NCBI RefSeq assembly: GCF_000940845.1 | Contig: NZ_CP010341.1 | Coordinates: 2,550,001-2,582,000 of the forward strand | Source of the DNA: Propionibacterium freudenreichii subsp. freudenreichii | GTDB lineage: Bacteria > Actinomycetota > Actinomycetes > Propionibacteriales > Propionibacteriaceae | Direction: 5' to 3' | Length of the DNA: 32,000 nt | Shown here: positions 1 through 32,000 of the stretch, one piece after another | Layout of the letters: each line of letters starts with the position of its first letter | Numbering within the stretch: the first letter of the stretch is position 1 | Program-made: the position numbers and the translations under genes | The notes under the pieces: generated by a model | Databases searched by the model: none | What the model saw: the letters and a program-made list of their open reading frames with translations, nothing else | Told to the model about the DNA's origin: nothing

Positions 1-1163
1 ACCACCCGTCGGCGGTCGAGGTGCCCGCCGGGAACCGCCTGGTGGTCCAGCTCCACAATGCCGATCCGGAGCAGACCCACGACCTCTACTTCCCCTCCGG
101 TGCGGCCTCGAGGCGGCTGGCCCCCGGGCAGAGCCAGACCGTGGACGCCGGAGTCATCAGCGCCCCCACCCAGGGGTGGTGCACCATCGTGGGCCACCGC
201 TCGATGGGCATGGAGCTCGAGGTGACGGTCGGCGGCGCCTCCGCCTCCCAGGGCGGATCCTCGGCGGCAACGTCCACCCGCCGGAAGATCGACCTCACCA
301 AGGCGCCCGGTGCGGGTTTCCGCACCCGTGACGCCAGGCTCCCGGCCCTGCTGGCCGGGCGTGATCACACAATGACCCTCACGGTCACCGAGTCCACCCA
401 GGAGGTGGCCCCTGGCGCCACGATCCGCGCCATGACCTACAACGGGCGGGTGATGGGACCGGCGATCCACGCCCGGATCGGCGACACCATGGACGTCCAC
501 CTGGTCAACCGCGGCTCGATGGGCCACTCGATCGACTTCCACGCCGGGACCGTCTCCCCCAATGCCGTGATGCGCACCATCTCGCCGGGAGCGTCCCTGG
601 ACTACCGCTTCACTCTGCACCGGTCGGGCGTCTGGCTGTACCACTGCTCGACGATGCCGATGAGCTCGCACATCGCCGCTGGCATGTACGGGGCGGTCGT
701 CGTGCCTCCCCACGACCTGGCCCGCGCCGACCGCGAGTACCTGCTGGTGCAGTCGGAGACCTACCTCGATTCAGCCAACGGCAAGGAGGTCGACGCCGAC
801 AAGATCGCGGCCGAGACCCCCGATCTCACGATGTTCAACGGCCACGCCAACCAGTACGTCTTCGCCCCACTGACCGCGAAGGTCGGGGAGCGGGTGAGGA
901 TCTGGGTTCTGGCCGCAGGCCCGAGTCGTGGTATCTCATTCCATGTGGTGGGTACCCAGTTCGACACGGTCTTCAAGGAGGGCGCCTACCTGCTGCGCCC
1001 CGACAACGCCGAGGGCGGCGGGGCCCAGGCCCTGGATCTGGCCAGCGCCCAGGGAGGATTCGTGGAGATGGTCTTCGAGGAACCGGGCCGCTACACCTTC
1101 GTCAACCACTCCTTCGTCGAGATGGAGCGCGGGGCGAGGGGACTCATCGAGGTGATCTCATGA
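1..1163 (+). CDS. NirK-type (copper nitrite reductase-like) multicopper oxidase with an N-terminal cupredoxin module; 5' end lies outside the window
   Basis: ORF 21..1163 stays open back to base 3, with no upstream stop. WCTIVGHRSMGM is a type-1 Cu Cys/His/Met pattern. HSIDFHAG and LYHCSTMPMSSHIAAGMYG match the copper-ligand blocks of NirK-like two-domain MCOs. Confidence 0.75.
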   Translation, partial: HPSAVEVPAGNRLVVQLHNADPEQTHDLYFPSGAASRRLAPGQSQTVDAGVISAPTQGWCTIVGHRSMGMELEVTVGGASASQGGSSAATSTRRKIDLTKAPGAGFRTRDARLPALLAGRDHTMTLTVTESTQEVAPGATIRAMTYNGRVMGPAIHARIGDTMDVHLVNRGSMGHSIDFHAGTVSPNAVMRTISPGASLDYRFTLHRSGVWLYHCSTMPMSSHIAAGMYGAVVVPPHDLARADREYLLVQSETYLDSANGKEVDADKIAAETPDLTMFNGHANQYVFAPLTAKVGERVRIWVLAAGPSRGISFHVVGTQFDTVFKEGAYLLRPDNAEGGGAQALDLASAQGGFVEMVFEEPGRYTFVNHSFVEMERGARGLIEVIS

Positions 1164-1789
1164 CCGAGAATCAGCACACACTCACCGATCCCGGGGCCGA
1201 TTCTCCGGCCGACCGGGTCGTCGAGGCCCTCAGGCGCCGTGGCGGCACGGCCTCGGCCGCCGAGGTGGGCGCCGATCTGGGCATCCACGTCTCGACGGCG
1301 CGCTTCCACCTGGACCATCTGGTCGAGGACGGACGCGCCCGGTCGGGTCGCGAGAAGCGCGCCACCCGCGGGCGCCCGCGCACCATGTTCACCCTGACCC
1401 CCGACCCGAAGGAGGGGCCGAGGGCCTACCAGATGCTCGCCGGGGTGCTCGTCGACCACCTGTCGCGGCAGGACGACGCCGTCGCCCTGGCCCACCAGGC
1501 CGGGGTGGAGTGGGGACGTCGGTACGCAGGTGTCGACGTCACCGAGATCCTTGAACAGATCGGCTTCGCCCCTTGCACGACCCTGGTGGACGACGACCAG
1601 GATGAGGGCCCGGACGGCGAGGCACGGATCGCACTGCGCCACTGCCCCTTCATCGACGTCGTCCAGGAGCATGCGGCCCTGCTCTGTCCGCTGCACCGCG
1701 GCGTCGTCGAGGGGGTCGTGGGCCATCCGGTGACTCTGGAGGCCCACCCCGGCGCAACCTGCTACGTCGATCTGGAGCAGGCCGGCTGA
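1160..1789 (+). CDS. wHTH transcriptional regulator (ArsR-like, COG2345-type) with a C-terminal Cys pair, probably metal-responsive
   Basis: Its ATG overlaps the oxidase stop (ATGA at 1160-1163). The N-terminal wHTH reads AAEVGADLGIHVSTARFHLDHLVEDG. The C-terminus carries RHCPF...LLCPLH cysteines. Confidence 0.6.
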   Translation: MTENQHTLTDPGADSPADRVVEALRRRGGTASAAEVGADLGIHVSTARFHLDHLVEDGRARSGREKRATRGRPRTMFTLTPDPKEGPRAYQMLAGVLVDHLSRQDDAVALAHQAGVEWGRRYAGVDVTEILEQIGFAPCTTLVDDDQDEGPDGEARIALRHCPFIDVVQEHAALLCPLHRGVVEGVVGHPVTLEAHPGATCYVDLEQAG

Positions 1790-2140
1790 TCCGCGGGAAA
1801 GCACCATACCCGCGCCTCGTGAGCGCGAGGTACCGCCTCTGAGAACCGCGATGTTTGCGCAATCTCTCACACGGTCATATGCTCCTGGTCATGACTGACG
1901 CACGTATCTCGCTGGGCAGCTCTGCTTCTGCTCTGCGAATGTGTTGTCCCTGCAGCCTGTGATCCTGCGCCTGTGACGGTGCATCACCGGTAAGTCAATT
2001 CTCCGAAGCTTCACAGCGGGAGGCGTCTCTGCGCCTCCACGCAGCTTCTCACCTTTTCTGCAGCGGCCCGCATGTGCGCAGTGACCACCACGATCTGCTC
2101 CTGAGGGCGGCGTTCTGCATGCCCTTCAGGAGCCGAACCT

Positions 2141-3124
2141 GTGGTCAGACTCATCCTCAGACGAATCGCCGGCTGGGCGGCGATGATCGTCGTCGCCACC
2201 AATGCCACGTATTTCCTCGCGGTGGCATTCCTCGATCCCCGATCCAACTACCGGGACACCCGCCCCGTCCCCAGCGAGATCCATATCGACCAGGCCCTGG
2301 CTCCCTACAACCTCGACCCGAGGGTTCCCGTCCTGGAACGCTGGTGGCACTGGCTCAGCGACATCGTGCTGCACTTCGACTGGGGACGCTCCCCCACCGG
2401 TGGATCGGTCAACGCGGAGGTCGGGTACCGGGTCTTCACCAGCGCCGAACTGGTCCTACTGGCCACCGTCCTGTCGGTGGTCATCGGGGTGGGCCTGGGC
2501 GTGGTGAGCGCGCTTCACCAGTACCGACCTGCCGATCGCATCCTGCAGAGTGTCTCCGTCATCCTCTACAACGTTCCGACCGTAGTGGCGGCCCTGTTCC
2601 TAGTGTTCGGGGCGATCCGCCTCAATGACGCCGTCGGCCGGCGCATCTTCTTCGTCACCGGCTCCAGCTCCCCCGACGTCACCGGCTTCTGGGCCACCCT
2701 GGGCGACACCCTCGCCCACCTCCTGCTGCCGACGATCTGTCTCACCGTGCTCGGCTACGTCGGCTACCACCTGACCCAGCGGTCCCTGCTCCTGGACACC
2801 ATCAATGCCGACTTCGTGCGCACCGCCCGGGCCACCGGGCTCACCCGCGCCCAGGCCGTCCGGCGGCACGCTCTGAGGGCCTCGCTCATCCCCACCGCCA
2901 CCTCCGTCGCCTTCTCCATCCCCGGTATTTTCACCGGAGCGGTCCTCACCGAGAGCATCTTCGGCTGGCACGGCATGGGCGAGTACTTCACATTGACCCT
3001 CAGCAAGAATGATGTTCACGGCGTGGTCGCCGTCGCTGCCTTCGGGGCACTCATGACGGCGATCGGCGCCGTTCTCGCCGATATCGCCACCGCATTCCTC
3101 GACCCGAGAGTGAGGCTACGATGA
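2141..3124 (+). CDS. ABC transporter permease, peptide/nickel (DppB/OppB) type
   Basis: GTG start preceded by caggagc. The N-terminus VVRLILRRIAGW is typical of this family. The EAA-loop region reads ARATGLTRAQAVRRHALRASLIPTAT...LTESIFGWHGMGEY. Confidence 0.8.
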   Translation: MVRLILRRIAGWAAMIVVATNATYFLAVAFLDPRSNYRDTRPVPSEIHIDQALAPYNLDPRVPVLERWWHWLSDIVLHFDWGRSPTGGSVNAEVGYRVFTSAELVLLATVLSVVIGVGLGVVSALHQYRPADRILQSVSVILYNVPTVVAALFLVFGAIRLNDAVGRRIFFVTGSSSPDVTGFWATLGDTLAHLLLPTICLTVLGYVGYHLTQRSLLLDTINADFVRTARATGLTRAQAVRRHALRASLIPTATSVAFSIPGIFTGAVLTESIFGWHGMGEYFTLTLSKNDVHGVVAVAAFGALMTAIGAVLADIATAFLDPRVRLR

Positions 3125-3125
3125 C

Positions 3126-3512
3126 GGGCTCTTCACGAACGAGGGTGTAGCGCGGGTCTGAATCCGCCGGCTTCGAGCAGCGACCGAGCGATGTAGTGGC
3201 TGAGGTTGCGGAAGCCGAGGGCCGTGCCGCGGAGGTGTTCGAGTCGGCCGTTGATCGCTTCGGTGGGGCCGTTGCTGGTGCCGGGGCGGTCGAAGTAGCC
3301 GAGCACGTCCGAAGCGCGCTGTGTGAGGGTGCGGGCGAGTTTGCGGATCTCGACGAGCTGCTCCGGGACGCTGGCGCTGATCTTGTCGATCGTGTGCGCG
3401 AGGAAGAATCTGCCCAGGCCGCGGTCCTTGTCCCGGTAGGCGGTGATCATGTCTTGGTAGATGCCCCACGTCGCTTCGACCTCGACGTGCCTGTCGTCGG
3501 CGAACAGGGCAT
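3126..3512 (-). mobile_element. ISL3-family IS remnant: one terminal inverted repeat plus the 3' part of the transposase gene
   Basis: The terminal sequence gggctcttcacgaacgagggtgtagcgc (3126-3153) is an ISL3-type IR (GGCTCTTC...). It starts 2 bp after the permease stop. The element body is cut at 3512 by the IS481 copy. Confidence 0.7.
3133..3512 (-). pseudogene. ISL3-family transposase, C-terminal ~126 codons only
   Basis: Translation DALFADDRHVEVEATWGIYQDMITAYR...GPTEAINGRLEHLRGTALGFRNLSHYIARSLLEAGGF matches the conserved ISL3 transposase C-terminus. No N-terminal part is present. The ORF-track extension to 3684 reads through IS481 DNA. Confidence 0.7.
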
Positions 3513-4640
3513 CTAGCTGTTGTGGGTCATGACGTTGTGGTCGCTGGGGTGGGGATAGAAGGAACGGGCCCCTGACCGGCACGATGGGTGGTGCTGAAGC
3601 CATGCATCTGCTGGGAGGAGACCCGTTCCATGACCCACCGTAATGCCCCGTTGACCGTGCTCGGAAGACAGCGTGCTGTCGCACAGGTCCTCGAGAGAGG
3701 ACGCCCGATCGCGCACGTCGCGCAGGAGTTCCACATCGCCCGCTCGACCCTGTCGAAGTGGGTCGCCCGCTATCGCAAGCACGGCCAGACAGGACTGGTA
3801 GACCGCTCGAGCGCTCCCGCGCACCGGCCTACGCGATTGCCCGCGCAGGTCGTGGAACTGATCGAGGACTGGAGGCGGGAGAAGAAGTGGTCCGCCCGCC
3901 GGATCGCACGGGAACTCGCCGACGGCCACGGGTTCCGCTGCTGCGTGCGCACGGTGACGCGCTGGCTGGACCGCCTGGGTCTGAACCGGATCCGCGACAT
4001 CACCCCGGACGGCAAGGATCTCCGCCGGCCGGGGAAGATCATCGCCCGCTATCCCGGGCACATGGTCCACATGGACGTGAAGAAGGTCGGGAAGATCCCA
4101 GACGGCGGCGGCTGGAGAGTCCATGGCCGCGGCAGCGAGCAGGCCCTGGCCGGCAAACGCGCTCACAAGCAGAAGGTCGGCTACGCCTACCTCCACTCCA
4201 TGATCGACGGCTTCTCCCGCTTGGCCTACACTGAAGTCCTGCCCGATGAGAAAGCAGCCACCACAACTGGGTTCTTCCATCGCGCAAGGGTGTTCTTCGC
4301 CGCGCACGGCATCAGCAGGATCACGCGTCTGGTCACGGACAACGGCAGCAACTATCGCGCCGCGTCGTTCGCCCAGTCGACCAGGGCGTTCGTCTCCCGC
4401 CACCAGCGGACCCGGCCCTACACGCCCCGACACAACGGGAAGGTCGAGCGCTACCAGCGGATCCTCACCGACGAGTGCCTCTATGCCCGCGACTACGCCT
4501 CCGAGAAGGAGCGAGTCGAGGCGCTCGGCGTCTGGAACCACCACTACAACTACCATCGGCCCCACACCGCCTGCGGCGACCAGCCCCCGGCCTCACGCCT
4601 CCACACCGGCGTCGACAACGTCATGACCAACTACACCTAG
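3513..4640 (+). mobile_element. IS481-family insertion sequence, copy 1 (apparently intact)
   Basis: Imperfect terminal IRs: ctgttgtgggtcatgacgttgtggtc (3517-) against the reverse complement of the right end, gtgtagttggtcatgacgttgtcgac (-4636); 21/26 match. CTAG sits immediately outside both ends (3513-3516 and 4637-4640). Confidence 0.85.
3630..4640 (+). CDS. IS481-family DDE transposase
   Basis: ATG at 3630 preceded by gggaggag. N-terminal HTH, then DDE blocks HMVHMDVKK, LVTDNGSNY and HNGKVERY, and the C-terminal YNYHRPH motif. Confidence 0.9.
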   Translation: MTHRNAPLTVLGRQRAVAQVLERGRPIAHVAQEFHIARSTLSKWVARYRKHGQTGLVDRSSAPAHRPTRLPAQVVELIEDWRREKKWSARRIARELADGHGFRCCVRTVTRWLDRLGLNRIRDITPDGKDLRRPGKIIARYPGHMVHMDVKKVGKIPDGGGWRVHGRGSEQALAGKRAHKQKVGYAYLHSMIDGFSRLAYTEVLPDEKAATTTGFFHRARVFFAAHGISRITRLVTDNGSNYRAASFAQSTRAFVSRHQRTRPYTPRHNGKVERYQRILTDECLYARDYASEKERVEALGVWNHHYNYHRPHTACGDQPPASRLHTGVDNVMTNYT

Positions 4641-5029
4641 ATCGCTACGCCGATGGCCAGCATGACGACGCCGAGGGCGGGCACGACGCCCTGCTTCAGC
4701 GCGGCGGCGGCCTTGTCGGGGCTGGACAGGATCAGCACGAGCGCGGCGCCCACCATCGAGCCAGCCCCGGTGAAGATGAGGGTCAGCGCGATCGAGTCCT
4801 GCCCGATCGCGAAGAAGATGATGCCGAGGATGACCGCGACCGCGAGGAAGAGGTTGTAGAACCCCTGGTTGAACGCCAGCGCCTTGGTCGCCGGCGCGGC
4901 GGCCTCGTCCTCGGTGGCGCCGAAGGTCTTCCTAGCCGCGGCGGACGTCCACGCGATCGACTCCATGTAGAAGATGTAGACGTGGATGAGCGCGGCGATG
5001 CCCGCGAGTACGAGTCCGGCGATGATCAT
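4637..5029 (-). CDS. DUF1304-family small membrane protein
   Basis: ATG at 5029 with gaaggat upstream; 130 aa. The motifs HVYIFYMESIAW and AFNQGFYNLFLA are the hallmark DUF1304 blocks. Its TAG stop is the CTAG that abuts the IS481 right end. Confidence 0.75.
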   Translation of the reverse strand: MIIAGLVLAGIAALIHVYIFYMESIAWTSAAARKTFGATEDEAAAPATKALAFNQGFYNLFLAVAVILGIIFFAIGQDSIALTLIFTGAGSMVGAALVLILSSPDKAAAALKQGVVPALGVVMLAIGVAI

Positions 5030-5184
5030 GGCGGGGATCCTTCTGGTTGGGGTCAGCGGAGGGGTTGATGTCCAAAGCCTATTTCGCCTCGTGCTTGGCC
5101 AGCGCTGCGACGAGGTCGTCCCGTTCGCGGCGCAGCGCGACCTGGAAGAGCTCGTGATCGTCGAGGGCGCGGGCGAGGACGATG

Positions 5185-5271
5185 CCGCCCGGCATTGGAC
5201 GGCAACAGCGGAGCGATCCGCTTCCACTGCGCATCCGTGAACACCCGATATCGAGAACCCGTCGACCTCAC
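5185..5271 (-). pseudogene. Stub of an IS5/IS1182-type transposase (DUF4096-like N-terminus)
   Basis: Translation RYRVFTDAQWKRIAPLLPSNAGR matches the conserved xLTDxQWxxIxPLLP N-terminus of IS5-family OrfA proteins. Similarity stops after about 28 codons. The GTG start overlaps the umuC stop (GTGA). Confidence 0.4.
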
Positions 5272-6056
5272 CCCACCAGACTGCCGCGAACCTCACGATG
5301 CATATGGGAGACACGCCCTAGTTCGGCCCAGTGGGTGGTGCCCCGGTTGGACAGCATCTCGCGGCGCATCTGCCAGTCCGGGGGAGCTGTGATCCCGGCC
5401 CATCCCAGGCCCAGGGCCCCGCGCCCGCAGGCGGCGTTGACCCGATCGACCAAGGCGCCCAGGCGGGCCAGGCGAGGGTCGGGGGAGAAGGGGTCGAGCA
5501 TCGGCTGGGCGCCTGCCGGGGCCAGGTCCAGCAGCGAGATCCCGGCCCGGACGTACCGGCGGCCGGGCTCGATGCGATCCAGCAGCAGATCGCAGGCCGC
5601 CTTGACGATGGTCACCGGATCATCGGCGGGGTGGGGGAGCCGCCCGGCCACACTGATCTGGTGGACGGGTTCGACGTACCAGCTCGTGGAGGCGAAGACC
5701 CACAGGCCGGCAGCCACCGAGTGCTGGTGACGCAGCCGCGTGGCGGCCTGCTGGGCATAGATCGCCAGAACCTGATGCATCTGGGTCCGGTCGGTCACCG
5801 GTGTGGAGAACGACCGGGAGAACATGATCTGCCCCGTCCGCACGGCGTCCCTGTCATCGACGTCGATGCAGTCGGTGCCGCGCAACTCCAGGATCGTGCG
5901 GGCCAGGTTCACGTTGAACCGTCGGCGCATCACCGCAGGGTCGGCATCGCGTAGCTGGCGGGCAGTGCGGATACCCATCGAGGCCAGCCGGGAGTCCAGG
6001 CGCCGGCCCACACCCCACAGGTCGGCGACCGGGGTCGCCTCCAGGATCGCGTCGAC
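5268..6056 (-). pseudogene. umuC: Y-family translesion polymerase UmuC, missing roughly the N-terminal catalytic third
   Basis: The frame is open from 6056 and reads VDAILEATPVADLWGVGRRLDSRLASMGIRTARQL...MRREMLSNRGTTHWAEL, which covers UmuC from the PVxDxWGVGRR block to the C-terminal MxREMLSPxYTTxW block. A stop (the CTAG at 6057-6060) and the 51-bp repeat replace the N-terminal part. No umuD is present. Confidence 0.75.
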
Positions 6057-6060
6057 CTAG

Positions 6061-6111
6061 TGGGCCTACCCTGGTTTTTCGGACACCTGATGTGGCGGGG
6101 CCTGGTGGCCC
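6061..6111. repeat. Left copy of a perfect 51-bp inverted repeat
   Basis: tgggcctaccctggtttttcggacacctgatgtggcggggcctggtggccc is the exact reverse complement of 7733-7783. Confidence 0.95.
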
Positions 6112-6356
6112 TGCCCAGTTGCTCGGACTCGTCGCGGGTGGGAAGGATGCCGGCAACTCGGAACTCGAGAAGGCGGGATCCCATGAGACCGGCGCCGGCT
6201 TCCCCGTTACCTGGCGCACTGACACCGATCACCAGGGCTTCTGAGCCTCGGACGAGTTCAGGGCACTCGACATACCCCAACGACATACCCCAACTCGATC
6301 TGTCGGCCAGACAGTGCATGATGTTCAGAGAAGTCCGACCGAAGGGATCCTCACCC

Positions 6357-7337
6357 ATGCCCAATCCCGTACACGACATCGACGCAGGCGGCCAGCCGAT
6401 GGATAAGTATGACGCTCGAGTATGGAAGTCGCTGAACGAGTTCTGGGAGAAGAAGAGTGATCCCCAGACCCTGACGAACCGAGCCGCCGCGGCGCTTCAG
6501 CACGGCGGTGCAGCTGTCGAAGGAGCCGCCAAGAAGGCCACCGGCGCCATCCCTGAGATGGTGAAACAGCCGATCCGTCACGTCAGTGACGCGGCTGGAG
6601 AGAAAGTCATGGAGCCGGTGGCTAAATCGGTGGTTCACCTGCTCGATCTGGTTAATTCATGGGCCCTCGATCTCAATGATCCGAGCTGGGTCGTGACCCA
6701 CGCGCAAAAGCAGGGGCTGTGCATCGATGCCTTCACCGAGCTGCATGATGCCGATCTCAAGTTCTGCGACAGACTGCTCGATCGCAGTACCTTGACGTGG
6801 CGCACGGTCGGTGCGCTCGAAGGTGGTGCCATGGGTGCTCTCGCAATGGTGCCCATTGCAGGAACTGTCGCCTCAATCAGTGCGGACATCATCGTCATCC
6901 AAGTGCTGAGTACTGCCATAGCTGCCCGGGTGGCGTACTCCTACGGTTTCGACGCGAAGGATCCGGACGAGCAGAGGTTCATCCAGCGTCTCGTGAACCG
7001 AACTTTCATGGCCCAAGCGGCCAAGACGCAGCCGATGGCGCAGGTTGGTAAAGCCGCCGGTGCAATCAAAGGGCGCGTGCACTGGTCCGATAAACTCCGC
7101 AACGATCACCAGATCATCAAGAATCTTGAGAAGCTCATGAATCTCACTGGAACGAATGGTGGGAAGGTCGGCGTCCAGAGTGTCGGAAAAGCTGTTCCAG
7201 TAGTTGGCGTGCTTCTCGGAGCAGGAACGAACTCCGCAGTGCTAGGCAACGTAGCGGCTGATGCCAAGCGTTACTGTCAGACCCGGTTCTTGTGTGAGAA
7301 GTACGGTCTACAAACCCCCTCCGCCTTGGACTTCTAG
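6357..7337 (+). CDS. EcsC-family protein
   Basis: ATG at 6357 preceded by gaaggga. The core GALEGGAMGALAMVPIAGTVASISADIIVIQVLSTAIAARVAYSYGFDAKDPDEQRFIQRLV looks like the EcsC family signature. GC is markedly lower than in the flanks: a manual count of one 60-nt sample gave 28/60. Confidence 0.6.
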   Translation: MPNPVHDIDAGGQPMDKYDARVWKSLNEFWEKKSDPQTLTNRAAAALQHGGAAVEGAAKKATGAIPEMVKQPIRHVSDAAGEKVMEPVAKSVVHLLDLVNSWALDLNDPSWVVTHAQKQGLCIDAFTELHDADLKFCDRLLDRSTLTWRTVGALEGGAMGALAMVPIAGTVASISADIIVIQVLSTAIAARVAYSYGFDAKDPDEQRFIQRLVNRTFMAQAAKTQPMAQVGKAAGAIKGRVHWSDKLRNDHQIIKNLEKLMNLTGTNGGKVGVQSVGKAVPVVGVLLGAGTNSAVLGNVAADAKRYCQTRFLCEKYGLQTPSALDF

Positions 7338-7732
7338 GGGATCCAAAAGAGCGGTAGCCATCGACACCATGGGCATGCCCACCGAATCGGTGTCCAGTTC
7401 GGCAACCGTCCCGGCTCCCTGCGGTTCACGACCCCAGCAGCCGGGCCCGCTACTGAAACGATCACTCCCACATCCGGCCACGGACCGCCCGGTACGCCCT
7501 CGCAGATCTGCACGAGAGCGATCACGAACCCCGGGGCGCAGGTGAACTGCTCCGCACGCCCCACGACTCCCGGCATCCCCACCGACTCGGCCTCCACCGC
7601 CTCGCAACGGGCGGCAGAGCTGAAGTAGCGACTCCGGGCCCGGTCGGGGCCCCTGGAGCCCGGTCAGATGTGGTCCCGCTGAGGTGGTGGCGGATCCTGG
7701 TTCGACTACGGACCAGCATCCGCCACACTCTC

Positions 7733-7783
7733 GGGCCACCAGGCCCCGCCACATCAGGTGTCCGAAAAACCAGGGTAGGCCCA
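7733..7783. repeat. Right copy of the perfect 51-bp inverted repeat
   Basis: gggccaccaggccccgccacatcaggtgtccgaaaaaccagggtaggccca. Identity with the left copy stops exactly at both repeat ends. Confidence 0.95.
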
Positions 7784-7821
7784 GTCGGTGGTCGGTCTGC
7801 TGTTGGTCCGGGAAAGAGCTT

Positions 7822-8025
7822 CAGTGTTGGTAGCGGCCTTGGCCGGACAGGGCGGTGTAGAGGGTCTGCCGCGACACTCCGAGATCCCGGGCGACCCTGG
7901 ATTTGGTCACCCCGTTGGCGATGCGCCGGCGGGCGGTGTCGATCTGGTCGGCCGACAGTTTGGGTCCCCGGTCGTAGACGCCGCGGGCTTTGGCCAGGGC
8001 GATGCCTTCGCGGATCGATCGCCGT
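7822..8025 (-). pseudogene. Serine recombinase (resolvase/invertase), C-terminal HTH domain only
   Basis: Translation RRSIREGIALAKARGVYDRGPKLSADQIDTARRRIANGVTKSRVARDLGVSRQTLYTALSG covers the E-helix end plus the HTH of Tn3-type resolvases. There is no start codon and no catalytic domain. The stop lies 38 bp from the right 51-bp repeat. Confidence 0.7.
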
Positions 8026-8197
8026 GGGCTACCAAACTCTGAACCAGAACGGCGACATCCGGCAGCGCGCGCGAATCACGCTCATAGGCTGGAGATGCGA
8101 CGTTGGAGCTCAGGCCGCAGCACCGGGTGCTGAGAGCGGCGAAAAGGCGATCAAACGCGGAGAAAGTCGCTGAGTCGTACCTGGTCTGGCATTGCGA

Positions 8198-9058
8198 CTA
8201 CAGGCTGATGGCGGCAATGCCGGCAAGTACGATCACGGCGCCGATCAGACGCCGGGCGAGGTGTCCTTCGCCGAAGAGACGCCAGGCGAGGAGCGCGCCG
8301 ATCACGATGGATGCCTCCCGCAGTGGCGCGACGAGTGCCACGGGTGAGGTTTGCATTGCGGTCAGCACAAGGATGTACGCGAGCGGGGACAGCACTGCGA
8401 CCGCGGCGGTAGGTGCGCGATTTACGCGGAGGGTGTTCGCGAACGCTGCGCGGCGTCTGATGATGGCTGGAGCCAGGAATACGACCTGGACGACGAGCGT
8501 GCCGGCGTAGTAACTGACGGGTGCGAGCCCGATGGAGCCGATCGCGAACGCGTCCCACAGCGTGTAGGCGGCGATCGTGGCTCCGGTGGTAGTACCCCAT
8601 GCGATGCCGCGGAGGGGGCGGCTGCCCGTTCTCTGGAAGGGGTTGCCCGTGACGACGAGGATGCCTGCGAGGATAACGAGCGCTCCGATGATCGCCAGCG
8701 CCGTGGGGCGTTCTCCGAGCAGGAAGATAGCGATCACGATGGTGAGCAGCGGCCCGACGCCGCGAGCGATCGGATAGACGACTCCGAGGTCTGCTCGGTC
8801 GTAGCCCGCCTGCAGGGTGAGCGAGTACGTCAGGTGCAGGGCGGCGGACACGGCCGCAGCGGCGACCAGGGCCCAGGTGATCGGTTGCGAACCGGAGACG
8901 GCGGCACCGATCGCGAGAGGGAGACACAGGATCGCGGAAGCGGTCGTGTAGGCGCCCACGAACAGCAGCGTGTCGCCTTTCTTATACTTCGATACGAGGT
9001 TCCAGCCAGCGTGGGCGACTGCGGCGACGAGGACGATCGCAACGGTGACTGGTGGCAT
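8198..9058 (-). CDS. EamA/DMT-superfamily transporter
   Basis: 286 aa with about 10 hydrophobic segments. The N-terminus AHAGWNLVSKY and the duplicated EamA-like halves fit the family. The start overlaps the RpiR stop (TGATG). Confidence 0.7.
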   Translation of the reverse strand: MPPVTVAIVLVAAVAHAGWNLVSKYKKGDTLLFVGAYTTASAILCLPLAIGAAVSGSQPITWALVAAAAVSAALHLTYSLTLQAGYDRADLGVVYPIARGVGPLLTIVIAIFLLGERPTALAIIGALVILAGILVVTGNPFQRTGSRPLRGIAWGTTTGATIAAYTLWDAFAIGSIGLAPVSYYAGTLVVQVVFLAPAIIRRRAAFANTLRVNRAPTAAVAVLSPLAYILVLTAMQTSPVALVAPLREASIVIGALLAWRLFGEGHLARRLIGAVIVLAGIAAISL

Positions 9059-9906
9059 CAGGTGATGTCGGGCAGGTCGATCCCGGCCCGTTCCGCGCGC
9101 GAGACACGGTCGGGATCGCGCAGTGCCAATGCAGCTGCGAGTGCGTCGACGACGACAAGCTGTGCCAGCCGGCTCCCGGCAGCGGCCATCTGCGTCGTCA
9201 GCGGCGCGCCGCCCACGACGAGTGCGACGGCGGAGACATCGGTGAGTGGTGTGCCGTACTGGTTGGTGATGGCGATGACGGTCGCGTCGGCGGTCGCGGC
9301 GGCGTCGGCGATCGCGACGGTCATGTCGGTGCGACCGGTCGAGCTGACGGCGACGACGACGTCGCCGGGGTCGAGCAGGCGTGCCGCGATCATCGCGGAC
9401 TCGTGATCGACGACCCCCGATGTCCGCACGCCCAGCGAACGCAGCCTGAACACGACATCGGCCGCGACCGTCGCCGATGGGCCCGCACCATAGGCGAGGA
9501 GTTGCCCCGCGCCACGGATCGCAGAGACCGCCTGGTCGAGAGCGTCCGGGTCGATCGCGCCGCTGAGGGCGGTGAGCGCGTCGATCCCTGTGCGCGCTGT
9601 CGTGTCGATGATCGTGCGCGTCGAATCGGTGCTCGTGAGCGTGTGTGGCGGGGCGAAGAACTCCGCTGTTCCGCGAGCGCGGGCGATTTCCAGCTTCAGT
9701 TCGGCGAAGCCCGAGAAACCGATTGCGCGGGCGGCACGGATCACGCTTGGTGCCGAGACCCCTGCTCGCTCGGCGACTTGCGCCGTCGTGCTCCTTCCCA
9801 CGAACAACGGGTCCTCCAGCACGAGGTCGACAACCTTTGCCTCGCTTGCCACCAGGCCCGCGCTCCGCGCCTGAACCGTTCCGAGCCAGCGGCGCAGCGG
9901 ATCCAC
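9058..9906 (-). CDS. MurR/RpiR-family transcriptional regulator (HTH plus SIS domain)
   Basis: The HTH_6 block reads STTAQVAERAGVSAPSVIRAARAIGFSGFAELKLEIA, followed by a SIS-like domain. I prefer the GTG at 9906, which gives 282 aa, over the ORF-track start at 10080; that start would overlap the divergent gene. Confidence 0.75.
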   Translation of the reverse strand: MDPLRRWLGTVQARSAGLVASEAKVVDLVLEDPLFVGRSTTAQVAERAGVSAPSVIRAARAIGFSGFAELKLEIARARGTAEFFAPPHTLTSTDSTRTIIDTTARTGIDALTALSGAIDPDALDQAVSAIRGAGQLLAYGAGPSATVAADVVFRLRSLGVRTSGVVDHESAMIAARLLDPGDVVVAVSSTGRTDMTVAIADAAATADATVIAITNQYGTPLTDVSAVALVVGGAPLTTQMAAAGSRLAQLVVVDALAAALALRDPDRVSRAERAGIDLPDIT

Positions 9907-9965
9907 TGCTGCCGAAACGGAGTTACTTGATGGTATTGTCACGGGTAATAGCGTAACATTGCAGC
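9907..9965. promoter_or_regulatory. Divergent promoter/operator region between the RpiR gene and the reductase gene
   Basis: A locally AT-richer 59 bp. gttac (9922-9926) and gtaac (9953-9957) form inverted half-sites. TAACAT (9954-9959) is a TANNNT -10 hexamer ending 6 nt before the ATG at 9966, which suggests a leaderless transcript. Confidence 0.35.
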
Positions 9966-10886
9966 ATGGCGACAGAGCAACGGCGCGGCTCCGCTGGAGG
10001 GCGCATACGGGTTGGCGTGGTGGGTCCGGGAGCCATCGGGACGACGGTGTCCGCACTCCTACATGAGGCAGGCAACACACCGACGCTCTACGGTCGCACG
10101 CCGCGAACAGAGCTCACCCTGATCGACGGCGACCGCCGGATCGTCGTTCCCGGCCCCGTGCGCACCGATCCTGCTGCGCAGCCCGAGAAGGCGGATGTGC
10201 TCTTCTTGGCGGTCAAGGCCACCCAGACCGCGGCGGCAGCCCCCTGGCTGCGTGCTTTGTGCGCCCCCGGGACCGTGGTCTGCGTGTTGCAGAACGGCGT
10301 CGAGCAGATCGCTGCCGTTCGACCCCATGTTCCTGAGGGAGTAGAGGTCGTCCCCGCGGTCGTCTGGTTCCCGGCGCAGTCGCAGGAAGACGGCACCATC
10401 CTCCTGCGGGGCGAGCCCCGGCTGACGCTTCCCGCATCACCGGAGGCGGAGCGCATCGCGGATGTCCTGCGCGACACGCGCTGCCAGGTCGAACTCGCGG
10501 GCGACTTCACCACTCTCGCCTGGCGCAAACTCCTCCAGAACGCCGCCGCCGGGCTCATGGCACTCACCGGCCGGCGCGCCGGCGTGTTCACCCGCCCTGA
10601 CTTCGCGGACCTCACTCTCGACTATCTGAAAGAGTGCCTGGCCGTCTCGCATGCGGAAGGAGCAGCACTGAGCGATGACGTGCCCGCTGCCATCCTGGCC
10701 CGCTTCCAGGCCTTCCCGGCTGATATGAGCACGTCGATCCTCACCGACCGAGAAGCCGGCCGGCCGCTCGAATGGGATATCCGCAACGGCGTCATCTCGC
10801 GTCTCGCGCGCAGACACGACATCCACACGCCGATCAGCGACGCCATCACTGCGCTCCTCGCCGCCACAAGCGACGGCCCCGGATGA
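9966..10886 (+). CDS. 2-dehydropantoate 2-reductase family (ApbA/PanE-like) oxidoreductase
   Basis: N-terminal Rossmann motif RVGVVGPGAIGTTVSALL. Length and C-terminal helical domain are typical of ketopantoate reductase-family proteins. Confidence 0.65.
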   Translation: MATEQRRGSAGGRIRVGVVGPGAIGTTVSALLHEAGNTPTLYGRTPRTELTLIDGDRRIVVPGPVRTDPAAQPEKADVLFLAVKATQTAAAAPWLRALCAPGTVVCVLQNGVEQIAAVRPHVPEGVEVVPAVVWFPAQSQEDGTILLRGEPRLTLPASPEAERIADVLRDTRCQVELAGDFTTLAWRKLLQNAAAGLMALTGRRAGVFTRPDFADLTLDYLKECLAVSHAEGAALSDDVPAAILARFQAFPADMSTSILTDREAGRPLEWDIRNGVISRLARRHDIHTPISDAITALLAATSDGPG

Positions 10887-10890
10887 CCCG

Positions 10891-10917
10891 GGACGCTGCT
10901 GCTCCGGCTCAGCGTCC
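10891..10917 (+). terminator. Stem-loop directly after the reductase gene
   Basis: ggacgctg (10891-10898) pairs with cagcgtcc (10910-10917): a perfect 8-bp stem with an 11-nt loop, 5 nt after the stop. There is no U-tract. Confidence 0.4.
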
Positions 10918-10928
10918 GGAGAGATTAC

Positions 10929-11051
10929 GGGCTCTTCCCAGATGAGGGTGTAGCGCACGTCGCGCGGCGGGCCGGCGCGTCTGGCTATGTCAACTTCATT
11001 TGGCCCCGGGTTGTCGGTCTGGCTGGGCCCCGGTTGGGTGCGAGAAGCCAA
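10929..11051 (-). mobile_element. Second, heavily decayed ISL3-family end
   Basis: gggctcttcccagatgagggtgtagcgc (10929-10956) matches the IR at 3126-3153 at 24/28 positions, in the same orientation. The minus-strand translation TQPGPSQTDN...VDIAR faintly parallels TSNGPTEAIN...HYIAR of the first remnant. Confidence 0.45.
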
Positions 11052-11092
11052 CCCAGAGTGAACTCCGGGCAGCTTATGGGGGGCGGTTCATG

Positions 11093-13429
11093 TCAGTGGT
11101 GTCGGCGCAGGCGCAGGGAGTTGGTGATGACGCTCACCGAACTGAGGGCCATGGCGGCTGCGGCGATCATCGGGGACAACAGCCAGCCGAAGGCGGGGTA
11201 GAGCACTCCCGCGGCGATCGGAATGCCGATGACGTTGTAGATGAATGCGAACAGCAGGTTCTGCTTGATGTTGCGCATAGTGTCGACGGACAGGTCGCGG
11301 GCCTTGACCAGGGCTGCGAGGTCGCCGCCGAGGAGGGTCACGTCTGCGCTCTCGATGGCGACGTCGGTCCCGGTGCCCATGGCGACGCCAACGTCCGCCC
11401 CGGCCAGGGCAGGGGCGTCGTTGACGCCGTCACCGGCCATCGCGACCGTGTGACCTTGCTCCTGGAACCGCTGGACGTGCCCATGCTTCTGATCCGGAAG
11501 CACGTCCGCGATCACCTCGTCGATGTGGAGCTCGTCGGCGATGGCGTGGGCGGTGGTGGCGTTGTCCCCGGTCAGCATCACGATCCGCATGCCACGGTGA
11601 CGTAGGTCGTCGATGGCCTGGGCGGTGGTGGGCTTGAGTGGGTCGGCGATGGCCAGGATGCTTGCAGGCTGACCATCGACAGTCACGATGACGGCAGTGG
11701 CTCCTTGGCGACGGAAGGCGTCGATGTCGTCGGTCAGGGGGGTCGTGTCGGCATGCTGGGTCGTGAGGAAGGCAGGGCTGCCGACCATGACCTGGTGACC
11801 GTCGACCAATGCTTCGACGCCGCCACCCGGGTGGGCGGTGAATGCAGTGGCGGTCGGTACGGTGACGTCGCGTTCTCGCGCCGCGTCGACGATCGCGCGG
11901 GCCAAGGGATGTTCGGACCCGGACTCGACAGCGGCCGCCATGGCCAGCACGATCTCGGCGTGGTGGCCGGCGACGACCTTCTGGTCGACGAGGCTGGGAT
12001 GGCCCTGGGTCAGGGTCCCGGTCTTGTCGACCACCAGGGTGTCGATCTTCTGCAGTCGTTCGAGTGCTTCGGCGTTCTTGACCAGGACGCCATCGCGGGC
12101 TCCGCGACCAACCCCGACCATGATGGACATGGGTGTGGCAAGGCCAAGCGCGCAAGGGCAGGCGATGATGAGCACGGACACTGCAGCAACGATCGCGAAC
12201 GGTAGCCGGGGCTGTGGCCCGACCGTGGCCCAGACGGCGAAGGTGATCAGTGCGATGCCGATCACGACCGGCACGAACACAGCGGAGATCTTGTCGACGA
12301 GCCCTTGGATGGGGGCTTGGGAACGTTGCGCCTGGGACACGAGGTCGACGATGCGGGCCAGGGTCGAGTCGGCGCCCAGGCCGGTGGCCTCGATGACCAG
12401 GCTGCCGCCGCTGGTGATGGTGCCGCCGATCACACGGTCGCCGGGGTTCTTGTCAACAGGTACCGGCTCGCCGGTGATCATGGATTCGTCGACGTAGGCG
12501 TGGCCGTCGACCACGATGCCGTCTGCTGGGATCTTCTCACCGGGGCGGACCCGGCAATGGTCGCCGACCTGCAGGTCCGCGGATGGCACTTCCTCTTCTT
12601 CTCCGTCGGGGTTGATGCGGTGCGCGGTGGCTGGCGACAGGTCCAGCAGGGCGCGGATGGCACCCGAGGTCTGGTCGCGTGCCCGCAGTTCGAGTACCTG
12701 CCCCAGCAGCACCAGGGTGATGATCACGGCGGTGGCCTCGAAGTAGACGCCGACCCGGCCACCGTCATCACGCATGATGGCCGGGAAGATCCCCGGGGCC
12801 AGGACGGCGACCACACTGTAGAACCACGCGGCACCCACACCGAGGCTGACGAGGGTGAACATGTTGAGGTGCCGGCTGGCCACTGATCGGGCGCCACGTG
12901 CGAAGAATGGCCACCCGGCCCACCACACCACGGGGGTGGACAGCGCGAGTTCGACCCAGGGCACCCACGCCCCGACGGCCAGGGCCGGGACCATCGCCAG
13001 CACCACCAGGGGCAGGCTGAGCACGGCTGCCACGCGGAGACGGCGGCGCATGTCTGCCAGCTCTGGGTTGGGTCCGTCGTGGACGCCCACCGAGACCGGT
13101 TCGAGCGCCATGCCACAGATCGGGCACTCGCCCGGCCCATCCTGCCGGATCTCGGGGTGCATGGGGCAGGTCCATTCGCCATCGCGTGGGCCGGTGTCGG
13201 CCTGTGGTGGCGGGGCGCTTTGCCCGCCGTGCTCTTGGTGGGCAGCAGTCTGCCCGGGGTGGGTGTGCTGGTGTGCTGCTGGCGCGGGGGGCTGTCCGTC
13301 CGGTTGGAGGAACATGCCGCACTTGGGGCAGCGGCCAGGGTGGTCACTGGTGACCTCGGGGTGCATGGGGCAGGTGAAGGAGTCCCCTTCAGCCGTGATG
13401 GGCTCGTCGGGTGGGGTAGGGCTGGTCAT
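11093..13429 (-). CDS. copA: Heavy-metal (Cu+-type) P1B ATPase
   Basis: ATG at 13429 preceded by gaggaag; 778 aa. Motifs present: CPC ([11 protein letters not shown]), DKTGT, SEHPLA and GDGVNDAP. The N-terminus has two CPMHPE...CPxCGM metal-binding motifs instead of MxCxxC HMA domains. The 76 Arg-rich codons upstream in the ORF track are rejected. Confidence 0.9.
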
Positions 13430-13497
13430 GGTCTTCCTCGTCCGTTGAGTGGTGGTGCTCTGTGGTGCTGGTGGGCGCGTGGTGCGAGGTTCTTGGC

Positions 13498-13803
13498 TCA
13501 GTGGTGATCGGCCCCGTGGTTCATCATCCGCATCATGAGCCACATCATCACTACGCAGCCGAGGGCGGGGATGACGGCGGCCATGACGCCGCCTGCGGCG
13601 AGGCTGGCACGACCTGTCCACAGGTATCCGGCCACGATGAGCAGCATCGGGGCACACATCAGCAGGTGCATCCAGTGGTGGCTCTTGCCGTGGCCTGTCA
13701 TCTTCGGGTCGTGCCGGTGCTGCACGGGCTCGAGTACCGGGTCGGCGGCGGGGCGGGGAGCGTCGCTGTCACTGCGGTTGAGCTGGGTGGGGTTTGTGTA
13801 CAT
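13498..13803 (-). CDS. Small His/Met-rich membrane protein (DUF2933-like)
   Basis: Strong RBS aaggag 7 nt before the ATG at 13803. There are two hydrophobic segments. [12 protein letters not shown] and the C-terminal [12 protein letters not shown] resemble the small proteins that accompany actinobacterial copper ATPases. Confidence 0.55.
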
Positions 13804-13933
13804 GGTGGTCTCCTTCGTCGTGTGTGGCTGGCTGCCGTCACCATCCAGACTGTCGAGCGTCCATGAAGCTGGACCGGGGCAAATGATGAAGGTTTGACCA
13901 AGACGTCGGAGGCATGTGCGGGCATGCGGCGGT

Positions 13934-13961
13934 GCGGTTCCCGGGGCGACGCGGGAACCGC
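13934..13961 (-). terminator. Strong stem-loop between the multicopper oxidase and the DUF2933-like/ATPase genes
   Basis: gcggttcccg (13934-13943) pairs with cgggaaccgc (13952-13961): a perfect 10-bp GC-rich stem with an 8-nt loop. It lies 18 nt downstream of the MCO stop on the minus strand. Confidence 0.5.
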
Positions 13962-13978
13962 ATCGGCGTGGGCTGGGG

Positions 13979-15457
13979 TCAGTAGCGCAGGCTGGTCATC
14001 ATGCCGATCTCGGCGTGGTAGATGTTGTGGCAGTGCAGCATCCAGGCTCCGGGGTTGTCGGCCTGCAGGTCGGCCTCGATGGTCTGCATGGGCAGCAGCA
14101 GCACGGTGTCCTTGCGTAGTCCGTTGCTGCCCGGCAGGGACCAGGTGTGGCCGTGGATGTGCATCGGGTGGGCCATCATCGTCATGTTCGTCATCCGCAT
14201 CCGGACCCGCTGTCCCAGGCTGATCGACAGGGGTGTGTCCTCACCGAACTTCTTGCCGTTGATGCCCCAGGCGTAGGGCTTCATCTGGCCGTTGAGCTGG
14301 ACCTCGAGGGTCTGCTCCGGTTCCTTGTCGGGCAGCTTGGCTGCGTCGGCGGCGCGCAGGGCGGTGCCAAGGACAGCCTTTCCTCCGAGTTCGGGGATTC
14401 GGGTGGTGGCCGGCGGAATGCTGCCGGCGCCGGTCTTGACGATGGCGCGGGCGGGAGTACCGGTCTTGCCCTCGGGGGCGGCCTGCAGCACGAAGACGCC
14501 GTCGCCGACGGTGACGGTGGCGTCGATCCTTTCTCCCATGGCGAGGTAGATGGCCGTCGCCTCGACTGGCTGCACGGCGAATCCGTCGGCGTGGGTGATG
14601 GTGAGTCGGTGCCCGGACAGGCCGACCTTGAAGATCGTGTCGGCTCCGGCGTTGATCAGCCGTAGCCGGATCTTGTCTCCGGGGCGTGCCGTGAGGGTGC
14701 GCGGTGCGGCCGGGATCCGGCCGTTGACGACGTAGTGCGGGTAGCTCACGTCTCCGGCATCGCCCAAGGGGGAACTGCCGTGGTCCATGCCTCCCATGTC
14801 GTGGTTCATTCCTTGGGACAGGGGGCCGCTGTTGGCCTTGAAGTCGGCGAAGATCGCATCCGGTGACTTGCCCACCCCATCGGTCCAGTCATCCAGGACC
14901 AGGACCCATTCCGCGTCGTGGTCGCCCGGATCGCGTGGGTCGTCCAGCACGAGGGGAGCGTACAGGCCCCGGTCGATCTGGACTCCGCTGTGGGGATGGA
15001 AGAAGTAGGTTCCGGCATGGGGTGCGACGAACTCGTAGGTGAAGGCACTCTTGGCGGCGATGGGGTCCTGAGTGACACCAGGCACACCGTCGGAGGCGTT
15101 GCGCAGGGCAATGCCGTGCCAGTGCACCGAGGTGGCTGTGGGGAGCTGGTTGTCGACCGTGACCCGGAACAGGTCGCCCGCCTTGCCGCGCAGGACGTTC
15201 CCGTCGAGTTCGTCGGTGTAGGCCCAGGTCTTGGCCAGGACACCGCCCAGGTCCAAGGTGACAGGGCGCGGGGTCAGGGTGTGGGTGACGGTCGTCGCCC
15301 CGGCCGGGGTGGCGAGTGGTGTCTGGGTCGGGATGGCCCATGTGGCCGGGGTGGTGCTGGCCGGGGAGGGCTGCTTGGCGCCGCATGCAGCCAGGGCGCT
15401 GGTGGATGCCAGGCCGAGGCCGGCGAGCAAGGCCTGTCGGCGAGTGATCGTGTTCAT
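13979..15457 (-). CDS. Three-domain multicopper oxidase, Tat-exported lipoprotein
   Basis: Twin-arginine signal TRRQALLAGLGLASTSALAAC with a lipobox Cys. Copper-ligand blocks are HWHGI, HPH, HPMHIHGH and HCHNIYHAEIGMM. Confidence 0.9.
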   Translation of the reverse strand: MNTITRRQALLAGLGLASTSALAACGAKQPSPASTTPATWAIPTQTPLATPAGATTVTHTLTPRPVTLDLGGVLAKTWAYTDELDGNVLRGKAGDLFRVTVDNQLPTATSVHWHGIALRNASDGVPGVTQDPIAAKSAFTYEFVAPHAGTYFFHPHSGVQIDRGLYAPLVLDDPRDPGDHDAEWVLVLDDWTDGVGKSPDAIFADFKANSGPLSQGMNHDMGGMDHGSSPLGDAGDVSYPHYVVNGRIPAAPRTLTARPGDKIRLRLINAGADTIFKVGLSGHRLTITHADGFAVQPVEATAIYLAMGERIDATVTVGDGVFVLQAAPEGKTGTPARAIVKTGAGSIPPATTRIPELGGKAVLGTALRAADAAKLPDKEPEQTLEVQLNGQMKPYAWGINGKKFGEDTPLSISLGQRVRMRMTNMTMMAHPMHIHGHTWSLPGSNGLRKDTVLLLPMQTIEADLQADNPGAWMLHCHNIYHAEIGMMTSLRY

Positions 15458-15492
15458 GCCCCCGACTCTTCCCGCCCCGCATTGTGACCGGG

Positions 15493-16632
15493 TCAGGGAA
15501 GTGTGGAGATTCGATCAAGACTTCGTGGCAGCACCAGGCTGAACGACGCACCGCAGCCCACCCCCGGACTGGCCGCCAGCACGTCGCCCCCATGTGCCCG
15601 GGCGACGGCCCTGGCGATGGTCAGGCCGACTCCGGTTCCGCCGTCGACGTCACGGACCCTGCGTGATCCTTGGTGGAAGAAGCGTTCGAAGACGTGGGGC
15701 ACCTCACCGGCGGGTATGCCTGCGCCGGTGTCGCTGACCTGGATGGACACCGAGTCCGTGTCAGACCAGCTCGTCACACATACCTCACCCCCGCGTGGCG
15801 TGTGCTGGACGGCGTTGCGCAGCAGGTTGTCCAGGACCTGGCCGATGCGTGCAGGGTCGACATCCACCTCCACGGGGCAGTTGCCACGGGTCACCAGCTG
15901 GATACCTGCCTCGGCACAGGCTTTCGCACACGAGGTGACCGCCGATTTCACCAGGTCATCGATGCGGGTCAGCCGTAGTTCCAAGGGGATCCGCCCCTCC
16001 TCTGCCCTGGAGACCTCGGAGATGTCGGCCGCCAGCGCCGTGATGCGCTCGTTCTGGCGTTGGAGGACCTCAAGGACCTCCGGCCCATACACGGCGACTC
16101 CGTCCTCGAGGCTCTCGAGCGTCACCCGCGTCACGGACAGGGGCGTGCGCAGCTCATGGCCAAGATCGGTCCACATGCGTCGTCGGGTGGCCTCCGTGGC
16201 CGCGATCTGGGCCGCCATCCGGTTGAACTCATGGGCCACGGATTCGAGTTCGCGCCCCAGCGGCGGCATGCGCACGGGATCGTCGTAGTTGCCGTGCGCG
16301 ACCCTCTCAGCCCCCTCGGCCAGGGCATCCAGCCCTCGGATGAGGCTGCGGTTCAGCACCCATGACGTCACCGCCGCGATCATCATCGCGGCGGCAAGTC
16401 CCAATCCCAGGGAGGCCGCACCGGCGTCATGGAAGGCACGCTCGGCATGGTCCAGCACCTTGGGCTGGGTGTGCCCGGCCTCGGCCATGTGCTTCTTGAA
16501 CAACGGCGGGCCCATCTCCAGGGCGGTGAGGACCAGCGTGACGCTCATGGTGACCAGGACGGCGAACTGGGTCCACACCAGCCGTCGACCCCACGACAAC
16601 CCGGGCCACAGCTCTGATGGCCGTCCTCCCAT
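15493..16632 (-). CDS. Two-component sensor histidine kinase (HAMP-HisKA-HATPase)
   Basis: H-box LGHELRTPL, with N and G boxes NLLRNAVQHTP and DTGAGIP. There are two TM segments around a 33-residue His/Met-containing loop. The start overlaps the regulator stop (TGATG). Confidence 0.9.
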   Translation of the reverse strand: MGGRPSELWPGLSWGRRLVWTQFAVLVTMSVTLVLTALEMGPPLFKKHMAEAGHTQPKVLDHAERAFHDAGAASLGLGLAAAMMIAAVTSWVLNRSLIRGLDALAEGAERVAHGNYDDPVRMPPLGRELESVAHEFNRMAAQIAATEATRRRMWTDLGHELRTPLSVTRVTLESLEDGVAVYGPEVLEVLQRQNERITALAADISEVSRAEEGRIPLELRLTRIDDLVKSAVTSCAKACAEAGIQLVTRGNCPVEVDVDPARIGQVLDNLLRNAVQHTPRGGEVCVTSWSDTDSVSIQVSDTGAGIPAGEVPHVFERFFHQGSRRVRDVDGGTGVGLTIARAVARAHGGDVLAASPGVGCGASFSLVLPRSLDRISTLP

Positions 16633-17327
16633 CAGCCTCGGCCCATCCGGTAGCCCACGCCCCGCACAGTCAGCACGTAGCGGGGATCGGCGGCCTCCTC
16701 ACCCAGCTTCTTGCGAAGGTGTGCCACGTGGACATCGACCAGATGGTCGTTGCCGACCCAGTCCTCGCCCCAGACCATGTCCGTGAGCTGACGCCGACTC
16801 AACACACGTCCGGGATGCGCGGACAGGGCCTTCAGCAGGTCGAACTCGGTGCGTGTCAGGTCCACCGCCACACCATCCATGGAAGCCTCGCGCGAGTCGG
16901 GATGCACCACCAGTTCCCCGATCCTGCGGGCGACGGATGCCGAAGCCGTGGATCTCGGGCGACGCAGCATCACCTGGACACGTGCGACGAGTTCGCGCGG
17001 GCTGAAGGGCTTGGTGAGGTAGTCATCCGCGCCCACGGACAACCCGATGAGCATGTCCACCTCGTCAGCTCGCGCGGTCAGCATCAGGACGTAGCAGTCG
17101 CTGAAGGTGCGCACCTTGCGACAGACCTCCACTCCGTCGAGGCCCGGAAGGCCGAGGTCGAGGATGACGACATCTGGCTGCTCCTCCCGGATCCGCGACA
17201 CCGCCTCGTTCCCGTCTGCACAGGTGTCTGCGGCCATGCCGGCCCGTTCCAGGTAGTTCTTCACCGTGCCGGCCAGCACCGGTTCGTCGTCGACCACCAG
17301 CACCGAAGTGCGCGCCACATCGCTCAT
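16632..17327 (-). CDS. OmpR/PhoB-family response regulator
   Basis: The receiver domain reads VLVVDDEP...DVVILDLGLPGLDG...KPF. The C-terminal winged helix reads LTRTEFDLLKAL...VRGVGYR. Confidence 0.9.
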   Translation of the reverse strand: MSDVARTSVLVVDDEPVLAGTVKNYLERAGMAADTCADGNEAVSRIREEQPDVVILDLGLPGLDGVEVCRKVRTFSDCYVLMLTARADEVDMLIGLSVGADDYLTKPFSPRELVARVQVMLRRPRSTASASVARRIGELVVHPDSREASMDGVAVDLTRTEFDLLKALSAHPGRVLSRRQLTDMVWGEDWVGNDHLVDVHVAHLRKKLGEEAADPRYVLTVRGVGYRMGRG

Positions 17328-17358
17328 GGCTCCACCTCACCACGAGACCCAGCAGGCG

Positions 17359-18066
17359 TCACCTCGTCGGTTGCGAGGACGGGGACATGTTGTGGTTCAT
17401 GCTGCCCATGTCGTGGTTCATGCCGGACATGCCACCCATGTCATGGGTCATGACGCTCGACGACGTGTCACCTCCCAGGACTGCCGGATCGACCATCCCG
17501 AAGATCATCGCCACGTGGGCCACCACGAGGAAGGCCGCCACCATCGCCACGTGCATCCGCAGACGGTTCTCACTACTGCGGCCCAGGACCCCCGCCTCGA
17601 GGAGACTGATCACGAGCATGGGCAGGCCACCGACCAGGTAGCTGAGGACCGCGATGACATCAGCCGGGCCGCGCCATCCCCCATTCATGGTCAAGGGCAC
17701 CACCGCGTGGACCATCAGGTGCGTCCCGATGAAGACCCACACGGGACCGGCGAGCAGGCCAGCAGCCCGACTGAGCCTCGCCACCCACGGGGCTGCGGGC
17801 CGGTCATTGCGGCGCCCCAGCAGCATGACCAGTTCCGTGATCGCCAAGGTCTCGGCCAGGATGACCGGGAGGGCCATGAACAACAGCAGGTTCCACGGTT
17901 GCCGCACCGCGAGGAGTTCCATGTAGTGGGTCATCGCCATGCCAGCCATGCCCGAGCCAGCAGTCAGGTCGGGCACGGCCAGGGCCAGCCCGACCGCGGC
18001 CACGCTGGCAATTCCCAGGAATGCGAGGGACCCACGAGCCAGGGATGAGGATTCATTCGTCGTCAT
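17359..18066 (-). CDS. Polytopic membrane protein with a C-terminal Met/His-rich tail; function unknown, presumably copper-related
   Basis: ATG at 18066 preceded by ggagg; 235 aa with about 6 hydrophobic segments. The tail VMTHDMGGMSGMNHDMGSMNHNM carries repeated M-x-HDMG-x-M motifs. It is the first gene of the co-directional copper cluster. Confidence 0.7.
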   Translation of the reverse strand: MTTNESSSLARGSLAFLGIASVAAVGLALAVPDLTAGSGMAGMAMTHYMELLAVRQPWNLLLFMALPVILAETLAITELVMLLGRRNDRPAAPWVARLSRAAGLLAGPVWVFIGTHLMVHAVVPLTMNGGWRGPADVIAVLSYLVGGLPMLVISLLEAGVLGRSSENRLRMHVAMVAAFLVVAHVAMIFGMVDPAVLGGDTSSSVMTHDMGGMSGMNHDMGSMNHNMSPSSQPTR

Positions 18067-18100
18067 GCCGCCAAGCCTCCAGGCGGCATGTCGAGCACGA

Positions 18101-18128
18101 GCAAGACAGTGTGAAGAAATGATCAAGA
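18101..18128 (-). promoter_or_regulatory. Three direct TCTT(G/C)N repeats with 11-bp phasing; candidate OmpR-type regulator binding site
   Basis: The minus strand reads TCTTGAtcatt TCTTCAcactg TCTTGC. On the plus strand these are gcaaga 18101-18106, tgaaga 18112-18117 and tcaaga 18123-18128. They lie 35-62 nt upstream of the 18066 start codon. Confidence 0.35.
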
Positions 18129-18297
18129 TCCACCGCGAACACCGGCTGTCACCCACCTCCCCCGTCCGGACCATCGATGCCCCGGACCTGTGCAGTACCC
18201 GCAGTGGCACAGAAACCCACCAGAAGTCGACCGGCACTCGGTTCGGCCGCCTCTCTGCCGTGCACTTCTCTCGATGGCCACGCCATGACCCGTCGAG

Positions 18298-19113
18298 TCA
18301 CAGAGTCTGGCGAGCTCGCGTGTGGGCGAGGCGATAGGAGTGGGTGCCGGTCTCGATGATGGTGGCGTTGTAGGTGAGGCGGTCGACGATCGCTGCGCAC
18401 AGTCGTGGATCGGTGAAGGTGTCGGTCCAGGCGGAGAAGGACTGGTTGGAGGCGATCGCGATGGCGTTCTTCTCCTCCCGCTCGGTGAGGACCTGGAACA
18501 ACAGCTCGGCCCCGCGCCGGTCGAGCTCCATGTATCCCAGTTCGTCAATGACCAGGAGATCCACTCTTCCGTAGCGGTTGATGGTCTTGGTGAGTTGCTT
18601 CTCGTCAGCGGCCTCGACGAGCTCGTTCACCAGGCGGGTGGCGAGGGTGTAGCGGACGCGGTAGCCCTGCTCGGCGGCGGCGGTCCCGAGTGCGATGAGC
18701 AGGTGGGACTTGCCGGTGCCGGAGTCCCCGATCAGGCACAGCGGGTCGCCGCGGCGGATCCAGTCCCCGGTGGCGAGCTCGTTGATGGTGGCGGGGTTGA
18801 TGTTCGGGTTCGCGGTGAAGTCGAAGTCGGCCAGCCACTTCTCGCGCGGGAATCCGGCGCTCTTGATACGGCGCAGGGTAGAGCGCCGGTCACGGTCGTC
18901 GACCTCGGCCAGGAGCAGCTCGGCGAGGAAGCCCTGGTAGGTGAGTTGTTCCTTGGTGGCGGTGGTGATCGCCTCATCGACGACGGACCGGATGGTGGGC
19001 AGTCGTAGGCGGCGGCAGGCCTGGTCGATCGCGGCCTGGGCGGCTTGTTCGGTGAGGCCGTGACGACGACGAAGACCGCCCGGACGGGAGCTGCTGGTGT
19101 TGGTGGTGGTCAT
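18298..19113 (-). CDS. istB: IS21-family helper ATPase IstB
   Basis: Walker A GDSGTGKSHLL and Walker B LLVIDELGY. The ATG at 19113 overlaps the istA stop. Confidence 0.9.
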   Translation of the reverse strand: MTTTNTSSSRPGGLRRRHGLTEQAAQAAIDQACRRLRLPTIRSVVDEAITTATKEQLTYQGFLAELLLAEVDDRDRRSTLRRIKSAGFPREKWLADFDFTANPNINPATINELATGDWIRRGDPLCLIGDSGTGKSHLLIALGTAAAEQGYRVRYTLATRLVNELVEAADEKQLTKTINRYGRVDLLVIDELGYMELDRRGAELLFQVLTEREEKNAIAIASNQSFSAWTDTFTDPRLCAAIVDRLTYNATIIETGTHSYRLAHTRARQTL

Positions 19114-20771
19114 GGGGTTCCTGTCGGAGTGTGGTGATGGGCTTCGGCGGTGGCCGAAGCGGGGTCGGGTTGGCGACGTCGCAACAGCTCGTCGTAGGCG
19201 GTGACGCTGGGCAGGGGCCAGGTGTCGGCCGGTAGCGCGGCGATCAGCGAGTTCGAGTCGGTGTGGCGGCGCGGTGGCAGGTTCACCACGGTGCCGCCGC
19301 GCTGCGGCGCGGGCGCGGTGTGGCTGACGCTGTGGCGTCGGGCCTCGACGGCGACGACGTCGGCCGAGACGGCCCCGACGGACAGGGCGCTGGTGATCCC
19401 GGCGATCACCGCCTCGGCCGGCAGGGAGCGGTGGAGCAGGAGCACGTCGATCAACTCCTGGGTGCCCGCGACGTCGCCGCTGGTCTTGCGGGCGGCAGCC
19501 CAGAACGCGTCGTGGGCGGCGGTGAACGCCCCCGCGGCTCTGGCTTGGGCCAAGGCGGTCGAGCCGGGGAACGCGCCGGGCTTGTGGCGCAGAACCTCGA
19601 GGTAGTGGTCCAGCTCGACCCGGGTCACCCCACGCGTGCCGAGGCGGGGATGGGTGGCGACCACGGTGCGGCCCTCGAACACGACCACGCACGAGGCCCG
19701 CAGACTGACCCGGACGCGCTGCCCGATCAGGTGCGCCGGAACGGAGTACTTGACCATGCGCACGGTGATCAGGGCGGAGCGGTCGACGCGCGGGTGGAGG
19801 ATCAGGCCGGGGTCGAAGTCATCGGCCGGCAGCGGCGCCAGGTGGTCGAGTTCGGCGCGGTAGTCCTGCCCGATCGTGTTCGCATGGCCGGCGATCCGGC
19901 GGGTGTTGTCGTCGACTTCCCAGACACGGATCTGGTCGTTGAGTTCGTCCAGGCTGGCGACCTCGGGCATCGGGGTGAGGTGGTTGCGGCGGAACCAGCC
20001 GACCTCGCCCTCGACACCGCCCTTCTCATGGGCGCCGTCGATGCCGGGCTGGCAGTAGAACGCGTCGAAGCCGTAGTGGGACTTGAACAGAACCCAGCGT
20101 TCGTTCTCCTCGCGGAGCCGGTCACCGCCATGGATTACCTGCACGACCGCGGACGTGAGGTTGTCGTAGCGGATGTGGCGGGTCGGGATGCCGCCCAGGG
20201 CGTGGAAGGCCTCGATGTGGCCCTCGAGGAAGGCTTCCTGCCCTCCGGTCGGGTAGACGCGGTGGATCGCCTTGCCCGAGTGCGACAGGCGGTAGACGAA
20301 CATGTGGCGCTTGGTCTTGACGCCGTCGAGGATCACATACACCTCGCCGAAGTCGACCTCGGCCTCCGCGCCGGGGGCGTGGTCCTGCGGCACCATCGCC
20401 TCCACCCGCCGCCCGGCCTCCAGCTCGATCTGCGCCCGCCGGGTCCTGACATAGTCCCGCACCGTCGAGTAGGACAGGTCCGTGGCACCGTGCTCGTCAC
20501 GCAACCTGGCCAGGATCCTCGTGGCGGTGTGGCGCTGCTTGCGCGGGGCGGTCAGGTCGTAGAGCAGCATCTGGTCGATCGCCGGCTTGTACGGGTCCAG
20601 ACGTGGTGCGGACCGTACCGGGGTCTTGCGGGGCGGGGGTTCGGCTGCCGCGAGGGCCTGGCGAATGGTGCGGCGGTGCACCCCGTGCTTGCGCGCGAGT
20701 TCGCGGATGGACAGGCCATCGACTCGCGCGTCGTGGCGGATGTCGGCAAACAGTTGCACTCGTGACCCCAT
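19110..20771 (-). CDS. istA: IS21-family transposase IstA
   Basis: 553 aa. The N-terminal HTH reads LSIRELARKHGVHRRTIRQAL, followed by a DDE catalytic region. The organisation is typical of IS21. Confidence 0.9.
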   Translation of the reverse strand: MGSRVQLFADIRHDARVDGLSIRELARKHGVHRRTIRQALAAAEPPPRKTPVRSAPRLDPYKPAIDQMLLYDLTAPRKQRHTATRILARLRDEHGATDLSYSTVRDYVRTRRAQIELEAGRRVEAMVPQDHAPGAEAEVDFGEVYVILDGVKTKRHMFVYRLSHSGKAIHRVYPTGGQEAFLEGHIEAFHALGGIPTRHIRYDNLTSAVVQVIHGGDRLREENERWVLFKSHYGFDAFYCQPGIDGAHEKGGVEGEVGWFRRNHLTPMPEVASLDELNDQIRVWEVDDNTRRIAGHANTIGQDYRAELDHLAPLPADDFDPGLILHPRVDRSALITVRMVKYSVPAHLIGQRVRVSLRASCVVVFEGRTVVATHPRLGTRGVTRVELDHYLEVLRHKPGAFPGSTALAQARAAGAFTAAHDAFWAAARKTSGDVAGTQELIDVLLLHRSLPAEAVIAGITSALSVGAVSADVVAVEARRHSVSHTAPAPQRGGTVVNLPPRRHTDSNSLIAALPADTWPLPSVTAYDELLRRRQPDPASATAEAHHHTPTGTP

Positions 20772-20820
20772 CTCGGCCTCCTCGCCTCACACCAGTGGAT
20801 GGGGACCAGCGTGGAGGGGC

Positions 20821-20908
20821 GGGGCCAATTCAGACCGTCAACACCCCGGCAGGCTGCACGTGGGGCCGATTCAGGCCGTCACAACGGGGCCAAACCAAGC
20901 TGTCACAA
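20821..20908. repeat. Three 23-bp direct repeats at the IS21 terminus (multiple transposase-binding repeats)
   Basis: ggggccaattcagaccgtcaaca (20821-20843), ggggccgattcaggccgtcacaa (20862-20884) and ggggccaaaccaagctgtcacaa (20886-20908). Confidence 0.8.
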
Positions 20909-20944
20909 CCAGGCGCCGCCGGTGCGGCGCAGGAGGTAGGTCAT
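20908..20944 (-). pseudogene. First 12 codons of a DppB/OppB-type permease, cut off by the IS21 end
   Basis: The minus strand reads atg acc tac ctc ctg cgc cgc acc ggc ggc gcc tgg t, giving MTYLLRRTGGAW, the canonical N-terminus of these permeases. It starts 62 nt after the binding-protein stop and runs directly into the IS21 terminus. Confidence 0.6.
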
Positions 20945-20973
20945 GGTGTGATCTCGCAGGTCGTGAGGTAGGT

Positions 20974-21007
20974 CAGGGCGTGGTCCGGGGCAGGGCGTGG
21001 TCCGGGT
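20974..21007. repeat. 17-bp tandem duplication
   Basis: cagggcgtggtccgggg (20974-20990) is followed directly by cagggcgtggtccgggt (20991-21007). The second copy touches the binding-protein stop codon. Confidence 0.85.
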
Positions 21008-22659
21008 CAGTCGGTGAGCCAGGTGTCGTAGAAGCGGGGTCGACCCACGGACTCGGTGGCGAAGCCCTGGACGGCCGCGGTGAGCCCGTACACCTGCGGC
21101 TCCTCGAAGAGCGGCAGGATCAGCGCCTGCTCGGCCAGGTGCCGCTGGGCCGCGGCGGAGGCCTCGGCCCGCCCCTCGGCCTCCGGCACGGAGGCGATCC
21201 GGGCCAGCAGCTCGTCCAGCTCCGGGTCGCCGACACTGCCGTCGGGGTACCCGTTGAGCAGGGTGTTGCGGTTGTCTGAGGAGTACTGGGACTTCAGCAC
21301 GTCGTAGTCCGAGCGGCCCACCATCGAGTGGTACACCTGCACGGTGCCGGGCTCGCCCCGGGCGGCGTCCTGCGCGGCCTGGTCGCCGGGCAGCAGCTGC
21401 ACGTCAATGCCGAGCTCGGTGGGCTGCCCCTGGATCAGGGTGACCACCTCCCGGGAGCGGGGCTGCGGGAGGGCCTCGTTGAACGTGAGGGTCAGGGGCT
21501 TGCCGTCCTTGGTGCGGGTGCCGTCGGCCCCGGCGCTCCAACCGGCCTCCTCCAGCAGCGAGGCCGCCTTCTCGGGGTCGTGGACGTAGTGCTCGGAGGT
21601 GTCCACATAGCCCAGGGCGGTGGCGGCGAGCGCCCCGGTGGCCAGGGGATAGTTGTCCGTGAACAGGGTGTCCACGATGGCCTGGCGGTCGATCGCGGCG
21701 ATCAGCGCCTGGCGGGTGCGCAGGTCATCCGGGGCCGGGTCGCGGAAGCGGAAGCTCAGGCCGTTGTTGACGCCGTTGGTGGAAGCGGCGTGCAGGCTCA
21801 GCCCGTCGGCCGCGAACTGGGGGTCGTCGGGCGCCTCGATCTGTCGGGCGATGTGGGCCTGCCCGGAGGTGACGGTGCCCACCCGCACGCTGTCCTCGGC
21901 GGCGACCACGTAGTCGATGCCGTCCAGCAGGGCCCGGCCCTCGCGCTGGGCGGTGGCCGGCGGTTAGGCGTAGTCCTCGCGCACCGTGAGGGTGAGGCGG
22001 GTGCCGATCTCCTCCGCGTCGATCACGAAGGGGCCGGAGCCGATGATGTCGGCGGCGTTGCCAGGGCCGAACTCCTCGCCGGTGCGGTCCAGGGTGGCGT
22101 TGGAGAGCAGGCCGGAGTTGATGGTGGAGACGGCCTGGGCGAACCCGGGCGAGGGTGCGGAGAAGTGGAAGCGGACCGTGGTGGGGTCCACCACCTCGCC
22201 GCGGTCGTAGTTGTTGATCGCCTCGGAGACGGTCAGTGCCCGATCGGGGTCGCCCGCGCCGTACAGGTCGAAGTTCTTCACCACGTTCTCGGCGTCGAGG
22301 GGGGTGCCATCGGAGTAGGTGACGCCCTCACGCAGCGTAAAGGTGTACTCGGTGGCGTCCTCGTTGACCTCAGGCAGGGCCGTGGCGATCCACGGGTGCA
22401 GCTCGAGGGTCTCGGGGTCCTGGTACAGCAGGCGGTCGGTGATGTTGTTGACCACGCCGCCGTTGGGGTAGAAACCGGCCGCCGGCGGGTACAGCGTGCT
22501 CCAGGTCTGCGGCTCCAGGTATGTCAGGGTGCCGCCCTGCTGCGGTTCACCGGCCGCAGCGTTGTCGCCGCCGGTGCCGGAACCGCAGCCGGCCAGCGCC
22601 ATCAGGGCCGGGGTGCCGAGACCGAGCGCGAGTGCTGAGCGACGCGTGAGGGAGGACAT
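21007..22659 (-). pseudogene. ABC transporter substrate-binding lipoprotein, family 5 (peptide/nickel), interrupted by a single in-frame TAA
   Basis: ATG at 22659 preceded by aggag. The signal and lipobox read LGTPALMALAGCGSG. ORFs 21964..22734 and 21007..21909 are in the same frame and are separated only by TAA (complement of tta at 21964-21966). The read-through ...REDYA*PPATAQREGRALLDGIDYVVAAED is contiguous family-5 SBP sequence. Confidence 0.8.
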
Positions 22660-22680
22660 GGGAGGGGCTCCTGGAAGTGC

Positions 22681-22716
22681 GGGGGCAGTCCGGGCGGCGT
22701 GCCGCGGACTGCCCCC
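22681..22716 (-). other. GC-rich hairpin in the 5' leader of the binding-protein gene
   Basis: gggggcagtccg (22681-22692) pairs with cggactgccccc (22705-22716): a perfect 12-bp stem, 22-57 nt upstream of the 22659 start. Confidence 0.5.
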
Positions 22717-22824
22717 GTGCACCACAGGTCCCAAAGAATCGCTAATGGCGGTTCATGGTGTGACATGGGGGCTCCGGAGCTCACCGGGGCTCCTGGCCCG
22801 CGCACCAGCTGCACTGCACCAGCA

Positions 22825-22874
22825 AAGGACGATTACGTTCCAGGACCTCGCGATCGTGGAACGGAATCGTCCTT
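22825..22874. other. Long, comparatively AT-rich hairpin/palindrome
   Basis: aaggacgattacgttcca (22825-22842) pairs with tggaacggaatcgtcctt (22857-22874): 17/18 complementary with a 14-nt loop. Confidence 0.5.
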
Positions 22875-22895
22875 CTTGTGACTGGACAGCACGAA

Positions 22896-22933
22896 GGCCA
22901 GGGCACCTGCAACACGTCGCAGGCGCCCTGGCC
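22896..22933 (-). terminator. Probable intrinsic terminator of the PNPOx-like gene
   Basis: ggccagggcacctgc pairs with gcaggcgccctggcc: 14/15 bp with an 8-nt loop. It starts 38 nt downstream of the stop at 22971 on the minus strand. Confidence 0.45.
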
Positions 22934-22970
22934 TCTGTGGCCCCGTCGCGGGGGGGCGGTTACCCGAGCA

Positions 22971-23456
22971 TCACAGCTCCGTGGTCCCCGTCCCGCCGGG
23001 GGTGTCGCCGCCGGTGACCTTGGCCTTGAGGATCTGGGCCACACCTGCGACCTTGCCACCGGGCAGGCCCCAGTACTGTGCGGACTCACTGGTGACCAGC
23101 ACCAGGGCCAGGTTCGGATCGTCCACGCCGTCGGGGAAGTAGCTCTTGGCGGAGTCGTCCCACAGCTCGGCGATCTTGGCGCGGTCCTCGACGAACTTGG
23201 CCCTGCCCGCCACGGACAACCAGGATCCGGCCTCGGAGACGTTGAGGTTCACCTCGGGGCCCTGACGCAGGGCGTCGGCCTGATCGCCCTGCAGGCCCAC
23301 GAACAGCCACACATCAGCATCGTCGGTGACGTCCTGGACGGTCATGGGGTGGGACAGCAGCTTGCCGTCGGCGCGGGCGGTGGTCAGCATGACGATGCTG
23401 GTGCCGCGCAGCTTCTCGACGACGTCCTGCTGGGTGAAGTCCTGGTCGGTGCTCAC
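22971..23456 (-). CDS. Pyridoxamine 5'-phosphate oxidase-like / general stress protein 26 family protein
   Basis: GTG at 23456 preceded by ggagga; 161 aa. SIVMLTTARADGKLLSHPM...VWLFVG...LNVSEAGSWLSVAGRAKFVEDRAKIAELW fits the split-barrel PNPOx-like fold family. Confidence 0.65.
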   Translation of the reverse strand: MSTDQDFTQQDVVEKLRGTSIVMLTTARADGKLLSHPMTVQDVTDDADVWLFVGLQGDQADALRQGPEVNLNVSEAGSWLSVAGRAKFVEDRAKIAELWDDSAKSYFPDGVDDPNLALVLVTSESAQYWGLPGGKVAGVAQILKAKVTGGDTPGGTGTTEL

Positions 23457-23742
23457 GGTTCCTCCATCGGGTCGAGCGGGTGGTCGAACGGGGTGCGGGC
23501 CCCTGGGCCACACCTGGATGAGCGGGCGCGCCGACGTCGGGCGGCCGCGCCCGGTGATGCGTCGACCGTAGGCTCCGCACCTGCGACGGGCACCCAGGAA
23601 CCCGACCGACCGGTCCCGGGATGCCAGGCAGCTCGTCGCGCACTCCGGCGGCCACCAGCACCCTTCGGGACCGGATGCGGGTGCCACGCCCCCTCGACCA
23701 TTCGGTCACAGCAGGCCGTCCGTTCATGGGGCCTGCATGTTG

Positions 23743-23748
23743 TAGCGT
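23743..23748 (+). promoter_or_regulatory. Candidate -10 hexamer for a leaderless transcript of the three-gene operon
   Basis: TAGCGT fits the TANNNT pattern and ends 6 nt before the GTG at 23755. Confidence 0.3.
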
Positions 23749-23754
23749 GGCCAG

Positions 23755-24942
23755 GTGACCCACACCTCCGGCTCCCCGCAGCGGGAGCACACCAGCAGCA
23801 CGCCCGCGGATGACCGGCCGCCCGCCACCCCCACCGAGGCGGCCACCAGCGGACCCGACATCCCCGTCGGCCTCGACAACGGCCCGGAGGGCCCGGGCGT
23901 CTCCGCGGCGGGGTTCGCGTCCCCCGTGCCCGCGATCGTGGCCGGGATCAGCGAGGCCATCGGGAACACTCCCCTGATCCGTCTGGACTCCCTGTTCCCC
24001 GACTCCGGGGTGGAGATCCTGGCGAAGCTGGAGTCGGTGAACCCGGGCGGCTCCACCAAGGACCGGCCGGCGATGGGCATGGTGCGCGACGCCCTGCAGA
24101 CCGGGCGACTGGCCCCCGGCGGCACCGTGGTGGAGTCCTCCTCCGGCAACCTTGGCGTGGCCCTGGCCCGTGCCTGCAACGCCCACGACGTGCGGTTCGT
24201 GTGCGTGGTCGACGCCCGTACCAACGCCACCACCGTGCGCACCATCCAGGCGCTCGGCGGGGAGATCGACCTGGTGTCCGAGCCCGATCCAGCTACCGGC
24301 GACCTGCTCACCGCCCGCTTCAACCGGGTCAAGGAGCTGCTGGAGGAGATCCCCGATGCGGTGAACCTGTACCAGTACGGCAATCCCGCCAATCCCCGTG
24401 CCCACTACGACGGCACCATGCGGGAGATCGCCGAGGCCACCGGGCACCAGGTGGACGTGCTGATGGCGGCGGTGTCCACGACCGGAACCATCGGCGGCTG
24501 CTCCGCGTACATCCGCGACCACGACATGAGCACCCGCGCGATCGCGGTCGACGCGGTGGGCTCGGTTCTGTTCGGTGGCACCGCCGCGCCCCGCCCCCTG
24601 CCCGGCATGGGTGCGGGCGTGGTCACCGAGCTGTCCCGCCAGGTTCAACCCGATCAGGTGATCCGCGTGGAGGGCCTGGACTGCGTGGTGGGCGCCCGGC
24701 ACCTGGCACGCAGCGAGGGCATCCTGGCCGGGGGCTCCACCGGCGGCATCGTGCATGCCCTGGGCGGGCTGATCCCCAGCCTCGAGCCCGGCACCCGCGT
24801 GGTGTTCGTGGTGCACGACGGCGGCGTTCCCTACCTGGAGACCGTGTACGACGACCAGTGGGTGCGGGAGAACCTCGACGCCGACACGGACGCGATCGCG
24901 GAGGGGATCGAGCAGCTGCGCAGGACCGCCCGCCGTGGCTGA
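23755..24942 (+). CDS. Fold-type II PLP enzyme of the cysteine synthase family (SbnA / Y4xP-like beta-replacement enzyme)
   Basis: IGNTPLIRL, the PLP-lysine block NPGGSTKDRPA, SSSGNLGVALA and the STTGTIGG phosphate loop are present. The N-terminal ~57 residues are Pro/Thr/Ser-rich, so an alternative GTG start at 23926 is possible. Confidence 0.8.
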   Translation: MTHTSGSPQREHTSSTPADDRPPATPTEAATSGPDIPVGLDNGPEGPGVSAAGFASPVPAIVAGISEAIGNTPLIRLDSLFPDSGVEILAKLESVNPGGSTKDRPAMGMVRDALQTGRLAPGGTVVESSSGNLGVALARACNAHDVRFVCVVDARTNATTVRTIQALGGEIDLVSEPDPATGDLLTARFNRVKELLEEIPDAVNLYQYGNPANPRAHYDGTMREIAEATGHQVDVLMAAVSTTGTIGGCSAYIRDHDMSTRAIAVDAVGSVLFGGTAAPRPLPGMGAGVVTELSRQVQPDQVIRVEGLDCVVGARHLARSEGILAGGSTGGIVHALGGLIPSLEPGTRVVFVVHDGGVPYLETVYDDQWVRENLDADTDAIAEGIEQLRRTARRG

Positions 24943-26989
24943 GCAGCCCTCCGTCCGGGCCGGCACGGCCCATCCGGCCCGCAGCGACGGTGCTGCCCGC
25001 CCGATTCGCGACGACCGCACTGCACCGCCCATGGCAGCCGCTGAGACACCGCTTCGCCCGGCCGCCGATGCGCCGCTGCGGCTCGCCGTCGTCGGTGCCG
25101 GACCGAAGGCGCTGTACGCGCTGGAGGAACTGACCGCGCTGCTGGATGCTGCGGGCTCCGCCACGGCCACCGCCGACGACGCGGGAGCTGCGGCCTCCGA
25201 ATCGTCAGCAGCATCCGGCCTGATCGTGACGGTGATCGATCCTGTCGCCGTGCCGGGTACGGGCGCCGCCTACCACTCCGGCCAGCCGCACCACCTGCGG
25301 CTGAACGTGACCGCGGCGATCCTGGATGAGCCCGCCACCGGCGACTTCCCCGCGTACCCCAGTTGGGTGCAGGACCCGTACCCGCAGCTGGCCGACGAGC
25401 CGTACCCGCCGCGCGCGGTGGTCGGCGAGTACCTCGCCCAGCGCTGGCAGCAGATGATCCATGGTCTCTCCCGGCATGCCCGCGTGGAGCACGCCCGGGC
25501 CCGGGTGACGGACCTGCGGCGCGAGGGCAGCGCCTGGCATCTGACCACCGACGCTGCTCCCGCGGACGTCGGCCCGGTGGACGAGGTGCTGATCGCCACC
25601 GGTCACGCCGCTGGCCACCGGGGCGCCCTGGTGCACCACTGGAGTTCACCCCTCCCCCTGGTCCCGGCGGTGCTGCCCGCTGAGCGGATGCTCAGCGCCG
25701 AGCAGGTCCCACCCGGTTCCCGGGTCGCGGTGCGCGGCGGGGCGCTGACCTTCATCGACGCCTGCCTGACCCTCACCGAGGGCCGCGGCGGCACCTTCAC
25801 CGAGAGCACCGAGGTCGACGCGAGCGGCGGCACCGAGGCGGATGTCCCTGCCCGCCTGGTGCACCATCGCGGGCCGCACGAGCCGACCGTGATTCGGCCG
25901 ATCACCCGGCAGGGTCTGCTGCTGGATGCGAAGCCGGACCCGGGATCACCCCTGACCGGGGCCGGCGAGCGCGCCGTCGAGCAGGCCCGCGCCCGATTCA
26001 CCTCCGGCCAGGGCATGGGCCCGGACGCGGTGCTGGCGATCGTGGTCGATGCCGCCACCGCCATGCTCGAGGGGACACCCGCGCCCAAGAAGCACGCCAG
26101 TACCTCGGGACGGGATGCGCGCGACACCGTCGCTGGTTCTCGCGCGGCCGTCGAACACACGCTGAGCACCGGTGCGGAACCCGATCTGCCCCGCGGCGCG
26201 GGGCGCGCCGAGGCGGCGCTGCGTCGCAGTATCGAGACGGCCCAGGGCCACCGCTCGCCCGGTCCGGCCTGGGCGCTGGGTCGCGTGTGGCAGACCCTCT
26301 ACTCCCTGGTCTCCGCCGCCCTGCGCGGCAGCGACGCCCCCGAGGAGGAGTGGGCGCGCTTCCGGCAGGCCGCGCAGGTGCTGGAGCGGTTCGCCTTCGG
26401 CCCTCCGCTGGTCAACGCCCGCAAGCTGCTGGCGATGATCGACTCCGGCGCGGTGGACCTGTCCTGGATGGATGGTGGGACGGGCATCGACGGCAACAGC
26501 ATCCATGTCGCGCCCGTGACCGAGAGCTCCGACGCCACTGCCACCGGCCGGCATGTTGACGCCACTGCCACCGGCCGGCACGACGACGCACCGTCGGGCG
26601 GCGATGTCGACGTGGTGATCGACGCGGTGCTCACCCCGCCCGGTCTGCTGAACCTCACCGACGAGCTGGCGGGGTCGCTGCTGCACCGCGGCCTGGTGCA
26701 GGTGCGGCCCGGCAGGCGGGGGGCGATGATCGACGAGGCCGGCTCCCCCGTCGGCCGCGATGACGCGCCACTGGTCGCCCCCGACGGTCGGACCGTGGCC
26801 GGGCTCGCGCTGATCGGGCGGCCCACAGAGGACCATGTCATCGGCCACGACTCGCTGAACCGCCACCTGCACCACGAGGGCCGATGCTGGGCCCGACGGA
26901 TCGCGGACCGGGTTGCGGGCGTTGACGATGCCGCTCCCGCTGACGCAGCTGTTCCTGCCGCCCCCGCCCCCGCTGTCGCCCCCGAGTGA
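24935..26989 (+). CDS. FAD/NAD(P)-binding protein (PF13454-like), large and uncharacterised
   Basis: The dinucleotide-binding motif LRLAVVGAGPKALYALEEL sits near the N-terminus. GTG 24935 overlaps the upstream stop (GTGGCTGA). An alternative ATG lies at 25031. Confidence 0.6.
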   Translation: MAEQPSVRAGTAHPARSDGAARPIRDDRTAPPMAAAETPLRPAADAPLRLAVVGAGPKALYALEELTALLDAAGSATATADDAGAAASESSAASGLIVTVIDPVAVPGTGAAYHSGQPHHLRLNVTAAILDEPATGDFPAYPSWVQDPYPQLADEPYPPRAVVGEYLAQRWQQMIHGLSRHARVEHARARVTDLRREGSAWHLTTDAAPADVGPVDEVLIATGHAAGHRGALVHHWSSPLPLVPAVLPAERMLSAEQVPPGSRVAVRGGALTFIDACLTLTEGRGGTFTESTEVDASGGTEADVPARLVHHRGPHEPTVIRPITRQGLLLDAKPDPGSPLTGAGERAVEQARARFTSGQGMGPDAVLAIVVDAATAMLEGTPAPKKHASTSGRDARDTVAGSRAAVEHTLSTGAEPDLPRGAGRAEAALRRSIETAQGHRSPGPAWALGRVWQTLYSLVSAALRGSDAPEEEWARFRQAAQVLERFAFGPPLVNARKLLAMIDSGAVDLSWMDGGTGIDGNSIHVAPVTESSDATATGRHVDATATGRHDDAPSGGDVDVVIDAVLTPPGLLNLTDELAGSLLHRGLVQVRPGRRGAMIDEAGSPVGRDDAPLVAPDGRTVAGLALIGRPTEDHVIGHDSLNRHLHHEGRCWARRIADRVAGVDDAAPADAAVPAAPAPAVAPE
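26531..26584 (+). repeat. In-frame 27-bp tandem duplication inside the flavoprotein gene
   Basis: gacgccactgccaccggccggcatgtt is followed by gacgccactgccaccggccggcacgac (24/27 identical), encoding DATATGRHV then DATATGRHD. Confidence 0.9.
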
Positions 26990-28710
26990 GAGGACCTGCC
27001 GTGACCGAGGAACCCACCCTGCGCGAGGCATGCCAGGGAACCCCGCCGCTGTCGGCTCGTCTGGAGCCGTGGATGCAGGAGCTGCTGGCGGACCCTGCGA
27101 CCTGCAGCTCGCTGCTGGAGCGCTACGGAAGCCCGCTGAACGTGCACGACTTTTCCGCGCTGCCGCGCAACGCCGCAGAGCTCACGGAGGTGGCCGAGGG
27201 CTCCGGGGTGGACCTGCGGATCTTCGTGGCACGCAAGGCCAACAAGACCCTCGGCATGGTGCGTGCCGCGCATCGCGCCGGGCTGGGGGTCGACGTGGGC
27301 AGCGAGCGCGAGCTGGGCCAGGTGCTCGAGGCCGGTGTGCCGCCGCATGACGTGGTGGTCACCGCGGCCATCAAGCCCGATCCGGTGCTGCGCCTGGCCC
27401 TGGAGTCCCGCTCACTGCTGGTGCTGGACAACCTCGACGAGGTGGCCGCCTCCCGGAGGGTCGCCGAGCAGGTCACCGGCGCCCGGAGCGCGGAACCAGG
27501 TCGCCCCGCGGACGGGGCCTCTGGTGCCCCCGAGCCGTTCCCCGTGGCGCTGCGCCTCGCGCCCAAGCCCAGCGACCTGATCCCGCCCACCCGCTTCGGG
27601 GAGTCGGCCCGCGCCTGGCTCGAGCTGATCGACTCCGGCGGCCTGGGCGACCTGCTGCGGGTGGACGGTGTGCACTTCCACCTGCACGGCTATGACCCGA
27701 CCGCGCGCGCCACCGCCCTCGGGGAGGCGCTGGAGCTGATCGACGCGCTGCGCGAGCGCGGCCTGGCCCAGGATGGCGCGTTCGTGGACATCGGCGGCGG
27801 CATCCCGATGAGCTACTTGGACGATGCCGAGCAGTGGGACGCCTTCTGGCAGGCCCACGAGCGGCAGGCCCCGGAGTCGGGCCTCGGCGGGGGTGCTCGC
27901 GCGGCCGACGACGACCGGCCCGCGGCTGCCCCCGACGCCGGCGAGGACGCCCCCACCGCCCCGCTGACCTGGCGCCGGGAACCGCTGCGGCAGGTGTACC
28001 CCTACCACCAGCAGGTGATCCGCGGGCCCTGGCTGGAGCGGTTCCTGGGCCACGAGATCCGCCCGGGTGCCACTGCCGGGCAGGCCCTGCGAGAGCGCGG
28101 GGTGCAGCTGCGCTGCGAGCCGGGCCGCTCCATGATGGACGGTTGCGGCATGACGCTGGCGAGGGTCATCCAGCGCACCAGTGCCAGCGACGGCGTGCCC
28201 CTGGTGGGGCTGGAGATGAACCGCACCCAGTGCCGCTCCACCTCCGACGACTTCCTGGTGGACCCGATCCTGGTGCGCACCGGCACACGCGACGATGCCA
28301 CGGATCCGTCGGTCGCCGGTGCCGGGCAGAGCAGGGCGAGCGAACGGTTCGAGGGGTTCCTGGTGGGCGCCTACTGCATCGAGGCCGAGCTGATCCTGCG
28401 TCGGCGCCTCGCGTTCCCGCAGGGTGTGGCCGTGGGCGATGTGATCGCCCTGCCCAACACCGCCGGGTACCTGATGCACATCCTGGAGAGCGCGTCCCAC
28501 CAGATCCCCCTGGCCTCCAACGTGGAGCGCGTCGGCGGTGGGGAGGCAGGCGGATCCGGAGGTGACCACCCCAGCGCAGAGGTGGCGGACCGCAGCAGGA
28601 CGGGCGGCACGGACCACAGCAGCACCGCCGTCGAAGGCAGCGATCCCCGTCCTGATGTGCCCGGGTTCAAGCGCGACGGCATCGACCGGGTGCTGCCCAT
28701 CCGGGCCTGA
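26986..28710 (+). CDS. Type III (alanine racemase-fold) PLP-dependent decarboxylase-like enzyme, Y4yA-like
   Basis: YGSPLNVHD, the PLP-lysine block FVARKANKT, DIGGGIPMSY, CEPGRSMM and the GAYCIE blocks of Orn/DAP/Arg decarboxylase-type enzymes are present. There are long acidic or low-complexity inserts and a C-terminal tail. GTG 26986 overlaps the upstream stop; an alternative GTG at 27001 follows gagagga. Confidence 0.8.
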   Translation: MRGPAVTEEPTLREACQGTPPLSARLEPWMQELLADPATCSSLLERYGSPLNVHDFSALPRNAAELTEVAEGSGVDLRIFVARKANKTLGMVRAAHRAGLGVDVGSERELGQVLEAGVPPHDVVVTAAIKPDPVLRLALESRSLLVLDNLDEVAASRRVAEQVTGARSAEPGRPADGASGAPEPFPVALRLAPKPSDLIPPTRFGESARAWLELIDSGGLGDLLRVDGVHFHLHGYDPTARATALGEALELIDALRERGLAQDGAFVDIGGGIPMSYLDDAEQWDAFWQAHERQAPESGLGGGARAADDDRPAAAPDAGEDAPTAPLTWRREPLRQVYPYHQQVIRGPWLERFLGHEIRPGATAGQALRERGVQLRCEPGRSMMDGCGMTLARVIQRTSASDGVPLVGLEMNRTQCRSTSDDFLVDPILVRTGTRDDATDPSVAGAGQSRASERFEGFLVGAYCIEAELILRRRLAFPQGVAVGDVIALPNTAGYLMHILESASHQIPLASNVERVGGGEAGGSGGDHPSAEVADRSRTGGTDHSSTAVEGSDPRPDVPGFKRDGIDRVLPIRA

Positions 28711-28759
28711 TCCCCCGCTTGAGAGCTCTGTGAGCACGCCTACATGCCGGGAATCTTCG

Positions 28760-28779
28760 GCCCACCGGTCGAGGTGGGC
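28760..28779 (+). terminator. Small stem-loop after the operon
   Basis: gcccacc (28760-28766) pairs with ggtgggc (28773-28779) around a 6-nt loop, 50 nt after the stop. Confidence 0.3.
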
Positions 28780-28819
28780 ACAGATGCGTCCCGTCAGGTG
28801 CAGGTGCTGGCACGCACGG

Positions 28820-28940
28820 GGCGGCACGCGACCAGCTGACGGCGCGGCCATGCACGGGGCGGCCTCGCGCTCGGCGGCACGCGACCTGCTGACGGCGTTG
28901 CCAAGCGCGGGGCGGCACGCGAGCCGGTGGCGGCGCGGCC
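28820..28940. repeat. Three imperfect 30-bp direct repeats in non-coding DNA
   Basis: ggcggcacgcgaccagctgacggcgcggcc (28820-28849), ggcggcacgcgacctgctgacggcgttgcc (28873-28902) and ggcggcacgcgagccggtggcggcgcggcc (28911-28940). Pairwise identity to the first copy is 26-27/30. Start-to-start spacing is 53 and 38 bp. Confidence 0.8.
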
Positions 28941-28967
28941 TCGGTCTGACCCGACGCAACAGGAGTG

Positions 28968-30070
28968 CTAGCTGTACTTCCCCGGGAGGTTGTGAACGGG
29001 TGAGGTAGCGAAGACCTCCGGGCAGGATGTGGGTTACCACACTCACTCTCCTGACCACGGAGGTCTTCGTGACTCACGCTAACGCACCCTTGACACCGGA
29101 AGGGCGTCGTCGTCTTGCTGTTCTCGTCGTGGAACAGGGCTGGTCGTTGCGGCGGGCGGCGGAACGGTTCCAGTGCTCGCCCGCGACGGTGAAGCGGTGG
29201 GCCGACAGGTACCGGGCAGGGCTGCCGTTGATCGACCGTAGTTCGAGGCCCACCTCGTCACCGAACCGGCTTTCGCGTAAGACGGAGCATCGGATCGTCG
29301 CGTTGCGGTTCACTCGCCGGTGGGGTCCGCACCGGATCGCGTATCACCTGCGGTTGCACCGTTCCACGGTCGGTCGGGTGCTCGCCCGATACAAGATGCC
29401 GAAGCTGATCAACATCGACCAGGCCACCGGGCTGCCGGTTCGCCGCCCGAAGCCGAAACGGTACGAGGTCGCCGCGCCGGGCCAGCTCGTGCACGTAGAT
29501 ATCAAGAAACAAGGCCGGATCCCCGACGGCGGCGGGTGGCGTGCCCACGGTCGCGGATCCATGCAGGACCGTCACGCGGGAGTGGCCCGCGACAAGGCAG
29601 CCCGTGCCGGGGCAGCCGGCTCTCGCGGCTACCGGTATCTGCACCACGCCGTGGACGACCACTCCCGGATCGCGTACTCAGAGATCCTTGACGACGAGCG
29701 CAAAGAGACCGCAGCGGGGTTCTGGACCCGCGCGAACGCGTTCTTCGCAGGCCTGGGCGTCACAGTCACCGCGGTGATGACCGACAACGGTTCCTGCTAC
29801 CGGTCAGGCGCCTTCGCTGACGCGCTCGGCGACGAGGTGAAGCACAAGTGGACCCGGCCATACCGGCCGCAGACCAACGGCAAGGTCGAGCGGTTCAACC
29901 GGACCCTCGCCGTCGAGTGGGCCTACGCGAAGCCCTACGCCAGCGAAGCCGAGCGCGCCGCAGCCTACGAGACCTGGCTCCATCACTACAATCACCACAG
30001 ACCCCACACCGGGATCGGCGGCCAGACTCCCTCAGCCCGCGTTCACAACGTCACGGGGAAGTACAGCTAG
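28968..30070 (+). mobile_element. IS481-family insertion sequence, copy 2 (a different element from copy 1)
   Basis: IRs: ctgtacttccccgggaggttgtgaacggg (28972-) against the reverse complement of the right end, ctgtacttccccgtgacgttgtgaacgcg (-30066); 26/29 match. CTAG lies outside both ends (28968-28971 and 30067-30070). Confidence 0.85.
29069..30070 (+). CDS. IS481-family DDE transposase
   Basis: GTG at 29069 preceded by ggagg. DDE blocks are LVHVDIKK, VMTDNGSCY and TNGKVERF, with YNHHRPH at the C-terminus. It is only moderately similar to the copy-1 transposase. Confidence 0.9.
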   Translation: MTHANAPLTPEGRRRLAVLVVEQGWSLRRAAERFQCSPATVKRWADRYRAGLPLIDRSSRPTSSPNRLSRKTEHRIVALRFTRRWGPHRIAYHLRLHRSTVGRVLARYKMPKLINIDQATGLPVRRPKPKRYEVAAPGQLVHVDIKKQGRIPDGGGWRAHGRGSMQDRHAGVARDKAARAGAAGSRGYRYLHHAVDDHSRIAYSEILDDERKETAAGFWTRANAFFAGLGVTVTAVMTDNGSCYRSGAFADALGDEVKHKWTRPYRPQTNGKVERFNRTLAVEWAYAKPYASEAERAAAYETWLHHYNHHRPHTGIGGQTPSARVHNVTGKYS

Positions 30071-30073
30071 ACC

Positions 30074-31099
30074 CTAGAACGGTGCCTCGTCGCGTGTCGC
30101 CCACGGGTTCGGGGGCGACGGCGGCAAGGCTCCCCCGGGCAGCGGCAGGTTGGTGACGACGTAGAGGTTCAAGATGTCGTCGCGGTCCATGAACATGATC
30201 TGGCTCCGCTTGCTGGCATCGAGAGCGTTGCCGAGCCAGTTGCGAGCCGCCTTGGTGATCTCCCCGCCCGCCACGATGAAGGCGTGGTCAACCAAGACCC
30301 GGCGGTTGGTCTCAGGATCGAAGATCTCGTGTGCCAGCATCATGAGCGCTTGGTTGTGGATCTCGGCCATGTTGGCGTTGCCGGTCTTGGTGACGCCTGA
30401 GGCGTCGAGCTTGCCCTTCTTAGCCTGGATGCCGAAGTAGAGGATGTGCTGGGTCGGCAAGGTGTAGCGCATCCAGATGTCCTTGCCGTACTCCAGCGCC
30501 TTGTCCTTGTGCCCGGCTGCCGTGATGCGGTGGTAGCCCAACTGTCTGAACAGCGGGAGGAGCACTTCCTCGATGAGATCATCCTCGCTGCACTGGTCGA
30601 GGTAGGCCGTCAAGAGCTGCCGCCGCTCCAGTTCAGCCTTGCTGAAGGGGCGGTGCGGATTGGCGGCAAGGACAGTGACGGTCTGTGTGCCGACGTGGCG
30701 GAGGTAGCAGTGGTTGTCTTCGCCGTAGAACGCCTCGAAACCTTCGCGACCGAGTACCTCGTTGAGTTGTGCCAGCGCACGAGGACGGTCGGGGCCTTCG
30801 TTGAGCCGATCGGCTGGACTCATGAGTTGGTCAATGAGACGGCAGAAGACATCCGGGGGACGTGTGGGGCCGTCATGGGGTTCGGCCAGCATCTGTTCCA
30901 ACACGTCCGCAACCCAGCGATGGCGGGTCGAGCCGTCGTGGTGGAACTCGGTCTCCAACTCTTGAAAGAACTCGGTGATGTACATGCTGGAGCGATACGG
31001 GAAGTACTTGGCTTCGTCCTCGTTTTCGGCGTCGTCACGACCCACGTTGCCCACGATGAGTGACCCGAGGGCTTCGAGGTTGCGGCGACGGAACTTCAC
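30074..31099 (-). CDS. Two-domain protein: unknown N-terminal domain plus a C-terminal Mrr-like restriction endonuclease (PD-(D/E)xK) domain
   Basis: The C-terminal half follows the Mrr_cat layout: helix IEEVLLPLFRQLGY, then EYGKD207IW, then GIQ225AK227KG, then AFIVAGGEITKAARNWL. GTG start at 31099. The stop is 3 nt from the IS481 end. GC is lower than in neighbouring genes (34/60 in one sampled stretch). Confidence 0.6.
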   Translation of the reverse strand: MKFRRRNLEALGSLIVGNVGRDDAENEDEAKYFPYRSSMYITEFFQELETEFHHDGSTRHRWVADVLEQMLAEPHDGPTRPPDVFCRLIDQLMSPADRLNEGPDRPRALAQLNEVLGREGFEAFYGEDNHCYLRHVGTQTVTVLAANPHRPFSKAELERRQLLTAYLDQCSEDDLIEEVLLPLFRQLGYHRITAAGHKDKALEYGKDIWMRYTLPTQHILYFGIQAKKGKLDASGVTKTGNANMAEIHNQALMMLAHEIFDPETNRRVLVDHAFIVAGGEITKAARNWLGNALDASKRSQIMFMDRDDILNLYVVTNLPLPGGALPPSPPNPWATRDEAPF

Positions 31100-31221
31100 G
31101 GGACCATTGTTGCAAGCGGGACCGACAAACGACCGGACTCCGTGGGCTGCGGCTGCACCGTCTGCCCCGGCATGCGGTGCCGCATCGGCTGAGTGTCAGT
31201 GTCACGTGCTCGAATAGACCC

Positions 31222-31983
31222 ATGACTGTGGACGTGCGGCGCGCTGTTCTTGACCGCCTCGGCACTGGAGGTGCCTCGCGCTTTGGCCGCCCATACCTCG
31301 TGGCAACCCTTCACCGGGAAGTTGGCTGTTCCGAGACGGAAGTGTGGGAGGCCTTCTGGGGTCTGGTCGGTGAGGGACTGGTCTACCTCGACACCGCCGG
31401 CCAGGGATCAGGCACTGACAACTGGCAGTGGCACCTATCGACAGATGGCCGAAGGGTGGCTGAGGGCGGCTCCTGGGAGCCACGCGACCCCGACGGCTAC
31501 ATGGATCGGGTTCGACGAGACATCCCCGACTTGGACGAACTCGTGGAACTTTACCTGACAGAGGCGTTGCAGTCGTTCAACGGGCGATGCTACCTCGCCA
31601 CCTCCGTCATGCTTGGAGTCGCCGCAGAACGTGCCTTCCTGGTCATGGCTGCGTCCTACGCCGCCTCTACTGTCTCGGGCGCGCCGGCTATGGCCAAGGA
31701 GTTAGCGCGGCCGCGAAGCAACTACTTCGCCTTGTGGACGGAGTTCCGAAAGCGCATCGAGCCGATCCGCCAGGATCTGCCGGATGGGCTCGCCGACTCT
31801 CTCACGCTGGATGCCATCGCTGACCTGATCCGCCTGACCCGCAACGAGGTTGGCCACCCCACTGGCCGCCAGATTGACGAGGACACCGCTCGAGTTCACC
31901 TGACGATTGCTCCGACATACATGCGGAAGATGCGTGCGCTGACCGTCCACTTCGCCCAGAGGCCGGCGGAGGTGAACGAATGA
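31222..31983 (+). CDS. HEPN-like protein (Rx4H motif) with an unknown N-terminal domain
   Basis: ATG at 31222; 253 aa. The C-terminal alpha-helical region YLTEALQSFNGRCYLATSVMLGVAAERAF...LIRLTRNEVGHPTG contains R207-N-E-V-G-H212 (31840-31857), the HEPN Rx4-6H signature. The gene is transcribed divergently from the nuclease gene. Confidence 0.5.
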   Translation: MTVDVRRAVLDRLGTGGASRFGRPYLVATLHREVGCSETEVWEAFWGLVGEGLVYLDTAGQGSGTDNWQWHLSTDGRRVAEGGSWEPRDPDGYMDRVRRDIPDLDELVELYLTEALQSFNGRCYLATSVMLGVAAERAFLVMAASYAASTVSGAPAMAKELARPRSNYFALWTEFRKRIEPIRQDLPDGLADSLTLDAIADLIRLTRNEVGHPTGRQIDEDTARVHLTIAPTYMRKMRALTVHFAQRPAEVNE

Positions 31984-32000
31984 CGCAACTGCCGATGCCG
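31980..32000 (+). CDS. Start of a third gene, translationally coupled to the HEPN-like gene; truncated by the window end
   Basis: ATG at 31980 overlaps the TGA at 31981-31983 (ATGA). Only MTQLPMP is visible. Confidence 0.35.

What the first reader, a model, noticed from the sequence alone, without database searches (positions are those of the whole stretch)
6061..7783. Perfect 51-bp inverted repeats bracket a low-GC EcsC-family gene with no transposase; polarity is ambiguous
6061-6111 and 7733-7783 are exact reverse complements, and identity ends sharply at both edges. Truncated genes abut both outer edges: umuC loses its N-terminus at 6056, and a resolvase stub ends 38 bp from 7783.

Reading A treats this as a 1,723-bp non-autonomous element with TG...CA tips and a passenger gene. 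The EcsC-like gene is about 47% GC in a sampled stretch, against much richer flanks. The CTAG at 6057-6060 abutting the left tip resembles the CTAG flanks of both IS481 copies here.

Reading B notes that, read from the inner side, each repeat is GGGCC...CCGAAAAACCAGGGTAGG. This parallels the GGGG...ACGAAAAC...TAAG architecture of Tn3-family IRs (for example the Tn3 38-mer). In that reading the interiors point outward, toward the resolvase stub on the right, and the 1.6-kb core is DNA trapped between two Tn3-type ends.

In either case no flanking direct repeat is visible (acctag on the left, gtcggt on the right), so later rearrangement is implied.
Basis: partly seen in the sequence, partly recalled or inferred. 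Interest (0 to 1): 0.65.

Follow-up and report, generated by a model that had tools for sequence, protein, structure and literature searches.

The report
Known ISPfr11-derived mobile insertion cassette
The 1,723-bp unit is a transposase-less "mobile insertion cassette" of Propionibacterium freudenreichii, bounded by two copies of the left end of the IS3-family insertion sequence ISPfr11 and carrying an EcsC-family gene; it was already noted in the 2010 type-strain genome paper, so it is real but ordinary.

Summary
Window 6061-6111 and 7733-7783 are perfect 51-bp reverse complements, and they are the only two copies in the window.

The polarity question is settled in favour of reading A. The 51-mer is the first 51-53 bp of a 1,315-bp IS3-family insertion sequence, and TG is its outer tip.

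The same 1,723-bp unit, with 0-3 nt differences, lies in two other places in Propionibacterium freudenreichii genomes. Each has a 4-bp target duplication: CCAG inside a CRISPR repeat, and CGTG inside an ISL3 element.

One of those copies is FN806773.1:371,214-372,936. Falentin et al. [quoted passage not shown]

Reading B (Tn3-type ends pointing outward) is rejected.

Details that I did not find in the literature I could search:
- Both arms are left ends. The real right end of the IS matches only 26/51.
- The 1.62-kb core is a fragment of Acidipropionibacterium jensenii-type chromosome, joined to the IS ends by 1-3 nt microhomology.
- The window copy has no target duplication. Its left tip sits in umuC, and its right tip joins unrelated DNA that has a different neighbour in another strain. 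This implies a later deletion or recombination.

Novelty: already known. Interest is low.

The parts
6061..6113 (+). Left arm: positions 1-53 of the parent IS3-family IS (ISPfr11-type left end, IRL), with TG as the outer tip. The first 51 nt are repeated in the right arm. T6112 is IS-specific and G6113 is shared with the donor DNA.
   Evidence: 100% identical to L009 527-579, L016 4910-4962, L010 and L014, which are left ends of full 1,315-bp IS copies.
6113..6244 (+). Captured remnant: the last ~44 codons of an FAD/NAD(P)-binding (NAD_binding_9) gene of the donor chromosome.
   Evidence: Homology to native loci L001-L004 and L027 starts exactly at 6113. The full 645-aa native protein is 639/645 identical to A. 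jensenii WP_257478910.1.
6245..6356 (+). Native intergenic region upstream of EcsC, captured together with the gene.
   Evidence: 99.7% identical to L001-L003, with the same 112-nt spacing between the two genes as in the native locus.
6357..7337 (+). Passenger gene: an EcsC-family protein of 326 aa, intact.
   Evidence: PF12787 E=4.3e-16. The exact protein (P0129) is on at least 90 contigs, including complete P. freudenreichii genomes. It equals PFREUD_03020 of Falentin 2010 by coordinates.
7338..7735 (+). Captured native downstream DNA. It ends 6-9 nt after a terminator-like hairpin (7687-7704 / 7709-7726). GGG at 7733-7735 is microhomology shared with the IS arm.
   Evidence: Homology to native L004/L027 runs to about 7735 and is then lost. 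The hairpin is inverted repeat I3.
7733..7783 (-). Right arm: a second, inverted copy of the IS left end (positions 1-51). It is not the IS right end. CA is the outer tip.
   Evidence: 51/51 to IRL. The true IRR of the parent IS matches IRL at only 17/27 and 26/51.
5268..6060 (-). Left flank (not part of the element): umuC lacking its 5' part, broken exactly at the element tip.
   Evidence: IMS_C plus DUF4113. The intact homologue in L010 continues past the break.
7784..8027 (-). Right flank (not part of the element): 37-nt spacer plus the C-terminal HTH stub of a serine resolvase.
   Evidence: HTH_7 E=6.7e-9. In strain L023 the DNA left of 7784 is different (ISL3 end plus 38 nt), so 7783|7784 is a true tip junction.

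Best explanation
This is a copy of the ISPfr11-derived mobile insertion cassette (MIC) of Propionibacterium freudenreichii. It is a 1,723-bp non-autonomous transposable element.

Structure: its ends are two inverted copies of the first ~51 bp of the left end of a 1,315-bp IS3-family IS, with TG...CA outer tips. Its interior holds no transposase. It holds a 1.62-kb piece of Acidipropionibacterium jensenii-type chromosome: the 3' end of an FAD/NAD(P)-binding gene, an intact EcsC-family gene, and its terminator.

How it moves (inferred): the OrfAB DDE transposase of full-length ISPfr11 copies in the same genome acts on it in trans, recognising the two left-end repeats. This gives IS3-type copy-out/paste-in transposition with a 4-bp target duplication.

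This copy: it inserted into umuC, and that is the left junction. The DNA on its right side was later exchanged or deleted, so the right tip now abuts an unrelated resolvase remnant and no target duplication remains. Either homologous recombination with another MIC or ISPfr11 left end, or a transposase-mediated adjacent deletion, could do this.

Shown: identity of the arms with the IS left end, absence of a transposase, mobility as a unit with target duplications, donor origin of the cargo, and identity with the published MIC.

Inferred: trans-mobilisation by ISPfr11 transposase, the route of cargo capture, and the cause of the missing duplication.
For: 1. Arms equal the IS left end. The 51-mer plus TG (53 nt) is 100% identical to the left terminus of full 1,315-bp IS copies in L009, L010, L014 and L016 (CP120878.1, P. 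freudenreichii). These copies encode OrfA (HTH_Tnp_1) and OrfB (rve; NF033516 IS3 family, 309 bits against a cutoff of 160). The annotated 403-aa product spans 1,211 nt, which is the arithmetic of a -1 frameshift fusion.

2. Mobility as a unit. The same 1,723 bp has 0 differences in L012/L024/L028/L032, where it splits one 36-bp CRISPR repeat and duplicates CCAG. Thirty-two intact repeats in L012 serve as empty sites. It has 2-3 differences in L025/26/29/30/31/33, where it is flanked by CGTG|...|CGTG inside an ISL3 element.

3. Published identity. L033 2705-4427 equals FN806773.1:371,214-372,936, the interval Falentin et al. 2010 (PMC2909200) call a MIC with ISPfr11 termini carrying PFREUD_03020. 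Their Table S2 lists ISPfr11 as IS3 family with 5 complete copies.

4. Captured cargo. Window 6113 to ~7735 is 98.4-99.7% identical to loci where the same EcsC gene follows a complete 645-aa gene that is 99% identical to an A. jensenii protein. Homology stops at the inner edges of both arms.

5. Not an assembly artefact. The window arrangement is 99.9-100% identical in a complete genome and several independent assemblies.

6. Rearranged flanks. The intact umuC homologue in L010 continues past 6060. Strain L023 has other DNA left of 7784.
Against: - The window copy itself has no target duplication, so its own insertion cannot be shown directly.
- None of the four full-length IS copies I could inspect has a duplication either. 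Three are metagenome contigs that may be chimeric across the repeat, and one sits at a rearrangement breakpoint.
- No full ISPfr11 copy lies inside this 32-kb window, so I could not confirm a transposase source in this particular strain.
- I could not check the name ISPfr11 against ISfinder. It rests on the paper's statement plus the coordinate match.
- Transposition with two left ends has not been tested experimentally for this IS.
- For the CGTG duplication I found no empty site.
Confidence: 0.92

Rival explanations
1. Reading B: the repeats are Tn3-family terminal repeats whose GGGCC ends are the tips. The two elements extend outward, towards the resolvase stub and umuC, and the 1.6-kb core is DNA trapped between them.
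For: There is a superficial resemblance to GGGG...ACGAAAAC...TAAG. A resolvase remnant lies 37 nt outside the right arm. The core is indeed foreign to the arms.
Against: - The identical sequence is the left end of an IS3-family IS, with TG as the tip and the orfA start 17 nt past the 51-mer.
- The TG...CA ends carry 4-bp duplications in two other contexts. The Tn3 family makes 5 bp (established knowledge).
- On the outer side, the sequence differs in every context immediately beyond CCCA. An outward-pointing element interior would not do that.
- There is no Tn3-type transposase near any copy.
Confidence: 0.01
2. In-situ wreckage: two full ISPfr11 copies once flanked the EcsC gene at this locus and each was independently deleted down to ~51 bp. 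The unit would then be a fossil that never moved as a whole.
For: The window copy lacks a target duplication and sits among other mobile-element debris: IS481, ISL3 ends, truncated umuC and truncated resolvase.
Against: - The same 1,723 bp, down to the base, lies in a CRISPR repeat and in an ISL3 element with clean 4-bp duplications.
- The cargo's native locus belongs to another genus.
- The junctions between arms and cargo are identical in all copies, so capture happened once, before dispersal.
Confidence: 0.02
3. Assembly chimera: the lack of a direct repeat arises because an assembler joined the left flank of one copy to the right flank of another through the repeated element.
For: The element is multicopy. 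Several short-read contigs break at its arms: L020, L022, L023 and L007.
Against: The same umuC'-MIC-'resolvase-EamA arrangement is present in the complete chromosome CP120878.1 (99.92% over 12.8 kb). It is also present in at least four independent assemblies at 99.9-100%.
Confidence: 0.02

Closest known systems
The MIC of P. freudenreichii CIRM-BIA1 with ISPfr11 termini (FN806773.1:371,214-372,936, gene PFREUD_03020; Falentin et al. 2010, PMC2909200)
   Same: Same element. Same length (1,723 bp), same arms, same EcsC-family passenger, and only 2 nt different.
   Different: A different insertion site. The published copy lies in an ISL3 element with a CGTG duplication. The window copy lies between a truncated umuC and a resolvase remnant in a copper-resistance, IS-rich region, with no duplication.
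MIC231 and other mobile insertion cassettes (Bacillus cereus group, IS231/IS4-family ends; qnrD/qnrS2 MICs in Proteeae and Aeromonas)
   Same: Same architecture and logic: IS-type terminal inverted repeats, passenger gene(s), no transposase, and target duplication. Mobilisation in trans by the parent IS was demonstrated for MIC231 (my recollection of De Palmenaer et al. 2004). The term is in wide use.
   Different: The parent IS is of the IS3 family (copy-out/paste-in), not IS4. Both arms derive from the same (left) end of the parent. The cargo can be traced to a specific chromosomal locus of another genus.
ISPfr11 (IS3 family, IS3 group), represented here by the 1,315-bp IS in L009/L010/L014/L016
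   Same: The first 51-53 bp are identical to the MIC arms, with TG...CA tips.
   Different: The IS has orfA/orfB and an imperfect right repeat (17/27 to IRL). The MIC has neither the transposase genes nor the right end.
Tn3-family transposons and their miniature derivatives (TIMEs)
   Same: Long terminal repeats. The motif CGAAAAAC loosely resembles the Tn3 ACGAAAAC box. A resolvase fragment lies nearby.
   Different: The tips are TG/CA, not GGGG. The duplication is 4 bp, not 5 bp. The parent transposase is of IS3 type. The resolvase fragment lies outside the element and is absent from the other copies.

Membership tests
Mobile insertion cassette (MIC) | Terminal inverted repeats identical or near-identical to those of a known IS | tested here: met
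   Both arms are 51/51 identical to the left end of a 1,315-bp IS3-family IS.
Mobile insertion cassette (MIC) | No transposase gene between the repeats | tested here: met
   The only Pfam-positive ORF in 6061-7783 is EcsC. The other ORFs give no hits, and the parent IS matches the window only at the two arms.
Mobile insertion cassette (MIC) | Carries one or more passenger coding sequences (unlike a MITE) | tested here: met
   Intact 326-aa EcsC-family gene.
Mobile insertion cassette (MIC) | Has moved as a unit: same element in different sites with target-site duplications | tested here: met
   Three contexts. CCAG is duplicated in a CRISPR repeat (32 empty repeats for comparison), and CGTG is duplicated in an ISL3 element. 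This is not met for the window copy itself (CTAG / GTCG).
Mobile insertion cassette (MIC) | Autonomous parent IS present in the same genomes to supply transposase in trans | tested here: met
   A full IS (99.7%) lies ~5 kb from the MIC in CP120878.1 (L016). There are 5 ISPfr11 copies in CIRM-BIA1. None lies within this 32-kb window, and actual trans-mobilisation was not tested.
IS3 family (parent element) | Two overlapping ORFs (HTH OrfA, DDE/rve OrfB) fused by -1 frameshifting | tested here: met
   OrfA is HTH_Tnp_1. OrfB is rve with NF033516 at 309 bits (cutoff 160). orfA and orfB overlap at L009 897-900. The database gene model of 403 aa over 1,211 nt implies a -1 fusion. The slippery site itself was not identified.
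IS3 family (parent element) | Imperfect terminal repeats ending 5'-TG...CA-3' and a short (3-5 bp) target duplication | tested here: met
   TGGGCC...GGGGTTACCCCA-type ends, with 17/27 IRL-to-IRR identity. The MIC shows a 4-bp duplication. No duplication was seen around the four full-length copies examined.
Tn3 family (reading B) | ~38-bp terminal repeats starting GGGG at the outer tip, with the element interior on the TAAG side | tested here: not met
   The GGGCC ends face the captured cargo and are internal IS positions. The outer side differs in every context.
Tn3 family (reading B) | Large Tn3-type DDE transposase (TnpA) and a 5-bp target duplication | tested here: not met
   No such gene lies next to any copy. 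The duplications are 4 bp.
Composite transposon | Two complete IS copies flanking the cargo | tested here: not met
   Only 51-53 bp of IS sequence remains at each side.
MITE | Small (typically <~600 bp) and non-coding | tested here: not met
   1,723 bp with an intact 326-aa gene.

The most novel reading that the evidence does not exclude
The one unusual aspect is how the cassette was built. Both arms are the same (left) IS end. Each is cut within 1-5 nt of the other (IS positions 52/53 and 48-51), immediately after a GC-rich IS hairpin (positions 38-51). Each is joined by 1-3 nt microhomology to a contiguous A. jensenii chromosomal fragment whose far end lies just past a terminator hairpin.

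This pattern would fit a single replicative template-switching event during IS3 copy-out, rather than two deletions. That would be a bacterial analogue of eukaryotic 'transduplication' (Pack-MULE-like gene capture). A cassette made this way would then have crossed genera and landed in, among other places, a CRISPR array.

Nothing here excludes this reading, but it rests on a single element and on inference.
Probability: 0.15. Interest if true: 0.5.

Novelty: already known. Interest (0 to 1): 0.2.

Why it matters
The practical value lies in annotation.

- This 1.7-kb unit should be labelled as the ISPfr11-derived MIC in P. freudenreichii genomes.
- The truncated umuC and the resolvase stub beside it are rearrangement scars, not parts of the element.
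- The 'EcsC family protein' it carries is a horizontally acquired, multicopy passenger originating from Acidipropionibacterium, not a core gene.

The element interrupts the type I-G/I-U CRISPR array in several strains and sits at rearrangement breakpoints, so it contributes to strain-level genome plasticity in an industrial cheese and vitamin B12 organism.

The traceable donor locus and the left-end/left-end architecture make it a tidy, if minor, case study of how IS-derived cassettes capture chromosomal genes.

Tried and rejected
- Plasmid database searches found nothing useful. Neither the whole region (near mode) nor the 51-mer (distant mode) matched in PLSDB; only two 23-nt chance hits appeared.
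- The genome-collection and metagenome scans with the 19-mer TCCGAAAAACCAGGGTAGG also returned chance hits (L008, L011, L013, L015). These share only the 19-mer and were discarded.
- I looked for target duplications around four full-length IS copies (L009, L010, L014, L016) and found none. I do not take this as evidence against transposition. Three are metagenome contigs that may be chimeric across a multicopy repeat, and the fourth is at a deletion or rearrangement breakpoint.
- I tried to find an unoccupied copy of the ISL3 site to verify the CGTG duplication. None was present in the loci held.
- The extension of the inverted repeat to 62 nt reported by the repeat finder was judged to be chance (7/11 matches).
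- BLAST extended the homology between the right arm and native L004 to window 7754. By eye this is spurious beyond the GGG at 7733-7735.
- The Tn3 reading, the composite-transposon remnant reading and the assembly-chimera reading were considered and rejected (see rival explanations).
- I did not use structure prediction or the large protein-representative search. The function of EcsC is not what the finding turns on.

Full report
**1. The observation**

Window 6061-6111 and 7733-7783 are exact reverse complements (51/51). No other copy exists in the 32 kb even with three mismatches allowed, and no shuffle produced a match.

Between the arms lies one convincing gene: ATG 6357 to stop 7337, 326 aa, EcsC family (PF12787, E=4e-16).

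- Left flank: a umuC gene without its 5' part (IMS_C plus DUF4113, minus strand).
- Right flank: 37 nt, then the C-terminal helix-turn-helix of a serine resolvase (HTH_7, E=6.7e-9).
It is 58.3% over the CDS against 68.2% for the window, and only the lowest 100-nt stretch reaches 48%.
- Direct repeat: none flanks the unit (CTAG on the left, GTCG on the right).

**2. What the core is**

The same EcsC protein, with one residue different (P0001), occurs on contigs L001-L004. The exact protein occurs on L027. In all of these it lies in a different and evidently native context: an ABC transporter, a CMD-family gene, a complete 645-aa FAD/NAD(P)-binding gene, then EcsC 112 nt downstream.

Window 6113-7586 is 99.7% identical to L001-L003. 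Window 6113 to ~7735 is 98.4% identical to L004 and L027.

The homology begins one or two bases inside the left arm's inner edge, within the last 44 codons of the upstream gene. It ends at the inner edge of the right arm, 6-9 nt after a terminator-like hairpin.

The upstream native protein is 639/645 identical to Acidipropionibacterium jensenii WP_257478910.1.

So the core is a contiguous 1.62-kb piece of A. jensenii-type chromosome, and the arms are foreign to it.

**3. What the arms are, and their polarity**

A scan of one genome per species with a 19-mer from the arm found the complete 51-mer in a Propionibacterium MAG contig that ends 3 nt later (L007). It also found it in a Cellulomonadaceae MAG (L009).

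In L009 the 51-mer starts a 1,315-bp insertion sequence (IS):
- The tip is TGGGCC..., and the orfA ATG lies 17 nt after the 51-mer.
- OrfA is HTH_Tnp_1.
- OrfB is rve, with NF033516 'IS3 family transposase' at 309 bits against a cutoff of 160.
- The right end reads ...GTCCGAAACTTGCGGGTAACCCCA.

Near-identical full copies (99.6-99.7%) are in L010, L014 and L016. L016 is the complete P. freudenreichii chromosome CP120878.1.

So TG is the outer tip and the GGCCC end faces the IS interior. This is the polarity of reading A.

The left and right ends of the IS match each other only 17/27 and 26/51. Both arms of the window element are therefore copies of the left end.

- The left arm retains IS positions 1-52/53. 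T6112 is IS-specific.
- The right arm retains positions 1 to 48-51. GGG at 7733-7735 is shared with the donor.
- The two capture junctions are therefore close but not identical, with 1-3 nt of microhomology.

**4. Mobility as a unit**

A metagenome scan found contig L012, which carries the identical 1,723 bp (window 6059-7783 equals L012 11521-13245, no differences).

There the unit splits one 36-bp repeat of a CRISPR array:
- The left half-repeat ends ...CCCCTCCAG.
- The right half begins CCAGAAGG...
- The 32 intact repeats in the same contig contain CCAG once.
- So four bases were duplicated on insertion.

A look-up of the exact EcsC protein found it on at least 90 contigs, including the complete P. 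freudenreichii genomes FN806773.1, LT576032.1, LT618787.1, LT618788.1, LT618793.1 and LN997841.1.

In these genomes the unit sits in one of two places:
- in the same CRISPR site next to cas2 and cas4-cas1 (L024, L028, L032), or
- about 130 bp inside the end of an ISL3 element, flanked by CGTG on both sides (L025, L026, L029-L031, L033), with 2-3 nt differences from the window copy.

Three contexts, two with clean 4-bp duplications at the TG/CA tips, show that the unit transposes as a whole.

**5. It is already described**

L033 positions 2705-4427 correspond to FN806773.1:371,214-372,936.

Falentin et al. [quoted passage not shown] Their Table S2 lists ISPfr11 as IS3 family, IS3 group, with five complete copies. 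No other paper in the searchable library mentions ISPfr11.

The window element is another copy of this published cassette. The 1,315-bp IS found here is, by that statement, ISPfr11. I could not check the name against ISfinder.

**6. The window copy and its missing duplication**

The window arrangement (IS481, DUF1304, umuC', MIC, 'resolvase, EamA, then a copper-resistance cluster) is 99.9-100% identical in CP120878.1 and in several independent assemblies (L016-L021). It is therefore not an assembly chimera.

Left junction:
- An intact umuD-umuC homologue (L010, 93.6% identical over window 5454-6058) reads ...GTCGACCT-GG-CCGGGCC where the window reads ...GTCGACCT-AG|TGGGCC.
- Strains L016 and L021 have CTGG at that position.
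- So the left tip is a clean insertion junction in umuC, and the 'CTAG' is a SNP rather than an IS481-like target.

Right junction:
- The rest of umuC is not to the right of the element.
- Strain L023 is 99.65% identical from 7784 rightward. Immediately left of 7784 it has entirely different DNA: 38 nt, then the end of an ISL3 element.
- So 7783|7784 is also a true tip junction, but into a different target.

The simplest account (inference) has two forms:
- two insertions followed by homologous recombination between directly repeated copies of the MIC or IS left ends, or
- an intramolecular transposase-mediated adjacent deletion that removed umuD and the 5' part of umuC.

A full-length ISPfr11-type copy in CP120878.1 likewise sits at a breakpoint in the copper ATPase gene without a duplication. 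This suggests such rearrangements are common for this IS.

**7. Mechanism**

Shown:
- IS3-family left ends at both termini.
- No transposase inside.
- A parent IS in the same genomes.
- 4-bp duplications.

Inferred from established knowledge of the IS3 family (IS911/IS2/IS3 copy-out/paste-in through a circle with abutted ends):
- ISPfr11 OrfAB binds the two left-end repeats.
- It circularises a copy and integrates it with a short staggered cut.

How the cassette arose is not shown. Both arms are left ends, cut just after a GC-rich hairpin at IS positions 38-51. The cargo ends just after a terminator hairpin, and the junctions have 1-3 nt microhomology. These features are compatible with template switching during replication, or with two illegitimate deletions. 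I cannot tell which.

**8. Reading B and other rivals**

The Tn3 reading fails for four reasons:
- The tips with duplications are TG/CA.
- The duplication is 4 bp.
- The outer flank differs in every context directly beyond CCCA.
- No Tn3-type transposase accompanies any copy.

The resolvase stub is unrelated flanking debris and is absent from the other copies. A composite-transposon remnant formed in situ is excluded by the identical arm-cargo junctions in all copies and by the foreign origin of the cargo.

**9. Verdict**

Reading A is right and reading B is wrong. The element is a further copy of a mobile insertion cassette already reported for this species.

The incremental points are the left-end/left-end architecture, the A. 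jensenii origin of the cargo, the 4-bp duplication, the recurrent insertion in the CRISPR array, and the rearranged flanks of this copy. They are useful for annotation but would not surprise a specialist. Interest is low (0.2).

Noticed in passing
L012 11501-13262; also L024, L028, L032: The same cassette splits one repeat of the 36-bp-repeat CRISPR array (the CRISPR1 repeat of Falentin 2010; type I-U/I-G per Deptula 2017) next to cas2 and cas4-cas1 in several P. freudenreichii assemblies. Whether the part of the array beyond the insertion is still expressed is unknown.
   Followed up: partly
window 12834|12835 (equivalent to L016 4910-6224, CP120878.1): In the complete genome CP120878.1 a full-length 1,315-bp ISPfr11-type IS interrupts the copper P-type ATPase gene at this position. 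The DNA beyond it differs from the window (AraC, NmrA, WYL, TrwC relaxase instead of the rest of the ATPase and the Cu-oxidase cluster). There is no target duplication, so this is an IS-associated rearrangement.
   Followed up: partly
window 3511-4642 and 28968-30070: Two different IS481-family elements, each bounded by CTAG and its own terminal inverted repeats (42 nt at 83%, and 31 nt at 94%). The first encodes a 350-aa transposase with the LZ_Tnp_IS481 and rve domains.
   Followed up: partly
window 3127-3150 and 10930-10953: Two solitary ISL3-type terminal repeats (GGCTCTTCACGAACGAGGGTGTAG and a 5-mismatch variant) with no adjacent ISL3 transposase. They are probably remnants of ISL3 elements.
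   Followed up: no
window ~8027-8197: The resolvase remnant is also broken at its N-terminal side, near 8027-8040. About 160 nt of unassigned DNA follows before the EamA transporter gene (8198-9058). The cause of this second breakpoint was not examined.
   Followed up: no
L034 2861-4110 (VECX01000002.1, labelled Kocuria rhizophila); also L035-L039: A 1,250-bp piece of the same EcsC region (cassette positions 157-1406, 99.6-99.8% identical) occurs without the IS arms, between a DDE_Tnp_1 transposase gene and an ISL3 transposase gene. Its EcsC protein differs by 2 residues. The locus is 66% GC, which seems low for Kocuria, so the species label may deserve checking.
   Followed up: partly
window 7475-7604 versus L027 4636-4765: A 130-bp stretch downstream of EcsC is repeated (91.5% identical) about 240 bp further downstream in the native A. 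jensenii-type locus. This probably explains why contigs L001-L003 all end at window-equivalent 7586-7592.
   Followed up: no
window 28803-28946: Three degenerate tandem or overlapping copies of a 53-nt unit (75-77% identical) lie just upstream of the second IS481-family element.
   Followed up: no
L009 77-460: In the Cellulomonadaceae MAG the ISPfr11-type IS lies next to the orfA of a different IS3-family element. The ISPfr11-type IS is 99.7% identical (4 differences in 1,315 nt) between that MAG and P. freudenreichii CP120878.1, which points to recent transfer between families (or to mis-binning of the contig).
   Followed up: no

Follow-up and report, generated by a model that had tools for sequence, protein, structure and literature searches.

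What might a compact operon make that sets a flavoprotein between two PLP enzymes? Such an operon lies in the 32,000-nucleotide stretch of Propionibacterium freudenreichii subsp. freudenreichii analysed here (the window), and our literature search found no paper that characterizes the cassette. Its three intact, co-oriented open reading frames (23755–28710, plus strand; the trio) and the elements around them are as follows.

22971–23687, minus strand: PNPOx-like (split-barrel flavin/F420-type) gene, divergent from the trio; PF16242, E = 1.8e-38
23694–23707, no strand assigned: palindromic CGACC(A/G)TTCGGT, candidate operator of the cassette
23743–23748, plus strand: -10-like box TAGCGT, 6 nt before the gene 1 start GTG 23755
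23755–24942, plus strand: gene 1, SbnA-type fold-II PLP enzyme, 395 amino acids; predicted O-phosphoserine-dependent beta-replacement enzyme
24935–26989, plus strand: gene 2, FzmM/CreE/PcxL-type class B flavin N-monooxygenase, 684 amino acids; assigned by homology
27001–28710, plus strand: gene 3, Y4yA-family type III PLP decarboxylase, 569 amino acids (from GTG 27001) or 574 amino acids (from GTG 26986)
28968–30070, plus strand: IS481-family insertion sequence, which bounds the cassette downstream and is not part of the pathway

The three reading frames lie exactly where the initial annotation had placed them, and its family assignments were correct, that of gene 2 having since been refined to an N-monooxygenase. 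The catalytic blocks that it described as intact were all found, namely STKDR (K102) in gene 1, the GxGxxA FAD motif (G54-A-G56-P-K-A59) in gene 2 and ARKANK (K84) in gene 3. GC3 is of the coding type (0.93, 0.86 and 0.90 for genes 1, 2 and 3), and Ka/Ks ratios of 0.2–0.6 against orthologues indicate that the trio is under purifying selection. Overlapping stop and start signals had been proposed at both junctions. Genes 1 and 2 do share GTGGCTGA at 24935–24942, and GTGA is present at 26986–26989 at the end of gene 2, but the more likely start of gene 3 is GTG 27001, which is preceded by a Shine–Dalgarno-like GAGAGGA (26989–26995) and agrees both with the N terminus of a Microbacterium orthologue and with 569-residue gene calls on near-identical contigs. 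Genes 2 and 3 would thus be separated by 11 nt instead of overlapping by 4 nt; across loci, 4-nt stop/start overlaps between trio genes are common. The low-complexity extensions noted in both PLP enzymes are real, but the flavoprotein has them too, and these segments are missing from orthologues of all three proteins in other genera. They comprise an N-terminal extension of about 60 residues in gene 1, residues 1–41, 82–93, 386–397, 530–554 and 665–684 in gene 2 (each with pLDDT below 50), and three internal insertions and one C-terminal insertion in gene 3. Gene 2 also contains an in-frame 27-nt tandem duplication (26530–26589).

Gene 1 had been suggested to be leaderless, and comparison supports this: a TANNNT box occurs 6–7 nt ahead of a conserved GTGACC start in six loci (the window and L008, L012, L014, L017 and L018; Brachybacterium), the TAGCGT box being the copy in the window. 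The CGACC(A/G)TTCGGT core is invariant across 11 otherwise divergent Brachybacterium upstream regions and usually single-copy in each 17-kb locus, and is a candidate operator of the cassette in that genus. In 11 Brachybacterium loci, an orthologue of the PNPOx-like gene lies less than 8 kb from the trio, and none was found near the trio in the surveyed loci outside Brachybacterium; on near-identical contigs the gene travels with the trio, adjoining IS21, and it is possibly a lineage-specific accessory. Downstream, the locus ends, as first described, in repeats and an insertion sequence: three degenerate copies of a repeat of about 53 nt (28803–28946) precede the IS481 element, whose transposase scores 345 bits against NF033577 (cutoff 224) and whose 31-nt terminal inverted repeats (28968–28998 and 30040–30070) are 94% complementary. 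The trio therefore sits between IS21 and IS481. A solute-binding-protein gene near the trio is interrupted by an in-frame stop.

Gene 1 matches PF00291 (E = 1.3e-59) and scores 361.3 bits against TIGR03945, the NCBIfam SbnA equivalog (cutoff 349.95), whereas the cysKM, CysK and CysM models return 219, 199.6 and 169.8 bits, far below their cutoffs of 344–394; the score is also far under the cutoff of the cysteate-synthase model. The check proposed in the initial annotation, grouping with CysK/CysM, thus places the enzyme with SbnA instead (361 bits against 170–219). Its top PDB match is Staphylococcus aureus SbnA (5d84, 237.6 bits), followed by an O-acetylserine lyase (165.7 bits). K102, R188, Y208 and S241 align with K47, R132, Y152 and S185 of SbnA, in which Arg132, Tyr152 and Ser185 are the O-phosphoserine-selectivity residues (PMC12414870). 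This Arg/Tyr/Ser triad is kept in 78 of 78, 78 of 78 and 75 of 78 trio-linked homologues, respectively. Identity to S. aureus SbnA is 36–41% for first enzymes of the trio type, in contrast to 28–31% for the cysteine-synthase-family enzymes of OCD- and ODH-type clusters, which are without the Tyr and Ser. By these sequence measures, gene 1 belongs to the genuine SbnA type. No OCD-family (SbnB-like) gene was found within the window or adjoining the trio in the surveyed loci.

The flavoprotein had been proposed to replace SbnB. It fills that architectural slot, but it is a homologue of the N-hydroxylating monooxygenases FzmM, CreE and PcxL rather than a generic dehydrogenase, and plain oxidative release of 2,3-diaminopropionate (Dap) is therefore not its default chemistry. 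Gene 2 matches PF13454 (E = 1.4e-24), and its family profile matches the aspartate N-hydroxylase FzmM (PDB 8cp2, E = 2.8e-50), its sole close solved relative, at about 22% identity. Foldseek with an AF2 model (pLDDT 80.7) returned 8cp2 first (E = 6e-29, TM 0.60–0.71), then PvdA, KtzI, SidA and Baeyer–Villiger monooxygenases. N124, invariant in 17 family members, aligns with the catalytic Asn62 that lies over flavin C4a in FzmM, and RGGALTFID...TEGRGG aligns with RGLGLNFFD...TTGRGG of FzmM, which we interpret as the second (NADP) dinucleotide-binding motif. Profile and model together identify gene 2 as a class B NADPH/O2-type flavin N-monooxygenase that is neither SbnB-like nor a dehydrogenase or oxidase. 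The 8cp2 alignment to the family covers residues 2–274 and 445–534 only; Arg13 and Arg266 of FzmM correspond to K58 and K333, and of the FzmM aspartate site (Arg276, Arg409–416, Asn413 and Arg577) the Arg409–Arg416 helix is not alignable, so the substrate of gene 2 is left unconstrained. Members of the FzmM, CreE and PcxL subgroup carry out repeated N-hydroxylations, with a 2-aminoethyl compound as the substrate of PcxL (PMC10404684), and by analogy gene 2 probably oxygenates nitrogen in several rounds.

Gene 3 matches PF02784 (E = 7.6e-18), and its profile matches diaminopimelate decarboxylases (E = 5e-32) as well as an N-citrylornithine decarboxylase and BtrK. The C-terminal beta-barrel PF00278 is not reported by Pfam at E ≤ 0.01, but the profile alignment to diaminopimelate decarboxylase extends into the same region. 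Invariant in the family are K84, H230/H232, G270–272, E378–R381, C464 and Y495, and the protein has the PLP lysine in A-x-K-A-N, the G-G-G phosphate loop, EPGR, the catalytic Cys and (A)GY. It is about 29–31% identical to rhizobial Y4yA, and RefSeq names its Sulfitobacter and Chondrinema orthologues ‘Y4yA family PLP-dependent enzyme’. We classify gene 3 as a type III PLP decarboxylase of the Y4yA type in which every catalytic motif is kept; the substrates of the solved type III relatives that it matches are diaminopimelate, ornithine/lysine, arginine or N-acylated amino acids.

Synteny elsewhere had been put forward as a further check. The trio occurs in the same order and strand at 74 of 80 inspected genome loci (77 if three cut by contig ends are included), an arrangement that, together with the Ka/Ks values, exceeds chance. 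Among the surveyed loci its hosts are Actinomycetota, Planctomycetota and Alphaproteobacteria, and it is plasmid-borne in Tsukamurella, Sulfitobacter and Chondrinema; halotolerant or marine hosts include Brachybacterium, Kocuria, Corynebacterium halotolerans, Zhihengliuella salsuginis, Sulfitobacter and Rhodopirellula. Fusions of the flavoprotein and the decarboxylase, found in Brachybacterium, Kocuria, Corynebacterium and Propioniciclava, argue for adjacent steps. Against the reading that we prefer below, three genomes have the flavoprotein without its partners, and in one, Corynebacterium neomassiliense, the fused flavoprotein–decarboxylase is kept while the SbnA gene survives only as a remnant.

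Clustering of all flanking open reading frames revealed no fourth conserved gene. The commonest Pfam family among 139 immediate neighbours of the trio occurs only five times, there are no synthetases among the large neighbours, no conserved exporter or receptor adjoins the trio in the window or the surveyed loci, and neither an IdeR-like iron box nor a Zur-like zinc box was found in 80 trio upstream regions. The initial annotation, which had also seen no synthetase or exporter beside the trio, wavered between a truncated siderophore-type cluster and a self-contained module of an orphan pathway. Because nearly all genomes have the trio on its own, no fourth gene being conserved, we reject the former and retain the latter, with its label: the survey identifies the locus as a self-contained three-enzyme cassette.

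Comparison with the staphyloferrin B module of S. aureus (SbnA, SbnB and SbnH) brings out both the likeness and the difference. Gene 1 is SbnA-type by score, by best solved relative and by its Arg132/Tyr152/Ser185 equivalents, and gene 3 is the kind of decarboxylase that, as SbnH, decarboxylates the Dap end of N-substituted Dap. However, the trio is without SbnB, IucA/IucC synthetases, exporter or receptor and iron box, and has an FzmM-type flavin N-monooxygenase between its two PLP enzymes; none of the marks of an NRPS-independent siderophore (IucA/IucC, exporter/receptor and iron-responsive control) is present in the window or conserved beside the trio. In other Y4yA clusters the cysteine-synthase-family enzyme is accompanied by an exporter and by either an ornithine cyclodeaminase or an opine dehydrogenase, and it is a fair analogy that the trio flavoprotein occupies the slot of that oxidoreductase.

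The aes-type clusters for aminopolycarboxylic-acid metallophores (EDDS and EDHA; Spohn et al. 2016, 2018, as cited in PMC10702961 and PMC9248904) are likewise compact operons in which one oxidoreductase joins a cysteine-synthase-family enzyme and a decarboxylase of the Y4yA family, and they build ethylenediamine-type units. Unlike the trio, which has two of the four components, they include an ornithine cyclodeaminase and a MATE exporter, and their first enzyme belongs to another subgroup (28–31% identical to SbnA, with the Tyr replaced by His or Ser and the Ser by Gly); the trio instead has an N-monooxygenase as its oxidoreductase and lacks any IdeR/Zur-type box for iron or zinc. Look-alike aes-type plasmid loci occur in M. 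avium, Streptomyces and Aureimonas. A Y4yA decarboxylase also adjoins a cysteine-synthase-family enzyme and an oxidoreductase in the rhizobial y4yB-y4yA-y4xP-y4xO-y4xN-y4xM region (Sinorhizobium fredii symbiotic plasmids) and a similar Serratia locus, but there the oxidoreductase is no PF13454 flavoprotein but a member of the octopine/nopaline dehydrogenase family, and IucA/IucC and MFS genes are present. The earlier suggestion that the trio families lie together in y4xP-y4xO-y4yA of NGR234, next to an IucA/IucC gene, is therefore two-thirds right, holding for y4xP and y4yA and failing for y4xO; tblastn with the trio flavoprotein gave no Sinorhizobium plasmid match. Gene 2, for its part, has the PF13454 domain, the catalytic Asn, the motifs for NADPH and FAD and a class B fold of three domains in common with the aspartate N-hydroxylases FzmM and CreE (nitrosuccinate, nitrous-acid pathway) and the oxime-forming PcxL. 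In contrast to the FzmM/CreE systems, the trio has no CreD/FzmL nitrosuccinate lyase, nor is there a lyase-family gene among its conserved neighbours; because the partners of gene 2 are two PLP enzymes, its substrate is probably not free aspartate.

Our preferred reading, on which we are evenly balanced between belief and doubt, is that the cassette is horizontally mobile and draws on central metabolites to produce a small, N-oxygenated compound of the Dap/ethylenediamine type. The SbnA-type enzyme would convert O-phospho-L-serine to a PLP-aminoacrylate and add the nitrogen of an amino acid, most likely L-glutamate as in SbnA, to give an N-(2-amino-2-carboxyethyl) adduct (ACEGA). The Y4yA-type decarboxylase would then remove the alpha-carboxylate at the Dap-like end, as SbnH/AesC-type relatives do with N-substituted Dap, and the FzmM/PcxL-type NADPH/O2 monooxygenase would oxygenate the freed primary amine of the resulting N-(2-aminoethyl) amino acid, possibly in several rounds, to a hydroxylamine, oxime or nitro group. 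In a variant, the monooxygenase would precede the decarboxylase and act on the secondary amine of ACEGA by N-hydroxy or nitrone chemistry, releasing 2-oxoglutarate and leaving N-hydroxy-Dap to be decarboxylated. The family of the first enzyme is observed; its reaction and nucleophile we infer, as we do the step order and how far the product is oxidized.

The same ingredients can be arranged differently. In the model of the initial annotation, SbnA makes ACEGA, the flavoprotein acts as SbnB to release L-2,3-diaminopropionate and 2-oxoglutarate, and the decarboxylase yields ethylenediamine, with no N–O bond formed. Gene 1 keeps the canonical SbnA signature, unlike Aes/y4xP-type enzymes, and this signature, which normally predicts an SbnB partner and free L-Dap, would keep Dap release alive as a reading; the flavoprotein stands in the slot of an SbnB-like ornithine cyclodeaminase, and the fusions fit consecutive steps. 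We nevertheless consider this model unlikely, as the flavoprotein, a class B NADPH/O2 monooxygenase, has N-hydroxylases as its relatives and is neither a dehydrogenase nor an oxidase. C–N cleavage would require N-hydroxylation followed by dehydration and hydrolysis, for which we know of no precedent in the gene 2 subfamily, and free ethylenediamine is not, to our knowledge, an established bacterial end product. Alternatively, the monooxygenase could act first, its N-hydroxylated amino acid or amine attacking the O-phosphoserine-derived aminoacrylate of the SbnA-type enzyme to form an N- or O-linked adduct, with the decarboxylase last. O-ureidoserine and valanimycin follow a similar logic, hydroxylamines serve PLP beta-replacement enzymes well as nucleophiles, and FzmM/CreE relatives act on free aspartate. 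This order is quite improbable, in that it does not provide the adjacent steps suggested by the recurrent fusions and the triad of gene 1 is the same as in the glutamate-using enzyme.

Halotolerant or marine habits of many hosts, and the absence of an exporter, would also suit an intracellular compatible solute, with O-phosphoserine converted to cysteine or an S-substituted cysteine and then, by the decarboxylase and a flavin S-oxygenase, to hypotaurine or taurine. Oxygenation of sulfur is within the reach of class B flavin monooxygenases, but we hold such a route to be very improbable: gene 1 passes the SbnA cutoff and falls far under those for CysK, CysM and cysteate synthase, the characterized close relatives of the flavoprotein are all N-oxygenases, and the solved type III relatives matched by gene 3 include no cysteine or cysteine-sulfinate decarboxylase. 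It is scarcely credible that insertion sequences have cut the locus off from a larger siderophore cluster, of the staphyloferrin-B or aminopolycarboxylate type, and left a non-functional remnant. The flanking IS21 and IS481 and the adjoining solute-binding-protein gene with its in-frame stop would fit decay, yet the synteny survey contradicts it, with the trio standing alone, without synthetase or exporter, in 74 of 80 unrelated genomic contexts, and the catalytic residues are all intact and Ka/Ks is below 1. No exporter, receptor or metal-responsive box that would support a metallophore role is conserved with the trio. The N-oxygenated product that we favour may be a small chelator or a reactive N–O metabolite.

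Three ORFs on the forward strand make up the cassette, as the initial annotation had proposed.

Features of the cassette and its upstream region (window positions)
23694–23707: palindromic motif CGACC(G/A)TTCGGT (the CGACCGTTCGGT palindrome), upstream of the SbnA-type gene
23755–24942, +: gene 1, SbnA-type enzyme
24935–26989, +: gene 2, flavoprotein
26530–26589: in-frame 27-nt tandem duplication (DATATGRH twice) in a disordered loop of the flavoprotein
26986–28710, +: gene 3, Y4yA-type decarboxylase

Within the high-GC window (0.62–0.74), third-position GC contents of 0.93, 0.86 and 0.90 for genes 1, 2 and 3 are typical for genuine genes of the genome, and all three proteins are 99% identical to those on a contig of B. 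nesterenkovii CIP104813 (L003). Genes 1 and 2 share the overlapping stop and start signals GTGGCTGA at 24935–24942, preceded by AGGA. The GTG at 26986, described as overlapping the stop of gene 2, is present, but the GTG at 27001 is preferred for gene 3: a GAGAGGA ribosome-binding-like site lies 5 nt ahead of it, and it agrees both with the N terminus of the Microbacterium orthologue and with the 569-amino-acid gene calls on near-identical contigs. Whichever start applies, the packing predicts one operon. A leaderless gene 1 had been suggested on the basis of TAGCGT 6 nt ahead of its first GTG, which we confirmed in the window; a TANNNT box also lies 6–7 nt ahead of the conserved GTGACC start in five other Brachybacterium loci, and its retention amid otherwise diverged intergenic DNA supports leaderless initiation.

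The upstream palindrome is invariant in 11 Brachybacterium loci (the window plus L007–L012, L014 and L016–L018) whose intergenic regions are otherwise diverged. Mostly single-copy within a 17-kb locus, and not found upstream of the cassette outside Brachybacterium, it is a candidate operator for some regulator. IdeR- and Zur-like boxes gave no matches in the 80 upstream regions scanned, so iron or zinc control is unsupported. An Rfam scan of the whole window returned no RNA element, and scans of the locus with E. coli-type models returned neither promoter nor terminator.

Gene 1 encodes a fold-II pyridoxal phosphate (PLP) enzyme (PF00291, E = 1.3e-59). The proposed SbnA assignment is borne out, with no grouping with CysK or CysM: the protein's 361.3 bits exceed the cutoff of the curated SbnA equivalog model (349.95), and it falls far under the cutoffs of the CysK, CysM, cystathionine beta-synthase and cysteate-synthase models. 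Its best solved relative is SbnA of Staphylococcus aureus (237.6 bits), followed by an O-acetylserine lyase (165.7 bits). The O-phosphoserine selectivity of SbnA has been ascribed to Arg132, Tyr152 and Ser185 (PMC12414870). Alignment equates K102 of gene 1 with the SbnA PLP lysine, and R188, Y208 and S241 with these three residues, which are kept in 78/78, 78/78 and 75/78 trio-linked homologues. By sequence, gene 1 is a bona fide SbnA-type enzyme.

The N-terminal barrel of gene 3 is that of type III PLP decarboxylases (PF02784). A profile of ten family members matches diaminopimelate decarboxylases (E = 5e-32), as well as D-ornithine/lysine decarboxylase, BtrK and an N-citrylornithine decarboxylase. 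The catalytic block is intact, as first described: the PLP lysine K84 in ARKANK, the HxH, DIGGG and EPGR motifs, the catalytic C464 and the (A)GY tyrosine are all invariant in the family. RefSeq names the Sulfitobacter and Chondrinema orthologues ‘Y4yA family PLP-dependent enzyme’.

The role of gene 2 required revision. Pfam matched only PF13454 and a single-sequence search of the Protein Data Bank gave no match, and the relationship to FzmM is visible only through the family profile: built from 13–17 members, this has exactly one strong match in the same database (8cp2/8cp5, E = 2.8e-50), the FzmM homologue of Streptomyces sp. V2, which N-hydroxylates L-aspartate. The same entries are the top Foldseek matches (E = 6e-29 to 4e-28, TM 0.60–0.71) of an AlphaFold model of gene 2 (mean pLDDT 80.7, pTM 0.82), followed by DiatB, ornithine/lysine N-hydroxylases (PvdA, KtzI, SidA, NbtG and DesB), flavin-containing monooxygenases and Baeyer–Villiger monooxygenases. 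N124, invariant across the family, corresponds to FzmM Asn62, the residue over flavin C4a; Y113, K58 and K333 correspond to Trp51, Arg13 and Arg266. The FAD motif also aligns to FzmM, as does an RGxxLxFxD...TxGRGG segment that we read as the probable second (NADP) dinucleotide-binding motif; the aspartate-binding helix of FzmM (Arg409–416) cannot be aligned to gene 2. Within the class B N-hydroxylating monooxygenases, FzmM, CreE and PcxL constitute a subgroup that uses NADPH and O2 for two or three successive N-hydroxylations, FzmM and CreE converting aspartate to nitrosuccinate and PcxL converting 2-aminoethylphosphonate to an oxime (PMC10404684). Because profile, modelled fold and catalytic Asn all match FzmM, and FzmM, CreE and PcxL all N-hydroxylate, gene 2 is best read as an FzmM-type N-oxygenase. 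Thus, of the earlier proposal that a flavoprotein takes the place of SbnB, the flavoprotein family stands but the SbnB-like dehydrogenase role does not.

We scanned one genome per GTDB species, in which 178 stretches encode a relative of the flavoprotein, and fetched the best 80. The supposed synteny recurs in 74 of these best 80 loci, where a single strand carries first the SbnA-type gene, then the flavoprotein gene and then the Y4yA-type gene; a further three loci end at a contig edge after the second gene, and three (L037, L050 and L077) carry the flavoprotein alone. Neither the contexts of these last three nor those of distant flavoprotein homologues (25–28%) carried by plasmids of Pseudosulfitobacter and Roseibium were informative. 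Among the hosts are Actinomycetota (Brachybacterium, Microbacterium, Kocuria, Arthrobacter and relatives, Corynebacterium, Hoyosella, many Propionibacteriaceae, Gaiellales and Solirubrobacterales), Planctomycetota (a Rhodopirellula metagenome-assembled genome) and Alphaproteobacteria, and the trio is plasmid-borne in Tsukamurella, Sulfitobacter and the Bacteroidota member Chondrinema.

Coupling within the trio is tight. Overlaps of 4 nt predominate at the gene junctions, and flavoprotein and decarboxylase form one ORF in Brachybacterium tyrofermentans, Kocuria, Corynebacterium and Propioniciclava, a fusion also seen in database proteins with both PF13454 and PF02784. An apparent triple fusion in Micropruina (L041, 1,539 amino acids) was rejected: its SbnA part is out of frame, only flavoprotein and decarboxylase are fused, and the junction holds an ambiguous base. 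Ka/Ks values against orthologues are 0.2–0.6. All-against-all clustering of all flanking ORFs gave no fourth conserved gene beyond genus-level synteny, and Pfam found no conserved family among 139 immediate neighbours, the commonest being a PNPOx-like protein (five times) and MFS transporters (four times). Seven very large neighbours were ruled out as NRPS, PKS or NIS enzymes and are unrelated housekeeping proteins (a DUF3686 DNA-repair-type ATPase, an ABC/FtsX transporter, PutA, a circularly permuted ATP-grasp protein, a GH38 mannosidase, a UvrA-like protein and one without a family match). Since the trio is conserved without any other conserved gene, the idea of a truncated siderophore-type cluster is rejected in favour of the other possibility raised at the outset, a self-contained module.

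In Corynebacterium neomassiliense (L062, 6874–11174), the SbnA-type gene is a C-terminal remnant (7648–7986) behind a Crp-like regulator gene, and the fused flavoprotein–decarboxylase ORF (1,063 amino acids) remains complete; the locus may be decaying, or may serve only the last two steps. Some Brachybacterium carry two diverged copies of the cassette, as in Brachybacterium sp. AOP43-C2-M15 (L015 and L019) and B. muris (P0003 and P0007), with flavoproteins about 50–60% identical. The window copy falls in an IS-flanked clade shared with Microbacterium, which suggests that the second copy spread horizontally.

The surroundings of the cassette are rich in insertion sequences and metal-resistance genes.

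Features flanking the cassette (window positions)
21–1163: multicopper oxidase
3588–4640, +: IS481-family element
11093–13657: heavy-metal P-type ATPase
13979–15457: multicopper oxidase
15493–16632: sensor kinase
18298–20771, −: IS21 element (istA and istB)
21007–22734, −: family-5 solute-binding-protein gene abutting IS21, with a single in-frame stop at 21964–21966 (...REDYA*PPATAQ...); likely a pseudogene
22971–23687, −: PNPOx-like split-barrel gene (PF16242), divergent from and adjoining the cassette, with weak similarity to F420-dependent PPOX-class oxidoreductases
28803–28946: three degenerate direct repeats of about 53 nt, core GGGGCGGCACGCGACCNGCTGACGGCG, between the gene 3 stop and the IS481 left inverted repeat
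28968–30070, +: IS481-family element with 31-nt inverted repeats, downstream of the cassette

The cassette does end in repeats and an IS481-family element, as noted initially; the rest of the window holds copper-resistance-type genes and another IS481. Near-identical copies elsewhere adjoin the same IS21 and arsenic-resistance genes (arsR-like, arsD and arsA) in place of the copper genes. Given these IS elements and copper or arsenic genes, the cassette lies on a mobile, metal-resistance-rich island, and the window looks like a mosaic of this kind. A megablast of 20800–29000 matched none of the plasmids in PLSDB, and the island thus corresponds to no known plasmid. On the near-identical contigs L085 and L086, IS21 directly adjoins the PNPOx-like gene, without the solute-binding-protein fragment. 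Eleven Brachybacterium loci have an orthologue of the PNPOx-like gene no more than 8 kb from the trio, and the stand-alone flavoprotein of Luteococcus (L050) follows a true PdxH-type PNP oxidase; a connection with flavin or PLP metabolism is possible. Beyond the downstream IS481, two ORFs of more than 300 amino acids (30074–31099, −, and 31060–31983, +) occupy a lower-GC stretch (0.63) and have no Pfam or NCBIfam match.

At 395, 684 and 574 amino acids, the window proteins exceed those of other genera (about 330–360, 495–560 and 457–475). The added length consists of Pro/Ala/Gly/Ser/Thr-rich segments, which in the flavoprotein coincide with pLDDT below 50. The low-complexity extensions remarked on in both PLP enzymes are therefore real but not confined to them. 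The 27-nt unit is single in the B. muris orthologue, so its duplication is polymorphic. These segments are lineage-specific decoration, not catalytic features.

Other plasmid-borne Y4yA-family members occur in two architectures. In Sinorhizobium (pSS05631a, L083, 6905–13510), and similarly on a Serratia plasmid (L093), Y4yA is followed by a cysteine-synthase-family protein and an octopine/nopaline-dehydrogenase-family protein, with IucA/IucC and MFS genes. This y4yA/y4xP/y4xO/y4xN/y4xM set would presumably fit an opine-type, ethylenediamine-containing carboxylate siderophore such as rhizobactin, which is speculation. The M. avium, Streptomyces and Aureimonas loci combine a cysteine-synthase-family protein with an ornithine cyclodeaminase, Y4yA and a MATE exporter; we take this set to match the aes clusters, which make the aminopolycarboxylate metallophores EDDS and EDHA and which Spohn et al. 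are reported to have described. The M. avium cluster (plasmid pP7a, L090, 1–8750) lies beside a multicopper oxidase and a metal-sensitive regulator, echoing the copper-resistance setting of the window. The cysteine-synthase-family enzymes of both architectures differ from gene 1, with 28–31% identity to SbnA and Gly throughout at the Ser position; the Tyr position is His or Ser in Streptomyces, Aureimonas, Sinorhizobium and Serratia, and Tyr in M. avium. The Sinorhizobium y4yB–y4yA–y4xP–y4xO–y4xN–y4xM region lies between nopX and nopL (PMC3973906). A rhizobial parallel drawn in the initial annotation was thus right for two families but not for the middle one, which is the dehydrogenase and not a flavoprotein; consistently, tblastn with the flavoprotein found no Sinorhizobium plasmid. 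Apart from this parallel, the flavoprotein role and the truncation, that annotation was largely correct. The comparison suggests a constant pair, PLP beta-replacement enzyme and Y4yA decarboxylase, with a variable oxidoreductase slot apparently filled by a cyclodeaminase, an opine dehydrogenase or, in the trio, an N-monooxygenase.

Enzyme families, intact catalytic residues and tight genetic coupling provide the established part of the mechanism. As the SbnA signature is conserved, gene 1 would condense O-phosphoserine and L-glutamate to N-(2-amino-2-carboxyethyl)-L-glutamate (ACEGA). The decarboxylase, whose relatives act on N-substituted 2,3-diaminopropionate (Dap), would then convert the Dap-like end to an N-(2-aminoethyl) amino acid. 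At the primary amine thus formed, N-oxygenation by the flavoprotein would yield a hydroxylamine, oxime or nitro group. We favour this order because oxidation of primary amines is common to every characterised relative of the flavoprotein, one of which uses a 2-aminoethyl compound, and because the two-enzyme fusions argue for adjacent steps.

A close variant reverses the order: the secondary amine of ACEGA would be N-oxygenated and the nitrone hydrolysed to 2-oxoglutarate and N-hydroxy-Dap, which would then be decarboxylated. The plain Dap or ethylenediamine route first proposed is possible, at lower probability; it shares the SbnA-type and decarboxylase steps, and the FzmM-like profile and fold of gene 2 speak for N-oxygenation. 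Less likely are a route in which the monooxygenase acts first, and a sulfur-based route, which the scores of gene 1 under the CysK and CysM models do not favour.

Returning to the favoured order, our joint reading, plausible though somewhat short of probable, is a so far undescribed route to an N–O-functionalised metabolite, either a C2-diamine or a Dap derivative, such as N-[2-(hydroxyamino)ethyl]glutamate (or the corresponding oxime or nitro compound) or N-hydroxy-ethylenediamine. In place of the cyclodeaminase or opine dehydrogenase of aminopolycarboxylate metallophore pathways, an FzmM-type N-oxygenase would act over several rounds. The module, self-sufficient and mobile, would spread on plasmids and metal-resistance islands through at least four phyla, and its product would serve as a new small chelator or as a reactive nitrogen donor.

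Literature searches for the trio found no paper describing the cassette. It is a real, conserved orphan three-gene pathway, and a variation on the SbnA/decarboxylase theme rather than a new kind of system. At about 5 kb and with no need for carrier proteins, it is directly amenable to heterologous expression and in vitro reconstitution. If our reading is true, this compact and widely distributed pathway would extend the small FzmM/CreE/PcxL family of multi-round N-oxygenases to another class of substrate, and the oxidoreductase slot would be interchangeable across SbnA/decarboxylase modules (staphyloferrin B, EDDS/EDHA and the rhizobial y4x genes). Bacteria of skin, cheese, marine and soil habitats would then make an N–O-bearing small molecule from phosphoserine and glutamate.

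Follow-up and report, generated by a model that had tools for sequence, protein, structure and literature searches.

The right-hand end of the 32,000-nucleotide window analysed here, from Propionibacterium freudenreichii, carries two divergent genes for putative nucleases and a third gene that leaves the window. We asked whether these genes form one defence system, as a preliminary description of the locus had proposed, or a group of independent neighbours. The features of that description were all found where it had placed them, including the open reading frames of genes A (341 aa) and B (253 aa) and the 122-bp spacer between them. This end of the window, which is the left part of an island of about 6.3 kb, is organised as follows.

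28968-30070, plus strand: IS481-family insertion sequence (Pfam rve_3, rve and LZ_Tnp_IS481), bounding the island on the left
28968-28998 and 30040-30070: inverted repeats of the IS481 element, 31 nt, 94% complementary
29027-30070, plus strand: IS481 transposase
30074-31099, minus strand: gene A, 341 aa, GTG start, candidate nuclease
31100-31221, no strand: spacer between genes A and B, 122 bp, junction of module A and the B-C cassette
31222-31983, plus strand: gene B, 253 aa, ATG start
31980-32000, plus strand: start of gene C, overlapping the B stop codon in an ATGA and running off the window

The right end of the IS481 element lies 3 nt from the gene A stop codon and leaves the A C-terminus intact; this point is a break site in several assemblies. 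The GC content of the A-B-C block is 0.63, against 0.67-0.74 upstream, so that both the lower GC and the proximity of the IS481 end were as described. The A-B-C(-D) arrangement, where D is a fourth gene located beyond the window and encoding a DinG-like helicase, was the same in all recovered P. freudenreichii-type contigs. No methyltransferase was found in the A-D block, in agreement with the preliminary description, and a classical restriction-modification (R-M) unit was rejected for lack of an adjacent cognate methyltransferase there. The surroundings are supported as a mobile or defence island, since relatives of these genes lie beside Gabija, CBASS, Wadjet, a KAP NTPase and transposases. 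PADLOC matched A, B and C to no named system, as the description had anticipated.

The linkage between A and the two genes facing it was restricted to one lineage. The 10 kb on either side of B contained no A in any of the 80 other species (species-level genomes) holding a B relative. All 80 metagenomic A loci examined lacked both B and C, as did the four actinobacterial contexts of A and every context of A on plasmids or in E. coli. Adjacency of A to B-C was observed only in this P. freudenreichii lineage. Of the three-gene co-occurrence expected from the description, the B-C part was therefore conserved and the association with A was not; the pairing of an Mrr-like gene with a HEPN gene did not survive this comparison, and A+B+C as a single multi-gene system was not supported (adjacency in 0/80 B loci and 0/80 A loci). 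The spacer was then considered, with the following elements.

31172-31185: palindrome ATGCGG-tg-CCGCAT, within the spacer
31193-31208: repeat GTGTCAGTGTCA followed by CACGTG, within the spacer
31193-31217, plus strand: conserved upstream element of the B-C cassette, from an alignment of 11 loci of different genera

The conserved element consists of TGTCAG (31194-31199) followed by TG-n-TCGAAT (31207-31215) and ends 7 nt before the ATG of B. In the 11 loci the TGTC core varies hardly or not at all, and the same holds for the G, T, A and T of the TG-n-TCGAAT box; conservation is lost further upstream. Both repeats reported earlier were present: the GTGTCAG part of the direct repeat falls within this element of about 25 bp, whereas the 6-bp palindrome was missing from the region upstream of B in every other B-C locus and may be due to chance. 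The element is likely a promoter or operator, and TG-n-TCGAAT could be read as an extended -10 box, the mRNA then being leaderless. The homology shared by B-C loci reaches only about 40 bp upstream of B and thus excludes A. Together with the absent A/B co-occurrence, this indicates that the spacer is the junction of two unrelated modules and not, as had been proposed, a control region shared by both genes.

The gene A product can be divided as follows.

aa 1-165, minus strand: N-domain, AbiJ-NTD3-like from sub-threshold profile matches in relatives
aa 166-315 (30155-30604), minus strand: Mrr-like PD-QxK domain, recognised by its motif and followed by a linker and an acidic tail
30077-30106, minus strand: C-terminal tip PWATRDEAPF, resembling the actinobacterial SSB tail DDPWG...DDEPPF

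Homologues of A start with the same MKF(R/K)RRN. The D207 and Q225-x-K227 motif was present and conserved: none of E178, D207, Q225 and K227 varies among 22 homologues, and 25 divergent sequences still show at least 90% conservation of D207, Q225 and K227, with the D...QxK signature in the helix-strand order expected for Mrr-type nucleases. The A query itself gave no match to Pfam Mrr_cat (PF04471). A match was detected in 3 of 25 relatives (best 18.4 bits, E 0.0025), none reaching the gathering score of 21 bits. The AbiJ_NTD3 profile likewise matched 4 of the 25 below threshold (best E 0.0056), and PDB profile searches with A returned no match. A is thus plausibly Mrr-like; the invariant signature and the sub-threshold Mrr_cat matches that recur among distant relatives agree with the earlier assignment.

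Many partner proteins, among them DinG, RecO and ClpX, dock on the C-terminal tip of SSB (SSB-Ct). Mycobacterial SSBs (PDB 1UE1, 3AFP and 1X3E) have the C-terminus DDPWGSAP...(D/E)(D/E)EPPF, and Streptomyces coelicolor SsbA ends in DEPPF. The E. coli SSB tip, DDDIPF, is bound by E. coli DinG (PMC11981726). Among close A homologues, 117 of 120 end in PF, 74 of these in DEPPF, and PW occurs within the last 22 residues in 95 of the 120. Plasmid-borne A proteins end in DDIPF in Enterobacteriaceae and Agrobacterium and in DEIPF in Paracoccus. A terminal PF was also found in 75 of 79 complete metagenomic tails. Those of the actinobacterial-type class (at least 73% identity) finish with PPF or (A/T/E)PF and in no case with [ILVM]PF, an ending that the other class has in 23 cases. 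The A tail therefore shares with SSB-Ct a terminal [DE][DE]-(P or I/L/V)-P-F-COOH after a flexible linker, together with an upstream (D/N)PW in Actinobacteria, and the choice between P and I/L/V tracks the host clade exactly as it does in SSB. A itself is no SSB and lacks an OB fold. Acidic residues and a (P or I/L/V)-P-F end matched to the host clade, by which we recognise an SSB-tip mimic, are both present, and judged from its sequence the A tail is a copy of the host-type SSB C-terminal tip. No nuclease that reproduces the SSB tail faithfully and in a host-specific form was found among those described in the literature searched.

The gene B product contains two predicted domains.

aa 5-80, plus strand: winged helix (AlphaFold2 model, Foldseek)
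aa ~104-245, plus strand: DUF4145-type HEPN domain (Pfam matches in relatives, motif conservation)
31840-31857, plus strand: Rx4H motif R207-N-E-V-G-H212

Its length of 253 aa is that of most B homologues listed, and a longer GTG open reading frame from 31060 was rejected as the B start. The family comprises 336 proteins. The RNEVGH motif was confirmed, R207, N208, G211 and H212 being invariant in 24 homologues; across 42 relatives from many phyla, G211 is invariant and R207, N208 and H212 are at least 90% conserved. E136 is also invariant. B itself had no Pfam match, but DUF4145 was matched by 15 of the 42 relatives (best E 1.2e-5), and other HEPN-clan profiles were HEPN_Apea (8), HEPN_Swt1 (4) and Ribonuc_2-5A (2). 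The AlphaFold2 model (pLDDT 87) is all-alpha over residues 106-245. Foldseek with the whole-chain model retrieved winged-helix regulators only, so that this check matched the N-terminal domain and returned no HEPN structure among the whole-chain matches. PADLOC gave no family matched by B at E up to 1. The profile matches of the relatives, a consistent if indirect signal, and the conserved Rx4H motif nevertheless support placing B in the HEPN superfamily, as a protein of the DUF4145 type, in line with the original suggestion.

Gene C was recovered at full length (486 aa, from loci L001-L004 and L006) and proved to be a conserved partner of B. Its predicted organisation is the following.

N-terminal alpha/beta region, preceding the beta-rich domain (AlphaFold2 model)
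aa 123-226: beta-rich domain (AlphaFold2 model)
aa 267-310: long coiled-coil helix (AlphaFold2 model)
aa 313-450: PD-(D/E)xK nuclease domain with E325, D345 and E358-x-K360
C-terminal end: basic, disordered tail

D345, E358 and K360 are invariant and E325 is at least 90% conserved. The C family counts 221 proteins. C had no sequence-level match in Pfam, NCBIfam, PADLOC or PDB. Its AlphaFold2 model has an overall pLDDT of 77, which rises above 90 in the nuclease domain. For this domain the top Foldseek matches were Hjc/Hje, R.BspD6I, EcoO109I, the R2 endonuclease and RecU, with probabilities up to 0.97 and weak E-values of 0.02-0.5. The modelled fold and the motif together identify the C-terminal domain as a predicted PD-(D/E)xK nuclease. 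The ATGA overlap reported between B and the third gene is real: in each of the 9 intact B-C loci (B at least 77% identical), C lies downstream of B and overlaps it by the same 4 nt, and it is the sole recurrent neighbour of B. From its sequence organisation, B-C is a two-gene, translationally coupled cassette with its own conserved, likely promoter region. The cassette adjoins Gabija in Brevibacterium casei, and a KAP NTPase and transposases in Micromonospora; in Agromyces, C alone remains, with B deleted, beside a type I R-M system.

Gene D was compared with PADLOC models and with known helicases. D matched the candidate PDC-S28, a DinG-like SF2 helicase model, over its full length (E 4.2e-94, residues 11-853 on model positions 14-841 of 846), and its similarity to CasDinG or DinG was weak. 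PDC-S28, which from PADLOC naming we take to be a single-gene candidate, appears once in the literature searched, in a survey of defence systems of the Bacillus cereus group. D accompanies B-C in only 2 of about 11 evaluable loci. One is in Nocardioides lijunqiniae, where the order and orientation of B-C-D are as in P. freudenreichii and D is 70% identical. The gap between C and D is 160-280 bp. Elsewhere D is found alone or downstream of a type I R-M system on plasmids. Next to A, a D-like helicase was also seen in Nocardia abscessus (77% identity, same strand), on an Ensifer plasmid and at two metagenomic loci. For the Nocardia D-A pair, a Hachiman-like nuclease and helicase couple was rejected, neither A nor D matching HamA or HamB in PADLOC, and an obligate D-A pairing was rejected because a D-like helicase adjoins A in few loci only. 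The helicase candidate next to C, the nuclease-like character of C itself and the SSB-like tail of A are absent from the preliminary description, since they are located beyond the window or emerge only from comparison.

A, B-C and D each occur independently of the others elsewhere, which makes the locus a mosaic defence island. On balance it is probable that the island of about 6.3 kb holds three independent candidate defence modules beside an IS481 copy, with the mechanisms proposed below. A single defence system of A, B and C, with D, under a shared divergent control region, as first proposed, would account for the divergent adjacency of A and B, the genuine B-C overlap and the constant arrangement in P. 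freudenreichii-type contigs. D-like helicases sometimes adjoin A or B-C, the A tail resembles the SSB tip that DinG binds, and other proteins contain fusions of HEPN (DUF4145), restriction-endonuclease and SF2-helicase modules (PMC3710099). We nevertheless consider such a system very improbable, given the separation of A from B and C at all other loci compared, an A family about ten times larger than those of B and C (>3755 against 336 and 221) and upstream conservation that ends before A is reached. The same fusions (PMC3710099) and the collinearity of P. freudenreichii and N. lijunqiniae could also suggest a split HEPN/nuclease/helicase machine made of B, C and D in a subset of genomes, other B-C loci being reduced forms. 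This too seems improbable: about 9 of 11 evaluable B-C loci lack D downstream of C, Rhodococcus and Mycobacterium plasmids carry D without B-C, in Nocardia D lies beside A, the C-D gap argues against translational coupling, and PADLOC models D as a candidate in its own right. Given the D-like helicases beside A in some loci and the recurrence of B-C-D, some functional cross-talk between the modules may exist. B-C alone could alternatively be a toxin-antitoxin or addiction cassette stabilising mobile DNA, with a HEPN RNase toxin and a winged helix autoregulating the operon; HEPN toxins are common in such systems (PMC3710099), the genes are tightly coupled behind a conserved operator-like element and the cassette is linked with mobile DNA. 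However, natural single knock-outs exist in both directions, an ISL3 element interrupting C beside an intact B at locus L089 and B being deleted beside an intact C at L188 and L189. Neither gene is thus needed to neutralise the other, and a type II toxin-antitoxin pair was rejected on these loci. C is moreover a multidomain nuclease-like protein, unlike known antitoxins, and distant B relatives are stand-alone genes without a conserved partner, so that we give an addiction role little credence.

For A, the alternative to an immune effector is a conserved DNA-processing or repair-type nuclease of mobile elements, acting for instance during conjugative or prophage DNA metabolism, whose SSB-like tail would join host replication or recombination complexes. 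Members of the A family (>3755 homologues) are stand-alone genes on plasmids, prophages and defence islands across phyla, including 47 plasmids of which 25 are conjugative, an actinomycete integrative conjugative element and a Qin-like prophage. A lies directly 3' of the MobF relaxase gene in Corynebacterium and near the repair genes xth, ligD and imuA and an SOS-associated peptidase gene in Ensifer. The catalytic halves of the P. freudenreichii and E. coli proteins share 85% identity although GC3 is 0.83 in the former and 0.49 in the latter, indicating full codon amelioration; such identity across phyla is unusual for a defence nuclease and may point to a different, conserved cellular role. 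Against this stand the repeated location of A beside known defence systems (CBASS at one locus, Wadjet at another, Gabija in E. coli, and R-M) and in a prophage moron slot, its patchy distribution (191 of 5426 complete E. coli genomes, in addition to IncF plasmids), an N-domain resembling AbiJ-NTD3, a type that occurs in fusions with conflict effectors (PMC3710099), and neighbours that differ from locus to locus with no fixed partner genes. We therefore regard the mobile-element nuclease as rather unlikely and retain a candidate immune effector as the preferred reading of A.

The modules were compared with known systems. RAZR/PD-T7-4 is a zinc-finger and DUF4145 HEPN RNase acting as a single-gene abortive infection system (PMC13017515). 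Like B, it is a small two-domain protein resident in defence islands, with an N-terminal recognition domain and a DUF4145-type HEPN carrying the catalytic R and H of an Rx4-6H motif. Its Cys4 zinc ribbon is replaced in B by a winged helix, and B matches neither PADLOC PD-T7-4 nor any other PADLOC model and, in its subfamily, is coupled translationally to a large PD-(D/E)xK protein; identity of B with RAZR/PD-T7-4 was rejected on the N-terminus and the PADLOC result. BxaP (PMC10799925) and Ishtar1 (bioRxiv 10.64898/2026.07.06.735840) are also experimentally supported, single-gene DUF4145 HEPN immunity proteins. They share with B a compact defence-island gene and a HEPN domain as presumed effector, but this domain is N-terminal, followed by a HEAT-like C-terminus in BxaP and a beta-rich one in Ishtar1, and neither has a nuclease partner. 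RAZR/PD-T7-4, BxaP and Ishtar thus provide experimental precedent for single-gene immunity proteins of this type. C shares the E...D...ExK motif with archaeal Hjc/Hje resolvases and type II restriction enzymes, on whose folds its model superimposes, and differs from them by about 310 additional N-terminal residues forming beta-rich domains and a coiled coil.

Mrr carries its own N-terminal DNA-binding domain. A resembles Mrr-type (type IV) enzymes in its D...QxK signature, its stand-alone gene and the lack of a cognate methyltransferase; it differs in profile matches that are sub-threshold in relatives and absent for the query, in a weakly AbiJ-NTD3-like N-domain and SSB-like acidic tail, and in a cross-phylum conservation far above usual. 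The fusion partners listed by Anantharaman et al. 2013 (PMC3710099) are DUF2726 nucleases for AbiJ-NTD3 and MRR-type nucleases for AbiJ-NTD1/2. These fusions and A have in common an AbiJ-type N-domain joined to an effector of the restriction-endonuclease fold, whereas the domain combination is different, the AbiJ_NTD3 match of A is weak and the SSB-like tail is absent from the PMC3710099 description.

From the gene structures, domain families, conservation, linkage or its absence, genomic contexts and the similarity and host co-variation of the tail, we infer the following enzymatic activities, immune functions and role of the tail. A would be a self-contained single-gene module in which the AbiJ-NTD3-like domain acts as a sensor and the Mrr-like PD-QxK domain cleaves DNA. 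Its tip would plug into pockets that normally bind the SSB tail, so that SSB-partner helicases, recombination or replication factors bring the nuclease to SSB-coated single-stranded DNA of an invading phage or plasmid. Alternatively, the tip could be a decoy, bound by phage or plasmid proteins that hijack SSB and thereby unleash the nuclease. B-C would be transcribed from its own compact conserved promoter and translated in a coupled manner. The HEPN domains of B would dimerise to form an Rx4H RNase that shuts down translation on activation, as in abortive infection, and its winged helix would contact DNA in order to sense it or to autoregulate the cassette at the conserved TGTCAG element. In C, the coiled coil would mediate dimerisation and the PD-(D/E)xK domain would cleave DNA, the N-terminal beta-rich domains serving as a sensor. 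D would be a separate third module, corresponding to the PADLOC candidate. The broader proposal, that the A family is a widespread nuclease of mobile elements and defence islands, present from Actinobacteria to E. coli and operating through host-matched SSB-tip mimicry and that B-C is a new HEPN RNase/PD-(D/E)xK DNase cassette, is advanced tentatively, as a possibility.

Had the neighbouring genes of this one genome been taken for a single system, all three modules would have been misdefined. If the above proposals hold, the island contains two uncharacterised immunity candidates with known effector folds in a new organisation. B-C would pair an RNA-cutting HEPN with a DNA-cutting PD-(D/E)xK protein and could show how both activities are coordinated. 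The A family would be the more significant of the two: the SSB tail is a recruitment hub for replication, repair and recombination proteins, so a nuclease bearing it would have a new route to its target or trigger. SSB-tip mimicry would then be a previously undescribed link between an immune effector and the replisome interactome, and could explain the extreme sequence conservation of A. The presence of A in complete E. coli genomes and on IncF plasmids makes this idea directly testable in a standard host.

Exact-match look-up of gene B, which encodes a predicted 253-aa HEPN protein, in P. freudenreichii-type assemblies (one 100% match being named Propionibacterium freudenreichii) yielded the complete locus, including the downstream genes that the preliminary description had sought. 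In these assemblies the order is A (the Mrr-like candidate nuclease gene, minus strand), B, the full-length C gene overlapping B, a gap of ~280 bp, the DinG-like helicase gene D (857 aa), a small HTH gene and LtrA. In a single read assembly of P. freudenreichii type (L005, local coordinates 1943-6251), C is split into 358 + 128 aa and D into three ORFs, reflecting either pseudogenisation or an assembly error. The annotated features are as follows.

Features of the window and of the A/B/C block
11093-16632: copper-resistance cluster (P-type ATPase with heavy-metal-binding domains, multicopper oxidase, HAMP/HisKA sensor kinase)
23755-28710: operon for a PLP-dependent enzyme, an FAD/NAD(P)-binding protein and an Orn/Arg-decarboxylase-family protein
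28968-30070: IS481-family element near the window end; transposase with rve, rve_3 and LZ_Tnp_IS481 domains; 31-nt inverted repeats, 94% complementary
30074-31099, minus strand: gene A, 341 aa; stop codon 3 bases past the IS481 right inverted repeat
between A and B: 122-bp spacer
31222-31983: gene B, 253 aa
ATG at 31980, overlapping the B stop codon: third gene, C, 486 aa

The genes described previously, the IS481 end 3 bases from A, the 122-bp spacer, the ATG/stop overlap and the lower GC content (0.63 over the A/B block versus 0.67-0.74 upstream) were all present at the locus, as were the palindrome and the GTGTCA repeat of the spacer. The D207 and Q225-x-K227 residues of A and the R207-x4-H212 motif of B were also found; they do not vary among close homologues, and their conservation among distant ones is 90% or more. 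No tRNA or Rfam RNA was detected in the window, and a sigma-70 promoter and terminator scan returned nothing within 29900-32000.

The preliminary description had proposed that A, B and the third gene form a single defence module. When the B alignment was scanned against one genome per species, 80 loci were obtained, none of which carried A within 10 kb of B. Conversely, B and C were absent from the vicinity of A in all 80 metagenomic A loci. A single system comprising A, B and the third gene is thus not supported. The expected co-occurrence of the three genes held for B and C but not for A: wherever the locus was intact and B at least 77% identical, C came after B and shared the 4-nt overlap. 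C was kept after B in eight further species of the 80-locus scan and, in addition, in Brevibacterium, Micromonospora chalcea and Curtobacterium, and clustering of all neighbouring ORFs identified it as the sole recurrent neighbour of B. For B relatives of 54% identity or less, this clustering revealed no conserved partner, indicating that they are stand-alone genes; the idea that a diverged C accompanies these more distant relatives was rejected on the same ground.

An alignment of 11 loci upstream of B revealed a conserved element, TGTC(A/G)G ... TG-n-TCGAAT (window 31193-31217), which ends 7 nt before the start codon, and no conservation beyond about -40. The B-C cassette therefore carries its own promoter-like region, which the previously noted GTGTCA repeat overlaps. 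The position of the TG-n-TCGAAT box, together with the lack of a Shine-Dalgarno sequence before B, suggests that this box may be an extended -10 element driving a leaderless B-C transcript. The 122-bp spacer had been presented as a control region across which the divergent genes face each other, and we considered whether its palindrome is a shared operator. Since the palindrome is missing from every other B-C locus, this was rejected; given also the loss of conservation beyond about -40, the spacer is a junction between two modules and not a shared control region.

Natural variants of the cassette were also recovered. On one Brevibacterium casei contig (L089, 1027-3949) an ISL3 transposase interrupts C and leaves B intact, whereas in Cellulomonas sp. 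KRMCY2 and Agromyces protaetiae (L188 and L189, both 8500-9010) B is deleted and C is intact. Only the last ~10 codons of B or its promoter remain in the latter two, the promoter element being still recognisable in Agromyces. As either gene is thus kept without an intact partner, we rejected the possibility that B and C act as each other's antitoxin.

D contains DEAD and Helicase_C_2 domains. It aligns along its entire length with the PADLOC candidate system PDC-S28 (E 4e-94) and is assigned to it, its resemblance to CasDinG or DinG being weak. In the 80-locus scan it was found beside B-C only in Nocardioides lijunqiniae, and on Rhodococcus and Mycobacterium plasmids it either stands by itself or follows a type I R-M system. 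D-like helicases do adjoin A in Nocardia abscessus (L093/L094, 5369-9029; 77% identical to D, on the same strand, frameshifted near residue 730), on an Ensifer plasmid (L184, 1130-4996; 27% identity, divergent orientation) and in two of the 80 metagenomic A loci (L131 and L148). This proximity hints at a link but is seen too seldom for a system to be defined on it, and a Hachiman-like pairing of D with A was for this reason dropped as a general rule. Linkage viewed from the B side and from the A side, the cassette boundary, the natural variants and the occurrence of D elsewhere lead us to conclude, with high confidence, that A, B-C and D are three modules. The locus is then left as a mosaic island with two uncharacterised candidates, one of them bearing a feature worth follow-up.

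We then considered the proteins themselves. Direct scans of A, B and C against Pfam, NCBIfam, PADLOC and PHROGs gave no significant match, and no credible one came from PDB profile searches with the B, C and A alignments, for A also with a deep alignment. In the AlphaFold2 model of B (pLDDT 87), residues 5-80 form a winged helix, and an all-alpha domain comes after it. Whole-chain Foldseek searches against PDB and BFVD matched solely winged-helix regulators of the MarR/PadR type, so that the HEPN fold was not confirmed structurally. B itself had no profile match, but 15 of 42 relatives, drawn from Actinobacteria, Acidobacteria, Verrucomicrobia, Planctomycetes, candidate phyla and Archaea, matched the Pfam family DUF4145 (best E 1.2e-5); HEPN_Apea, HEPN_Swt1, Ribonuc_2-5A and RiboL-PSP were also matched within this set. 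E136 and G211 do not vary across the 42 relatives, and the other defined residues of the RNxxGH motif show at least 90% conservation. DUF4145 belongs to the HEPN families (PMC3710099) and serves as the catalytic domain in RAZR/PD-T7-4 (PMC13017515), BxaP (PMC10799925) and Ishtar1 (bioRxiv 10.64898/2026.07.06.735840), immunity proteins that have been studied experimentally. The winged-helix model, the DUF4145 matches and the conserved motif together indicate that B is probably a winged-helix/HEPN protein. RAZR/PD-T7-4 is the nearest known system; however, B lacks its defining zinc finger and does not match its PADLOC model. Stand-alone winged-helix/HEPN relatives of B were found in Acidobacteria, Verrucomicrobia, Planctomycetes and candidate phyla, and also, at 29-44% identity, in archaeal metagenome-assembled genomes (Bathyarchaeia/Thermoproteota contigs L048, L061 and L081).

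C had no sequence-level match in any library searched. In its alignment D345 (within NADLL) and E358-V-K360 are invariant and E325 nearly so, the motif lying C-terminal to a predicted long coiled-coil helix. The AlphaFold2 model (pLDDT 77 overall, above 90 in the C-terminal domain) gave its best superpositions with PD-(D/E)xK-fold proteins, namely archaeal Hjc/Hje resolvases, R.BspD6I, EcoO109I, R2 endonuclease and RecU, with Foldseek probabilities up to 0.97 and weak E-values (0.02-0.5). C is predicted to be a PD-(D/E)xK protein that belongs to no family, and profile-profile comparison detected no relation between the nuclease regions of A and C.

Neither the A query nor its profile gave a significant Pfam or PDB match, and no A homologue was found in the phage collection searched. 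In 25 divergent relatives, the two families that recurred most were AbiJ_NTD3 in the N-terminal part (4 relatives, best E 0.0056) and Mrr_cat over residues ~165-303 (3 relatives, best E 0.0025), both below threshold. Combined with the invariant D...QxK motif, these matches make an Mrr-like nuclease behind an AbiJ-NTD3-like domain the best provisional reading of the A sequence; A resembles Mrr-type enzymes and AbiJ-NTD-effector fusions but does not reach the family thresholds of either. The catalytic half of the P. freudenreichii protein (window 30155-30604) is 85% identical to that of a copy on an E. coli IncF plasmid (L177, 8001-8981), as compared with 47% for the N-domain and 38% for the linker plus tail. 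This identity is unusual for a restriction-like gene, and does not stem from recent DNA transfer, as the GC3 values differ widely (0.83 in P. freudenreichii versus 0.49 on the E. coli plasmid).

The last 10 codons of A (30077-30106) encode PWATRDEAPF, and the family as a whole has a conserved acidic tip behind a variable linker (consensus DPW...DEPPF). A PF terminus is shared by 117 of 120 close homologues, 74 of which have DEPPF there, and in 95 of the 120 PW lies within the last 22 residues. Mycobacterial single-stranded-DNA-binding proteins (SSB) in PDB end in DDPWGSAP...(D/E)(D/E)EPPF; Streptomyces SsbA terminates in DEPPF, a peptide that is a functional docking tip, and the E. coli SSB tip is DDDIPF (PMC11981726). 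Proteobacterial members of the A family terminate, like the SSB of their host, in DDIPF, DEIPF or DDVPF, plasmid examples being GDDIPF (E. coli and Klebsiella), TDDIPF (Agrobacterium) and ADEIPF (Paracoccus). PF is also the terminus of 75 of the 79 complete metagenomic tails; I, L, V or M never precedes PF in the actinobacterial-type class, as against 23 cases in the other class. Taken together, these termini indicate, at the sequence level, that the A tail tracks the SSB tip of the host clade, down to whether P or I/L/V stands before PF. No nuclease or defence protein carrying such an SSB-tail mimic turned up in the literature searches, which returned ordinary SSB papers and a DinG review. 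DinG helicases, that of E. coli among them, bind the SSB tip (PMC11981726), and phage recombinases depend on SSB tails. On this basis A may be a stand-alone nuclease working through SSB-tip mimicry, its tail either allowing SSB partners to recruit it or serving as bait for invader proteins.

All three modules were found near known defence systems or mobile DNA. B-C adjoins Gabija at one locus and a KAP NTPase with transposases at another, and the B-less C gene of Agromyces adjoins a type I R-M system. The neighbours of A include, depending on the locus, CBASS and methyltransferases, Wadjet, or SNIPE with CoiA and HEPN genes. A also lies within an actinomycete integrative conjugative element, on 47 plasmids (25 conjugative) of Actinobacteria, Alphaproteobacteria and Enterobacteriaceae, next to vapBC on IncF plasmids, and in 191 of 5426 complete E. 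coli genomes, for example in a Qin-like prophage slot or in a CP4-type island beside Gabija. It is reasonable to regard A, B-C and D as candidate defence-island modules, although our confidence is moderate for an immune function and low to moderate for the detailed mechanisms. B-C would be a bicistronic cassette in which the HEPN RNase of B acts as an abortive-infection effector while its winged helix binds DNA, C being a putative coiled-coil dimeric DNase with N-terminal sensor domains; D would represent a separate helicase-based candidate.

Beyond the IS481/A/B block, the remainder of the window is ordinary. The PLP/FAD/decarboxylase operon is very GC-rich (0.74) and stops ~260 bp short of the IS481 element's left end, and a gene for an EcsC-family protein (6060-7337) lies where GC falls locally to 0.59-0.62.
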